Position numbers and translations under genes: made by a program
Assembly: GCA_002269645.1 (NCBI GenBank)
Contig: NIVC01000396.1
Span: 248,001 to 312,000, forward strand
DNA: 64,000 nucleotides
Source of the DNA: Macrostomum lignano
Taxonomy: Eukaryota
Direction of reading: 5' to 3'
Notes under the pieces: generated by a model
Told to the model about the DNA's origin: nothing
Databases searched by the model: none
Seen by the model: only the letters and a program-made list of their open reading frames with translations
Part shown: positions 1-64,000 of the stretch, one piece after another
Numbering within the stretch: position 1 is the stretch's first letter
How the letters are laid out: every line of letters begins with the position of its first letter

Positions 1-242
1 GCCTTCTGGTCGGAGCAGAACGCCAGGTCGATGCCGCACAGAGCGCGGCCGGAGTTGCCGCCGCCTCGTTTGCTTCTGTTGCCTCCGCTGTAGCCGCTGC
101 TCTTCCCGGCATCGGCTGCAGAATCTTCTTTGGCAGGCTCCACTGCGACTGCTTCGGCGGCGGCGGTGGCGCTGCCGCTAGCAGATTCCATCGGCTCCTC
201 CTTGTCAGCACCGTTGCAGTCCCGTTTCTCTGATGACGACAT
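1..242 (-). CDS. 5' part of an unidentified gene running off the left edge (MSSSEKRDCNGADKEEPMESAS...GRALCGIDLAFCSDQK)
   Basis: ATG at 242-240 opens a stop-free, GC-rich frame to the window edge, with composition like the other exons. No domain recognised. Confidence 0.45.
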   Translation of the reverse strand, partial: MSSSEKRDCNGADKEEPMESASGSATAAAEAVAVEPAKEDSAADAGKSSGYSGGNRSKRGGGNSGRALCGIDLAFCSDQK

Positions 243-416
243 TTGGGAAAGCTGACTAATAGTCTAATGAAAGACTGGCTGAAATGCCCAGAGTGCGTTA
301 CGTGATTTGATAAGAGATTAATAAATTTTTTTAAATAAAGTAATCATTGATTCTCTTGAATTTCATCGCATAATGTATCACAGAGATTATGAGGACATTA
401 GATTAGATTTTTAGTA

Positions 417-870
417 TATGGAGATTATCCTACGCTTGATAAGGAGATTGATATGGAGATTATCCTACACTTGATAAGGAGATTGATATGGAGATTATCC
501 TACACTTGATAAGGAGATTGATATGGAGATTATCCTACACTTGATAAGGAGATTGATATGGAGATTATCCTACGCTTGATAAGGAGATTGATATGGAGAT
601 TTAGCGGAATGGGCGACCCTCGCCTCCCCGCTGTGTCTACGGACCACCCTGCAGCTAAAAGATATGGAGATTATCCTACACTTGATAAGGAGATTGATAT
701 GGAGATTATCCTACGCTTGATAAGGAGATTGATATGGAGATTATCCTACGCTTGATAAGGAGATTGATATGGAGATTATCCTACGCTTGATAAGGAGATT
801 GATATGGAGATTATCCTACGCTTGATAAGGAGATTGATATGGAGATTATCCTACACTTGATAAGGAGACT
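417..870. repeat. 35-bp minisatellite (GGAGATTATCCTACACTTGATAAGGAGATTGATAT)n, decaying to about 1010
   Basis: Direct tandem copies, interrupted once at 602-660. Confidence 0.95.
602..660 (+). mobile_element. 59-bp micro-element, copy 1, with 12-bp TSD GATATGGAGATT (590-601, 661-672)
   Basis: 602-658 matches 46024-46080 at 55/57 nt. Flanked by a direct duplication of host repeat sequence. Ends in CTAAAA. Confidence 0.8.
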
Positions 871-1604
871 ATCCTACAGTCAAGGAGATTAGCTAACAAT
901 CTAGGAAGGAGATTATCCCGCAGTCTATAAGGAGATGATTATCCTTCGGCTGATAAGGAGATTATCCTACAGTTGATACGGAGATTATCTAACAGTTTAG
1001 AAGGAGATTATCCGAGAGTTTGCACCGAAATCTGTTTGCCGTGAAATGCAACAAGCAACAAAGACTAGCACGATTTTTAGCCAATTGAATATAACAATCG
1101 TAACTAAGATATTGAATTATGAATAGCATCGCAGAATTGTCATACACAATATCAATTATTCGCATATACGAAACAAGTGACTGGATTTTCGATTTTTGAT
1201 AAACAATGCTTTGATCATCTTTAGCGATCAAAAATAACAGACAAGAGCAGCAAAGACAACAAATCAATACAACTTTATCGATTCAACTTAAAACAATTTA
1301 GCAGAAGTTGAAACGCAATCAACTAAAATCAGGCAAATAGGAAAACGCTTAATCCACAGCATACTACTAAAGTTAATGATTGAAATTGAGTAGAATCTGG
1401 AGAAAATTAGAGCAGTTTACATTTTCTTGTTTAGTTCCAAAAATCATGATGACGGGCGGTAAAAAGATGGAAAACATCTAGAATTAAAAACAACTATTTA
1501 ATTTCGCCCGGCCCTGCATCTCTCTGTGAGTACTATAGAAATTATTTCCCTATGTAACTGTAGGAAAAAATCCCGCCTTTAGCGATTAAGTGAGGGATGA
1601 TTAC

Positions 1605-2365
1605 CCCTTGGATACTGTCAGATTCTGGTAGGGGATTTCCCTTGGATACTGTCAGATTCTGGTAGGGGATTTCTCTTGGATACTGTCAGATTCTGGTAGG
1701 GGATTTCCCTTGGATACTCTCAGATTCTGGTAGGGGATTTCCCTTGGATACTGTCAGATTCTGGTAGGGGATTTCCCTTGGATACTGTCAGATTCTGGTA
1801 GGGGATTTCCCTTGGATACTCTCAGATTCTGGTAGGGGATTTCTCTTGGATACTGTCAGATTCTGGTAGGGGATTTCCCTTGGATACTCTCAGATTCTGG
1901 TAGGGGATTTCCCTTGGATACTGTCAGATTCTGGTAGGGGATTTCCCTTGGATACTGTCAGATTCTGGTAGGGGATTTCCCTTGGATACTGTCAGATTCT
2001 GGTAGGGGATTTCCCTTGGATACTGTCAGATTCTGGTAGGGGATTTCCCTTGGATACTGTCAGATTCTGGTAGGGGATTTCCCTTGGATACTGTCAGATT
2101 CTGGTAGGGGATTTCCCTTGGATACTGTCAGATTCTGGTAGGGGATTTCCCTTGGATACTGTCAGATTCTGGTAGGGGATTTCCCTTGGATACTCTCAGA
2201 TTCTGGTAGGGGATTTCCCTTGGATACTCTCAGATTCTGGTAGGGGATTTCCCTTGGATACTGTCAGATTCTGGTAGGGGATTTCCCTTGGATACTCTCA
2301 GATTCTGATAGGGGATTTCCCTTGGATACTCTCAGATTCTGGTAGGGTTTCCCTTGGATACGGTC
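1605..2365. repeat. 34-bp minisatellite (CCCTTGGATACTGTCAGATTCTGGTAGGGGATTT)n
   Basis: About 22 near-identical tandem units with no spacers. Confidence 0.95.
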
Positions 2366-2613
2366 AGATTCTGTTTTACGGTCAGTCTGATACAAAGAGC
2401 CTAGAATTTTTAGTATATTGGATTAACCTGTAGATTGGATCATATAGCGATTGCCCTTACAGAGAGATCTAATACGCTTTTAAGGGGTATTATAATTCTA
2501 ATAGAAATCTAACAGAGAAATCAGTAAGACTAAATAAGCATCCAATGGAGACACTAAGAATGTGACTAAGCGCAGTTTTCTTCCATTGCAGGCAGCAAAA
2601 CCAAAGGAAAGCG

Positions 2614-2814
2614 TCAAGACATTTCCCGACTCGGACTGCCGCCCAACGAGTCGAACAGGTCGGCAGAGAAGCGCAACAGGCTGGCATTGTCGGCCAGGCC
2701 GGAGGTGTCCAAGAATTGGCGGGACAGCAGCAGGGCGGCGGTAGAGTTGATCAGCGGCAGCACCTTCAACAGGGGCAGGGTCCGCTCGTGCAGGGACGCG
2801 TCTGAATTGAGGCC
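2614..2814 (-). CDS. PEX3: PEX3 exon 4 (last): GLNSDASLHERTLPLLKVLPLIN...LRFSADLFDSLGGSPSREMS*
   Basis: AG acceptor at 2816-2815, phase 0, TGA at 2616-2614. Resembles the PEX3 C-terminus (human SLPLAKIIPIVN...FAANVYEAF). Confidence 0.8.
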   Translation of the reverse strand, partial: GLNSDASLHERTLPLLKVLPLINSTAALLLSRQFLDTSGLADNASLLRFSADLFDSLGGSPSREMS

Positions 2815-3434
2815 CTGGATTCAGTGGGGGGGGGGGTGGCCAGTTATTTAGTTACAAACATTGCAATGATTTGCAGGAGCAAGCAGTCACGCTCATCCAC
2901 TCGTGACAGCGACCCAGACTTTCTCATTCATTGTCAGGCATGTTAAGGGTTTGGCCTTCATAACAAATTAATGTGGCTGCGCCCTCTACAAGAATACCAT
3001 CAAGCAAAAGTGAGCATTTGCTCTTCACAGTTGAAACGTGCACTGAATTTATTAGAAAGCCCGAAGCGGCCAAAAGTTTTTCCTGGCCTGGGACAGAGTT
3101 TGCTCAAACTGAGCGACTATCCAGTCTATTCTGCCAAGTGAAGAAATAATCTTATCAATTTAATTAAATGAGGCCAGTTTCGTGTCAGAGGCAAGAACAG
3201 AAACGAGAATACAGAAATCTGCTTTTAACGCATATGATTAGTTAAAAGTACACAAAAAAGAAGACTTATTAACGAAAGGAACGAAATATTCAATAGCTCA
3301 TTTAAAGTATCGATAGTTTAATAACTATTGGGATTTCAATAAATCTGCAGCTTCAGGCCAGAGAGACTAAAAAATGCGACACACAAGCGCACGAGTTCAC
3401 ATACAGGCTGACAGGCGTTCTCTGTTACACCCAC

Positions 3435-3881
3435 CTGATAGTGCGCGGTGAACACTCGCAGCAGCGCCATGCCGGCAGAGTCCAGCAGCTGCTTGAGCAC
3501 TCGGCCGGCCTCCGCTGAACGGAGCCGGGCGTCGGCCTCCGAGCAGAGCCGCTGGAGCAGCAGCTCGTCCCGTTGAAGGCCGCGACCGTCGTCGCCGGCT
3601 TCTCGCTGCAGCTGGCGCTGGCTGTCCATCAGGCTGTCGCGCAGGCTGGGCAGCAGGCGGGCCGCTGGAGCCGGCGAGGCGGCCGCGTCCGACTCGGGCG
3701 CCTGCAGCTTGGCCTCGAAGCCCACACGGAGCCGGTGCAGCAGGGAGTCCAGCCGGCGGAGGCCGAATTTCTCTCGGACATCCAGGCCGGCGCATTCGGC
3801 CAGGCAGTGCGACTCCAGCTGGCCGGCCAGGTCGGACACGTGCGACCGGGTGTCCAGCAGGCCGAGGAACCGGATCTTCAC
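3435..3881 (-). CDS. PEX3: PEX3 exon 3
   Basis: Acceptor CGCAG| and donor CAG|GTGGGT, 149 codons. LCSEADARLRSAEAGRVLKQLLDSAG resembles human [25 protein letters not shown]. Confidence 0.8.
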
Positions 3882-4144
3882 CTGCGGCGTGGGGGGGGGG
3901 AGGATAAGCTGAGCGGCACCTATGGGGATTCAGTGCTGCGGCTGCTGCCCACCAACCGCTTGTTGGTTGAGCTCCCCATCCCCGATGAAGACGGTATTCA
4001 GGCCAAGAAGCGCCCCCAGAATCGTTGCAGATAACGCAGGTAAAAAAGGTCTATGAGAATTCCCCACAGGAAGTTTCCCGCCGAGATTTTCCTGCAGAGG
4101 GGTTTTCCAGTTGGAATTTCAAGTGAAATAAAGTCGGATTTGAA

Positions 4145-4525
4145 ATCTAGTCTAGTCTAGTTCTAATCTAGTCTATTTAATGCCTATTCTAGTCTAGTCT
4201 AGTTCTAATCTAGTCTAGTCTAGTTTAATGTATAGTTTAGTCTAGCCTAGTTCGAATCTAATCTAGTTAAGTATTGTCTAGTTAATGTCTAGTCTAGTCT
4301 AGTCAATGTCTAGTCTAGTTAATGTATAGTTTAGTCTAGTCTAGTCTAGTCAATGTCTAGTCTAGTTAATGCATAGTTTAGTCTAGTCTAGTCTAGTTAA
4401 TGTCTAGTCTAGTTTAGTCTAGTTCTAATCTAGTCTAGTCTAGCTCTAATCTAGTCTAGTCTAGTTCAAATCTAATCTAGTCTAGTTAATATCTAGTCTA
4501 GTCTAGTTCTAATCTAGTCCAGCAT
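4145..4525. repeat. degenerate (TCTAG)n pentanucleotide satellite in PEX3 intron 2
   Basis: Tandem TCTAG/GTCTA units. Confidence 0.9.
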
Positions 4526-4617
4526 TGTCTATAGACTATTGTTTATATAGGATTTGAATTGAAATTCCGACTGGAAAAAAGTCTCGCGGGAAAATTCTCG
4601 TGTTTCCCGAAAAAATA

Positions 4618-5153
4618 CACTACGGAGATAGGAAGTTTTCATTTTTTCAGCACAAAAATTGTTATTGCGTTTGATAGGAGGCAGATCCAGTGTTCATCTT
4701 TTGATATGTTGTGCCTTTTTTATTGCTCTATCGATATTTATAAAGCTTTTCGTTTAGAAAATTAGGATTCTATGTTAATTTTTTATTCTACGTATATTTC
4801 CTGTATCTAGAAATCACAAAAATGCATGACACAGCTCCAATATTTGGTTTTATGAACCTATTTTATCATCTCTGTTACAAATATTTGCTACACAGTCGGG
4901 TAAGAATGATAAAATAGACTCATGAAGCTAAGGAGCCGAGCCGTGGCATTCTAATGTATTTCAAGCACAAGACACGCGAAACATACGTAGAATAAAAAAT
5001 TAACATAGAATCCTAATCCGAAAAGCTTTATAAATATCGATAGAGCAATAATAAAGGCACAACATATCAAAAGATGAGCACTGGATCTGCCTCCTATCAA
5101 ACGCAATAACAATTTTTGTGCTGAAAAAATGAAAACTTCCTATCTCCGTAGTG
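4618..5153. mobile_element. non-autonomous MITE/foldback element, about 175-bp TIRs, TA TSD
   Basis: 4618-4795 is the near-perfect reverse complement of 4983-5153 (one short indel, few substitutions). Ends are TA|CACTACGGAG...CTCCGTAGTG|TA. No ORF. Confidence 0.85.
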
Positions 5154-5258
5154 TATAAGTGCCTTCAAAACTTTTCTAAGAAACGAGGTTTCCCGTCCTT
5201 CTACTTAAGTCGTCCTTGATTTGAGGCGTGCTAGAATTCCTGTAGAGTGTACAGTCAC

Positions 5259-5516
5259 CTCCTCGCTGATCTCGTGCTGCCGCCGATTCCGACTATCAGA
5301 CGCGTCGCCGTCCTCATTAACAGCGGCGCCGGCGGCGTCCCGCTTCTGCTGGCAGAGCAGGCCAGCCAGTAGGTGCAGCTGGACATGGGCGCACAGCAAA
5401 GAGCCGCAGGACGCATAGACGCTGGCCAATAATCGGGCGAATGCGCGGGCGCGCAATTGGTCGCAGAGCTCGGCGCGCCGATCTGGCGCCGGTTTGGTGC
5501 GCAGCTCCGCCGTGAT
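5259..5516 (-). CDS. PEX3: PEX3 exon 2
   Basis: Acceptor GCAG|ATC and donor GAG|GTGACT, 86 codons. ITAELRTKPAPDRRAELCDQLRARAFARLLASVY...HVQLHLLAG resembles human [32 protein letters not shown]...RVQLNIIGG. Confidence 0.85.
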
Positions 5517-5607
5517 CTGCGCAGCAGGAACAAAGGAGGGGTGACGTAATTTTGTTACCTGCAGGCTTGACATAACTGTACCTCATGCACTAATTAACAA
5601 CAAATAC

Positions 5608-6790
5608 ACCTGAGCTCCCATCCCCAACACACACCTGCTGCTGCAGAGCTCCCATCCCCAACACACACCTGCTGCTGCTGAGCTCCCATCCCCAACACAC
5701 ACCTGCTGCTGCTGAGCTCCCATCCCCAACACACACCTGCTGCTGCTGAGCTCCCATCCCCAACACACACCTGCTGCTGCTGAGCTCCCATCCCCAGCAC
5801 ACACCTGCTGCTGCAGAGCTCCCATCCCCAACACACACCTGCTGCTGCTGAGCTCCCATCCCCAACACACACCTGCTGCTGCTGAGCTCCCATCCCCAAC
5901 ACACACCTGCTGCTGCTGAGCTCCCATCCCCAACACACACCTGCTGCTGCTGAGCTCCCATCCCCAACACACACCTGCTGCTGCTGAGCTCCCATCCCCA
6001 ACACACACCTGCTGCTGCTGAGCTCCCATCCCCAACACACACCTGCTGCTGCTGAGCTTTCATCTCCAACACACACCTGCTGCTGCTGAGCTCCCATCCC
6101 CAACACACACCTGCTGCTGCTGAGCTCCCATCCCCAACACACACCTGCTGCTGCTGAGCTCCCATCCCCAACACACACCTGCTGCTGCTGAGCTCCCATC
6201 CCCAACACACACCTGCTGCTGCTGAGCTCCCATCCCCAACACACACCTGCTGCTGCTGAGCTCCCATCCCCAACACACACCTGCTGCTGCTGAGCTCCCA
6301 TCCCCAACACACACCTGCTGCTGCTGAGCTCCCATCCCCAACACACACCTGCCGCTGCTGAGCTCCCATCCCCAACACACACCTGCTGCTGCTGAGCTCC
6401 CATCCCCAACACACACCTGCTGCTGCTGAGCTCCCATCCCCAGCACACACCTGCTGCTGCTGAGCTCCCATCCCCAGCACACACCTGCTGCTGCTGAGCT
6501 CCCATCCCCAACACACACCTGCTGCTGCTGAGCTCCCATCCCCAACACACACCTGCTGCTGCTGAGCTCCCATCTCCAGCACACACCTGCTGCTGCTGAG
6601 CTCCCATCTCCAACACACACCTGCTGCTGCTGAGCTCCCATCCCCAACACACACCTGCTGCTGCTGAGCTCCCATCTCCAGCACACACCTGCTGCTGCTG
6701 AGCTCCCATCTCCAACACACACCTGCTGCTGCTGAGCTCCCATCTCCAACACACACCTGCTGCTGCTGAGCTCCCATCCCCAACACACAC
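5608..6790. repeat. 34-bp minisatellite filling PEX3 intron 1, starting exactly at the donor site
   Basis: Minus-strand unit GTGTGTGTTGGGGATGGGAGCTCAGCAGCAGCAG, about 35 copies. Confidence 0.95.
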
Positions 6791-7075
6791 CTGCTCAACG
6801 CCAAGGTCAGCATCCAACTGAGCTGCGATGCCCGGCAACAGGGCGGCAACGGTGGTTGTGCAGTTCCGACCAGTGGAACGGAGAAACTGCGCCCGTTCCA
6901 GCTCGGACAGCAGCGCCGTCACCTCGTCGTCGCCCTGGCCGGCGCCGCGGCGACCGCCCGAGCGGCTGAGCCACCACCAGTGCAGCAGGTAGGCGCCGCC
7001 GCCAACCAGAGCTCCGCCAAGAGCCAGCTTGCCGCGGTGCCGCTTGATGAAACGCCAGGCGCGACCAAGCACCAT
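6791..7075 (-). CDS. PEX3: PEX3 exon 1 (N-terminal membrane-targeting segment)
   Basis: MVLGRAWRFIKRHRGKLALGGALVGGGAYLL resembles human [47 protein letters not shown] resembles FESNQRTCNMTVLSMLP. Donor CAG|GTGTGT. Confidence 0.88.
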
Positions 7076-9089
7076 GACAATAATCGCTTTATTAATTGAT
7101 GATGATTAGACTAATTGCAGTTTGCAAACATGTATATCAAGTGGCTTATAGCTTTCATTCAGTTTAATGCTGAGTTCACGAGTTGGTATCAGAAAAGTTC
7201 AGACAAGAACATGATCTTCGCTACTGTTCCTTTCAGTGCGTAAAGTTAGTTGTTAAAGAGGAATTTTTCACACTGCAAATAAATTTATTCCAAAACCAAA
7301 AATGTTTTTTGTTAAGTATTTATCAGCTGGCATGCATTTTCAGAAGTACTTTTAATTCAGGCTGTTTATGATGTGAGGTGTTCACATTGGGTACTACTGT
7401 CAAATGTAACTAGCAATCTTGTGGTGTATGAGCTGCGACCATCCAGTTGGCATCCAATTCTAGGCTGAGCAAGAGCATCACAAGATTGACCCAACAATAT
7501 GCCATTTCTCAGTCACTCAGCCGCATCTGCACTTACGTTGCTGTCTCAAAGGTGGTCAAATGCAACATTTTCCTATCACTGTTTCACACAGTGTTTGTCA
7601 AAGCACTATTTTTTCAGTGTCATTTGACCTTTTGTGTTACTGCCATACAGCTTAATTTGATGATGAAGATCCTATCAAGTGCAATAAGTGACACGAGTGG
7701 TATCATCATTGCTGCCTTAGCATGAGCATTGCAGCTTTTAAGTGCATGACAAAAAGAAATATAATTCTTTTGTGGTACATGCAAAGCCAATTCTAAGTAA
7801 TACCACCACCTTTGACACAATTGTGCTTAATACCATTTTACAATACTATTTTATCAGTTTATCATTTAATGTTTACAAATTTTTATCATACTTTTTTATC
7901 ATACATATTATCATACTTCGTTGCAATCGAATGAAACAAATATAAACCAAATACATTTCAGGACAAGAGTAAAGATTAAGAACATATAAGGGCAAGTTGT
8001 AGACAAGTGGTTAAAGTATAAATGAATATAGCGCCCTTATAGCTTTTTGTGCTTGCAACAATTTCCATTCATTTTTATTTAAAGCATATTTTATGCATTA
8101 CTACATCTATTTTTTCCTTGGATACTTATTGGCAGTTTGTTCCTTTTCATTATATTCAAATTAGGAATCATTTAAGAAGCAATGGCAAAGGTTTGGGAGA
8201 TGTTTGGGCATTAGAGCTTTCTGTAGGTCTGAGGGCTCCAAAATATGACTCCTAAAAGTCAAAAAGAGGCCCTCAAAAGTTGGAGGAAATCTAAGGTCAA
8301 AATCTGCTGATTCATATATGTATTTATAGCCATGAGGATCATGTGATCATCATATGCATCACGTACAAGTACAACTCTGCTAAGCAGCCATGCTCTGATT
8401 GGCTATAAAATGCTGCAATGGTACATGAGAGTAAGGGAAGAAATAGGGTTGCACAAAAGAACCAATTATTATGATTCACTCATTATAGGTCATATAAAAA
8501 TGACTACATATGCAATAGGCCTTCTTCTTTTAGTAGTTTACATTTCTTAGAAAAGGTATAAATTCAAAAAAGCTAATATTTTGTTTTACTACACGAATAT
8601 TTTGTATACTTTGTATATTTTCTATATTCTTTATATTACTTTTTGTTTGAAATGACAGGAAAAATTATACTATAAATAGAGGCCATTTGAGAGCCTAGCA
8701 AACCAACTTGCTCTTGTCTGTTCCTTGTTGAACAATAAGCAATTCTCAGTTGAGAAGAAATTCCATCAGCCTTGAGCTCGTATTTGCTCGTGTTACTTAT
8801 TTCGAGTAGTAGATAGTAGTTAAGAGTTGCCCCAAAATTGGGAGTTCAGTCCGTTCTCAGAGAACGAGAAATCTAGACTTAGGAGTCTAGTAACCCGCCT
8901 TTAAAAGGCAGAGATCCTACCACAGGGTAGAGAAATCCAGGCTTAGAGTCTGAGAAACCCGCCTCAGGGCAGAATACCCAGCGAAGTGCGCTGTGACCCT
9001 CTGATCCCGGGAACACCCAGGACTGAATCTTTAGAGTATAGGAATAGAATAGACAGTGCCTAAGAGACTGCTCAGGCCCGAAAGTACAA

Positions 9090-9170
9090 TAGAAGTACAG
9101 ACGCTACCAGTAAAAGTACATACGCTACCAATAGAAGTACAGACGCTACCAATAGAAGTACATGCGCTAC
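9090..9170. repeat. 21-bp tandem repeat (AGAAGTACAGACGCTACCAAT), about 4 copies
   Basis: Direct tandem copies. Confidence 0.8.
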
Positions 9171-11204
9171 GAGTAAAAAGCAAATAATACCCAGCAATAT
9201 TGACAAGAAGGAACACCCCTATGACAACTTTGGTGGCAATAGTGGGATATTATTAATAGAGGCAGAAGTAAGCCCTACGTCACATATAAATGACTATTAA
9301 AACATTGCTACAATAAAACTTGTAACACAAAGCCCAAATAATATTTGTAAGGGCAAAAAGTACATTATTGTATACTGTTATAAGAAAATAATGTAACTTA
9401 GGTTGTATGAAAACCCCTATGCAACCCTTTGGCTCTGGTGCTAAAAAGTATAGACACCTATACCTAATAGTATATTCTTCAAATATTTAGTCTCTTTAGC
9501 AATGAACAAATTCTTAGCCAAGAGATATGTATTGTCAGGAAAATAATCTGATCAAATGGTAAAAGTTTGAAGAAAATTGATTAAACCATTTTTAAATTGA
9601 TCATATACATACCTACATAGATACATGTAAATAAATTAAATAGATAGATAGATACCTATAAGATACCAACAAACTATTTTAGTATATTGATTAGAGATTT
9701 AGTACTCATATATTAAAATACCAGTCAAACAAACCTTAGAGATTTAGTATATTGTGATGATTACAAATAATCACAAATGCGATCAAATTTGGTCAAGAAT
9801 TGCAGTCTATAAAGCATTTTACATGGACAGACAGGCAGACAGATTTGAGATTTAATATATAGGATGATCACATAAACAGATGGACTCATTTTTATTATAT
9901 AAGGATTTAGCATATGAATAAGTATATAAGAATAGCCTATTTGCCCCTATCTGCAGGTGGCTCCTTAGCATTGTAGCCCTTGTTTATAAGCAGTTTTTGT
10001 ATAGTCCCTAAGCAAATGGCCCTAATCTCCAAACAATTCTATAGTAATCTATAATTAGTTTTACACAAACTCTATTGAGACTGAGAAAGCTCCAACAAGT
10101 TAGGCCCATGTTCCTCAATGTTTTCAAATTTATGATATCAATTTGATTATATTCCTTTTATAATTATATATTACTTATTATATAAGTTCAATACTGTTTT
10201 AGCAATATTAAACTTCACTAGCATTGTGTAATAAATCTGATGCAACTACTATCAAATTAGCACTGCTCTCTTAGATTAGAACCACTCCTAGATTTAGCAC
10301 TACTCTAACCTAGATTAGCAACACTCATAAATTATATGCAAATGGGCAACTACCATTATTGTCTTAGAAGTTGAAAGTTAACCTCCCAAAAATTGGCAGT
10401 TATCCCCATCACAAACTGAAATTATCCCTTCTAATCTCATAAAACAGACAGCAATAATATTTTTAGCAGGCTGCAGTTATTCTTGTTGCAGTCTACAACT
10501 CTTATTAACATTAAGCATTTATCCCCTTAGTAACCTAGAGTTGATTATCCTCTTAGCAAAACATAATAATTCACTAAATTTCCACTAGAGTTCCACTATA
10601 ACCATTTTTTCCTATACTTTCTATAACTTCTAAATAGAAATAAGTAGAAATTCTACTGCTTGAACAAGCTATAAGGACCACAGAGGCAAGGCCAAAGGCA
10701 AACTGGGTTTTTTGGTCCCTTGAAAATCTCATTGGCAACTGGATTTTTGGCATCAGAGGCCAATCTAGCAACTTTATTTTCCCCATACCAGTTGCCAATT
10801 TCAAAAAATGATTTTGTAAATGTATAAAAGTGCCATACGAATCAATATGATAGAATTGTTAGTTTGTTATTGTTTGTAACATAGATAGCTGTCTTAGAGT
10901 TGAGAAAACAAATTTCTGCTTTTCAAACATAGCCTTGGAAATATCCATCTTCAAGAATTTGGCTAGTTGCCAATGAGCAACTGAAAATAGCCAGTTGCAA
11001 CTAGATTTTGAGCCCCAAGGGCCAGCTGGCAACTAGATTTCTAACCTTAAAAAACTCAGAAGGCAAATGTCCTCTCTTCTATCCCTTATATTCCCTCTCT
11101 TCTCTTCTTTCCCCTCTCTTGTCTGCTCTTTTTTCTGTCCTCTCTCTCCTCTTTATTCCCTTCTACCCTCTTTTTCTTTTCCTTTTCACTACTTAAGATT
11201 ATTG

Positions 11205-11565
11205 CACTTGGCAAACCAAGGATTATTGCACTTGATAAGCCAAGGATTATTGCTCTTAATAAACCAAGGATTACTGCACTCAATAAGCCAAGGATTATTG
11301 CTCTTAATAAACCAAGGATTACTGCACTTGATAAGCCAAGATTATTGCACTTGATAAACCAAGGATTCTTTCTATCCAGGGATGCTTGCTATCTGGGGGA
11401 TGCTTGCTATCTGGAGGATGTTTGCTATCTGGGGGGATGCTTGCTATCTGGAGGGGATTCTTGCTATCTTGGGGATGCTTGCTGTCTGTGGGGATGCTTG
11501 CTATCTGGGGAATGTTTGCTATTTGGGGGATGCTTGCTATCTAGGGGGATTCTTGCTGTCTTTGG
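11205..11565. repeat. two adjacent minisatellites: 24-bp (CCAAGGATTATTGCACTTGATAAG) and about 19-20-bp (GGGATGCTTGCTATCTGGG)
   Basis: Direct tandem copies at 11205-11365 and 11378-11565. Confidence 0.85.
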
Positions 11566-12325
11566 GGATGTTTTCAAACTAGATGGAATGTCTATTATCT
11601 TTGTAAAAACTTTATTTCATTGTCTTTATGGCAATGGCCTAATCATCAGTTGGTTTTACAAGAATCCTCCTTTGCAATCTAGCCTTCTTTGATAATGGCA
11701 GATACTAGGTGGCTTCTTCTTTGTTTTCATTTATCTTAGCTTAAATCTATAGTTCTCCTTAGTAGCCTACAATCATTCCTAGTCTACAACTAGTACTATT
11801 CCTTTGATAATTCTTATTTATTCCCTCAGAAGTCAGAGCATTTATTTCCTTTTATTGGACACAAGCTCCTTAGTATCCTTAACAAACTACAATGATCATT
11901 TCAACAATAAAAATATTTCTTACCATTTAATAACAATGACTTAGGCATTTAGGCTATAGAAGACTAAAATATTGAAGGGATGGACAGACAGACAAAAAGA
12001 CAGATGGATCTTAGAGATTTACATATAGGCCCTAGCCTAGTATATTATAATAATAACAATGCCCTTTTTAGTCCTAGAATAGGGACTCTAGTGAGATTTT
12101 GAAAGTTCAAAAATTTTTTTAATGCATACATCTTTTAAACTATAACAGCTTTCCAAAATGATCTTATTTAAAAAGTTTGATTTAGGAATAAAAATGTTAT
12201 TGTGCTTTTTGTTAAAAAAAATGGCTGTTTTTAGATAGGAAAAGCAAACATCACTGCTTCTAGCTTTTCCTATCACTGGCTATCCATGCTCTCATGCCCT
12301 GTTAGTCCCCAGTTGGCCTCAATAC

Positions 12326-12553
12326 CAAGAGGAGTATTATGAGAACTACCCAAAGCCTGTGGAACTGTAGCCCTGTGACCTTTTCTGCTTGGCCAACCCA
12401 AAGCTTGAGTTGGGAGAGCTGCCCAAAATCCACTGGCTATACAAAAGTATATACAAGATTGTCAGGAAAGTTGGCAAAGTGGCCTATTGGATCAAGCCAG
12501 CAACAGCCCAATGACTAGCCAAAATGTTAGTCTATTGCAATAACATTATCAAG
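12326..12553 (+). pseudogene. decayed Ty3/gypsy integrase C-terminal (GPY/F-like) region
   Basis: Manual translation QEEYYENYPKPVEL*PCDLFCLANPKLELGELPKIHWLYKSIYKIVRKVGKVAYWIKPATAQ*LAKMLVYCNNIIK resembles the gypsy QKxYYD...GDLVxL.NP...PKL..xYKGPYKIVxKxGxVxY...VVHxNxLK pattern. Two stops. Confidence 0.55.
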
Positions 12554-13069
12554 GTGCCGCAAATGATAGCAGTCTGACCGCTAGAGCTAATGCATCAAAC
12601 TGAGCAGCCAATTCTGACTTATAAGTCAAGCAAAAACAGCGAAGCAGACCCAGCCAATCAGCCTGCTCTAGAACAGCAGGCCATAGCTAACTGTTTGAGG
12701 CAGCCAACTATTTGAGACAAGCTTATACCATCTGGAGGTGCTAGCCAAAGGCAACCTAGATCTGTTTGAGATTGGCATGGAAATCAAAATTTAAGATAAT
12801 TAACTGCAAAATTTAAGTGCACTTTGACTGCTAATTTATTCTGTGCACTATTACTAATAGTTGAAATTGCAAATGCTCTAATTTTTTCTGCTGCTATAAG
12901 CTTTCTCTGCATTTGCTAAGTGCTGAAAGTAGTTTCTTTTAATTTTTTGTCAATTTTCCTTCTGCTTTTGGGATAAAAGCAGTGTTTCAATTCCTTGTTA
13001 CGTTTTTTTGTGATGTTGGGATAAAAGCATTGTTTTAATTTTCTAAAAGTTTTTTCCTTCTGCTTGAAG

Positions 13070-13210
13070 GTAAAAGCAGTTTTTCCTTTTTTCAATGTGA
13101 CCTTGTGCTTAAGGGTAAAAGCAATTTCTCCTTTTCAATGTGACCTTGTGCTTAAGGGTAAAAGCAGTTTCTCCTTTTCAATGTGACCTTGTGCTTGAGG
13201 GTAAAAGCAG
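13070..13210. repeat. 43-bp tandem repeat, 3 copies
   Basis: AAAAGCAATTTCTCCTTTTCAATGTGACCTTGTGCTTAAGGGT-like units. Confidence 0.8.
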
Positions 13211-16200
13211 CTCCCTTTTTCTTAGACTTTTTAGACAAAATCAGTTCTCCCTTTTTGTCTTTAAGCTTTCTAGATAAAAGCAAAAATCTATTTTCTGTGC
13301 GCATGCTTATGCGATGCACTATAGTAAGCTTGCACCTTTGCACTCATACTTATCCGCATATATGACAATAACTGTATGATTTGACCCCTTCTATTCTGTG
13401 AAACCCCTTTTTGCTATGCACTCTTTGCACATAGTCAAAGTGCTAAAAGACCTTTTCCCTTTTAGCAATAATTAGGCAAATTTAAATTATTTGTAAACCT
13501 TCTTAGCTTTCTGTTAATGAGCTAGAGATAATTTCTTCTAACCAATGCATTTTATTTTGCTATTGGTTCTGCCACACTTGGGTCAGGCTCTTTGTTCAAG
13601 GCCTTGTCTCCAATGAGGGCATTTGAGATGAAAAGTGGCTCCCAATCTAAGTTCAATCAAGCCAAAGCCTAGGAAAATTTTCCCAGTGCCCTTTTGCCTC
13701 TTTGTTTATATAACTCCTTATAGAGACTAATGCTTACTATATTGGTTAATATCATACAATCTATTTTTGCTATTATTAATGTTAGTAAAGGAGCCTCGAT
13801 TTGCTCCCTTATAGTCATTTTGGCTAATTCCTAAACTTATATTATACAAAACACTATGGCTCTTTTCTCCCATACAATCCCCCATTCATATCAGCCCATT
13901 GGGGCTTTTTTTAATTGATCTAGCATGTAGCCTAAATCCTAACAGGCAACACTGCACCCCTATTTAGTGGTTTATCATTTTTATGATAAACTGTGAAAAA
14001 ATTTACGTCATTTTTATGTATTGCTCCTTGATTTTTCTACACCCCAATCTCTAGGCATGACCTCAATTGGAGTGCACAATAGGGGTTTATGGCTATTGGC
14101 CATTAGTTAGACCCTTTTATCTAATAACTGGTTAGCTATAGGAGTATTTAAAGTGATTCTAATTTTTATTTTTTACTGCATTAATTTTCTAAGCTTTGTT
14201 CTCTTGCCACCATTGCTATAGTCTGCCTATTTATTAAATTGCTCTATCTCTGCTGCCTTTGAGCCCAATCTATTTATTATTTTGCCTAACTGTGCCCTTT
14301 GTTTGTTTGCTCACTAACTGATTTTAATTCTGCTAATTAGCTGTCTGAGCATCATCAAAATGTCTAGTAACATTAATCTGCAAGAAACTATAACACAACA
14401 CGCAGATTAGGAGGCCCCTCTAGCTTGAGCCCCTTGGCTTCAATATGGCGAGATGGAGCTTCTACATGCCTATGCCACTATTGCAACAGGCCTTCAAAGA
14501 GGCCTTCTACCAAGCTGCCTACAAGGGATGAGTCTAGATTGATAAATCCTGGCAGAGTCTCTGCTAGTAGATGCCCCTTGCCACAATGCTAGACTTTCTT
14601 GAAAAGCAACTCTAATAGGCAAAAGAGTTTTCACCAAGGTGGAAGGCAAACCCAGCCCAGGCTGGCTCTTTTGCTAGCTATTGCCTATTGGGAAGCCAAC
14701 TAGCTAAGCAACGATTAGATATCCTGCCTAAGGGTATTTTGGGATGCAGCCATTGAAAAATGTCTCAAAAAGCTTTGATTCAAAGATGGCTAGGTTTAAG
14801 TGCTCAGCTTGCCTCTAAGTTAGCCATAGCACCTAAGCAGTCAACAACATCTACCGCACTGGCTCTTGCCTCTGGTATGCAATGAGGTACCCACTTGGAA
14901 AACTGCCAACTAGTGTTAACCTATAGGATTTTTGTTGTTTCCTATATAGAGGCTATAATGCCATAGCATCTGAAGCTCTATTGTTCTATTTTCTATTTGC
15001 CCCCCCTTCCTATCCCTTAGGCCCCTTTGTCCATGTGCTGATTTTGCTTAACCTATTTATGTGTATGACCTACCATTTTACGAGGGTTGTCCCAGAAATA
15101 GCAGGAAAAACTGATACAGAGACTGACTGTAATACTTGAATTTGATGCAACTTGCATCATAAGTAGAAAAAAATCTAACGGTTGATCTGCTTTTTAAATT
15201 GGGTAAAAATGTCAATTCATTCAAAAGTTATGCCTATAATAAGAACAATCTTATCTTTCTTTCTTACTTATCTATTTACTTCTTCTTACTTCTTACATAT
15301 TTTTATCTTTCTTACTCTCTTTCTTTTATTACTCATTTTATTTACCAGAACTTACTTTCTTTGCTATTTTGTTTAGCTCCAAACTTGGTATCAATTACTA
15401 GCAGCTTTTTTTTTAAACCCTATGCACTGTAGTGCTAATGTGATTAAATTGCCATTTAGTCCCATTTGAACATAATCTTAACCTGCTCTTAATATAATAG
15501 TATATGCAAAACAACATTTAAGCATTTTAATCTTTGATCAAAAAGCCTATAGTTCTATTTTGAGTAATTTGCCTGTGGGACATAAAATAGCTAATTGTTC
15601 TCAATTCCAAATAAGCTTTAAGAAATTAATGTTTATAATATATAAAAAATTACAATAGTGGCAATGCTACTTTACTCTTAGTAAGCATCTATGCAATCTA
15701 GGCCTATACAAATTGATTTCATTGAAATCATAGTGTTTGAGAATAATTTGAATGACTATGCCTAATGAATAGACTACTTGACTACAATTATGACTAATGA
15801 CTACTTTCCCCCTAGAACTAAAGACTTGGTAAACAGAGTACACAGGAGAAAAATTGTTAAAATGAGATTTGACTGCACAATTTTCTGGCTTGATTTGTAT
15901 AAACTCAATGCAGGTAGCAATTCAAATCAACACACTGCTCCAATGACAACCAAAACCATTTTTCTACCTTTACCTCATTATCATAATCTAGGCATAACTT
16001 TTAGGCAGTTGTTATTGTTACGTAACTATATAAATAGCGAAATAGTTATTTTTATGGTTAATACTTAAAACAAATACCATCTAAATGAAGTGATAAACTT
16101 GCTATGCAATACTATTATGGTTAAATTTAAAAAATAAAGAAACATTTTATTAATAAATACAATGGTAACTTCTAGTGCTTCTTTTCATGGTAGCTTACTT

Positions 16201-17704
16201 TAGGTAATTGTCAACTATTACCTTGTAATTTAACAAAAATTTCTTCTACATGACCATAAAAATAGCCATTTTGCTTCCTACCTATGATGATCATAAAAAT
16301 AACAGTTTTGTTATTTATACAGTTACATTAAATAAAGACCATAGGCCTGCATAGTGTCTTATGCGTTAACTATAAAAATAACTATTTTGTTTTTTATATG
16401 GTCACCATAACATAACAATAACAACTGCCTAACTTTTAATATAAAAAATGACTTAAAATTAAATATGTTTAAAGTCCAACTAAGTAATATTTAAAAAAAT
16501 ATTATGGACTAGACTTTTACTTCTATAGAAGTAACAAGGGCAAGGGCAAAAGCAATTTTTATTTTGTTAATTTTTTTTGCATTAATAGCCAATTGGAGAA
16601 TAGATAGATAGGCCTATCTTTCTAGCCTAATATAATAAATGGTTAGGCCTAAAAATATTTAACAAACACTAAACATTCAAAAATTGACAAGTGACAATTT
16701 TATGAAGCAAAGCATAATTTTTTGGCTGTTTGGCGAGGGTGAGGCTAGGCTTAGGCTTATCAATATTTCACTCCTTCTATGTCCATGAACTTCATCCATT
16801 ATCCTAAAGACCCATTCACAATTACTAAAAAAGCGATTAAATATATTAATGCCTAAAAATCAGAAACAGAAAGTTCATCATTTGGGTAAAAAATTATAAT
16901 ATTAATCAACAAAAACCCTAGCTAACTACCAGTTCACAAATTATAGGCCTATATAGTAGCGACGTAGCGTATTCATGAAAAACTTTTATGCAGCGTTACT
17001 TACTTAGGGTTTGTAATTTTATGATTATTATTTTCTAAGAACTTGAATATTTTAAACAGCTAGGATGTTCCCAAACTTGCGGTCAAAGTAACACCTTTAC
17101 TTTGATTAGATTGTTCTCTCTATTAGCTTAAAAAATTAAAATAAATTATCCTAAGCATTTACTCAGTCATTTTTCTTTTTAAGATTTTAAGAAGATTTTT
17201 AAACAAAGCTACAGGATTCGATCCCTAATCAGCTTTGCATAAGTGGCCCATCGATGATATAAAATATAGACCATTTAGAGGCTATGAAAAAAGCAGCAGC
17301 GGCCGAATGGGGTGCCAGGCTTTTCGGCGACAGTTGATTTCGGCAACATGAAAAATTGTGACTTCGGCGACAAGCAATGTTAAATTTGGCGACAAGTACG
17401 TTTTGTCAACAATGCTTATTGTCTGAGTACAACTGTGTTTCCAAGAGCGTTCTAACTCAATCCAAGTCAAAGTCAATGCAGTTGTCATTGAAAACCATAG
17501 ACCCAAAAGCCGCGCGAATGACGCAATGCCCTCACCCACCCCTGACCGCGAAACCAGAGAAGTGAAGGAGACTGAAGCTACCTGACAGTAGCATGAAAAT
17601 TATGGTGTACTATGGCGCCATAACCCATCACCCACCCCCACACACCAGCTAAGTATAAGCTATATATTTCAAAGTGCTGACACTTTTAGTCAACTGTAGC
17701 TGTC

Positions 17705-18640
17705 ATGGAAGTGTGCACATTGTGCAGGTTTAGAGTCCAAGAGCATCAACAGGGAGTCCTGTGTGATGGATGCAACTTTTGGCATCACTGAACTTGCTTG
17801 ACTGGAAATGCAGCCATTTCTCTGGCACAGTATAAGCTTATGAAAATGCAGAAGTCGTTTCACTGGAAATGTCCCAGCTGTGAGACAACCAAACCCCGAT
17901 GACATTTCTATGAGTGAAACCAGTGCCCCAGCTAGCGCAGCAGACGAAGGCAGAACAGCAGCTAACACCAGCACAGTCAACATTACAGCAGGCGGTACAG
18001 ACAGCACCGAGCTGCCGGCTGCCGCAGAGCTGCCAACTGCCGCAGAGCTGCCAACTACTGCAGAGCTGCCAACTGCCGCAGAGCTGCCAACTGCTGCAGA
18101 GCTGCCGACTGCCGCAGAGCTATAGACTGCCGCAGAGCTGCCAACTGCCACAGAGCTGCCGACCACCGCAGAGCTACCAACTGCCGCAGAGCTGCCAACT
18201 GCTGCAGAGCTGCCGACCGCCGCAGAGCTGCCGACTAGTGACGAGCTGCCAATACATGTAGATGCAGTGCACATTATTGAACTTGGGGTACCAGAATTTG
18301 CTTTAGTGCCCAGTGGTTCGAACCGGAAAAAAGATCTGCTAATTGTCGACGGGGAGCACTCCTTTGTTATTTCCCGTAAACGAGGAGATTCTATTTACTG
18401 GCGGTGCACAAAACGTAATGCTCTCACTAAATTTCCAGCAAGTGTTGTGCAACACGGAGACAAGTGCAGAAAAGGCAAAGGCCACGTTGGGCATCTGCCA
18501 CTCCACTTCTACGGCAACATGTACTCCACAGAGCCCACTCTTGGAGCTGTTTACATCAGCTGCTCAAATCGCTCGAGATGAGTGCCTGGCGTCCGAGTCA
18601 TTATTTGAGGTATACAATACCCAAAATTTGCATATTTAGA
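17705..18640 (+). pseudogene. PHD finger + (ELPTAA)n 18-bp repeat + FLYWCH zinc finger; probable Mutator/MULE-like transposase 5' remnant
   Basis: MEVCTLC...GVLCDGCNFWHH*TC...WKCPSC is a PHD finger. KKDLLIVDGEHSF...IYWRCTKR...GKGHVGH is FLYWCH-like. Stops at about 17789 and 18123, frameshift at about 17885. No DDE domain seen. Confidence 0.65.
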
Positions 18641-19904
18641 AAACAGGAAATGGCTGAAATAAATAGCTATTGCAAACTAACAAGTGTTCACTTAGTTATA
18701 GCCTTGTCTTATAGTAAAAGCTTTTAATCTAGTGTTTTTTTTGGCTCGGCAATAGTGCAGTTTTGTTCGCTTTTATGCAAATAGTGCAGTTTCGTTCGCG
18801 AAATTATTTTTCATTTAAATTTGATAGTTCAAAACCAGAAAACAATAACAATGATAAAAATTGATGTTTTAAACCATTCTAGCGACTGTTCTAGCACATG
18901 TACCTTTATAAGCTGCTAATTAGGGCCTAAAATCAGAAAAAGCACAAATTACCACATGGACTCATTTTCTAGGGGGGCATATGCCCCTGGGGCCACAAGC
19001 TCCCGCTGCCCATTAATGGGGAGGGCATAGACTACTAAGGTACATATATATGCATATCATGCACAAGTATATATATATGATAATGTGTATTTTTCATATA
19101 TAAAAATTAAACTCAAAGGGGGATGCGCACCCTATGTGCCCCCCTCTAAATCTGCTACTGGCAAGTAGGCCTAGCATTGGAACTAATTATGCTTTGATTT
19201 TTTTCTGCTAACAAAGTAAATAATCTATTTTTATTAGGATGTAGGCCTAGTCAAAATTGTCATATGATAATAATGAGTCAATGACTTGACTACGAGCGTA
19301 AGTCTATAAGATTTAAACATTTAAATATAACAACTTTGATATTTAGGCCTAGCCATATATAGGCATTCCAATCCCGGGATTTAGCCTCAAAACACGGGAT
19401 TTCAATCCCGGGATTTTTTGGGACTTGAAATTTCAGGATTTATGATCCTCGGGATTACAACAGTGCGGGATTGGGATCCCAGGATTGTAAGGCTTATATC
19501 CCGGGATTGTTTCATGATTCAAACTGATTTTAATTCTCTTGTTTCAACTAAAATAATCATGTAAAATTTGAAAAAAGATTTAACTTTAAAAAATATGAAA
19601 TAATACAACTGCAGCCTGCATGTCTGTATTAAAATCACACATAAAAAGCAGCAAAATTTGTTAGAGCAGTTTGTTAAGCAGAAATTTAATTTTTTCCGTT
19701 TTCGTAAGGTAATTTAATTTCACATGTTCGTGAGTTGCGTGATGTCTAACACTAATGTGATGTCTAACACACGTGATGTCTAACACATTAAACATGACAT
19801 TCACTTTGATAATTTACATTGATATTGCATAGCTAGCTATATAACCTATACGAAATCCTTTGAAAACATGAGTCGCGGAATATTTTTGATTGTCTATGAT
19901 TAGG

Positions 19905-20380
19905 ATTATGACTGATTATGATTGTAATTATGATTACGATTACGATTACGATTATGATTATGATTATGATTGTCAATATGATTATGATTATGATTATGAT
20001 TATGATTATGATTACGATTACGATTATGATTATGATTATGATTGTCAATATGATTATGATTATGGTTATGGTTACGATTATGATTACGATTACGATTATG
20101 ATTATGATTACGAATATGATTATGATTATGATTATGATTATGATTGTGATTATGATTATGAATATGAATATGAATATGATTAAGATTATGAATATGATTA
20201 TGAATATGATTATGATTATGATTATGATTGTGATTATGATCATGCTTACGATTACGATTATGATTGTGATTATGAATATGATTATGATTATGATTACGAT
20301 TACGATTATGATTATAACTATGATTATGATTATTATTATGACTATTATTATGATTCTGATTATGATTATGATTATGATTA
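19905..20380. repeat. (GATTAT/GATTAC)n hexanucleotide satellite
   Basis: Direct tandem units ending at an AG acceptor (20384-20385). Confidence 0.95.
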
Positions 20381-20385
20381 CTTAG

Positions 20386-20643
20386 ACTATCGCAACTCAA
20401 TCCCGAAGCTTTGGAGAGGAGATCGGCGAGTCCGCATTCGGCAAGGTGTACAAAGGCGAGCTCATCGGGCTGTACTCGGACACCTCGCTGACGCCAATGG
20501 CCATCAAGTGCCTCAGCGCCGCGGCCGACGCCCGCACCCAGGCGGAGTTTGGCCGGGACACTCAGGCCCGCTGGGAGCTGCGCCACCCCAACTTGGTCTG
20601 CCTGCTGGGCGCGTCTCTTCGCCAGACACCGCTAGCGATCTAA
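20386..20643 (+). pseudogene. orphan exon of a ROR-type receptor tyrosine kinase (N-lobe only)
   Basis: EEIGESAFGKVYKGEL...MAIKCL...AEF...LRHPNLVCLLG resembles ROR1 EELGECAFGKIYKG...VAIKTL...EF...LHHPNIVCLLG. Stops (TAA) at the hinge. No other kinase exons in the window. Confidence 0.75.
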
Positions 20644-21009
20644 ATTGAAATTGAAGATTTGCATTTTCCGAATGGATTATTCTCCCGAATCGTCAGTCAC
20701 AGCCCCTCCACAGGTTTACAACGGTTTCCTAGCAATTGTGATTACAAATTTTAAAATATTGGCACCTTGATTACAATAATTCGATTCTCTCGTCACAGAT
20801 GCGGTTGGCACAAATCAGTCTACTTAGGAAGTTGACTAAATTTTGAATTTGTTATATCTAATAAACGATTACTTTGTGTTTATCTGGTCAATGCTTTTGG
20901 CACACAAATATATGTGAAATTTTATTGTGTACATTTCATTGTGTACGAAATTTTGACTCGCTTTTATTTAGTCTTGAGATCATTCCGAGATCGAACTGAA
21001 AAGTCCTGA

Positions 21010-21210
21010 CTGGAATATTCGGGACTCGGAACTCGAGACTCGGAATTCACAACTGGGAATTCACAACTCGGAATTCTGGACTCGGAATTCAGGACTCAAA
21101 ATTCGGGACTCGGAATTTGTAACTCGGAATTCGGGACTCGGAATTCGAGATTTGGAATTTGACATTGGAAATTCTTAACTCGGAATTTGGAAATGGATAT
21201 TCGGGACTCG
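21010..21210. repeat. degenerate 7/14-bp repeat (GGAATTC/GGGACTC)
   Basis: Tandem ACTCGGAATTC-like units. Confidence 0.75.
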
Positions 21211-21977
21211 GATATTGAGTCCGAGCTGTCATCAGTTTTAACAGATGGTAAGGCAGATGGTAAGTTAGTCTGCATTTTTCAATTCTCGCCTCCTCATTCG
21301 GCAATCCCGGATAATCCCGGATATGAAATCTAGCGAATTCAGAACATAAAACGAATGAAATTATTTTCAGACAGCCTGGGTTCCGCAGGGTGAGGAAATT
21401 CATTGACAAGAAATTATCTGGGAATGAGGCGTTTGTTTCCAGGTATTCTATAGAATGCATAAAAATACATTATTATAATTTTAGCGAGATCAAAGTCGAA
21501 TGATTGCAATGAAATGTGGAAATGTCAGCAAAAATGATTTCGTAAGCTAAGCTGCTGAATTCTACCACTGGAATACAGAGTCAAATGTTTTACACCCATT
21601 GGTTCCAATTTTTAGGGGGGTTTCAGCACTGCGCGTACTGCACCGCTCGCTTGCTGATAAAGGCGGTGCAAATTTCTGCCTGTGATGCAAATGGCACACC
21701 TGCGGCGAGTGAGACGAGTCAGTTTGTCAAAAGCTGACGAACAAAATCTGTGCACCCCTGCTGATTTACTGTTATCTCTCTGCACCCTGAACCCTCAACT
21801 GCGCTGGCTTTCTTCTTCAACACTCGCTACTTTCAAAACCAGAGCAGATTAACTTGAAGTGACAGCCCCCGAGTCAACAACAGGTCGCTATTTTTGCAGC
21901 AATTTTTCTCTGTTGCAATTACAGCAAATCTGTGCTAAAAAACAGCTTACAAACGGCTACAGCACGCCAGGAAACAC

Positions 21978-22065
21978 ATGGCGTCAATGGTACGCTGGAA
22001 TGCGGTGCACCTTCTGGCGCTGACTGTCTGCAGTCTGCTGCTGGCAGCCACCTTCTCCGAGGCTC
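21978..22065 (+). CDS. LLTP (apolipophorin/apoB/vitellogenin-like) exon 1, signal peptide
   Basis: MASMVRWNAVHLLALTVCSLLLAATFSEA. Donor C|GTGAGT, phase 1, compatible with exon 2. Confidence 0.7.
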
Positions 22066-22124
22066 GTGAGTGTCCAACGAAATTGATTAATATTTTATTA
22101 GTTTTTTAGTGAGTTAGTTAGTTA

Positions 22125-24076
<1,952 letters not shown>

Positions 24077-24120
24077 ATAGCAATAGCAAAAATACCATGA
24101 CTTCTCAAACTGATTCCAAG

Positions 24121-24599
24121 GTCCCAGAATCCGAACGGACGCCTCATCGTCAGCCTGCTCGCTGGCCTGCCCGCCATCACCGCACTGGCGGGGTTACCGG
24201 CCCGGTCGAGTCTATCGCTACCACTTCGAGCAGGGAATTGAACTCGCGACCGACCTGCCCAATGGCGGCGGCAACCAGCGACGAAATTTAAACTCCAGCG
24301 GCGTCTTTGAAGTTCGCGCCATCACCGAATGCGAGCTCGCCGTCTCGGTTAGCGAGGCCAGCGCCAACGCTGGCGCCGACTACGCAGCGCCGAGGACAGC
24401 GCCAAGTCGGCTGGCGCGAGCGCTGCGCCTGCCACTGCGCGTCTGGCACCGGGAGGGCCGATTCGAGCAGCTGTGCCCGACGGAGGGTGAGGGCGAGGGC
24501 GAGGGCGAGACCCGGGAGAGCCTCAACTTGAAGAGGGCGCTGCTGTCACAGCTGCAGGTGACTTCCGGACAGCGGGGCAGGCGGCACCAGCTGGAGGAG
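24121..24599 (+). CDS. LLTP exon 2 (Vitellogenin_N/LLT beta-barrel start)
   Basis: GYRPGRVYRYHF...ESLNLKRALLSQLQ matches the LLTP Y.PGK.Y.Y...LNIKRGILS.LQ motif. AG/GT sites, phase 1 to 0. Confidence 0.85.
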
Positions 24600-24654
24600 G
24601 TGAGCGCCTGCGGTGGGGTTCGGAAGCTGGTATTTATTTGGGACTTGAAACCCG

Positions 24655-25470
24655 GGATTAGGAGCTCGGGATTATTAGGAACTCGGGATTAGGAACTCGG
24701 GATTAGGAACTCGGGATTAGGAACTCGGGATTAGGAAGTCGGGATTAAGAACTCGGGATTAGGAAGTCGGGATTAAGAACTCGGGTTTAGGAAATCGGGA
24801 TTAGGAAGTCGGAATTAAGAACTCGGGATTAGGAAGTCGGGATTAAGAACTCGGGATTAGGAAATCGGGATTAGGAAGTCGGGATTAAGAACTCGGGATT
24901 AGGAAGTCGGGATTGGGAGCTTGGGATCAGGAACCCGGTATTAGGAAGTCGGGATTAAGAACTCGGGATTAGGAAGTCGGAATTAAGAACTCGGGATTAG
25001 GAAGTCGGGATTAGGAGCTCGGGATTAGGAAGTCGGAATTAAGAACTCGGGATTAGGAGCTCGGGATTAGGAAGTCGGAATTAAGAACTCGGGATTAGGA
25101 GCTCGGGATTAGGAAGTCGGGATTAAGAACTTGGGATTAGGAAGTCGGGATTAAGAACTCGGGATTAGGAAGTCGGGATTAGGAGCTCGGAATTAGGAGC
25201 TCGGGATTAGGAGCTCGGGATTAAGAACTCGGGATTAGGAAGTCGGGATTGGGAGCTTGGGATCAGGAACCCGTTATTAAGAATTCGGGATTAGGAATTT
25301 GGGATTAGGAATGTGGGATTAGAAAGTCGGGGTTAGGAAGTCGGGATTAAGAACTCGGGATTAGGAGCTCGGGATTGGGAGCTTGGGATCAGGAACCCGT
25401 TATTAGGAAGTCGGGATTAGAAATTTGGCATTAGGAATGTGGGATTAGAAAGTCGGGGTTAGGAACTCGG
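24655..25470. repeat. 14-bp minisatellite (GGAACTCGGGATTA)n
   Basis: Direct tandem units. Confidence 0.92.
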
Positions 25471-25510
25471 AATCAGACTTGACTTCATCCTCATTTCCGC
25501 AATCCCACAG

Positions 25511-25651
25511 CGCGACATCCTCGGCGACTGCTGGACAGAGTACATCCCGGAGGGTCCGAACTTGCTGCTGAAGACCAAGGACCTGGCCAGGTGCCGCATG
25601 CTGGCATTCGAAGCCTACCCGCTCAAAGGAGAGAAGGGAATCCCGGATGAG
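25511..25651 (+). CDS. LLTP exon 3
   Basis: RDILGDCWTEY matches the LLTP E.DV.G.C.T.Y motif. KTKDLARC. CAG|...|GTGAGA, 47 codons. Confidence 0.85.
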
Positions 25652-25944
25652 GTGAGAAAGCGTATTTAATCAGCCCCTTGCTTGCAGTGAAACAAAATGG
25701 ATTGAAGTTGTCAATAGAAATGTCAGGAGCTGCAGTTCCAAATTTGGATTGGAGCAATATTTAGCAATCAAATTTTTGTTTAACTAGGAAATTTATGGAA
25801 AATTTTCTGACTTTTATTAGTTCTGATTAATAATGGGCTTTCAATTTGGAGCAATTATTCCGAACTTGAATATGTTGAGTAAACTAAGAAAAATTACTGT
25901 GATAGTGTAATTCAGCACGTTGTTTCAAACCTTGTGAAGAAATT

Positions 25945-26160
25945 TGTTCACAGATTCACAACAATTATATTCACAGATTCACAACAATTATATTCACAGA
26001 TTCACAAGAATTACCTCCACAGATTCACAAGAATTGTATTCACAGATTCACAAGAATTACCTCTACAGATTCACAAGAATTTCCTCCAGAGATTCACGGG
26101 AATACTGCACATAGATTCACAAAAATAACCTTCACAGATTCACGGGAATCTTGTTCACAG
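25945..26160. repeat. degenerate ATTCACAGATTCACAAGA-type tandem repeat
   Basis: Tandem units. Confidence 0.75.
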
Positions 26161-26239
26161 AATCCCCTTACTGATATCATCAGATGAACTGTGCTCAAGC
26201 AATCACAGGAACTCCCCCTCCGTCTCCCCTTCCCCCCAG

Positions 26240-26778
26240 CGGATCCAGGCCAGCCGTCCGGTGACTCTCGGCAGCCTTGCCTGCCGCCTCGAGCTGCACG
26301 CCGAGTTCGACATTCCGCGCGACGTCGCCTGCGAGGAGCTGCGATCGACGTCGGAAACTTCGGCGGCTGGCGACGCCCGGCTGGCAACGAGGACGCGGCT
26401 GCGCCTTCTGCAACCGGAACCGGAAACAGGTGAACCGGAAACGGAACCGACACCCTGGACGGCGGGACGCCGAACCGACCTGCGCCAGGAGCACCGGAGC
26501 AGCGTCGAGTGCCAGACGTCGAGTCGGTTCGACATCGGCAGTGAGTGCCTCGAACGGGCGGCCGCCGCCGGTGGCGAGGGCAGCGACGCCCAGGACGCGG
26601 CCTGGCGGCTGGTGTCGGAGCTCTGCAGGGAGGCGTCGGCGAAGTCTCTGGACCGGGAGACGCCGGGAAAATTTGCGGAACTGGTCGGGCAGCTCAGGCG
26701 GATGCAGAGCCGAGTGCAGCTGAACCGGATCTACCAGCGCCTGCTGGGCGGCTTCTGCTCTGAGAACCCGTCGCTTAA
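26240..26778 (+). CDS. LLTP exon 4
   Basis: Acceptor CCCCCAG|, donor AA|GTGAGG (phase 2). TPGKFAELVGQLRRM is typical of the LLTP alpha-helical domain start. Confidence 0.8.
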
Positions 26779-27054
26779 GTGAGGCCTTCCTTGGGTGAAA
26801 CTGCCGCGAATCTGGCAGCTGTAACTAAAATAAAGCAGTACAATTTTTCACTTGAGCAAAGGTAGCAACTACAGTGACAGCTAAAATTCAGAAAATGTAT
26901 AAACTAACAACAATCAAAACAACAAAAACAATAATAATGGCAACAAAAACAAAAATAACAACAACAATAACGACAACAACAGCAACAATAACGACAACAA
27001 CAACAGCAACAACACCCGCCGGCCTTTACTGCCGACCTGGAGAACCTTCTCCAG

Positions 27055-27121
27055 CCCCTACTAGGCGCCGCGTCTTCGTCGTGGGGGGGAGGTGTCCCTA
27101 TGGGATATCAAAGAGCGCCTA
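27055..27121 (+). ncRNA. HDV-like self-cleaving ribozyme fold at the element 5' end
   Basis: P2 TAGGCGC/GCGCCTA, P3 GCG/CGT, L3 TCTTCGT, P1 3' strand G7, P1.1 CT/AG, P4 GTGTCCC/GGGATAT, then C27109-AAA in J4/2. The P1 5' strand is ambiguous and imperfect. Confidence 0.6.
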
Positions 27122-27234
27122 AACCTCGGACACTCTGTGTCCCATCGGCTAGAAGAAGTTTGTGTCAACGGAAGCTGCAGCCCGCCGATGGCTTCCCGGC
27201 GGTTGAGGGTGGCAGTTGGGCCCACCACCTTCCC

Positions 27235-27282
27235 AAGCTGCGCTTAATCAGGGCCGGCGACATCGAAACCAACCCAGGACCC
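27235..27282 (+). other. 2A-like StopGo (ribosome-skipping) motif KLRLIRAGDIETNPG|P
   Basis: Exact D-[V/I]-E-x-N-P-G-P consensus preceded by a leucine-rich helix, in frame with the ATG at 27100. Confidence 0.85.
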
Positions 27283-30200
27283 CCCCCCCGTCGCACTGTG
27301 GCAAGGCCTGCTGCGGCAAGCCGCTCCGCGACAGGGCGCTGGTCTGTCGGCAATGCAACCGCGGTTTTCATCTCCAATGAATCTGCTCTGGGTTGAGCCG
27401 TTGGGCCTCGGACCGCGCTGTGCGCGAGAACACCTGGACTTGTTCCGACTGCTCACGTGGGCCAGTCTCATCCCCGGAGCCGCCGGGACAAGACACCGAG
27501 GTCACTGCTCAGCAAGACACTCCCGACCAGGCGGAGTCACCGGCCGAGGATCGGAGACTCACCCTGCTTGCGAGGATCAAAGAAGAAAAGCCTAACTGCG
27601 CCAAGTGCAAGAAGACCATCCGGGTGTCGACGGTGATTGCCTACTGTAACACCTGTGAGGCCTTTTTCCACAACGCATGCACCGAAGCCACCAGAGAACA
27701 GATTAAGCAAGAAGTCCGCAGGGGCCGCTGGCGGTGTCGTTTCTGTACCGAAGCCCTCACTACCGGTGGAGCTACGCACTCCTCGCCAGAAGCCGACCCC
27801 ACGGCCCACAACGAAACGCACCGCGGACGGAAAGGACCTGTCAATTACAAGGGCCTCAAGGTCCTGCAATGGAATGCGGACGGCATCCAAAACAAAATGG
27901 GAGAACTGGAGGAGCTGGTCCAACGCCTCAAAGTTGATGTCGTCATGATCCAAGAATCTAAGCTTGACTCCGTCTCCCGCACGCCAAAGATCCCCGGCTT
28001 TACCACCGTGAGAAAAGACCGACGAACGCTACGTTCCAGCGAGACGTACAAGGGAGGAGGTCTCCTCACGCTCATCCGCCAAGAAATCCCCTTTCGGCGG
28101 CTCAAAGGCTGGAGTGGGGGCACGGTGGAAGGCTGCCGCATCGTGATCAACCTTAGTGCCAAACAGCGCCTCGTGCTCACTAACATTTACCGGCCGCCCA
28201 TCAGGCGCAATGCTGGCGCCGACTGCCGGGAGCACCCGGACATCGATCTCTGGCTGAAGCCGCACCAGCGCGAGATTATTGCTGGCGACTTTAATCTCCA
28301 TCACACGACCTGGGGTAGTCTGCCTGGCCAGGGGCCCGAGGGCGCCGAACAAGCCAAAGCCCTGCTGGAGTGGTGTGACAGTAATGGGTATTGTGTCCTC
28401 AACTCGGGCTCCCTCAACCTGTCTCGATCGCCGCGACGGTGGAGAGAGTGCCCCCGACATCAGCCTTGCTAGCGCCGGCCTCGACGACCTCTGCTCGTGG
28501 GAGGCCCTTGACGAACTGGGCTCTGACCACAAACCCATTCTCATCACAGTGGATGGCGACCGTGCTAGCACCGAGCAGAAGATTTGTCTCGCCTGGGCCT
28601 GGCAGAAAGCTGACTGGAACAGCTACCAGGCCCAGTTCGAAGACGATAGCAATGGGCTCAACAAAGGCACTGTCAAGCAGCAAATCCAACGCCTCTGCTT
28701 TCGTATGAGTAAGGCGGCAAAAGCTTGCATTCCCATGAAGCGCGTCTCCTCCAAAAACAAGCCCTACTGGGATTCGGAGCTCTCTAGTCTTCGGGACGAA
28801 AGAAACAGACTCAGATCCCGTGGCGGTGACCCGGACGAGTGGAAGCGCAAGAATGCCGAGCTCAACAGGGCCTGCGCGGAGAAAAAAGCCGCCTTCTGGC
28901 AGGAATTTGTTCAGGACCTGTCTAGTTCCTCAGACATAAAAAAAGTGTGGCGTAACATTAAAACCCTAAGTGCTGGAGAGCAACCGACCGCGAAGAACGA
29001 AATCCTAGTGGCGGACGGAAAGGAGTGCAGCTCGGATCGCGACAATCAAATGCTTTTGGCCGATACTACGCCAAGATCAGCACCCTCAAGCATGACGCCG
29101 CTGACCGCGCCTTCAAAGTTAGCACCGCGAAGCGTTTGAATAAGTATCCCACGGGGACCTCCGAGCACGATTGCACCCTCACCATGGGAGAACTCAAACG
29201 AGTCATCTCACACCTCGACGTCACCAAAAAAGCCGGCCCCGACGGCATCGAAGCGGCTTTCTTCAGACACCTGCGGACTCGTGGCTCACGGCCTGGCTCA
29301 CGGTCTTTAATCGGTGCTGGTCCCTAGGGCACTGCCCGGGAGTCTGGAAGAAGGCGGTGATCGTCCCACTTTTGAAAGAGGGCAAAGACCCAGCCAACTG
29401 CAGCAGCTTCCGGCCTGTTAGTCTCACTTCCATCTGTCATCATCATGGAGCGCATTGTGATGGACCGGCTCATGCACTGGATCGAACTCAACAACACGCT
29501 GCAACCGTGGCAAGCTGGTTTTCAGAGAGGGCGTAGCTGCGAAGAGCAAGTGGCGCGTCTGGTCCAGGAAATCCAAGACCACTGGGAACAACGCCCGCCT
29601 CGCAAAACGATCGCTGTCACCCTTGACTGCTCCCGCGCCTTCGACCGGGTCTGGCGTACCCGCCTCCTTGCCCGTCTCATGGATGAGGGAGTCCCGGGTC
29701 GCATGGTGCACTGGTTTGCCAGCTTCCTGGAGGGGCGCCAGATTGCCTTCCGCGTGGGCGACACGATTGGCAAATGGAGGCCGCTTAAGGAGGGGGTGCC
29801 CCAGGGGGCTGTGTGCTCGCCGGTGCTCTTCCTCCTGTACATCAATGACTGGGCGGACTCCCTGGTCCCAGATGTAAACTACGCCGGCTTTGCTGACGAC
29901 CTGGGCGTCTGGGCCTCGGGCAGCAACATCCAGCAGATTGCGGAGCGCCTTCAACTGGCCATCGATCGCATCGACGCCTGGGCCACTGATCTCCGTATCG
30001 ATCTCAATCCCCTCAAAACTGAATGCTGTATCTTCTCGAGAGACCGCAGGGACCGCGACCGTACCCTCAACCTGTGCATCCGAGGCCAGCAACTCCCAAC
30101 CAGGCAGGAGCTGCGCTACCTGGGTGTCTGGATCGACAGCGGCCTGCTCTTCAAGCGGCAGTCCGACGAAGTTGCCGCCAAACTGCGCCGTCGTTGTGCT

Positions 30201-31580
30201 GTCCTGCGTGCACTGTCGCATCGCGAATGGGGGTGGGACCGCGCCACGCTTAGGACGGTGTATAAAGCCGTGGTGGAGTCTGTGGTTTGGCATGCGGCTG
30301 CAGCCTGGATGCCCTGGCTCTCCCAGACTCGCCTCAATGACCTGGACAGAGCCCAAAAAGTCGCTCTGAGACTTGTCTCCGGTCTACCAAGCTCGACTCC
30401 TAGCGTGGCCATCTACCGTGAGGCCGATTGTGTGCCCATCAGCCTGGAGGCCAAACGACAAGCGCTGGTCGCCGTCGAAAAGGCGCTCCGGCGGCCCGAG
30501 GCGGACCCCTGGAGGTCCAGGTGTGAACTCAGGACCCCCACCCGGCTCAAAGCCAACCGTGGCCTCCGCGAACAAGCCCACTCAGTGCTCAACGAGATCC
30601 TCCCACACAGCCGTCTCCCGGGAGCCTGGGTCAGAGCCCCGCCGTGGGACACGCTCAGCGGCTCGGACCGGCTGAGGCTCTATCCGCAACTGGTGAGACC
30701 GCTCCGTAAATCCGACAGTCAGCACACCCGCGATCCGATCATCGCCGACACTTTCCGAGAACGCCTGCCCAGTACCTGCTACTTTACGGACGGCTCCGCT
30801 TCGGGTGGCACCGCCAACGGCGGCGCCGCCTGGATCCTGTTTGACCAGGAGACGGGTACGATCATCCGGGGCGGCCACTCTGCAGCGGGCAGATGGTGCA
30901 GCTCCTTCGAAACCGAGCTCCGCGCGCTCCGAGATGCCGTCGTGGATGTCATCCAGCAGGACATTGGCACCGCCACCCTCCTCACTGATAGCCAGGCGGC
31001 CGTCAGAGCACTGATAGCCGACTGGCCCACCACTAACGCGCTACTCGAAGACCTGAAGGCCCTTCTTCGGCAAGCAGCTGGCCGTTGCGTTCTCACGATC
31101 CAGTGGATTCCCGGCCATGCTGGCGTGGCTGGTAACGAGTTCGTCGATCGCGAGGCCAAAGCCGCAGCTCTTCTGGATCAAGCCCAAGTGGCCATCTCGC
31201 TCGAAGCAGCCAAGCGGTTTATCTACCGCCGACTCGAGTACCTTCCGGACCTGACCGGCCATCTGAAGGAGACTTACCAAGGACGCATCACGCATCATAA
31301 CGGCAGCCGGTGAGAGCAAGTCCTCGTTGCGCAGGTGAGAGCTGGACACTGCCCCTCCTCGGCCTATTACGCTAAGCGCATCGGCAAAGCTCAGCTGGCC
31401 GAGTGCAGGCTTTGCGGGCTCGAGGTAGACCAATTCCACCTGGTCCACTGCCCTGCGATCGATGTCGCCCGAAGACAGAACAGCATCTGCGATCTGAAAG
31501 ACCTAGCCGATGGGAACCTGGTGGCGCGGCTCCTGGAGTGGATCCACTGAACCCCGCTCTAGGCGGCTGCACTCCGCACT

Positions 31581-31802
31581 CAACAACAACAACAGCAACA
31601 ACAACAACAACAACAACAACAACGACAACTACAACAAAAATAACAACAATAATAACAACAACAAAAACAACAACAACAACAACAAAAACAACAACAACAA
31701 CAACAACAACAATAATAATAATAATAGCAACGACAACGACAACTACAACACAAATAACAACAATAATAACAAAAACAACAACAACAACAACAACAACAAC
31801 AA
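31581..31802. repeat. (AAC/AAT)n microsatellite, right half of the Ingi target (left half about 26900-27014)
   Basis: Direct trinucleotide repeats. Confidence 0.92.
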
Positions 31803-31931
31803 AGACTCAAGTTTCTAAATCCATGCACTCAACTCACATCCGTTCAGAGCAGCTGACTTCAATCAGTGAAATAAAATTCTCTAGCAAGTCAACTCGGACT
31901 TACCACCGCTCCGACTCCCCAACCTATGCAG

Positions 31932-32082
31932 AGGTGTCGTCCGCTCGGCCATTGCGGCTGCTGGCACTCGGCCGGCTCTGCAGCTCATCCTGCAGCAGAT
32001 TCTCAGCGAAAGAAACTCCTGGTCGGTTGACGCGCTGTCGCAGCTGCCGCATCCTACTGTCGGGATGCTGCAAGATGTTCTG
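31932..32082 (+). CDS. LLTP exon 5
   Basis: Acceptor ATGCAG|A matches phase 2. SAIAAAGTRPALQLILQQI...LPHPTVGML matches LLTP D.L...GT.PAL...P.PT..ML. Donor CTG|GTGAGT. Confidence 0.75.
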
Positions 32083-32149
32083 GTGAGTGTTTTTGTGGAA
32101 TAAGCGCAAAAGTTTGGTAGATAAGCACAGTTTGAGGTTAAGGCAGATT

Positions 32150-32795
32150 GCAGATAAGCACAGAGTAGGGTAGGTAAGCAGATGGTAGATGGTAGAGGGT
32201 GAGGGTGGATAAGCACAGTGTGAGGGTAGATAAGCACAGCGTGAGGGTGGATAAGCAGTGAGAGGGTAGATAAGCACAGCGTGAGGGTGGATAAGCAGTG
32301 TGAGGGTGGATAAGCACAGCGTGAGGGTGGATAAGCAGTGTGAGGGTGGATAAGCACAGCGTGAGGGTGGATAAGCAGTGTGAGGGTGGATAAGCACAGC
32401 GTGAGGGTAGATAAGCACAGTGTGAGGGTGGATAAGCACAGTGTGAGGGTAGATAAGCACAGTGTGAGGGTAGATAAGCACAGTGTGAGGGTAGATAAGC
32501 ACAGTGTGAGGGTAGATAAGCACAGTGTGAGGGTAGATAAGCACAGTGTGAGGGTAGATAAGCAGATGGTAGTTATGTGAGGGTAGATAAGCACAGTGTG
32601 AGGGTAGATAAGCACAGTGTGAGGGTAGATAAGCTCAGTTTGAGGGTAGATAAGCTCAGTGTGGGGGTAGATAAGCTCAGTGTGAGGGTAGATAAACACA
32701 GTGTGAGGGTAGATAAACACAGTGTGAGGGTGGATAAGCACAGTGTGAGGGTAGATAAGCACAGAGTGAGGGTAGATAAGCACAGTGTGAGGGTA
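32150..32795. repeat. 21-bp minisatellite (GTGAGGGTAGATAAGCACAGT)n
   Basis: Direct tandem units. Confidence 0.93.
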
Positions 32796-33293
32796 GACTT
32801 GGGAGCTGGGGGACAAAAAACCCCAAAATCTCACGCCTCAATGATTCGGATTTTTCAAAAATAATTTCCGACTAAAATTCCCAGTGAGCCGCCTGAGCCC
32901 TCCCACCACGACAGACTTGAAGAAGTTCTTAGCAAAGTGAATGAATATGTCATGCACAGTCAACAGACCAAATCCAAGGAAGGTCACAATAGAAAAACAA
33001 TTCTGAGTCACGCATCACGTGCGGAACTGCCTGTAGTCGTAAAATTGATTTTTTGAAGCTGCCCGTGGAAATGATTGACAGCAGCGGTTGGTGCAGTTTA
33101 ATCAGTCACTTTAAACAAGTCAAAATTATTCTTAGATCTATCATGCATACTTTGGATTATCTTTGCTGAGGGGGGGGGCAAAGAAGCTCCGACTCTCGCG
33201 ACTCGAGCTCTGCAGCTTGCCCTGCTGAGATGGGGCGGCGGCAGCTCTGGGCAGCGTTACAATCTGGTGAATTTTTATGAACTCAACTTTCAG

Positions 33294-36200
33294 GACTTCG
33301 TCAACAGGCGCCGCAGCAGAGGCAACTGGCAGGGCGAAGCCCTCGCCCTGGGCGACCTGGTCTACCGGGTCTGCCGGGAGCACCGGGGCTGCGGCACCGA
33401 CCCGGCCGTGGCCAGAGTTGTCCGGTTTTTCTCCGACCAGCTCGGCTCCGAGGAGGCCTGCAGCCGCCTGCAGGTCGGCAGCTGCTACACCGCCGACGCC
33501 TTTGTCGCCCTGCTGGCCGTCGGCAACATGGGCCGCGCTGGCGGCGGCGCCTCCGCCCTTGTAGGCTGCGCGGCCAATCCGCGCCTGGCGCTGGCGCACC
33601 GCGTCTTCGCGCTGCAATCGCTGCGCCGATTTGACTACGACAAGGACAACGACGCCGGGGCGCGCGACCGGCTGGCGCGGCTGCTGCTGGACGGCGCGCT
33701 GGACGCGGAGCTGCGCATCGCCGCTTACCGGGCCCTGGCCGCGATCGGCCTGACCGGCCAACGCGCCGACAGCCTTCGCTCGGCCGTCCGGCGGCTGCTG
33801 ACCAGCCCGAATGAGGACAGGCAAACCCAGCTATTTGTCCGAACCCACCTGTCCGGACTGGCCGGCGGGGCCTCCGACCCGCTGCTGGACAAGGCCGCGG
33901 TGGCCGAAGCCGCAAAACTGCTTCAAGAAGCAGCAGAATCGGCGCCGGACATTGCGAAGGAGCTGGACTGGCTGAGCTGGCGCGAGTACTCCAGCGCCTG
34001 GCGCCTGCAGCACTTCAGCCACGACTGGGCAACCGGCGGGCGCATTGAAGCCTCGGTGGTGTTCTCGCCGCAGTCGGCAATCCCGCGGTACATCGGCCTC
34101 AACCTGACGCTCATCGACCCTGGCCGAGGCCGGCAGGTCAACGCGCTGGAGCTCGGCCTGCGCATCGAGGGCGTAGACGACGAGGCGCACGAGGCCTACA
34201 AGCTCTTCGCCCAGCGGTTCGGAGCCTCAAAATCCCCCGGCATGGACATCTTTCTCCGACGCAGGGTGCGCCGGCAGACGGTCGGGGTGGACCTGACCCC
34301 GGAGCAGGAGAGCCGGATGCAGGCGGCGCAGGAGCCCCGGGTGGACATTGTGGTGCGGCAGTCCGGGGCCGAGGTCTCCCACAGCACCGTCAGTGGCATC
34401 GGCCTGACAGCGCCGCTGCAGCTCCTGAAGAACATCGACTTCTCCACCATCAGGCAGTTGATGGAGGTGCTGCCGCAGTTTAAGAAGTTCTTCGACAGCA
34501 AAAGGTCATCAATGTCGGCTGGCGTCCTGTCGGAGGAGGCCGTGTCGCTGCCGACGATCTCTGGCGCGCCGCTGATTGTGAAGAGTTCGGCGCACTACCT
34601 CACCGAGCTGCGGCTGGACAAAGTGCTCGACCTGAGCTGGACCGGAAACTCCTCGGCCAGGCTGGAGCTGCGCCCCGTGGCCGCGCTGCGACAGTCGCGC
34701 ACCGTCTCTGTTGACGCCCCGTTCGAGCGAATGGGCGTGCGGACCAACTTGAGCTTCCTGACGAACACGGGACTGGGGCTGAGCCTGGAGAGGGCCCGGT
34801 CTGACGAGGCCGACAGCGACCAGACGATCTCGATGAAGCTGGAGCCCCTGGACAAGCGGCAGAGTCTGGCGGACGCAAAGACTGACGCTGCGTTCTTCTG
34901 GCACGCGATCGGCGCAGACGGTGAAGCGACGCCGGTTGAGCAGCCGCTGGTGCCGTCGGAAGGAATGGAGCAGTCGGTGAGGTGCACCGACAACTTTATA
35001 AAGAAGCACTCGGGCCTGAAGCTCTGCGTGCAGTCCAAGAAGGTCTCGTCGGCTTCCTCCAGTTCAGCCAGCGGAGACACGGCAAGCCTTCTGAGCAGCC
35101 TGCGCCGCAGTCCGGGCAGCTTCCAGCTCTACCTGGAGAAGGATGACAGCCTTGGCGGATTCGAGCTCTATTTCCGGCAGAAGAGGCCGACTCCGCTTGA
35201 CCCTGGCAACAACTGGCTGGAGCTGCTGATCGGGGATCGGAACTCGCCTGACCGCATGCTGAAGCTGGCGCTGCGCTCGTCCCGACCCACCGGCAGCTCC
35301 AGCTGGCGATTCGAACTGATCAACCCGGTGTTCCCGGTGTCCCTGTTCGCCCAGGTGACCAACTCGACTAGCGAGTCTCAGCTGCAAGCGGACGTTCGAA
35401 TCGGCTCGGTTGAGTACAAGGCGGAGGGCGCGGCGCAATGGGCATCGGCAGATTCGCCGCAGATGCGACTGGCCGGCAGTTTCTATCGCAAGGACAAAGT
35501 CAGGCAGCGGGTGGAGATTTCCCTGGCGCACCGGATGGATGGCCGCGTGCTGGTGCTGCTGCCGCGGGCCAGCACCGCCTTCAACCTGACCCTGCAGAGC
35601 GGCAACCAGCTTCGACTTCTGTACGACCTGCAGACAGCGGCCGCCAACTTCACCTGGAAGATCGCCTCCGAGTACGCATCGCCCGCCGGGGTTCTGCACT
35701 CAGTGCAGTACCAGCTGAAGTACGAGAACAAGTTCAATAACAGCCGCAGGGACTACGGCGCCGTCATTTACGACTTGAAGGTGAGGAATGCGGAGGGGCG
35801 GCGGGTCGGGCACAGCCTGCACGCCAAACTGCAGCGCAGCATCGGCGCCATCAGCCGGGCCAACGTCAGCGTGCTGCACCAGCTGCGCCTCGGATCGGCG
35901 CTGCGACGCTCGCCGTTGGACTTCAAGCTGCAGGTCGGCCTTAGCGAGACCATCAACGGAGCGACGTTCAGCGCCGAGGGCAACGGCCAGCTGACCTACT
36001 ACAGGAGGGACACCGGCCAGGAGGTGACCGCCAAGCTTGAGGGCCTGAGAGTGAGCATGGAAGAGAACTCGAATATCGATCCCGTTGGTACCCAGTCTCT
36101 GTACGAAATCAACTGCGGCCTGGGCTACGAAGGCTACAAGGCCAGCTACAAGGGGGTGCTGCGCTACCTGCCCAGGCGGGACTGGGGGAGGCTGCGCCAG

Positions 36201-39200
36201 GCTTTCGAGCTGCAGCTGGGCGCTCAGCTGCTTGACGGCAGCATTGGCTCGGAAGTGACGCACTACTGGCACTTGAAGAACTACGTTTTCATGCCCGACG
36301 GCGGCCGGCAGATTGCGAGCGCGCAGATTGCGCGGGTGGTTTACGCCAATGAGACCCTGCTTCACATCCGCCATCAGCTGAATCGCGAGAGCCCCCTCGC
36401 TGCCTTGAGACACGACCTGTTTGTGCAGAGCAAACTGATCTCCCAGCTCAAGCTGAACTCGAGCGTCTCTTTGGCCCAAGAGGGAATCATGAGCATTGAT
36501 ACTAGTTTGGAGTTCGGCTCCAGCCAGGTATTCCAATGCAAGCAAAAATTTGAGTACATCGGGCTCGAGGAGGACCACCAGGTGAAGCACCGGGCGCAGC
36601 TGCTGTTGAAGAACTTGTACGTGCTGGAGTCGGACGCGCGGGTCAGTAGGGAGACGGCGGCGAGCCTGCTGCGGTTCCTGCTGTACCAGAGGCGCATTGT
36701 GGCTGGCCGCTACAATTTCCGCTACAGCTTGGCCCTGTTCGCCCGCTTCCTGGCTTCCATGCGGTTCAACGAGACGTCGAGGCTCACAGGGCCGGAGCCG
36801 GACCGGCGGACCGTCCTGGAGAATGTCATCGACCTGGCGCAGACCAACGGCACCGTCTGGAAGAATCAGCTGATGGCGCACTTTGACGGCTCGGAGGTGT
36901 TCAACTACGGCTTGTTACTGGAAAGGCAATCCAGAGATGAAGTGCAGAGACTGCGCGCCTTCCAAGTGGAGGCGTTCGGCTCCGGACAGTCGTTCAGGAC
37001 GCGGCTTGAGGCTCGGATGAAGAGCAGCGCCTCGCAGGCCGAGACGAGGCTGAATCTGACGTCTGGAGACACCTGGGGCTGGCACCGCGTGGAGGCCGAC
37101 GCGGCGGTGCTCATTAAGGGTGAGCAGAGCCTCTCGTGGAGGGAGAACGCCGAGACTGAAGCCGCCTCTCAGTTGCATTTCGACACAAAGCTCACAGGCC
37201 ACGTGTTAAATCGAAGAATCGATTCAAATGGAATGATTGGAATATGGAAGCAAATCAGCTCAACAGGTCGAGTATTCCGAGTGACGAGTGCTGCTGGAAC
37301 ACCGAAAGCGAACGCCACTTTCAACTTGAAACTGCTGCGGTCGCCGGAGGTGCTGCAACTGACCAACTCGCTGACCAACAGTCTGACGTTTCTGCCGTTC
37401 CGCCAGCTGGGAAGCACCATTGATGTCAAAAGTACATCGGGAACTTCTTATGCGTCACTTTTGTCCGAGTTCCAAGTGGACAACGATAAGGTTGCCTCGG
37501 CCAAGGCGTTGCATTCGCCAGCGGTCAGTCTGATCGACGTGAAGACGAAGCACTCGAATTTCCAGGAAATCAAGCTCAAGATCGGCCGAGAGCAGCTGAC
37601 GGGGCTGGCGGGCGAGACGAATTTCACCGCCATAGCGAAATTCACGCCTTTGGCTGGAAGGTCGGTGCGAGGCAGTCCGGTATCGTCACTGCCAACACAA
37701 CCCGGCCAAATACAAGAGGCTGGTGTCGGTGAGGGGCGACCTGGAGCTCGTGGGTCTGGAGAACTACATTCAGAGGAAGCGATTCAATGGCGAGGCCCTG
37801 CTGCAGCTGAAGCACAGCAACGAGTTCGACCTGCTGTTCTCAGTGGCGACGCCGAGTCCAGCTGGCATTGAGCTGCCGCTGCTGCGTTTGTCCAGCAACT
37901 TCGAGTTCGTGCCGTTGCGAGCCGAGCTCAAACTGCGCACAGCCGGCAGCTCCGGCCAATTGCTCAGCTACGGAGCCCGACTCGAGTTCGAGCCCAGCCG
38001 GAAGGCCAACGCGGATGTCGAGTTTGGAGAGCGAAGAGCGGAGCTGGGTTGGTCCCTGCAGCCCAGCCTGGGCGGAGCCGGCCGCTCTGCGCAGTTCCTG
38101 GCGAGGAACAGCTTCCTGGTGGCGCAGCCGGTCTTTGTTCACGGCGTTCTCAACTCCACCTGGCCGCTGAGAGCCGAGCCGCTCGAGGCCAGCATGGAGG
38201 TCAGGCTGAGCTCAACCAGATTCCCCGGGATGTCGATGCGGCTGGTGAACTACCTGGAGCGGAAGCTGGCTTTGCTGAGCATCATTGCTCAACCAGACAA
38301 CTCAGTCACCGACGTCTTCAGGCTGAGCTACAATCAGAGCGCGGATTTCGAAGGCATCCGAGGCGACACCTTTGCCAAATTCGATCTCAGCTCATTCTCG
38401 GAAAACATTGCGACCCGCTCCGTCAGAGTCAACTATTTGTTCGGCGTTAAAAAGGAGCTGCACTTTGAGGCGAGTCAAGACTCGATGACGATCCACACAG
38501 GAAGAATCCTCTGTTACTCGGAGCCGCGCCAAGTCGCAAGTGTCCGAGGGGTGGCCGAAGCCGCCGATTTCGTCGTTGCAATTAAATCGCAGCGAAGCTG
38601 GGCCGTCTATCTGACCAGATCGCCCATCGAGGCCAGCCGATCCTCTGTGTGGCACCTGTCCTATGACCAGTTCAATGACGCGAATCAGCTGTCAACTCCG
38701 TTCTCCGCTAAGGTGGAAATTTCCGACCCGTGGAGCGTCAGAAACGGCGAGGTGAGCATCTACGAGAAGACGTTCGAGCTGAGGACGCACCCCGCTGGCG
38801 GCATCGAGCTGGTTGTGAAGACCGGAGCGCCCGTGCTCTACAGAGTTCTCTGGTCGTCGAGTGGCGACTCCGGCACCGCAGGTGACAAATCCATGCGACT
38901 GGAGATCCGAGTTGACGATTCGATCACCGTGGCAGAGATTGTGCGGCGGCCAGGCCAGGCGGTGGTCACCTACGGCAGGCAGGACGCGCCCAACACTCTG
39001 ACCGTTGCGTACACAGTCAGTGGCAACCGAATGAACCTCACAGTCAGTCACCGGGTCGACAGTCGAAGCTCCAGCGCTCAGATCCTGCCAGGAGTCACCG
39101 TGCCGCTGCCGGCCACTCCGTTCAGGCTGGCCGCGCAAAACCGAGGCGGTCTGAAAGGCGATTTCCAGCTGAGCCTGGCGTCCTCAGCGGCGGGCAGCCT

Positions 39201-40736
39201 GACCTACGGCACAGTCTCAGTCGCCTACCGCGGGCTCTGAGCGCCAGGGCGAACCTGACGGGGCCGCGGGGCGACACTCTGTGGCAGCTGAGCGCCGACC
39301 TGGACCGCGGCGAGAGGATCGCGGAGATTCGGACCAGTCTGAACGGCGTGTTTCATTTCGTACTGGCGGAGCAGCTGCTCCAGTTCCGATCCAGCGACGT
39401 GGCCGACCTGTCGCTGGCCTTTCCGAGCTTCCGAACGTCCAGAACGAATCAAGGAGGCGTCGGAGCAAAAGCGGTGTTCTTGAACCTGACGGTGCCGCTT
39501 CTCGGACTGCGCCGATCTGTGGAGCTGGCGGCTGAGCACCAGCTGGTTGAGAACGGGCGGAAGGTGGTGCTGAGCTGCGGCCGGGCGGGAGCTGAGATGC
39601 TCAACGGCTATTTGACAGTCACAGAGCAGACGGACCATGGTGTCAACTTCAGTGTGGAAGCTCAGCTCTCTTCCAACGCTGGATTGCTGTGGTCAGCAAC
39701 AACTGTGAAGACTCAGATGTCAGCTGGAATGCTAAGGGGCGAAGACAACTACACCATGGCGTTCAGCAGCCGGGTGTTTGTGGATGGAATTGAGAACAGC
39801 GCCGTGACGGCTGGCCTGCTGGGCGGGTCGGGCGGCTGGCCCAGCCGGCCCAGCCGGGGCAGCGCTCGGGCCGCGGGCTTCACCGACTGGGAGGTCGGCT
39901 TCGACCTGTCCCGGCCGGACGGCTCTAAGTCCCTCGGCGGCAGGCTGGTCAGGTGGGCGGGCGCTCAGGTCGGACCCTACTCGGCCAATGCGAGTCTCGG
40001 CTCAACAGGCCAGCCCGGCGGTCGCGACTTCCGCTTCGAAACTGAGAGCCCACAGCGTCACTTCGTGGTTGCCAAGGAGTTCGATCCGAACCTGGACAGG
40101 AAGAGTCTGAAATTCTTCATCAACAGGCGACTCAACCACGGCCTGGTGGTGGCTCTTCAACGAGGACCGGAGCCGCAGCAGAGAGCGCTTGAGTTCGAAT
40201 TGCCGACCCGACTGATTCGAGTCGAAATTCGGCCGCTTCAGAGCCGGTCGGAGTCGTCCAGCGGTCTCGGCGTCCGCGTGGCCTGGGACGCCGCTCGAGC
40301 GCCCGACAGAGAGATCCGCCTCGACCTGATGGCAGGCAGCGAGGGCTCCGTCTGGGCCGCGTCGGCGACATGCGAGGCGCCGTTTCTGCTCGACCTGATG
40401 ACGCTGGAGCTGCGACGGGAGGACGGTGTCGGCCGCTCCGCACTGGTGCTCCGACAGCTGGCCGGCGACCGGGAGACGGCACGAGCCCAGGTCGGCTTCG
40501 AGCAGCAGTTGCGTCGAATCGACCTGCTGCTGGGGACCAGCGGCCCGACGGTGGGCGACGGCGCCAGCTCGCGGCTGAGCGCGACAGTCGAGATTGACGG
40601 CGACTCTCTGGACGACGAATCTCGCCGTCGCCGTCTTCACCTGTTCCTTGGCGACGTGCGGATCGAAGTGCCGTCGCATGGCGTCAACAAGTCGTTTAAG
40701 TTTGTCTACCGGCCGATGCGAGAGTTCACCTGCGCG
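33294..40736 (+). CDS. LLTP exon 6, about 7.4 kb, with two apparent frameshifts (about 37645 and about 39233)
   Basis: Acceptor TTTCAG|GAC. LALGDLVYRVC, ELRIAAYRAL, PQSAIPRYIGLNL and NALELGLRIEG are LLTP motifs. Three consecutive ORFs (frames 0, 1, 0) have continuous coding character. Donor GCG|GTGAGT. Confidence 0.85.
34257..34274 (+). other. furin-type cleavage site RRRVRR (about residue 790)
   Basis: R-X-R-R motif just after the LLT domain, where insect apolipophorin II/I is cleaved. Confidence 0.6.
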
Positions 40737-40914
40737 GTGAGTTTTGAATTGGATTGCTGGATCAGGCCAGGCTTCCAAGGCCGATTGCCGATATGTATCG
40801 AAAAATAGTTTTCAATAAAAACTTTGGCTAGGAATCGGTCTTAAACTGCTTCAGCTTATGATTGGTTCTCCTTTTTGGGAGCTGTCTGGTGAAGCATGCA
40901 AAGATTGGGGAGAA

Positions 40915-41225
40915 GAGACTGGAATGACAGAGAAGAGATTAGAATGACAGAGAAGAGATTAGAATGACAGAGAAGAGATTAGAATGACAGAGAAGAGATT
41001 AGAATGAGAGACAAGAGATTAGAAAGAGAAAGAAGAGATTAGAATGAGAGAGAAGAGATTAGAATGAGAGAGAAGAGATTAGAATGTCAGAGAAGAAATT
41101 AGAATGACGGAGAAGAGATTAGAATGACAGAGAAGAGATTAGAATGACAGAGAAGAGATTAGAATGACGGAGAAGAGATTAGAATGACAGAGAAGAGATT
41201 AGAATGACAGAGAAGAGATTAGAAT

Positions 41226-41313
<88 letters not shown>

Positions 41314-41510
41314 AAATGAGAAGAGAATATATTAGAACGAGAGAGAGAGAGATTAGAATGAGAGAAGAGATTAGAATGAGAGAAGAGATTAGAATGAAAG
41401 AAAAGAGATTAGAAAGAGAAAGAAGAGACTAGAATGAGAAGAGAAGAGATTACAATGACAGAGAAGAGACTCTAATGACAGAAGAGATTAGAATGAGGAG
41501 AGAAGAGATT

Positions 41511-41560
<50 letters not shown>

Positions 41561-42540
41561 AAATGAGAAGAGAAGAGATTAGAACGAGAGAGAGAGGTTA
41601 GAATGAGAGAAGAGATTATAATGAGAATAGAAGAGATTAGAATGAGAGAAAAGAGATTAGAATCAGAGAGAAGAGATTAGAATGAGAGAGAAGAGATTAG
41701 AATGAGAAGAGAAGAGATTAGAATGAGAGAGAAGAGATTAGAATGAGAGAGAAGAGATTAGAATGAGAGAAGAGATTAGAATGAGAGAGAAGAGATTAGA
41801 ATGAGAGAGAAGAGATTAGAATGAGAGAGAAGAGATTAGAATGAGAGAGAAGAGATTAGAATGAGAGAAGAGATTAGAATGAGAGAGAAGAGATTAGAAT
41901 GAGAGAAGAGATTAGAATGAGAGAGAAGAGATTAGAATGAGAGAGAAGAGATTAGAATGAGAGAGAAGAGATAAGAATGAGAGAAGAGATTAGAATGAGA
42001 GAGAAGAGATTAGAATGAGAGAAGAGATTAGAATGAGAGAGAAGAGATTAGAATGAGAGAAGAGATTAGAATGAGAGAGAGGAGATTAGAATGAGAGAAG
42101 AGATTAGAATGAGAGAGAAGAGATTAGAATGAGAGAGAAGAGATTAGAATGAGAGAGAAGAGATTAGAATGAGAGAAGAGATTAGAATGAGAGAAGAGAT
42201 TAGAATGAGAGAAGAGATTAGAATGAGAGAGAAGAGATTAGAATGAGAGAAGAGATTAGAATGAGAGAAGAGATTAGAATGAGAGAGAAGAGATTAGAAT
42301 GAGAGAAGAGATTAGAATGAGAGAGAAGAGATTAGAATGAGAGAGAAGAGATTAGAATGAGAGAGAAGAGATTAGAATGAGAGAGAAGAGATTAGAATGA
42401 GAGAGAAGAGATTATAATGAGAGAGAAGAGATTAGAATGAGAGAAGAGATTAGAATGAGAGAAGAGATTAGAATGAGAGAGAAGAGATTAGAATGAGAGA
42501 GAAGAGATTAGAATGAGAGAGAAGAGATTAGAATGAGCGA
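40915..42540. repeat. 18-20-bp minisatellite (GAGAGAAGAGATTAGAAT)n with embedded (GA)n
   Basis: Direct tandem units. Confidence 0.95.
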
Positions 42541-42789
42541 TAGAAAGAAGATGTTGTGAAGGAGAGAGAACGTAAATGAAAAATATCGATAACCAGTTTC
42601 ATTTCTCATTTAGCTAGATTCCACTCCAATGAACATCATAGGTCAGTCTTACACAGCAGGCAGGTTCCTTAATTAAAGATTTTGATTCCTGGAAAATGGC
42701 AAATTTTGATTTGAAGAAAACTAACTTTTGGGCGTGTCCGTAGACAGGAGAAATCGAGTAAGTCTAAAAATAGACTCTCCTGCGCCCAG

Positions 42790-43248
42790 GGCGATAACGG
42801 GTCTGCCATCAGCCTGAGGTTCGCTCCCGGCCAACGGCTGGACCGCTTCACCGTCTTCGCCTCCGGCAACGACCGCCAGGCCGCCCGTCTGGACGCCGTC
42901 TTGGACAAGCGGAGGAGCCGCCTGACCGCCGCCTTGGACACCGGACTGGGCGGCTTCGACTTCCCCGACGACCTTCGAGCGAGTCGCCGATTCGGCGGCG
43001 GCAGCGGCGGCCCCGGCTTCCGGCCAAACGCCACGCTGGTCTTCGCCTCGGCCGGCGTCTCGGACGATGGCCGGCGAGCTCACGCGGCAGTTCTAGTCGG
43101 CCGGATGCGGTTCGGACATTGGCCGAACCCGGCCGAGCCAGCCTCGGTGCCGGCCGGTCTGAACCTGTTCTCACTGGGGCTGCGGCTGCACGGCAACAAC
43201 TCGGTGGAGGGCAGCAGCGCCTGGAGATCCGAACGGGTCGATGGAGTC
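42790..43248 (+). CDS. LLTP exon 7
   Basis: Acceptor CCCAG|GGC and donor GTC|GTGAGT, 153 codons, phase 0/0, GC-rich. Confidence 0.7.
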
Positions 43249-43394
43249 GTGAGTTCGAATCCGCCTCTCTGTGTGTGTGATTGGTCTGGTCTCAGTTTAG
43301 CTTGTTTGATAGCTAATTGAACGCATCTCATCTCTGGCATGCAGTGCTAGACCATCTCAACCGGTCCTGAACCATCTTGAATGCTCCTATCTCA

Positions 43395-43775
43395 CCTGAA
43401 CCCATCTCTCCCTGCATCTCACCTTGAATACTCCCGTTTCACCCTGAATACTCCATCTCACCCTAAATGCTCCCATCTCACCCTGAATGCTCCCATGTCA
43501 CCCTAAATGATCCCATCTCACTCTGAATGCTGCCATCTCACCCTGAATGCTCCCATCTCACCCTGAATGCTGCAATCTCACCCTAAATGCTCCCATCTCA
43601 CCCTAAATGCTCCCATCTCACCCTAAATGCTCCCATCTCACCCTGAATGCTCCCATGTCACCCTGAATGCTCCCATGTCACCCTGAATACTCCCATCTCA
43701 TCCTGAATACTCTCATCTCACTTTGAATGCTCCCATCTCACTTTGAATGCTCCCATCTCACGCTAAATGCTCCCA
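43395..43775. repeat. 20-bp minisatellite (TCCCATCTCACCCTGAATGC)n
   Basis: Direct tandem units. Confidence 0.9.
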
Positions 43776-44221
43776 AGATACTCACATCTAATCTAGAACT
43801 AGAATACACCAATATGATCTAGAATACTCCAATCTCATCTCTCAAAACACTCCTATCTCATCAAAATTAGCAATAAAAAAGTGACAGTTCAACTGCTCTA
43901 ACAACTAAACGCAGTTACAGTGAGCACACAAAGTTCGAGAATAATAAATGATAATTGACACTTTTACGCCCACTAAAAGGACCAGCTGGTGCAGCCAGCC
44001 TACAATCAGCTTACATACAAAATCCCACAAATTAGTGAGCAGGCTGTGAAGTCAGCCGCAGTTTCACACCTGCGCAAAATTTAATTCCCCCGTGCAAGCA
44101 AAATGCGCCTTCGCCTCCGCCCCCGTGACGTTCCGCGGAATCCTTCCCACGCACTGCAATGACTTGATGGAGAGAGCAGTACGAAACTTAAATGAATGAA
44201 GTAACTTCTCGTAATTACAAT

Positions 44222-44720
44222 GAGTCTGTTTTTACCTGTACTGCATTTGAATACAGACTGATATGAGTCTGTATTTACCTGTACTATATTTGAATACAGA
44301 CTGATATGAGCCTGTTTTTACCTGTACTGTATTTGAATACAGACTGATATGAGCCTGCGTTTACCTGTACTGAATTTGAATACAGACTGATATGAGCCTG
44401 TTTTTACCTGTACTGAATTTGAATACAGACTGATATGAGTCTGTATTTACCTGTACTGTATTTGAACACAGACTGATATGAGCCTGTATTTACCTGTACT
44501 GAATTTGAATACAGACTGATATGAGTCTGTATTTACCTGTACTGAATTTGAATACAGGCTGATATGAGCCTGTTTTTACCTGTACTGAATTTGAATACAG
44601 ACTGATATGAGTCTGTATTTACCTGTACTGAATTTGAATACAGACTGATATGAGTCTGTATTTACCTGTACTGAATTTGAATACAGACTGATATGAGTCT
44701 GTATTTACCTGTACTGTATT
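44222..44720. repeat. 43-bp minisatellite with an internal 10-bp inverted repeat (AGTCTGTATT...AATACAGACT)
   Basis: About 11 tandem units with no unique spacers. Confidence 0.92.
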
Positions 44721-44792
44721 TGGAAGTCTGTTTGTCCATTTGGAGACTGTATCGGGCCTGTTTTTGAAGCCTGTTAGTTCCTGTTTTTGCAG

Positions 44793-47133
44793 CTGCCGCA
44801 CTCACTCGCCTCTCATCTGCACTTCCGCCAGAAGTCGGCCGTCGCCCACCTCAAGGAGTCGCTGCTGGACACCTGGATGTCGTCCGGCCTGCGTGCATTC
44901 GGCTCGGCGACCGACGCCCTGCTGCGGGCGGCCGGCGAGCGCCTGTTGAAGTCGGTGGACGCCAAGCGGCTGGCCGAGGAGGCGACCAACCCGCTGCTGG
45001 CCGACCTGACTGCGCTGAAGCTCTACGCCGAGGCCGTCGTCGAGGCGGTCGGCAGCGATCCGAGGCTCGGCGCCATCGTCCGACTGTTGAAGCGATTCAG
45101 CGGCGCCGCCTCCTGGCGAGTCGCTGAGCTGTCTGACTGGCTCGCCAGCCGCCTGTCCGAGGGCGGCGTCGGCCTCGTCGATCTGCGCCTGGCCGAGAGG
45201 GTCCAGCTGGCCGCCGACGCCGCGGTCGAGTTCGTCGACAGCCTGCCGCTGCTCGCCGCCTGGCGTGCCGGCCTGGACGCCGGCAAATCCGCGGCCGGCC
45301 TCGTCAGCGACTGGCTGTCCAGCTGCCGGGAGGTCTCGGACAGTTTCCTTCGCCGGATGCTGAGCTCCGGCGCCGCTGTGTCCGGCCGAGACGGCGCGAC
45401 CGCCTCGGTGCTGCGCCTGCTGTCCGAGCGGGCGAGCCAGCTGCTGTCGTTGGGCTCCGTCAAGGCGGAGATGGCGAAGGCGCTGCTGCAGATCGAGCTG
45501 GCCCTGAAGGCAGCGGTCAGCGACTCACTCGGGCTGCTGGCCGATGACCTGCTGCCATTTGCCATTGGCCACCTGGGCGACTTGGTCCGCCTAAAGGAGT
45601 GGCTGGACGAAGCGCTGTACCAGCTTCGGTTGTGGATCGACTTCGGCGCCGGGTCGGGCGCGGCCCAGCGGCAGGAGCGGCTCCTCAGCTGGCCGCTGTG
45701 GCTGGCGCGGCAGCTGGCTGGGCCGGGGTCGCTGGGCTACTGGCGCAACCTCGAAGACAGCTGGCGGCTGCTCACCAACGGCGAGTTCGCCGCCGCAGTC
45801 CGCCGCCTGCTGATGACTGACGCCTACGGGCTGCGCGTCTGGCGGCCTGTCTGCGACGCCAAATGCCGAGAAAGCGGAGACGCCGCCTTCGCCGCGGTGG
45901 TTGGCGACGTGTACCCGCCGGTGTACCTGGACAGCCTGAGCCCGCGGGTTTGGCGCCGCCGCCTGGCCCGAGTTCGATCGATTCGAGCAACGGCGCGTCG
46001 ATTCCGAGACCGACTGTTCGCTGTAGCGGAAAGGGCGACCCTCGCCTCCCCGCTGTGTCTACGGAACACCCTGCAGCTAAGACTGTTCGCCGCCTCGTCC
46101 GACTGCTACGTGCTGCTGTCGATGTTCAACGACTGGCGCCAGATGGACGCCGGCCTGTGGGACCCGTTGGCGCGCCAGCTGGCGATGCGGCACCGGACGG
46201 CGGTGCTGGCAGGCGGCCGCAGCCTCATCACCTTCGACGGGATCAGCCTGGTGAACCCGTTGCCATGCAGCTACGTTCTGGCGCACGACTTCCGGCTGAA
46301 TGAGTTCACCGTGGCCCAGAGCTACCGCGAAGTGAACGGGACGGCGGTGCGGCACGACCTGCTGGTGAGGTTCGGCAGCGTGCAGTACTCAATCAGCCCC
46401 AGCGGCGTTCTCAAAATCAACGGCCGCATCGAGAAGCTGCCGATGAGTCGCTACGTCGGCGGCCGGCTGGTGCAGGCGGAGCGCAAGAAGAGCCGCCTGC
46501 TCGTCCGCTTCCACGGCGAGACGCTGCGCAACACCCTGCTGCTGCGGTGCAACTCCATCACCGACTCCTGCGTGCTGCGGGTGCACCCTCTCTACCAGGC
46601 CCGCGTCGACGGCATGGCCGGCAGCAACGACGGCCACAGGGCCAACGACCTTCAAGGCGGTAGCCGGGACTCGCACATCCGCTACTGGACCTCCGGCAGG
46701 TGCCTCGCCACCGAGACCGGCGGACCCGACGCCACCCTCTCGCCGGCGGTGGAGTCGCCGGAAGCCGAGGCGAACTGCCAGCTGTGGTTCTCTCGGCGCA
46801 GCTTCTCGTTCGACAAGTGCTTCAGCACAGTCAACCCTCGGCCCTACCTGGACCTGTGCCGCGCCTTCGCCCGTCTCGGCAAGGACATCTGCGAGGTGGC
46901 CGTGCAGTACACCGACCGCTGCCGGAACGAGCTGGTGAACATCAACACGCCCTACAGCTGCGTCCGGTGCAGGGTCGACGAGGAGACGACCATCGTCAAG
47001 GACGACCTGATCAGCGAGCCGCGGGTGCTGCGCAAGCGCCTGCAGGCCGTCTTCCTGCTGGAGAACTCGGACTGCGTGGCCAGCGCCATCGGCCTGAGGG
47101 GCTCCTACATCAGCTACCTGGCCAAGCTCATCG
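44793..47133 (+). CDS. LLTP exon 8 (includes VWD and C8-like domains)
   Basis: Acceptor TTTTGCAG|CTG. TAVLAGGRSLITFDG...PCSYVLAHDF is VWD. CQLWF...KCFSTVNPRPYLDLC is C8-like. Donor G|GTGAGC, phase 1. Confidence 0.88.
46022..46080 (+). mobile_element. 59-bp micro-element, copy 2, inserted in frame in exon 8, with 10-bp TSD GACTGTTCGC (46012-46021, 46081-46090)
   Basis: The protein reads RLFA-VAERATLASPLCLRNTLQL-RLFA. 55/57 identity to 602-658. Confidence 0.82.
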
Positions 47134-47184
47134 GTGAGCCGGGGGTTCGCGGCCGGGGATTCCAGCGGCTTCCGAACTCCCGGA

Positions 47185-47731
47185 CACTCTCTCTCTCACC
47201 TCTCATACCCTCTCACACACCCTCTCACACAACCTCTCACACACCCTCTCACACACCCTCTCACACACCCTCTCACACACTCTCTCACACACCCTCTCAC
47301 ACACCCTCTCACACACCCTCTCACACACCCTCTCACACACCCTCTCACACACCCTCTGACACACCCTCTCACACAACCTCTCACACAACCTCTCACACAC
47401 CCTCTCACACACCCTCTCACACACCCTCTCACACACCCTCTCACACAACCTCTCACACACCCTCTCACACACCCTCTCACACACCCTCTCACACAACCTC
47501 TCACACAACCTCTCACACACCCTCTCACACACCCTCTCACACACCCTCTCACACACCCTCTCACACACCCTCTCACACAACCTTTCACACAACCTCTCAC
47601 ACACCCTCTCACACACCCTCTCACACACCCTCTCACATACCCTCTCACATCTTCTCTCATACCCTGTTTCACACTTTTTTCAAATCCTCTTTCACTCCCT
47701 CTCTCACACCCTTTTTCACACCCTCTCTCAT
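47185..47731. repeat. 12-bp minisatellite (CCCTCTCACACA)n, left part; continues at 51843-52310 after the LTR element
   Basis: Direct tandem units. Confidence 0.93.
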
Positions 47732-47946
47732 TGTTATGTCTTTTTCTCCGACGTGGAGCTGCTACATTTAAGTAAGAAGACAATGGTTCGCTTAAGCGGT
47801 TCGAGCTATCGTTTTGCTCCGGTTGATACAAACTCCTCTTGGGATTCATCTCGTAACTACTTTATTATAAAATAATAGGTTGTGCCCTAGACAACAAAAC
47901 ATTGGGCTGGGGGCATACTCTGTGTCTTCTCTGCTAATATACAACA
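47732..47946 (-). repeat. 3' LTR (215 bp, TG...CA), preceded by PPT AAAAGGGGGAA (47947-47957)
   Basis: Matches 50282-50496 in inverted orientation, with 3 mismatches seen. Confidence 0.92.
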
Positions 47947-48435
47947 TTCCCCCTTTTGTCAATAAAAAGTTGCATTGTCAGTTATCCGGAATTATTCACT
48001 GTATTGCAACCAATCCGGTTTTCTCAATTTGCTTCGATCCCTCAGTATCCTTGTGCCCACGCCTTCTGCTCCAGGGTCAGCGTCATCCTGGTCTGTGTCC
48101 GCTGTCTGAGATTCTCCTCGGCTTGGCACGTCTTGGACCGGTTGAGTTGATTCACTCTCTCGCCGCTCTTTCTCGGTGGTAGTTTTGTCGCTCTGAACTC
48201 TCCTAGGATCCTTCAGAATAGGCGGTAGGTGGTGAGCCTCCGGCTTGTTCTGTCCAGGTAATTCTGCACTGACAATTTGGTCGATGTGTCGCTTCCAGAC
48301 TTGTCCGTTGACCAACAGTCTATAGGACAGCGGTCCTGTGCGGGCGATCACCTTGGCAGAGATCCACCTGTTCTCTCGCTCCCTTCTGAAGTCCAACGTC
48401 AGAACTGAGTCTCCGTCCTGAAATTCTCGAATAGT

Positions 48436-50013
48436 TTATCCTCTCTCTATTTGTCGTTCAGTGACATCCGTCTGCTTGTTTAACACTCTTGAGTAAGCAT
48501 CCGGCTTGAGAAAATCCAACCGTGTCCTGCGACTGTAGCATAACATCATCTCTGCTGATGTTCTACCGGTTGTTGAATGAGGTGTGCTGCGGTAGCGGAA
48601 CAGAAAGTTCTGCATGCTCAAGATTGGATCACTGTGAGTCTTAACTCCTGCTTTGATGGCAGACTTTGCTGTTTGCACCATTCTTTCACTAAGTCTGTTG
48701 GTACGCGGATGTCCAACAGCTGTCAAAATCTGTCGGATGTTATTCCGCTCTAGGAAAGTACGGAACTCAGCTGAGCAGAATTGGCTACCATTGTCACTCA
48801 ACACTTGCTGTGGGATGCCAAATCGTGCGAACGTTTCTTGTAGACATTCTATCGTCCTGTTGGTAGTTGCGTGCTTCATGGGAAAGATCTCAACCCATTT
48901 ACTAGTTGCATCGACTATAACAAGCCAGTAGTATCCATGGAATGGTCCCATGTAGTCCAGTTGAATTCGAGTCCAAGGCTTTTCTGGCCAGACAAGAGGT
49001 TGAACTGGTGCTTGTGCAGGCAAATTCCTTTGCAGCTGACAGCCTTCACAACTACGGACTAGGGCTTCTATAGCCTTGTCGATTCCTGGGAACCATACAT
49101 GCAGTCTAGCTATGGATTTCATTGCAACAATTCCTGGATGTACATCATGAAGCAGTTCTAACACAAGCTGTTGTACGCTTCTTGGAATAATGACTCTTAC
49201 TCCCCAAAACAGCACACCTTGCTCAATGCACAACTCGTTCCGCTTCCTGAAGAACTGTTCCAGCTCTTGCTCACAGGTCTCTGGCCAATCATTTTGACAG
49301 TATCGAACAACTCTCTGAAGCTGTGAATCTTTCTGTGTCTCGGTTCGTATTGTTTCTGCGTTGACTGGTAGCATTTCTAGCCTGACCTCCAAGACACGAT
49401 CAACCTTGCTGATATTACCAGGCACTGGGAGACGTGAAAGTGCGTCAGCATTCGAATGATCCTCTGTTCTTCTGAATTTGATGGTATACTGATGGGCAGA
49501 AAGCAACACGGCCCAGCGCTGAAGTCTGCTTGCTGCTATGCTCGGAATGTCCTTCTTATCTCCAAAAATGGTCAGTAGGGGTTTATGGTCAGTCACTAGT
49601 ATAAAATGATGTCCAAAAAGATATTGGTGAAATCTTTTAACTCCGAAGACGATGGCCAGCGCTTCTTTCTCTAGTTGAGAGTAGTTAATCTCAGGTTTTG
49701 TTAGAGTTCTCGAAGCAAACGCTACAGGCCTTTCCTCGCCATTCGGCATCAAATGTGAGATGACACACCCGATTCCATATTTGGAGGCGTCCGTTTGCAA
49801 CACAAGCTGCTTCTTAGGATCAAAATGAGCCAGAACACGCTCAGAAGTTAGAGTTGCCTTCACTTTCTCGAATGCTGCCGAACACGCCTCACTCCAATGA
49901 AACTCTGCGTCTTTGTGCAACAGTCTGTTGAGAGGTACCAGTATTGATGATAGGTTTGGAATAAACTTTCCATAATGGCTGCTCATCCCTATCAAAGAAC
50001 GAACCTCTGACAC
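48436..50013 (-). pseudogene. gypsy pol: RT C-terminus, RNase H, integrase
   Basis: 525-aa ORF. The integrase tail continues in frame after a nonsense codon, to about 47992. Confidence 0.9.
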
Positions 50014-50281
50014 GTTAGTTGGTGTTGGAGCTTCATGAATTGCCCGAACTTTCTCTTTCGAGGGATGGGTGCGTGCGTGCGAGGAGGGTGCGTGAGAGAG
50101 TGTGAAAGAGAGGGTGAGAGAGAGTGTGAGAGAGAGTGAGAGAGGGGAGAGAGAGGGTGTGACAGAGGGTGTGAGAGAGAATGTGTGTGAGGGTATAAGA
50201 GAAGGTGTGAGAGAGAGGGTGTGAGAGATATGAGAGTGGTTGTAATAGGGGTGTGAGAGAGGGTGCGTGAGAGGGTATGAG

Positions 50282-50516
50282 TGTTGTATATTAGCAGAGA
50301 AGACACAGAGTATGCCCCCAGCCCAATGTTTTGTTGTCTAGGGCACAACCTATTATTTTATAATAAAGTAGTTACAAGATGAATCCCAAGAGGAGTTTGT
50401 ATCAACCGGAGCAAAACGATAGCTCGAACCGCTTAAGCGAACCATTGTCTTCTTACTTAAATGTAGCAGCTCCACGTCGGAGAAGGAGACATAACAATGG
50501 CGACGAGGATGGGATT
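50282..50516 (+). repeat. complete 5' LTR plus PBS, inverted and lodged inside the RT
   Basis: LTR at 50282-50496. PBS TGGCGACGAGGATGGGATT (50498-50516) is complementary to the 3' end of eukaryotic tRNA-Ser(GCU) (…AATCCCATCCTCGTCG-CCA). Confidence 0.88.
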
Positions 50517-50519
50517 GCC

Positions 50520-51794
50520 GATTCATCGATAACATAGCCCAAGAATTCAATTCTGTTTAGGCGGAATTCACACTTTTTCCTATTCAAATGCACACCGTGA
50601 GCTAAAAGACGTTCTAATACAGCTTCCAACCTTTTGTCGTGGTCTTCCAAACAACTGCCGGATACAAGAATGTCGTCTATATAGACAACTACTTCCAAGC
50701 TTGGTAAAATTTTCTCCATCGCTTCTTGAAATTGCGCAGGGGCTGATGCCAGACCCATTGTTAGTCGCTCGCATTGGAACAAACCCAGATGTGTGTTAAT
50801 TGTAGCGAAATTTTTGCACGAATCCTCCAGTTCCAGTTGTAAAAGCGCTTGCGAAATATCCAATTTCGAGAAGACTCTTCCACCATTCAGAGTTGCGAAA
50901 ATTTCTTCCGGTTTCGGCAGAGGGTACTTGTCAACCTCCAATTGAGGATTAACGGTTCTCTTGAAATCAGCGCAAATCCTTACGGATTTTCCATCGCGCT
51001 TCAAAACTGGGACAATCGGAGATGCAAAGTCTGATGCGCTCACTTTTTTTATTATGCCTTGAGCTTGCAAATTCGCCAGCTCCTCTTCAATGAGGCTTTT
51101 GATCGCAAATGGCACCGGTCGACTCTTGCAAAACTTTGGAATGAAGTTTTCTTTCAACAGTATTCTGGCCTTTAGCCCTTTGATAGTGCCAAGGCTTTCA
51201 GCAAACACCTTGATCATACTTCTTCATTAACCGCTCGATAGGTGGAACCAACGTTGTTGTTTTCACATGGGCAAACTTGCTCCAGTCAATTTTCAATGAA
51301 GAGAGCCAGTCCCGACCTAGAAGATTCACTCTGTCTCCCTTCACAACAAGCGCAGTTAGTTGATACTGTCTTTCCTGATAGTTAGTTACGGTAACAGTAG
51401 CTTCGCCCAGAACTGGTATGAGATGATCTGTGTAACTTGACAGTCTAACATTAGATTTAGACCACCTTAAGCCAATTTTCTTGCCAGTATTTTCGTTAAT
51501 AAGGGTCTTGTCTGCGCCAGTATCCAGTTGGAAATTTACAAAATGCCCATTTATATTTAACTCGCACATATACGGTGCTGATCCACTAAAGCCAGCCATT
51601 CCTGTAGCAAACACAGTCCTGATCTCGGAATGCTTGTCTCGACCACTGCAATCCGAACCCTCACTTTCTGACTCACTGTCGAAATTCCGTGCGTAAAGCA
51701 CCTTACCGGACTTCCCACGTTTTGAAGAGTTGAATCGCTTCGACCTGCCACTTCCAGACTCTTTTGCCTTGTTCTTTGTACGGCATGCATGTAC
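50520..51794 (-). pseudogene. gypsy gag C-terminus (knuckle remnant VHAC), protease and RT N-terminal part
   Basis: ORFs 51198-51701 and 50453-51217 contain DTG protease, ASPIVPVLKRDG and YIDD motifs. Confidence 0.88.
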
Positions 51795-52327
51795 GGGCTG
51801 GGGGCATACTCTGTGTCTTCTCTGCTAATATACAACACTCATACCCTCTCACGCACCCTCTCTCACACCCCTATTACAACCACTCTCATATCTCTCACAC
51901 CCTCTCTCTCACACCTTCTCTTATACCCTCACACACATTCTCTCTCACACCCTCTGTCACACCCTCTCTCTCCCCTCTCTCACTCTCTCTCACACTCTCT
52001 CTCACCCTCTCTTTCACACTCTCTCACACACCCTCTCACACACCCTCTCACACACCCTCTCACACACTCTCTCACACACCCTCTTACACACCCTCTCACA
52101 CACCCTCTCACACACTCTCTCACACACCCTCTCACACACTCTCTCACACACCCTCTTACACACCCTCTCACACACCCTCTCACACACTCTCTCACACACC
52201 CTCTCACACACTCTCTCACAAACCCTCCTCACACACCCTCTCACACACCCTCTCACACACTCTCTCACAAACCCTCCTCACACACCCTCTTCACACCCTC
52301 TTCACATCCTTTCTCGTGCTTTCTCTT

Positions 52328-55382
<3,055 letters not shown>

Positions 55383-55422
55383 TTAAATTTTCCTTCTCAT
55401 ACCCTCTCTCACACCCACTCTC

Positions 55423-55558
<136 letters not shown>

Positions 55559-56019
55559 TTATCGCTAGGGGAGAGAGAGAGATTTTTCTGCAAAGCCGCA
55601 AAAATGAAAAAAGCCAAATGTGCTCAGGAACCCCTTGGCTACATGAAGATTGCGATTGCTTAAATTGCAAAACTGATTGCTAAAATTAGACTTGAATTAG
55701 ACTCAAATTGCAGAGTCAGTGCAAAGGCACTCGAGTTGGGTTGGCTTTTGTTTTCTAAGAAATATTGCTGTCGCTCCAATCCCAAATATTAGTAGTGCCA
55801 ATTTTCTAATAGGCATAGAAACACAGACAAGCGAATCCTGACTTTGTCTGAAAGCAGAAACTGTAAAAATAGAAAATATTTAGAACGGCTTTGAAAAACA
55901 AAAAATGAACTTCAATTGTGTTTTTACGAGCAAGTTGAATCACTTTACTAAATAGGAGCTTTGTAACTGGATTTTCTTTAAAGCAGAAATTAAATTGCTG
56001 GACACAACAGCAACACAAC

Positions 56020-56225
56020 AGGACACCCACCCACCTCTCACCTGCTATCCTATCCACCCACCTCATTTTCTACTCTCACCTGTTACCCACCCCACCTCAT
56101 TTCCTACTCTCACCTGTTACCCACCCACCTCATTTCCTACTCTCACCTGTTACCCACCCAGCTCATTTTCTACTCTCACCTGTTACCCACCCACCTCATT
56201 TTCTACTCTCACCTGTTACCTGTTC
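56020..56225. repeat. about 33-bp tandem repeat (CTCACCTGTTACCCACCCACCTCATTTTCTACT)
   Basis: About 5 copies. Confidence 0.8.
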
Positions 56226-56263
56226 ACCTACTCTCAACTGAACCCAACTACCAAACCTCCCAG

Positions 56264-56540
56264 ACCGGCTGAATATGTCCTATCCTGACCTGAAGTCCGT
56301 GGAGTTCGGCCTAGCTCATTTCGGCGGCCAAGGCGAGCCGGTGCTGACGGCGCATCCAATTCACGACACCAGCCGTCGGTTTGGCAACCTCGCCAACCTC
56401 AACGCCGGCCTAGTGAAAGTCCGACTGAACGGCACCTCAGTGCACCAGTTCGACGTACTCAAAGCGCTAGTGGCGCTGCAGACTCAGTACGCATGGGAGC
56501 CTCTGGCGCAGAAGCATATCTTCCTCTTCTCGTGTCAGAC
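56264..56540 (+). CDS. LLTP exon 9 (C-terminal vWA-like region)
   Basis: Acceptor CTCCCAG|AC matches phase 1 from exon 8. SVEFGLAHFGG...KHIFLFSC. Donor AC|GTGAGT. Confidence 0.78.
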
Positions 56541-56569
56541 GTGAGTGACGTCGCCTACTTAAAACTCCC

Positions 56570-57060
56570 ATAAAAAACCACCCCAATTCCTACCCCCATA
56601 GACAGCCACCCCAATTCGTACCCCCATAGTCAGCCACCCAATTCCTACCCCCATAGTCAGCCACCCAATTCCTACCCCCATAGTCAGCCACCCAATTCCT
56701 ACCCCCATAGTCAGCCACCCAATTCCTACCCCCATAGACAGCCACCCCAATTCCTACCCCCATAGTCAGCCACCCAATTCCTACCCCCATAGACAGCCAC
56801 CCCAATTCCTACCCCCATAGTCAGCCACCCCAATTCCTACCCCCATAGACAGCCACCCCAATTCCTACCCCCATAGTCAGCCACCCAATTCCTACCCCCA
56901 TAGTAAGCCACCCAATTCCTACCCCCATAGACAGCCACCCCGATTCCTTCACCATAGACAGCCACCCTGCCTACCCCATAGACAGCCACCCCAATTCCTA
57001 CCCCCATAGACAGCCACCCAAATTCCTACCCCCATAGACAGTAACTTCAATTCCTACCCT
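56570..57060. repeat. 27-28-bp minisatellite (CCTACCCCCATAGACAGCCACCCCAATT)n
   Basis: Direct tandem units. Confidence 0.92.
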
Positions 57061-57163
57061 TACAGACAGCCACCACAACTTCTGCCCATATAAAGAGCAA
57101 CCCCTATTTCTACCCTCACCCCACCCTATTTGAACCCCATACTCGTATTCTCCAACCTCGCAG

Positions 57164-57426
57164 GTGCACTGCCCGATCCTGGGACTACGCCAGAGCATTC
57201 GACAAAGCATTCAAAGTAGTTAGCAGCGAAATCTTTTTGCACGTTCTCACCAAGCGAGGCATCCCAAGGCCGACTCGCATCAATGATTGGCTGCAAAATC
57301 TGATTGGCTACGACCGGAGGGAGGTTTTCTACTCGGACAGGCGGGCCGAGCCAATCGGAAGCCTGACGGCGCTGAACCCCAGCGGCGACTGCAGCTCCGA
57401 ACTGGCGATGGACTCGCATAACAAAG
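57164..57426 (+). CDS. LLTP exon 10 (3' end by GC donor at 57427, or alternatively GT at 57505)
   Basis: Acceptor CTCGCAG|G matches phase 2. Ends PSGDCSSELAMDSHNK. Both candidate donors are phase 1. Confidence 0.7.
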
Positions 57427-57579
57427 GCAAGGGGAATTGGGGCAGCTGTCTTGAGAAATGGCGAGAGGGAGGGAGAAGCAAGAAGAAAAAGGAGAGAAAG
57501 AGAGGTGATTGAGTCATACAGGGGATTGGGGAAGGTTTTATTGAGTGGCTGATGAAGAGTCATATAGAGGATTGATGGT

Positions 57580-58630
57580 GGGTGGCAGAGGGTCAGGAGA
57601 TGGCAGAGGGTCAGGGTGGCAGAAGGTGGCAGAGGGTCAGGGTGGCAGAGAGTGGCAGAGGTGGCAGAGGGTCAGGGTGGCAGAGAGTGGCAGAAGGTGG
57701 CAGAGGGTCAGGGTAGCAGAGGGTGGCAGAGGGTCAGGGGTGGCAAAGGGTGGCAGAGGGCGGCAGAAGGTGGCAGAGGGTGGCAGAGGGTGGCAGAAGG
57801 TGGCAGAGGGTCAGGGTGGCAGAGGGTCAGGGGTGGCAGAGGGTGGCAGAGGGTGGCAGAGGGTGGCAGAGGGTGGCAGAGGGTGGCAGAGGGTGGCAGA
57901 GGGTGGCAGAGGGTGGCAGAGGGTGGCAGAGGGTGGCAGAGGGTGGCAGAGGGTGGCAGAGGGTGGCAGAAGGTGGCAGAGGGTGGCAGAGGGTGGCAGA
58001 AGGTGGCAGAAGGTGGCAGAGGGTGGCAGAGGGTGGCAGAGGGTGGCAGAGGGTGGCAGAGGGTGGCAGAGGGTGGCAGAGGGTGGCAGAGGGTGGCAGA
58101 GGGTGGCAGAGGGTGGCAGAAGGTCGCAGAGGGTGGCAAAGGGTGGCAAAGGGTGGCAGAGGGTGGCAGAGGGTGGCAGAGGGTGGCAGAAGGGTGGCAG
58201 AGGGTGGCAGAAGGTCGCAGAGGGTGGCAGAGGGTGGCAGAAGGTGGCAGAAGGTGGCAGAGGGTGGCAGAGAGTGGCAGAGGGTGGCAGAGGGTGGCAG
58301 AGGGTGGCAGAAGGTCGCAGAGGGTGGCAGAGGGTGGCAGAAGGTCGCAGAGGGTGGCAGAGGGTGGCAGAGGGTGGCAGAGGGTGGCAGAGGGTCAGGG
58401 GTGGTAGAGGGTGGCAGAGGGTCAGGGGTGGCAGAGGGTCAGGGGTGGCAGAGGGTGGCAGAGGGTCAGGGGTGGTAGAGGGTGGCAGAGGGTGGCAGAG
58501 GGTGGCAGAAGGTGGCAGAAGGTGGCAGAAGGTGGCAGAGGGTGGCAGAGGGTGGCAGAGGGTGGCAGAGGGTGGCAGAGGATGGCAGAGGGTGGCAGAG
58601 GGTGGCAGAGGGTGGCAGAGGGTGGCAGAG
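57580..58630. repeat. 10-bp G-rich minisatellite (GGTGGCAGAG)n
   Basis: About 100 tandem units. Confidence 0.95.
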
Positions 58631-58680
58631 CCGCAGAGGAAATGACAGCAGCTGCTCCTCCCGCACCTGCCCACCCGCAG

Positions 58681-58862
58681 CCAGCGGCACTGTGTGGCAC
58701 CTTGACAGATTCGCAGCGAGCCGGTCCCACAGCGTGAAAATCAGTCGCCGAATTTTCGCATGGCTGCAGACCCGACTGGAGCGGCCGCTCTGCCAGCGGT
58801 GCAGCTGCGCCCTCTCCGACAGCCTCGTTGGCCAGCCGCGGTGCCAGGCGGACAACTGCTAG
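58681..58862 (+). CDS. LLTP exon 11 (last), Cys-rich terminus
   Basis: Acceptor CCCGCAG|CC. SGTVWHLD...PLCQRCSC...QPRCQADNC* has the CxxCxC...C ending seen in apolipophorin-like LLTPs. Confidence 0.8.
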
Positions 58863-59149
58863 TGAGGCAACGGGTACTGTACACCCAGCACACTCCACAG
58901 GTTGCTCATTTGTCGCACATCTTGTATCGAATATCATTTCGTTTCGGTTTTTGCATCCGGATTGACGATTCATTCGCTTCATCACAGAGCTGATTTGGTT
59001 GTCATTTTTGCGCGAGTGATTCTCGGAAAATTGGGTTCTTGGCCGCTGACATTGATAGGATCTGTTGCTCTCTTAAATTAAAAAATACACCCGATTATGT
59101 AAATTCGGAGATCAGTGAGTTTCGATTAAGAATCAATTCATATTCACCA

Positions 59150-60300
59150 AAATATGGGCCAATTCATTCACCGATTTGTGTCAGTTCATTCACTAATTCG
59201 TGTCAGTTCATTCACCAACCTGTGTCAATTCATTCACCAACCTGTGTCACTCAATATTCACCAACCTGTGTAAGTTCATTCACCAACCTGTGTCAATTCA
59301 TTCACCAACCTGTGTCACTCAATATTCACCAACCTGTGTAAGTTCATTCACCAACCTGTATCAATTCATTCACCAACCTGTGTCACTCAATATTCACCAA
59401 CCTGTGTAAGTTCATTCACCAACCTGTGTCAGTTCATTCACCAATCTGTGTAAGTTCATTCACCAACCTGTGTCAATTCATTCACCAACCTATGTCACTC
59501 AATATTCATTAACCTGTGTAAGTTCATTCACCAACCTGTGTCAATTCATTCACCAACCTATGTCACTCAATATTCATTAACCTGTGTAAGTTCATTCACC
59601 AACCTGTGTCAATTCATTCACCAACCTATGTCACTCAATATTCATTAACCTGTGTAAGTTCATTCACCAACCTGTGTCAATTCATTCACCAACCTATGTC
59701 ACTCAATATTCATTAACCTGTGTAAGTTCATTCACCAACCTGTGTCAATTCATTCACCAACCTATGTCACTCAATATTCATTAACCTGTGTAAGTTCATT
59801 CACCAACCTGTGTCAATTCATTCACCAACCTGTATCAATTCATTCACCAACCTGTGTCACTCAATATTCACCAACCTGTGTAAGTTCATTTACCAACCTG
59901 TGTCAGTTCATTCACCAACCTGTGTCAGTTAATTCACCAACGTGTGTCAATTCATTCACCAACCTGTGTAAGTTCATTCACCAACCTGTGTCAATTCATT
60001 CAACAACCTGTGTCAATTCATTCACCGATTTGTGTTAGTTCATTCACCAAAATGTGTCAGTTCATTCACCAGAATGTGTCACTCCATATTCACCAACCTG
60101 TGTCACTCCATATTAACCAACCTGAGTCACTCCATATTCACCAACCTGAGTCACTCCATATTCACCAACCTGAGTCACTCCATATTCACCAACCTGAGTC
60201 ACTCCATATTCACCAACCTGAGTCACTCCATATTCACCAACCTGAGTCACTCCATATTCACCAACCTGAGTCACTCCATATTCACCAACCTGAGTGAATT
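59150..60300. repeat. compound 22/24-bp minisatellite built on ATTCACCAACCTG
   Basis: Higher-order tandem units between the converging LLTP and neuropeptide 3' ends. Confidence 0.92.
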
Positions 60301-60573
60301 TCACTCCCTTAATCACTCCCAGCGATCCAATCCAGGCTATACTAAGTGCCACCCCAAGACCCAATTTATCTCGGCTATATCCGGGCATCCTATTTTCATT
60401 CGGCATTCTGTTTATAGTAATAATAAGTCGTGCCAATTTATTGATGTCATTTACGGTGCACCGCCACACACAACACACGAGTTCATAATTCAGGAAGCCT
60501 ACAGAGGATAACAGATTATTTATATATTTTCCCCAATGCACCGCGGCAAGTGGGACTTCAATGGTAGCATATA

Positions 60574-60579
60574 TTTATT
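60574..60579 (-). terminator. candidate AATAAA polyadenylation signal for the neuropeptide gene
   Basis: TTTATT on + about 150 nt downstream of the stop. The hexamer is common in AT-rich DNA. Confidence 0.3.
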
Positions 60580-60727
60580 AATAAGTAGAGACAGCTAAAC
60601 AATTAGCTGTTGCCATTGGAGCAACTCCGCATCGCTTGGTACAAGCTGTCTGTCCATTATTTTTACAAGCTCAAAAGGACTTTAAAATGATGACAAAAAT
60701 GGCGCCAAGAATGGCCGGCCGGTGCCG

Positions 60728-61039
60728 TCAGCCGAACCGGGGCCGGTTCACAGCCCACAGGTGGTGATAGTGGCTGCTCAGGAACGCCTTGGCGTCCCTC
60801 TCCGACCTGAACAGCAGCACCTTGTCTCGCACTTGCACCAGCCAGCCGCTGCGCTTGCCGACAGCTCTGACGCTGACTTCATGGGTGACGTCACGGGCTG
60901 GCGCCTCCGACAGCGCCGAAAACTGCAGAGGCGCCGCTTTAGCGCCGCCGGTCACCAGCAGCAGCAGCGGCAGCAGCAACAGCGGCAGCAACGGCTTCTT
61001 CGAGTCGCAGACGGCGGTAGGGGCAGCTCTGCTGGACAT
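60728..61039 (-). CDS. NPY/NPF-family neuropeptide precursor (103 aa)
   Basis: Hydrophobic signal (PLLPLLLLPLLLLVTGGAKA), KR site, then 39-mer SGWLVQVRDKVLLFRSERDAKAFLSSHYHHLWAVNRPRF, G amide donor and stop. Confidence 0.8.
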   Translation of the reverse strand: MSSRAAPTAVCDSKKPLLPLLLLPLLLLVTGGAKAAPLQFSALSEAPARDVTHEVSVRAVGKRSGWLVQVRDKVLLFRSERDAKAFLSSHYHHLWAVNRPRFG

Positions 61040-62059
61040 CCCGCAGCAGCAATAGCAGTTCTTGAATGATTTACCTGGACTGTTCTCGTTAGGACTCTGA
61101 AATTTCCTCCTTGGGACGGGGCACAGCAGCTCGACTCCTGTGGAGACTTTTATGAGCTGGGCTTGGGGGTGGGGCGGCAGTGCGTGGGCGGAGGCTGCTC
61201 TTGCATTTGTCTAAGAGCTATGGGCAGCGACTCAATCTGATTGGCTGCGGAGCAGGCCACCATGTGGCTGCATTGGCTCTGTTAAAATGTAATGCATGGA
61301 TTTAATTACTGAAATGTGACCTACACAAATTGCATTTCAAAAAATTTGAATAGCTTTTAAAAACATTCGATCTCAGACTGGCTGCTCACTGGCCGGTTGA
61401 GCACGCATCAAATGGCAGCTATTCTTATAGAGAAACAGGCTCACTTGCTAGCACTTTCAACAATCAATCAACTCTTACTAGTAGATTCTTTAGTACAAAG
61501 GAACTCATCTTCGAAAGAAGAAATGAGCACAAATGAAATAATAACTCTTGTTAGGTTTCTTGGGAGTGATTTTGTTAGTTATTCATTCGGCCTTCAAAAG
61601 ACTTACGATTGAGCGCCGCACAGACAGGTACTTACCATTAGGCCAGAGGGCTCAATCCACTTATTTTTTAAACTTTGCAGAATAACGCAGATAACTTAAA
61701 ACGCACTAAAGTACTTCGGATCCAAGGAATCTTTTCTCACAGTTTATTCTACTATAGAAGCTCATAGGTAATGCGACATCATTGCAGCATCATTAACAAG
61801 GAAACTATAGTAGAGAGTGACAGCTGCGACTCGCTTCGGCCAGAAATAGGCGGCGTTTCTCCCCCTTCTGATAAAGAAGAGCAGAGACTGCTGAAAAGTT
61901 CTGTTTGATACTCGGAGACTCAAGCAGCAGCCTCCTCTCCGAGCCCGATGAAGCCTGAAAAAGTTGCCGCACTTTGGCACTGACTGCGGGTCTTCCACCT
62001 AACGCATTTCAGTGTAATTTCTCTCGCTTTCAAGCCTTGGGCAGCAGAGGTTAATAAAA

Positions 62060-62220
62060 CTGACCGACTGACTGACTGTCTGACTGACTGACTGACTGAC
62101 TGACTGACTGACTGACTGACTGACCGACTGACTGACTGACTGACTGACCGACTGACTGACTGACTGACTGACCGACTGACCGACTGACTGTCTGACTGAT
62201 TGACTTTCTTGTTTGTTTGT

Positions 62221-62257
<37 letters not shown>

Positions 62258-62347
62258 TGACTGACTGATTGACCTTGTTTGTTTGTCTGACTGACTGACT
62301 GACTGACTGACTGATTGACTGACTGATTGACCTTCTTGTTTGTTTGT

Positions 62348-62384
<37 letters not shown>

Positions 62385-62416
62385 TGACTGACTGATTGAC
62401 CTTCTTGTTTGTTTGT

Positions 62417-62453
<37 letters not shown>

Positions 62454-62474
62454 TGATTGACCTTGTTTGTTTGT

Positions 62475-62511
<37 letters not shown>

Positions 62512-62690
62512 TGATTGACCTTCTGATTGGTTGTCTGACTGACTTACTGACTGATTGGCTGACTGACTGACTGACTGACTGTCTGACTGACTGTCTGACT
62601 GACTGACTGACTGATTGATTGATTGACTGACTGACTGACTGACTGACTGACTGACTGTCTAACCGAATGGCTGACTGACTGACCTTGTGA
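62060..62690. repeat. (CTGA)n tetranucleotide array with (TTTG) interruptions
   Basis: Direct tandem units. Confidence 0.95.
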
Positions 62691-63574
62691 TTGGTTGCCT
62701 GACAGGCTGACTTACTGACAGTTCAGCAACGGAAAGATAAAGCACGAGACAAAGTGCACTCTCCCAGAATATCCCAAGTAGCTCATACATTTATATCATA
62801 AAACATCATTCCCTCGTCACTAGAATCCAAAATCTGATATTTAAATTTTGAAAGCTGACAGAACGCATCCTGGCGGGCGCAGGTGTCAGCCAGAGACAGC
62901 GGAACGGACGGGGCAAGTGGCACCTAATTAATCGTGGAGACAGGGGGAGCTGAAGAGCGCTATTCTTATCTCTAATCTTATCTGGCACGTGCCGCCTCGG
63001 AATAGGGGAGCATCTAAAGGTGGACGCCCAACTACAATATGTTTGTTGAGCTAAATTCGTATTTTAGCCACATTGCAGATAAAAAAGTTAAACTTCCACT
63101 GGCTAGACATGAGTTTAGTGCAGAAACACTTTGTGCCACAAATTCGGGATAAAAATGTGGAGATTCATTGTTCAATTTTCAGTTCATTACAGGTGTCGAG
63201 TCGCGCCCAGTAAACGATGACAAGGCCGCCCGTAGGCTTGGTTTGAGTCAAGTACGAAGTTGTGTATTTGAGACGAGCGAATTATTGCAAAGATTGTGAG
63301 ATACGAGGTGGTAGGTGGCGAGACCAATATATAGGCTTAAAAGACAAACAAGTAAGTGGGCTTAAAACTCAGAATCGATCACTACTGAATATTATCATGT
63401 CAAGGGGGAGAGAGAGAGAAAGTACGCAGAGCAGCGTACACCGGAGTAGGCCGGTTTGGTTAGTTAGGCTGGCTGGCTAGTTAGAGTTACTCATTATTGG
63501 ACTCAGGTGAGTCAGGTGCAGTGCAGTACATCAAAACACGCCCGGCACCTCAACAGGATCTTTCAAGGGTTGAT

Positions 63575-64000
63575 TAGGGATCTCTGAGGCAGCTCACTTT
63601 TAGGGATCTCTGGGGCAGCTCACCTTTAGGGATCTCTGGGGCAGCTCACTTTTAGGGATCTCTGGGGCAGCTCACTTTTAGGGATCTCTGGGGCAGCTCA
63701 CTTTTAGGGATCTCTGGGGCAGCTCACTTTTAGGGATCTCTGGGGCAGCTCACTTTTAGGGATCTCTGGGGCAGCTCACTTTTAGGGATCTCTGGGGCAG
63801 CTCACTTTTAGGGATCTCTGGGGCAGCTCACCTTTAGGAATCTCTGGGGCAGCTCACCTTTAGGGATCTCTGAGGCAGCTTACTTTTAGGGATATCTCGG
63901 GCAGCTCACCTTTAGGGATCTCTGAGGCAGCTTACTTTTAGGGATCTCTGGGGCAGCTCACTTTTAGGGATCTATGGGACAGCTCACTTTTAGGGATCTC
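63575..64000. repeat. 26-bp minisatellite (CAGCTCACTTTTAGGGATCTCTGGGG)n running off the right edge
   Basis: Direct tandem units. Confidence 0.95.

What the first reader, a model, noticed from the sequence alone, without database searches (positions are those of the whole stretch)
590..672. Tiny (59-bp) structured mobile element, copy 1, interrupting a minisatellite with its own TSD
Seen: one unit of a regular 35-bp array is interrupted by TAGCGGAATGGGCGACCCTCGCCTCCCCGCTGTGTCTACGGACCACCCTGCAGCTAAAA. It is flanked by a 12-bp direct duplication (590-601 and 661-672), and 57 nt of it recur at 46024-46080 with 2 mismatches and a different TSD. It folds by eye into AGCGG/CCGCT plus GGGCGA/TCGCCT stems and ends in a short A run. 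The first 12 nt fit a Pol III A-box pattern (TRGCNNARYNNG), but I see no B box. Established: variable-length TSDs and variable A-rich 3' ends are hallmarks of target-primed reverse transcription. Inference: this is a very small non-autonomous retroposon, or the conserved 3' tip of a LINE/SINE, that has moved recently. I do not recognise it as a known family.
Basis: partly seen in the sequence, partly recalled or inferred. Interest (0 to 1): 0.8.

Follow-up and report, generated by a model that had tools for sequence, protein, structure and literature searches.

The report
Tiny 59-bp retroposon-like flatworm repeat
This is a real 57-59-bp dispersed repeat in the flatworm Macrostomum lignano, each copy flanked by its own target-site duplication; it most likely is a very short retroposon moved by a LINE element, and one copy sits in frame inside a yolk-protein-like gene, but only two independent insertions could be examined, so its source and family remain unidentified.

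Summary
Removing 602-672 restores a perfect 35-bp array, so a 59-bp insert with a 12-bp duplication sits there. A second copy (46022-46080, 2 mismatches over 57 nt) has its own perfect 10-bp duplication. The window is Macrostomum lignano or a very close relative: its vitellogenin-like gene is 98% identical to PAA83202.1. Copy 2 lies inside a coding exon of that gene. It adds 23 codons in frame. It is also present, with the same duplication, in an independently assembled duplicated locus (NIVC01000428.1). So it is not an assembly artefact, and it predates that duplication, so it is not very recent. The variable duplication length, the 2-4 A at the 3' end and near-identical 5' ends fit retroposition of a discrete short RNA by LINE machinery. 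The A-box match is at chance frequency and the hairpin is not exceptional. There is no match to Rfam, to either LINE 3' end in the window, or to about 30 kb of other M. lignano sequence. I found no further copies, and Dfam and Repbase could not be queried. It is probably an ordinary, unusually small SINE-like or tail element. Interest is modest.

The parts
416..868 (+). 35-bp minisatellite that hosts copy 1. It lies between a PEX3-like gene (minus strand, about 7075 to 3336) and the next minus-strand gene (ATG at 241).
   Evidence: TRF; register printout; Pfam Peroxin-3 hits.
590..601 (+). Left target-site duplication of copy 1 (GATATGGAGATT).
602..660 (+). Copy 1 of the element: TAGCGG...GCAGCTAA plus AA, 59 bp.
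661..672 (+). Right target-site duplication of copy 1.
46012..46021 (+). Left target-site duplication of copy 2 (GACTGTTCGC).
   Evidence: It is identical in L001.
46022..46080 (+). Copy 2 of the element: TG plus TAGCGG...GCAGCTAA, 59 bp. It is read in frame as part of a coding exon (AVAERATLASPLCLRNTLQLRLF together with the duplication).
46081..46090 (+). Right target-site duplication of copy 2.
44787..47200 (+). Last large exon of a vitellogenin-like (large lipid transfer protein) gene that hosts copy 2. The VWD domain begins about 40 codons downstream of the insert, in the same frame.
   Evidence: ORF. Pfam VWD E = 5.5e-7. Same-frame similarity to the paralogue P0003 on both sides. There are no gaps against L001 over 2018 bp.
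27015..31802 (+). Context only: LINE 'A' (PHD, AP-endonuclease, RT, RNase H, (CAA)n tail). It is a candidate source of retroposition machinery in trans, but its tail does not match the element.
   Evidence: Pfam; sequence; absent from L001.
52340..54720 (-). Context only: LINE 'B' (RT, RNase H, short (GTAA)n-like tail). Its tail does not match the element.
   Evidence: Pfam.

Best explanation
The element is a discrete, very short (57-nt core, about 59-61 nt in all) non-autonomous retroposon of Macrostomum lignano. A short RNA with a defined 5' end (UG)UAGCGG... and a 3' end ...GCAGCUAA(A)n was copied into the genome by the endonuclease and reverse transcriptase of a LINE, through target-primed reverse transcription. 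The bottom strand is nicked at the left edge of what becomes the duplication, and cDNA is primed from that 3' OH. The top strand is then cut 10-12 nt downstream, and fill-in synthesis produces the duplication. What is shown: there were two independent integration events with precise duplications of different length, the same polarity and a short variable A run, and APE/RT LINEs are present and recently active in the same genome. What is inferred: the RNA intermediate, the LINE partner, and that the unit is full length rather than truncated. One copy landed in a coding exon. Because 59 + 10 = 69 nt has no stop in that frame, it persists as 23 extra codons in both duplicated copies of the gene.
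For: Both duplications are exact, at 12 and 10 bp. The 57-nt core is 96.5% identical between the copies. The copy-2 state inferred by comparing L001 and copy 1 differs from copy 1 at a single position. The 5' ends of two independent insertions differ by only 2 nt, which fits a defined transcript start better than random 5' truncation. The 3' ends carry AAAA and AA. The terminal inverted repeat is only 4 bp and the duplication length is not fixed, which argues against a cut-and-paste transposase. LINEs encoding AP-endonuclease, RT and RNase H are in the window. LINE A is absent from the colinear locus L001, so LINE machinery has been active since the duplication. Copy 2 is reproduced with both junctions in an independent contig, NIVC01000428.1. 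Both targets read GAGAYY|GAY at the left edge of the duplication. This motif was found post hoc from two sites. A rough hand estimate puts the chance of that much identity at about 0.01-0.05.
Against: Only two independent insertions could be examined. None turned up in about 30 kb of other M. lignano sequence. The A run is only 2-4 nt. No Pol III promoter is supported, and there is no terminator. There is no Rfam match at E <= 10. The tails of the two LINEs in the window, (CAA)n and (GTAA)n-like, do not match the element, so no partner LINE is identified. No RNA evidence was available. Fifty-nine bp is shorter than any SINE I know of; this rests on my own knowledge and was not checked against a database.
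Confidence: 0.5

Rival explanations
1. The two copies are extreme 5'-truncated 3' tips of a longer LINE or SINE that is not present in the window. The mechanism is the same (target-primed reverse transcription), but the unit is not a 59-nt element in its own right.
For: Tail-only copies are common for LINEs; this is established knowledge, not tested here. Copy 2 carries 2 extra 5' nt (TG) that could be templated from a longer parent. The element has no recognisable promoter of its own.
Against: Two independent truncations ending within 2 nt of each other would be an unlikely coincidence. Neither LINE 3' end in the window matches. No longer related sequence was found in about 120 kb of M. lignano DNA examined.
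Confidence: 0.25
2. It is a miniature DNA transposon (MITE) moved by a transposase.
For: The ends form a 4-bp inverted repeat (TAGC...GCTA). Mutator-like elements can give 9-11-bp duplications; this is my own knowledge, not tested here.
Against: The inverted repeat is only 4 bp. The duplications differ in length (12 and 10 bp). The ends are offset by 2 nt between copies. The element has polarity, with an A run at one end only.
Confidence: 0.07
3. It is filler DNA or RNA captured during double-strand-break repair from an abundant cellular source. One candidate is a 5S-rRNA-like RNA: positions 33-50, GTCTACGG-ACCACCCTG, resemble the 5' end of vertebrate-type 5S rRNA.
For: Local alignment to a 5S sequence recalled from memory scored 28, and only 1 of 2000 shuffles reached that score.
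Against: End-joining repair does not create 10-12-bp target duplications. Two captures with the same 57-nt boundaries are unlikely. Rfam gives no 5S or other hit at E <= 10. The 5S sequence came from memory and from another phylum, and many RNAs were considered informally before this one.
Confidence: 0.05
4. Copy 2 is an 'introner': a transposon-made spliceosomal intron (GT at 46023 to AG at 46076, 54 nt) that is spliced out.
For: The window copy contains GT...AG spanning 54 nt, a multiple of 3, with a C-rich stretch before CAG.
Against: In L001 the GT is GA (TGAAGCGG), yet the frame stays open. Donors of the confirmed introns of this gene are GTGAG-type and the introns are AT-rich. Copy 1 has no GT at that position.
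Confidence: 0.03
5. It is an assembly or chimeric-read artefact.
For: None was found. The frameshifts elsewhere in the gene suggest some indel errors in the assembly.
Against: Copy 2, with both junctions, is present in a separate contig of GCA_002269645.1 that differs from the window at 1.6-9% of sites. Copy 1 has a clean duplication and restores the array exactly when removed.
Confidence: 0.02

Closest known systems
SINEs (tRNA-, 7SL- or 5S-derived short interspersed elements mobilised by LINEs)
   Same: It is non-coding, short and dispersed. It has variable-length target-site duplications, an A-rich 3' end and a defined 5' end.
   Different: It is far shorter (57-59 nt) than SINEs as I know them, which are roughly 80-500 bp. 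No supported internal Pol III promoter was found (A-box at chance, no B box). There is no tRNA, 7SL or 5S match in Rfam, and no demonstrated tail shared with a LINE.
5'-truncated 'tail-only' LINE copies
   Same: It is a short 3'-terminal fragment with duplications and a short tail, in a genome with active APE/RT LINEs.
   Different: It matches neither LINE 3' end available. Those LINEs carry microsatellite tails, (CAA)n and (GTAA)n-like, whereas the element ends in A2-4. The two copies share nearly the same 5' end.
Retroposed small RNAs (U6, snoRNA or 5S retro-pseudogenes made by LINE machinery)
   Same: Its size is typical of a small RNA. It has a predicted 5' hairpin, duplications and a short A tail.
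   Different: No parent RNA gene has been identified, and there is no Rfam family match. The weak resemblance to the 5S 5' end rests on memory only.
Exonised transposable elements (for example Alu exonisation, or in-frame TE-derived coding segments)
   Same: Copy 2 contributes 23 in-frame codons to a protein-coding exon and is retained in both duplicated gene copies.
   Different: It was inserted directly into an exon and is read through, rather than recruited through new splice sites. Expression and function of the host gene were not tested, and there are frameshifts upstream in the window copy.
MITEs
   Same: It is small, non-coding and flanked by duplications.
   Different: It has no real terminal inverted repeats, its duplication length varies, and it has polarity.

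Membership tests
SINE | Internal Pol III promoter (A and B boxes, or 5S-type A/IE/C boxes) | tested here: not met
   The A-box-like pattern is at chance frequency (15 observed, 17.8 expected). It is absent from copy 2 in the window and in L001. No B box is seen. ARAGORN and Rfam found nothing.
SINE | Target-site duplications of variable length and an A-rich or simple-repeat 3' tail | tested here: met
   Perfect 12-bp and 10-bp duplications, with AAAA and AA tails.
SINE | High copy number dispersed across the genome | not testable with these tools
   There were 2 independent insertions in about 94 kb of non-redundant M. lignano sequence. The whole genome was not searchable. Exact-core scans of the metagenome, viral and prokaryotic collections were empty.
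SINE | 3' region shared with a partner LINE | tested here: not met
   No match of 12 nt or more to the 3' ends of LINE A or LINE B, or anywhere else in the window. Other LINE families of the genome were not available.
Truncated LINE tail | Sequence identity to the 3' end of a LINE consensus | tested here: inconclusive
   Negative for the two LINEs in the window.
MITE / DNA transposon | Terminal inverted repeats and a duplication length fixed for the superfamily | tested here: not met
   Only 4 bp of terminal complementarity. The duplications are 12 and 10 bp.
Introner / spliceosomal intron | Conserved GT-AG boundaries and removal from mRNA | tested here: not met
   The GT is replaced by GA in L001 while the open frame is kept. 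The donor differs from the GTGAG donors of this gene. Splicing itself could not be tested because no RNA data were available.
5S-rRNA-derived element | Significant match to the 5S rRNA family model | tested here: not met
   No RF00001 hit at E <= 10 for either copy. There is only a 17-of-21 nt resemblance to a 5S 5' end recalled from memory.

The most novel reading that the evidence does not exclude
The 57-nt unit is a complete, self-standing retroposon, which would make it about the smallest known. It would be transcribed as a discrete small RNA, possibly related to the 5' end of 5S rRNA, and inserted with a sequence preference (GAGAYY|GAY) by a flatworm LINE. It would also be able to add in-frame coding segments to genes.
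Probability: 0.15. Interest if true: 0.55.

Novelty: new member of a known kind. Interest (0 to 1): 0.3.

Why it matters
If the 57-nt unit is full length, it would set a lower size limit for what a LINE reverse transcriptase will recognise and mobilise. It would also be a handy minimal substrate for studying retroposition in a transgenic flatworm model. The exon insertion is a clean natural example of a mobile element adding 23 codons to a protein and surviving a genome duplication. If it is only the tail of a catalogued LINE or SINE, it is routine repeat annotation in a genome described as hidden polyploid and assembled with many redundant scaffolds (PMC8629364, PMC10468722).

Tried and rejected
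1. I searched the window for further or degenerate copies with blastn-short (word size 7). Only the two copies were found.
2. Exact scans with a 27-nt core and a 28-nt 3' half found nothing in the JGI metagenome collection, IMG/VR or the prokaryotic genome collection.
3. blastn against plasmids, to exclude vector or bacterial origin, gave no match.
4. Rfam gave nothing at gathering threshold on the window or on L001-L003. Permissive scans at E <= 10 around both copies gave no relevant hit. ARAGORN found no tRNA.
5. The search for homologous proteins with two pieces of the vitellogenin-like gene returned nothing. The exhaustive HMMER search then identified the organism.
6. I tried to collect more M. 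lignano DNA to find more copies.
   - A LINE RT profile search gave only distant LINEs and one M. lignano UniRef entry with no contig.
   - Exact look-ups of LINE ORFs from the window found nothing on record.
   - Two paralogue loci, L002 and L003, held no copy.
   - Twenty further hits checked for M. lignano origin yielded only one, P0004.
7. The orthologous site of copy 1 could not be reached. It lies about 12 kb beyond the start of L001.
8. Alignment to the paralogue P0003, as a protein-level empty site, failed because the paralogue model lacks about 100 residues there.
9. Literature searches for M. lignano SINEs or non-LTR elements, and for the sequence string itself, found nothing relevant.
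10. The M. lignano spliced leader (PMC8629364) shows no similarity to the element by eye.
11. The repeat finder output was swamped by tandem arrays. I replaced it with a masked self-BLAST.

Full report
**Observation.** A 35-bp minisatellite (416-868, TRF) is broken once, by TAGCGGAATGGGCGACCCTCGCCTCCCCGCTGTGTCTACGGACCACCCTGCAGCTAAAA (602-660). This insert is flanked by GATATGGAGATT on both sides (590-601 and 661-672). Deleting 602-672 restores a perfect 35-nt register, and the other units of the array show the uninterrupted site. A periodicity scan of about 25 tandem arrays in the window found no other foreign interruption. The 57-nt core recurs at 46024-46080 with 2 mismatches; none of 100 shuffles gave any match, and blastn-short gave E = 1e-23. 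That copy is flanked by a perfect 10-bp repeat, GACTGTTCGC (46012-21 and 46081-90). Both inserted segments are 59 bp but offset by 2 nt. Copy 1 is the core plus AA. Copy 2 is TG plus the core.

**Secondary claims.**
- The AGCGG/CCGCT plus GGGCGA/TCGCCT hairpin is the predicted minimum-energy fold (-19.3 and -19.0 kcal/mol). It is not unusual for the composition (z = -1.8 and -1.2).
- The three substitutions seen among the three available sequences fall outside the stems apart from one terminal wobble pair. That would happen by chance about one time in four, by my hand estimate.
- The 'A-box' pattern TRGCNNARYNNG occurs 15 times in the window against 17.8 expected. Copy 2 does not meet it.
- Rfam gave nothing at gathering threshold. 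Permissive scans at E <= 10 around either copy gave nothing relevant, and no tRNA-like gene was found.

**Organism and context.** The window is eukaryotic. It has GC-rich exons, AT-rich introns and intergenic DNA, and dozens of minisatellites.
- An exhaustive HMMER search with the long ORF 33267-36866 hit PAA83202.1 of Macrostomum lignano at 98% identity. More distant M. lignano paralogues were also found.
- The gene is a vitellogenin-like large lipid transfer protein (Vitellogenin_N, open beta-sheet and VWD domains).
- Comparison with UniRef A0A1I8GT35 confirms GTGAG...CAG introns at 25653-26239, at about 26781-31930 and at about 32086-33292.
- Copy 1 lies in intergenic DNA between a PEX3-like gene and the next minus-strand gene, whose ATG is at 241.
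- Copy 2 lies inside the last large exon (44787 to about 47200), some 40 codons upstream of the VWD domain and in the same frame. The 59 + 10 = 69 nt add 23 codons without a stop.

**A duplicated locus as control.** The contig carrying PAA83202.1 (NIVC01000428.1, locus L001) is colinear with window 13020-46804. Identity is 91-95.5% in intergenic DNA and 97-98% in exons.
- M. lignano is described as a hidden polyploid, and its Mlig_3_7 assembly contains many redundant scaffolds (PMC8629364; abstract of PMC10468722). L001 is therefore most simply a duplicated (homeologous) or haplotypic copy.
- Copy 2 is present in L001 with the same 10-bp duplication. It differs at two bases, TGTAGCGG to TGAAGCGG and GGAAAGGG to GGAATGGG. 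The second L001 state matches copy 1, so the original copy 2 differed from copy 1 at one position only.
- Over 2018 bp of this exon the two loci differ at 32 sites (12 synonymous, 20 non-synonymous) with no gaps. Two of the 32 sites lie in the element.

Three conclusions follow.
- Copy 2 is not an assembly artefact.
- Its insertion predates the divergence of the two loci, so 'recent' does not hold for this copy.
- It is read through rather than spliced. The only candidate GT donor is lost in L001 while the frame stays open, and the donor is unlike the GTGAG donors of this gene.

**Retroposition machinery.** The window holds two non-LTR elements with AP-endonuclease, RT and RNase H domains: LINE A (about 27015-31580) and LINE B (52414-54720, minus strand). 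It also holds a Gypsy-like pol fragment.
- LINE A carries a (CAA)n tail and sits inside an (AAC)n microsatellite within an intron.
- L001 has the uninterrupted microsatellite, which is an empty site. LINE retroposition has therefore occurred since the two loci diverged.
- LINE B ends in a short (GTAA)n-like run.
- Neither 3' end, nor anything else in the window, shares 12 nt or more with the element.

**Mechanism.** Several features fit target-primed reverse transcription of a short RNA by LINE proteins acting in trans. There are two independent integrations with exact duplications of different length. Both have one polarity and a 3' A run of variable length. There are no real terminal inverted repeats.
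- The two 5' ends differ by only 2 nt. This fits a defined 5' end, meaning a discrete unit of about 57-61 nt, better than random truncation of a long element.
- Two copies cannot exclude a truncation hotspot or a longer parent, and the extra TG of copy 2 could be templated.
- Both target sites read GAGAYY|GAY at the left edge of the duplication, where the first nick would fall. The motif occurs 15 times in the window, 10 of them in the minisatellite. It was defined post hoc from two sites and is only a lead.
- No RNA evidence, promoter or partner LINE was found.

**Attempts to find more copies.** The whole genome was not searchable with these tools.
- Exact-core scans of the metagenome, viral and prokaryotic collections were empty.
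- Plasmids gave nothing.
- Two further M. lignano loci, L002 and L003 (about 30 kb), contain no copy.
- Exact look-ups of LINE ORFs from the window and a LINE profile search gave no usable M. lignano contigs.
- The orthologous site of copy 1 lies about 12 kb beyond L001 and could not be fetched.
- The literature and sequence-string searches found nothing relevant on SINEs or non-LTR elements in this species.
- By eye, the element shows no similarity to the M. lignano spliced leader.

**A lead that rests on memory.** Positions 33-50 of the element (GTCTACGG-ACCACCCTG) resemble the 5' end of vertebrate-type 5S rRNA. Only 1 of 2000 shuffles scored as well against a 5S sequence I recalled. Rfam's 5S model gives no hit, the comparison sequence comes from another phylum, and I had considered many RNAs informally. 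I treat this as untested.

**Verdict.** The finding is real, and the retroposon reading is the best available, at about 0.5 for a discrete mini-retroposon and about 0.25 for the truncated tail of an unseen LINE or SINE. The promoter, structure and recency claims are not supported. The most interesting addition is that one copy was inserted directly into a coding exon and has been kept in frame in both duplicated gene copies. Novelty is probably 'new member of a known kind', pending a Dfam/Repbase and whole-genome check. Interest is modest.

Noticed in passing
window 26906-31802; L001 13780-13998: LINE A (PHD, AP-endonuclease, RT, RNase H, C-terminal CCHC, (CAA)n tail) is inserted inside an (AAC)n microsatellite in an intron of the vitellogenin-like gene. 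The colinear locus L001 has the uninterrupted microsatellite, which is an empty site. This looks like a recently active LINE that targets microsatellites.
   Followed up: partly
window about 37650-37730 and about 39240-39350: The vitellogenin-like reading frame shifts (0 to 2 to 1, then back) relative to the UniRef model A0A1I8GT35. These are either assembly indels or decay of this gene copy. The L001 gene model also stops early, at 1741 aa.
   Followed up: partly
window 47200-52310: A 221-bp inverted repeat (47729-47949 and 50279-50499, 98% identical) and three arrays of the same 12-bp unit ACCCTCTCACAC (47207-47649; 50094-50281 in reverse; 51843-52306) surround a Gypsy-like RNase H/integrase and RT fragment (48436-51217, minus strand). 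The first array extends the vitellogenin-like ORF artificially as (PSHT)n.
   Followed up: no
window 4615-5156: A 568-bp region matches its own reverse complement at 82% identity, so it is a large palindrome. It lies within the PEX3-like gene region.
   Followed up: no
L001 4046-4714, against window 16995: There is a 669-bp insertion/deletion difference between the two duplicated loci, with no obvious target-site duplication. It could be a deletion in the window or a transposable-element insertion in L001.
   Followed up: no
window 584-592 and 46006-46014: Both insertion sites share GAGAYY|GAY at the left edge of the duplication. The motif occurs 15 times in the window, 10 of them in the host minisatellite. 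It may reflect an endonuclease preference or microhomology, but it rests on two sites and was found post hoc.
   Followed up: partly
window 634-651 and 46056-46073: GTCTACGG-ACCACCCTG resembles the first 21 nt of vertebrate-type 5S rRNA recalled from memory (1 of 2000 shuffles scored as well). The Rfam 5S model does not support it.
   Followed up: partly
window 22098-24076, 24649-25470 and 63574-64000: There is a 2-kb (TTAG)n array, and minisatellites whose units contain TTAGG or TTAGGG-like motifs (AACTCGGGATTAGG; TTAGGGATCTCTGGGGCAGCTCACTT). These could be interstitial telomere-like repeats.
   Followed up: no
window 2400-7075, minus strand: This is a PEX3-like (Peroxin-3) gene. Its first exon ORF runs into a 34-bp minisatellite (5610-6795) that is open in several frames.
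   Followed up: no

What the first reader, a model, noticed from the sequence alone, without database searches (positions are those of the whole stretch)
46012..46090. Same micro-element inserted in frame in a coding exon, with GT...AG ends: possible introner or exonised insertion
Seen: copy 2 plus its 10-bp TSD adds exactly 69 nt (23 codons) with no stop, just upstream of the VWD domain, duplicating the peptide RLFA on both sides. It contains a phase-0 GT at 46023 (GCT|GTAGCG) and a CCCTGCAG acceptor ending at 46076. Splicing out these 54 nt would leave only a 5-aa scar (RLFA-L-RLFA). Established: introner elements create new introns by inserting with TSDs and supplying splice sites. Inference: the insertion is tolerated in a roughly 4100-aa gene either by translation through it or by being spliced out, so this family could be an intron-generating or protein-inserting micro-element. 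Copy 1 lacks the 5' GT, so spliceability may be incidental.
Basis: partly seen in the sequence, partly recalled or inferred. Interest (0 to 1): 0.8.

Follow-up and report, generated by a model that had tools for sequence, protein, structure and literature searches.

The report
Tiny transposon inserted in-frame in exon
A 59-base mobile element really did jump into a coding exon of a flatworm (Macrostomum lignano) yolk/lipid-carrier gene and adds 23 amino acids, but it appears to be read through as protein, not spliced out as a new intron.

Summary
Window 46022-46080 is a 59-nt element flanked by an exact 10-bp duplication (GACTGTTCGC). A second copy, 56/59 identical, lies at 600-660 inside a 35-bp satellite and has its own 10-bp duplication.

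The window is Macrostomum lignano assembly Mlig_3_7, contig NIVC01000396.1. A paralogous copy of the gene in the same assembly (L004) has the empty site: one GACTGTTCGC and exactly 69 nt fewer. Another paralogue (L005) is filled. A distant orthologue also lacks the segment. This is therefore a genuine insertion, not ancestral sequence.

The introner reading is not supported:
- The RNA-evidence-based GenBank models of both filled paralogues run one uninterrupted exon (44832-47133) through the element.
- The proposed donor GTAGCG is unlike the gene's real donors (GTGAGT or GTGAGC). Real introns here are 623-9130 nt.
- The GT is mutated to GA in L005, which keeps the frame open across the element, and copy 1 has no GT.
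- 51% of random 69-nt stretches of this gene's coding DNA contain an in-frame GT..AG pair.

Most likely it is an exonised micro-transposon, translated as 23 aa in a variable linker about 40 aa upstream of the VWD domain. Its class (MITE-like or LINE-dependent) is unresolved, because only two independent copies could be reached.

The parts
46012..46021 (+). Left copy of the 10-bp target-site duplication GACTGTTCGC
   Evidence: The empty paralogue L004 has this 10-mer only once.
46022..46080 (+). Micro-element copy 2, 59 nt (TGTAGCGG...CTGCAGCTAA), inside the coding exon. It is translated as VAERATLASPLCLRNTLQL plus the duplicated RLFA.
   Evidence: The 69 nt are absent from L004 and present in L005 with 2 substitutions.
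46081..46090 (+). Right copy of the 10-bp target-site duplication
46023..46076 (+). Proposed 54-nt GT..AG pseudo-intron. It is judged incidental, not a real intron.
46025..46054 (+). Imperfect hairpin inside the element (GCGG..GGCGA CCC TCGCC..CCGC). It is weak, with z = -1.95.
590..599 (+). Left duplication of copy 1 (GATATGGAGA). It could be 10-12 bp because the next satellite bases, TT, equal the element's first bases.
600..660 (+). Micro-element copy 1, 61 nt, ending CTAAAA instead of CTAA, inserted in a 35-bp satellite
661..670 (+). Right duplication of copy 1
44832..47133 (+). Host exon of the LLTP gene (GenBank PAA83915.1, BOX15_Mlig020540g2). It is uninterrupted through the element.
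46209..46652 (+). VWD domain (exon residues 460-607). The insertion ends about 40 residues upstream of it.
33102..40736 (+). Upstream LLTP coding region (Vitellogenin_N and open beta-sheet domains), with frame switches near 37.7 kb and 39.1 kb

Best explanation
A 59-nt non-autonomous mobile element of an unannotated Macrostomum lignano family inserted once into the large VWD-containing exon of a vitellogenin/apolipophorin-like LLTP gene and made a 10-bp target-site duplication. The family has short terminal inverted ends (TTAGC...GCTAA), a small internal hairpin and a 3' A-run of variable length.

The event dates to about the time the paralogous subgenome copies of this neopolyploid genome diverged. 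At least two copies carry the element (window and L005) and one does not (L004).

The gene stays open because 59+10 = 69 nt is 23 codons and the frame that was hit is one of the element's four open frames. The element is retained in the mature mRNA and translated as a 23-aa insertion in a poorly conserved, length-variable linker about 40 residues before the VWD domain. The GT...AG pair inside it is incidental.

Shown: the insertion, the duplication, the empty site, the open frame, and retention in the annotated transcript models.
Inferred: translation into protein, neutrality or tolerance of the insertion, and the transposition mechanism.

My rough split on mechanism is about 45% cut-and-paste MITE with a 9-10-bp duplication (Mutator-like), about 35% LINE-mediated retroposition of a small RNA, and the rest other.
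For: - Two copies are 56/59 identical, against 0 matches expected by chance.
- Each copy has an exact 10-bp flanking duplication. The satellite phase shows a clean 71-nt interruption at copy 1.
- Paralogue L004 (NIVC01000428.1) has the precise empty site. Its flanks are 97-100% identical and overlap by exactly the 10-mer. Its protein PAA83197.1 reads RLFATSSD.
- Paralogue L005 (NIVC01002957.1) is filled at the same site.
- The UniProt ML2 models agree: A0A1I8F1T8 is filled and the forward part of A0A1I8JET4 is empty.
- A 40%-identical orthologue from a JGI metatranscriptome is 36 residues shorter than the window protein (13 shorter than the empty paralogue) between the anchors VWRPVC and LITFDG, and it aligns with gaps over most of the inserted segment.
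- It is the only indel above 14 nt found across the roughly 13 kb of the gene and its introns that aligns with L004, outside the satellite stretch and intron TEs.
- The GenBank models are built from RNA-seq and transcript evidence. They have one exon, 44832-47133, across the element, and the same holds in L005.
- The exon is open for 767 codons. pN/pS is about 0.5, and window-specific changes are 8 synonymous to 7 non-synonymous.
- The site lies outside the VWD domain, in a stretch where the orthologue itself has indels.
Against: - No direct RNA-seq junction counts or peptide data could be examined.
- The annotation pipeline discards minor isoforms (TACO isoform-frac 0.75), so low-level splicing is not excluded.
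- 93% of read pairs multi-map between paralogues, so the transcript support for the filled copy could partly come from paralogues.
- The window's LLTP copy has an extra frame switch near 39.1 kb that L004 lacks, and L005 has a 1-nt deletion. Some filled copies may therefore be decaying, or the assembly may contain indel errors.
- Only two independent insertions were reachable, so the element class, copy number and target preference are unresolved.
- No autonomous partner and no LINE 3'-end similarity was found in the window.
Confidence: 0.8

Rival explanations
1. Introner: the element supplies GT(46023)...AG(46076) and is spliced out as a new 54-nt intron, leaving a 5-aa scar. The family would then generate introns.
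For: - A phase-0 GT and a CCCTGCAG acceptor exist, with a CTAC branch-like motif about 16 nt upstream.
- Introners are known to insert with duplications (3-9 bp; PMC9860276).
- Minor isoforms are filtered from the annotation.
Against: - RNA-based gene models keep the element in the exon in both filled paralogues.
- The donor GTAGCG differs from the gene's four GT donors, which are all GTGAG[T/C]. Real introns are 623-9130 nt, and the genome average is 1.1-1.4 kb.
- L005 and the ML2 models have GAA instead of GTA, so the GT is lost, yet the frame stays open across the element.
- Copy 1 has TT, not GT.
- 51% of random 69-nt stretches of this gene's coding DNA carry such a pair.
- Neither of the two known copies is an annotated intron.
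Confidence: 0.06
2. The 69 nt are ancestral to the gene, and L004 lost them by precise deletion between the two 10-bp repeats. Copy 1 would then be derived from the exon.
For: Recombination or slippage between 10-bp direct repeats can delete precisely. The three paralogues are nearly equidistant (29, 34 and 33 differences), so the tree does not polarise the event strongly on its own.
Against: - Copy 1 carries none of the exon's flanks and has its own, different 10-bp duplication in a satellite.
- The distant orthologue lacks the segment.
- The filled copies also share a derived gypsy insertion in the next intron that L004 lacks. This makes L004 the outgroup state for two independent characters.
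Confidence: 0.03
3. Mechanism rival: the element is a retroposed small RNA or SINE-like unit, mobilised by one of the APE-type LINEs through target-primed reverse transcription, rather than a DNA-transposon MITE.
For: - The 3' end varies only in the A-run (CTAA versus CTAAAA).
- Both duplications start with GA, next to the A-run, which could be microhomology. Both targets share GAGAYY|GAY.
- TAGCGGAATGG resembles a Pol III box A; that consensus is from my own memory.
- Apparently recent LINEs with APE, RT and RNase H are in the window. One of them is absent from paralogue L004.
Against: - Both duplications are compatible with a fixed 10 bp, whereas reverse-transcription insertions usually vary.
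- The ends form a 5-6-bp inverted repeat (TTAGC/GCTAA).
- There is no box B, no tRNA or Rfam match, and no similarity to the 3' ends of the window's LINEs, whose tails are (CAA)n.
- The two copies start at the same 5' base, so there is no 5' truncation.
Confidence: 0.35
4. Assembly or annotation artefact: the 69 nt are a misassembly or polishing error.
For: Mlig_3_7 and ML2 are error-prone, highly redundant assemblies.
Against: - The segment is present in two different contigs of Mlig_3_7 with 2 substitutions between them.
- It is also present in gene models of the independent ML2 assembly, in three sequence variants: VAER, EAEW and EAER.
- A second copy sits elsewhere with a different duplication.
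Confidence: 0.01

Closest known systems
Introner elements (Micromonas, Aureococcus, dinoflagellates, fungi and others; PMC9860276)
   Same: A short non-autonomous element that inserts into genes with a target-site duplication and contains a GT and an AG.
   Different: - It is not spliced in the RNA-based gene models.
- The donor is weak and not conserved among copies or paralogues.
- The duplication is 10 bp, against the 3-9 bp reported for introners.
- Only 1 of 2 copies is in a gene, and neither is an intron.
- No introner report for Macrostomum was found in the library.
Rickettsia palindromic elements (RPEs), bacterial MITE-like repeats inserted in frame in ORFs (PMC10969869)
   Same: A small repeat inserted inside a protein-coding sequence in frame. 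It adds a peptide segment at a structurally tolerant place, and the host protein stays open.
   Different: - RPEs are bacterial and about 150 bp.
- In-frame insertion is a recurrent property of their families.
- Here only one in-frame case is known, and copy 1 plus its duplication (71 nt) would not preserve a frame.
Eukaryotic MITEs, especially Mutator-like ones with 9-10-bp duplications (from my own knowledge)
   Same: Non-coding, tiny, flanked by a duplication of apparently fixed length (10 bp), with short inverted ends and a hairpin-forming interior.
   Different: - At 59 nt it is far below typical MITE size (100-800 bp).
- The inverted ends are only 5-6 bp, whereas Mutator-like MITEs usually have long ones.
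- No autonomous partner was identified.
TE exonisation in animals, for example Alu or SINE segments in coding exons (from my own knowledge)
   Same: TE-derived sequence becomes part of a mature coding mRNA.
   Different: Classical exonisation recruits an intronic TE through new splice sites, usually as an alternative exon. Here the TE landed directly inside a constitutive exon and is simply read through.

Membership tests
Introner element | The element is removed from the mRNA by the spliceosome, i.e. it is an intron in transcripts. | tested here: not met
   Indirect test. The RNA-evidence-based GenBank CDSs PAA83915.1 and PAA54172.1 contain the 23 aa, and the exon 44832-47133 is continuous. 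Minor isoforms are not excluded.
Introner element | Splice signals are conserved at or near the element ends in family members. | tested here: not met
   GT is present only in the window copy. L005 has GA and copy 1 has TT. GTAGCG differs from the gene's donors, GTGAG[T/C]. The pair is at chance level (51%).
Introner element | Many near-identical copies make up introns of unrelated genes. | not testable with these tools
   Only about 140 kb of M. lignano DNA was reachable. It holds two independent copies, one in a satellite and one in an exon.
Introner element | Target-site duplication on insertion. | tested here: met
   An exact 10-bp duplication, with an empty site in L004. This is longer than the 3-9 bp quoted for introners.
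MITE (non-autonomous class II element) | Duplication of fixed length characteristic of a superfamily. | tested here: inconclusive
   Exactly 10 bp at copy 2. Copy 1 is 10 bp and could be 10-12 bp. With n = 2, no conclusion is possible.
MITE (non-autonomous class II element) | Terminal inverted repeats. | tested here: inconclusive
   Only TTAGC/GCTAA, 5-6 bp, and imperfect in copy 2 (TGTAGC).
MITE (non-autonomous class II element) | Small, non-coding and AT- or structure-rich; an autonomous partner shares the ends. | tested here: inconclusive
   59-61 nt with no coding capacity of its own. The hairpin has z = -1.95. No sequence in the window or the fetched loci shares the ends.
SINE / LINE-dependent retroposon | Internal Pol III promoter or small-RNA-derived head. 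| tested here: not met
   No tRNA and no Rfam match at E<=10. There is only a box-A-like TAGCGGAATGG and no box B.
SINE / LINE-dependent retroposon | A-rich or simple-repeat 3' tail and variable duplications. | tested here: inconclusive
   The tail is AA versus AAAA. Both duplications are compatible with 10 bp.
SINE / LINE-dependent retroposon | 3' end shared with a partner LINE. | tested here: not met
   There is no match of 12 nt or more to the two LINEs in the window. One of them ends in a (CAA)n tail.
Large lipid transfer protein (host gene) | Vitellogenin_N / open beta-sheet lipid-binding module plus a C-terminal VWD domain. | tested here: met
   PF01347 and PF09172 match ORF 33102-37868. 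PF00094 VWD matches exon residues 460-607. VWF and mucin D-assembly structures match residues 461-699.
Exonised (translated) TE insertion | TE sequence lies in frame within the CDS and is kept in the mature mRNA. | tested here: met
   The mRNA evidence comes through the annotation, not raw reads.
Exonised (translated) TE insertion | The inserted peptide is present in the protein. | not testable with these tools
   No proteomic data were available. The tryptic peptide ATLASPLCLR would be diagnostic.

The most novel reading that the evidence does not exclude
The 59-nt unit belongs to an unusually small class of eukaryotic mobile element. It would be invisible to standard TE annotation, since repeats under 200 bp were filtered from the published M. 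lignano library. It would make 10-bp duplications and be short and open enough (4 of 6 frames) to be repeatedly tolerated inside coding exons. It would then act as a source of peptide insertions in a neopolyploid genome, a eukaryotic counterpart of Rickettsia RPEs, or occasionally as a seed for very short introns. The 12 word-sharing candidate proteins in the peptide search, which could not be listed, leave room for more in-frame copies.
Probability: 0.12. Interest if true: 0.65.

Novelty: new member of a known kind. Interest (0 to 1): 0.3.

Why it matters
This is a clean, datable example of a transposon landing inside a constitutive coding exon and surviving as extra protein sequence. The filled and empty sites are preserved side by side in the subgenomes of one neopolyploid animal.

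It also shows that a family of about 60-nt mobile elements exists in M. lignano that current repeat libraries would miss.

It does not provide evidence for transposon-driven intron gain in flatworms. If a genome-wide census showed many such in-frame copies, the family would become interesting as a generator of protein length variation.

Tried and rejected
- Peptide search for element-derived peptides in four frames against 5.8 billion proteins: 12 word-sharing candidates, none at E<=10, so nothing was listed. A local test showed that a 20-aa match scores only E of about 0.3-2 at that database size.
- Exact 24- and 26-mer scans of JGI metagenome contigs, GTDB genomes and IMG/VR: no hits. No outside copies and no sign of a bacterial or viral origin.
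- Rfam at E<=10 and ARAGORN: nothing.
- Search with the window's LINE RT, to reach more M. lignano contigs: it returned only distant hits, one of them a UniRef-only M. lignano entry with no contig, so no new M. lignano DNA.
- Look-ups of P0001, P0004 and P0005: not on record.
- Locus L006, an inverted fourth gene copy on NIVC01000428.1: it stops about 1.3 kb short of the insertion site.
- AlphaFold2 on 400 aa around the site with a 3-sequence alignment: mean pLDDT 39.8, so it was not used.
- Enumerating GT..AG candidates at the upstream frame switches was uninformative. No convincing short intron was found, and these are probably 1-nt indels.
- A 12-bp duplication for copy 2 (GACTGTTCGCTG/CG) was considered and rejected. 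The empty site is followed by CA, so TG belongs to the element.
- An excess of substitutions inside the element (2 in 59 nt between the window and L005) was considered and rejected. It is compatible with the 1.3% flank divergence (P of about 0.18 by my Poisson estimate).
Full report
**1. Observation**

Window 46012-46090 reads GACTGTTCGC, then a 59-nt element (TGTAGCGGAAAGGGCGACCCTCGCCTCCCCGCTGTGTCTACGGAACACCCTGCAGCTAA), then GACTGTTCGC again. The 69 added nucleotides are 23 codons in the reading frame of a long + strand ORF. They translate without a stop as ...RFRDRLFA-VAERATLASPLCLRNTLQL-RLFA-ASSD....

A search with up to 3 mismatches finds exactly one other copy, at 600-658, against 0 matches in 100 shuffles. 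A sensitive blastn-short finds no further copies in the window.

Copy 1 lies in a 35-bp satellite (416-868). The satellite motif recurs at 450, 485, 520, 555, 590, then 661, 696 and so on. The array is therefore interrupted by exactly 71 nt: a 61-nt element (ending CTAAAA rather than CTAA) plus a duplicated GATATGGAGA.

**2. Where the window comes from and what the host gene is**

- The exon's translation is 95% identical to a UniProt Macrostomum lignano protein.
- It is 100% identical to GenBank PAA83915.1 (BOX15_Mlig020540g2) on contig NIVC01000396.1 of assembly Mlig_3_7, GCA_002269645.1.
- The gene is a large lipid transfer protein. Vitellogenin_N and the vitellinogen open beta-sheet domain match the upstream ORF 33102-37868. 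A VWD domain matches exon residues 460-607, i.e. 46209-46652.
- Fitting PAA83915.1 back to the DNA gives five introns:
  - 40737-42789
  - 43249-44831
  - 47134-56263
  - 56541-57163
  - 57427-58680
- The four GT donors are GTGAGT, GTGAGT, GTGAGC and GTGAGT. The fifth intron is GC-AG. Intron lengths are 623-9130 nt.
- The element sits in exon 44832-47133, about 40 residues upstream of the VWD domain.

**3. It is a real, derived insertion**

M. lignano is a neopolyploid. Its assembly holds three (sometimes four) paralogous copies of most regions, with about 1.1% SNPs in coding sequence (PMC10733133). The 90% cluster of PAA83915.1 contains two further GenBank paralogues, and I fetched their loci.

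| Locus | Contig / protein | State of the site |
|---|---|---|
| Window | NIVC01000396.1 / PAA83915.1 | Filled, TGTAGCGGAAAGGG... |
| L005 | NIVC01002957.1 / PAA54172.1 | Filled at the same position with the same duplication; two substitutions (TGAAGCGGAATGGG...) |
| L004 | NIVC01000428.1 / PAA83197.1 | Empty |

In L004 the left and right 160-nt flanks match at 100% and 97% and overlap by exactly the 10-mer. The alignment shows a clean 69-nt gap with a single GACTGTTCGC. That 10-mer is followed by CA in L004, so the duplication is exactly 10 bp and the element's first bases, TG, belong to the element.

The protein sequences agree:
- PAA83197.1 and the forward part of UniProt A0A1I8JET4 read RFRDRLFATSSD.
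- PAA54172.1 and A0A1I8F1T8 read RLFAEAEWATLASPLCLRNTLQLRLFA.

Other points:
- A 40%-identical orthologue from a JGI metatranscriptome (P0006, L002) spans the site. Between the anchors VWRPVC and LITFDG it has 93 residues, against 106 in the empty paralogue and 129 in the filled ones. It aligns with gaps over most of the inserted segment.
- Across the roughly 13 kb of the gene and its introns that aligns between the window and L004, outside the satellite stretch and the intron TEs, this is the only indel longer than 14 nt.
- The reverse scenario, an ancestral segment deleted in L004 with copy 1 copied from the exon, is unlikely. Copy 1 carries none of the exon flanks and has a different duplication. 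In addition, the filled copies (window, L005 and the inverted fourth copy L006) share a derived gypsy insertion in the next intron that L004 lacks.

**4. Age and selection**

Over the 2,232 aligned exon positions:

| Pair | Differences |
|---|---|
| Window vs L005 | 29 |
| Window vs L004 | 34 |
| L005 vs L004 | 33 |

This is nearly a star tree and matches the published 1.1% divergence in coding sequence. The insertion therefore dates to about the time the subgenome copies separated.

Two differences in the 59-nt element between the window and L005 are compatible with the 1.3% flank divergence (my Poisson estimate, P of about 0.18). pN/pS is about 0.5 in all pairs. The window lineage has 8 synonymous and 7 non-synonymous private changes, so it is no more relaxed than the empty copy, which has 5 and 13. 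The exon has no stop in 767 codons.

Caveats: the window copy has an extra frame switch near 39.1 kb that L004 lacks, and L005 has a 1-nt deletion at the equivalent of 46666. These are either assembly indel errors or early decay in a redundant genome.

**5. Spliced or translated?**

The GenBank annotation of Mlig_3_7 is not ab initio. It was built from STAR-mapped RNA-seq assembled with StringTie, merged with a BLAT-mapped de novo transcriptome, and then passed through TransDecoder (PMC5730564). In that annotation both filled paralogues have a continuous exon through the element.

Four further points count against splicing:
- The proposed donor GTAGCG differs from the gene's real donors at +3 to +6 (+3 is still a purine). 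The 54-nt length is more than tenfold shorter than any intron of the gene, and the genome average is 1.1-1.4 kb.
- The GT is not conserved. L005 and the ML2 models have GAA (Glu) at that codon, and a third variant (EAER) appears in the reverse-strand part of A0A1I8JET4. All keep the frame open across the element.
- Copy 1 has no GT.
- As a null, 51% of all 69-nt stretches of this gene's coding DNA contain a GT..AG pair of 30-66 nt whose length is a multiple of three. The element is open in 4 of 6 frames, and 59% of shuffled elements are open in the frame used.

No canonical intron could remove the 69 nt precisely, so the empty-site proteins are not splicing products.

One ML2 model (A0A1I8F9L9) does use a 22-nt 'intron' inside the element (46055-46076). 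It does so in a frameshifted context, and I read it as a predictor artefact.

I conclude that the major mRNA retains the element. Low-level splicing cannot be excluded, because the pipeline dropped minor isoforms and I could not see raw reads.

**6. What the element is**

Features seen directly:
- Length 59-61 nt.
- The ends T(G/T)TAGC...GCTAA(AA) form a 5-6-bp inverted repeat.
- An imperfect internal hairpin (GCGG..GGCGA-CCC-TCGCC..CCGC; -10.7 kcal/mol, z = -1.95).
- A CTGCAG palindrome near the 3' end.
- A 3' A-run of 2 or 4.
- 10-bp duplications.
- Both target sites share GAGAYY|GAY at the left junction. With n = 2 this is only a hint.

There is no Rfam match and no tRNA. There is no similarity to the two LINEs or the gypsy element in the window. 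There are no matches in metagenome, prokaryotic-genome or viral collections.

The published M. lignano repeat library discarded repeats shorter than 200 bp, so such a family would be unannotated. About 140 kb of M. lignano DNA was reachable (the window plus L003-L007), and it contains only these two independent insertions.

A duplication compatible with a fixed 10 bp, together with inverted ends, favours a cut-and-paste MITE (Mutator-like elements make 9-10-bp duplications; my own knowledge). The variable A-run, the GA microhomology and the presence of apparently recent APE-type LINEs keep LINE-mediated retroposition alive. I put these at roughly 45% and 35%.

**7. Why it is tolerated (inference)**

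- The insertion is a multiple of three and open.
- It lies outside the recognisable domains, in a stretch where even the orthologue differs by indels.
- The genome carries redundant copies, including an intact empty one.
- A structure prediction was too poor to add anything (mean pLDDT 39.8).

**8. Comparison with known systems**

The element works like a classical TE insertion that has been exonised by read-through. It is not a member of the introners: the defining feature, removal by splicing, was tested indirectly and not met, and the splice signals are not conserved. No paper in the library links introners to Macrostomum.

The nearest functional analogy is the in-frame Rickettsia palindromic elements (PMC10969869). 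There, however, frame preservation is a recurrent family property. Here copy 1 plus its duplication is 71 nt.

**9. Verdict**

This is a new, unannotated member of a known kind of thing (a very small non-autonomous TE, exonised in frame). Interest is modest at 0.3. It would rise if a genome-wide census showed many in-frame copies or real spliced copies.

Noticed in passing
window 21964-24000: About 2 kb of simple repeat with 8- and 12-nt periodicity, GC 0.275 and extreme strand asymmetry (GC skew 0.8).
   Followed up: no
window 416-868 and 1605-2373: Two different tandem satellites. The 35-bp unit hosts copy 1 of the element. The 34-bp unit has 22.7 copies at 97% identity.
   Followed up: partly
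window 27381-31800: Non-LTR retrotransposon on the + strand, with a PHD finger, APE endonuclease, RT and RNase H, ending in a long (CAA)n/(TAA)n tail at 31580-31800. It is absent from the paralogous locus L004, so it is a fairly recent insertion.
   Followed up: partly
window 47134-56263: This 9.1-kb intron of the LLTP gene is filled by a Ty3/gypsy element (protease, RT, RNase H and integrase; 48439-51824, minus strand) and a LINE RT/RNase H fragment (52417-54786, minus strand). It also has 100%-identical 241-nt inverted arms (50084-50324 and 51795-52035). The same intron is 1.1 kb in L004. L006 has the gypsy element but lacks the 52.3-55.3 kb piece.
   Followed up: partly
window 37636-37868 and 38916-39237: Two reading-frame switches in the upstream LLTP coding region. 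The first is shared with paralogue L004; the second is specific to the window. No convincing short intron was found, so these are probably 1-nt indels, either assembly errors or real lesions. This probably explains why the GenBank model starts only at 39345.
   Followed up: partly
L005 about 4040 (window equivalent 46666): A 1-nt deletion in the filled paralogue L005 shifts the frame inside the VWD exon, so PAA54172.1 ends early at 702 aa.
   Followed up: no
L004 and L006 (contig NIVC01000428.1, 58-92 kb and 104-124 kb): The same contig carries two copies of the 144-aa gene and of the LLTP 3' exons in inverted orientation about 31 kb apart. One LLTP copy is empty; the other is of the gypsy-bearing type. 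This explains the chimeric forward-plus-reverse UniProt model A0A1I8JET4.
   Followed up: partly
window 57427-58680: The last annotated intron of the gene uses a GC-AG boundary (aag|GCAAGG), unlike the other four, which use GTGAG.
   Followed up: no
window 47200-47770: Just after the exon's donor, the intron starts with a long (CACACCCTCTCA)-like repeat that reads as PSHT(P/T)SHT in the exon's frame. The stop-to-stop ORF therefore runs 600 nt past the true exon end.
   Followed up: no
window 583-592 and 46005-46014: The two insertion targets share GAGAYY|GAY across the left junction (GAGATT|GAT and GAGACC|GAC). This may be a target preference or priming microhomology, but with n = 2 it may be chance.
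   Followed up: no
UniRef A0A1I8JEM7 (P0013): A 242-aa M. lignano fragment in the same 90% cluster as the LLTP is named 'Type VI secretion system membrane subunit TssM' in UniRef. This is evidently a mis-annotation.
   Followed up: no
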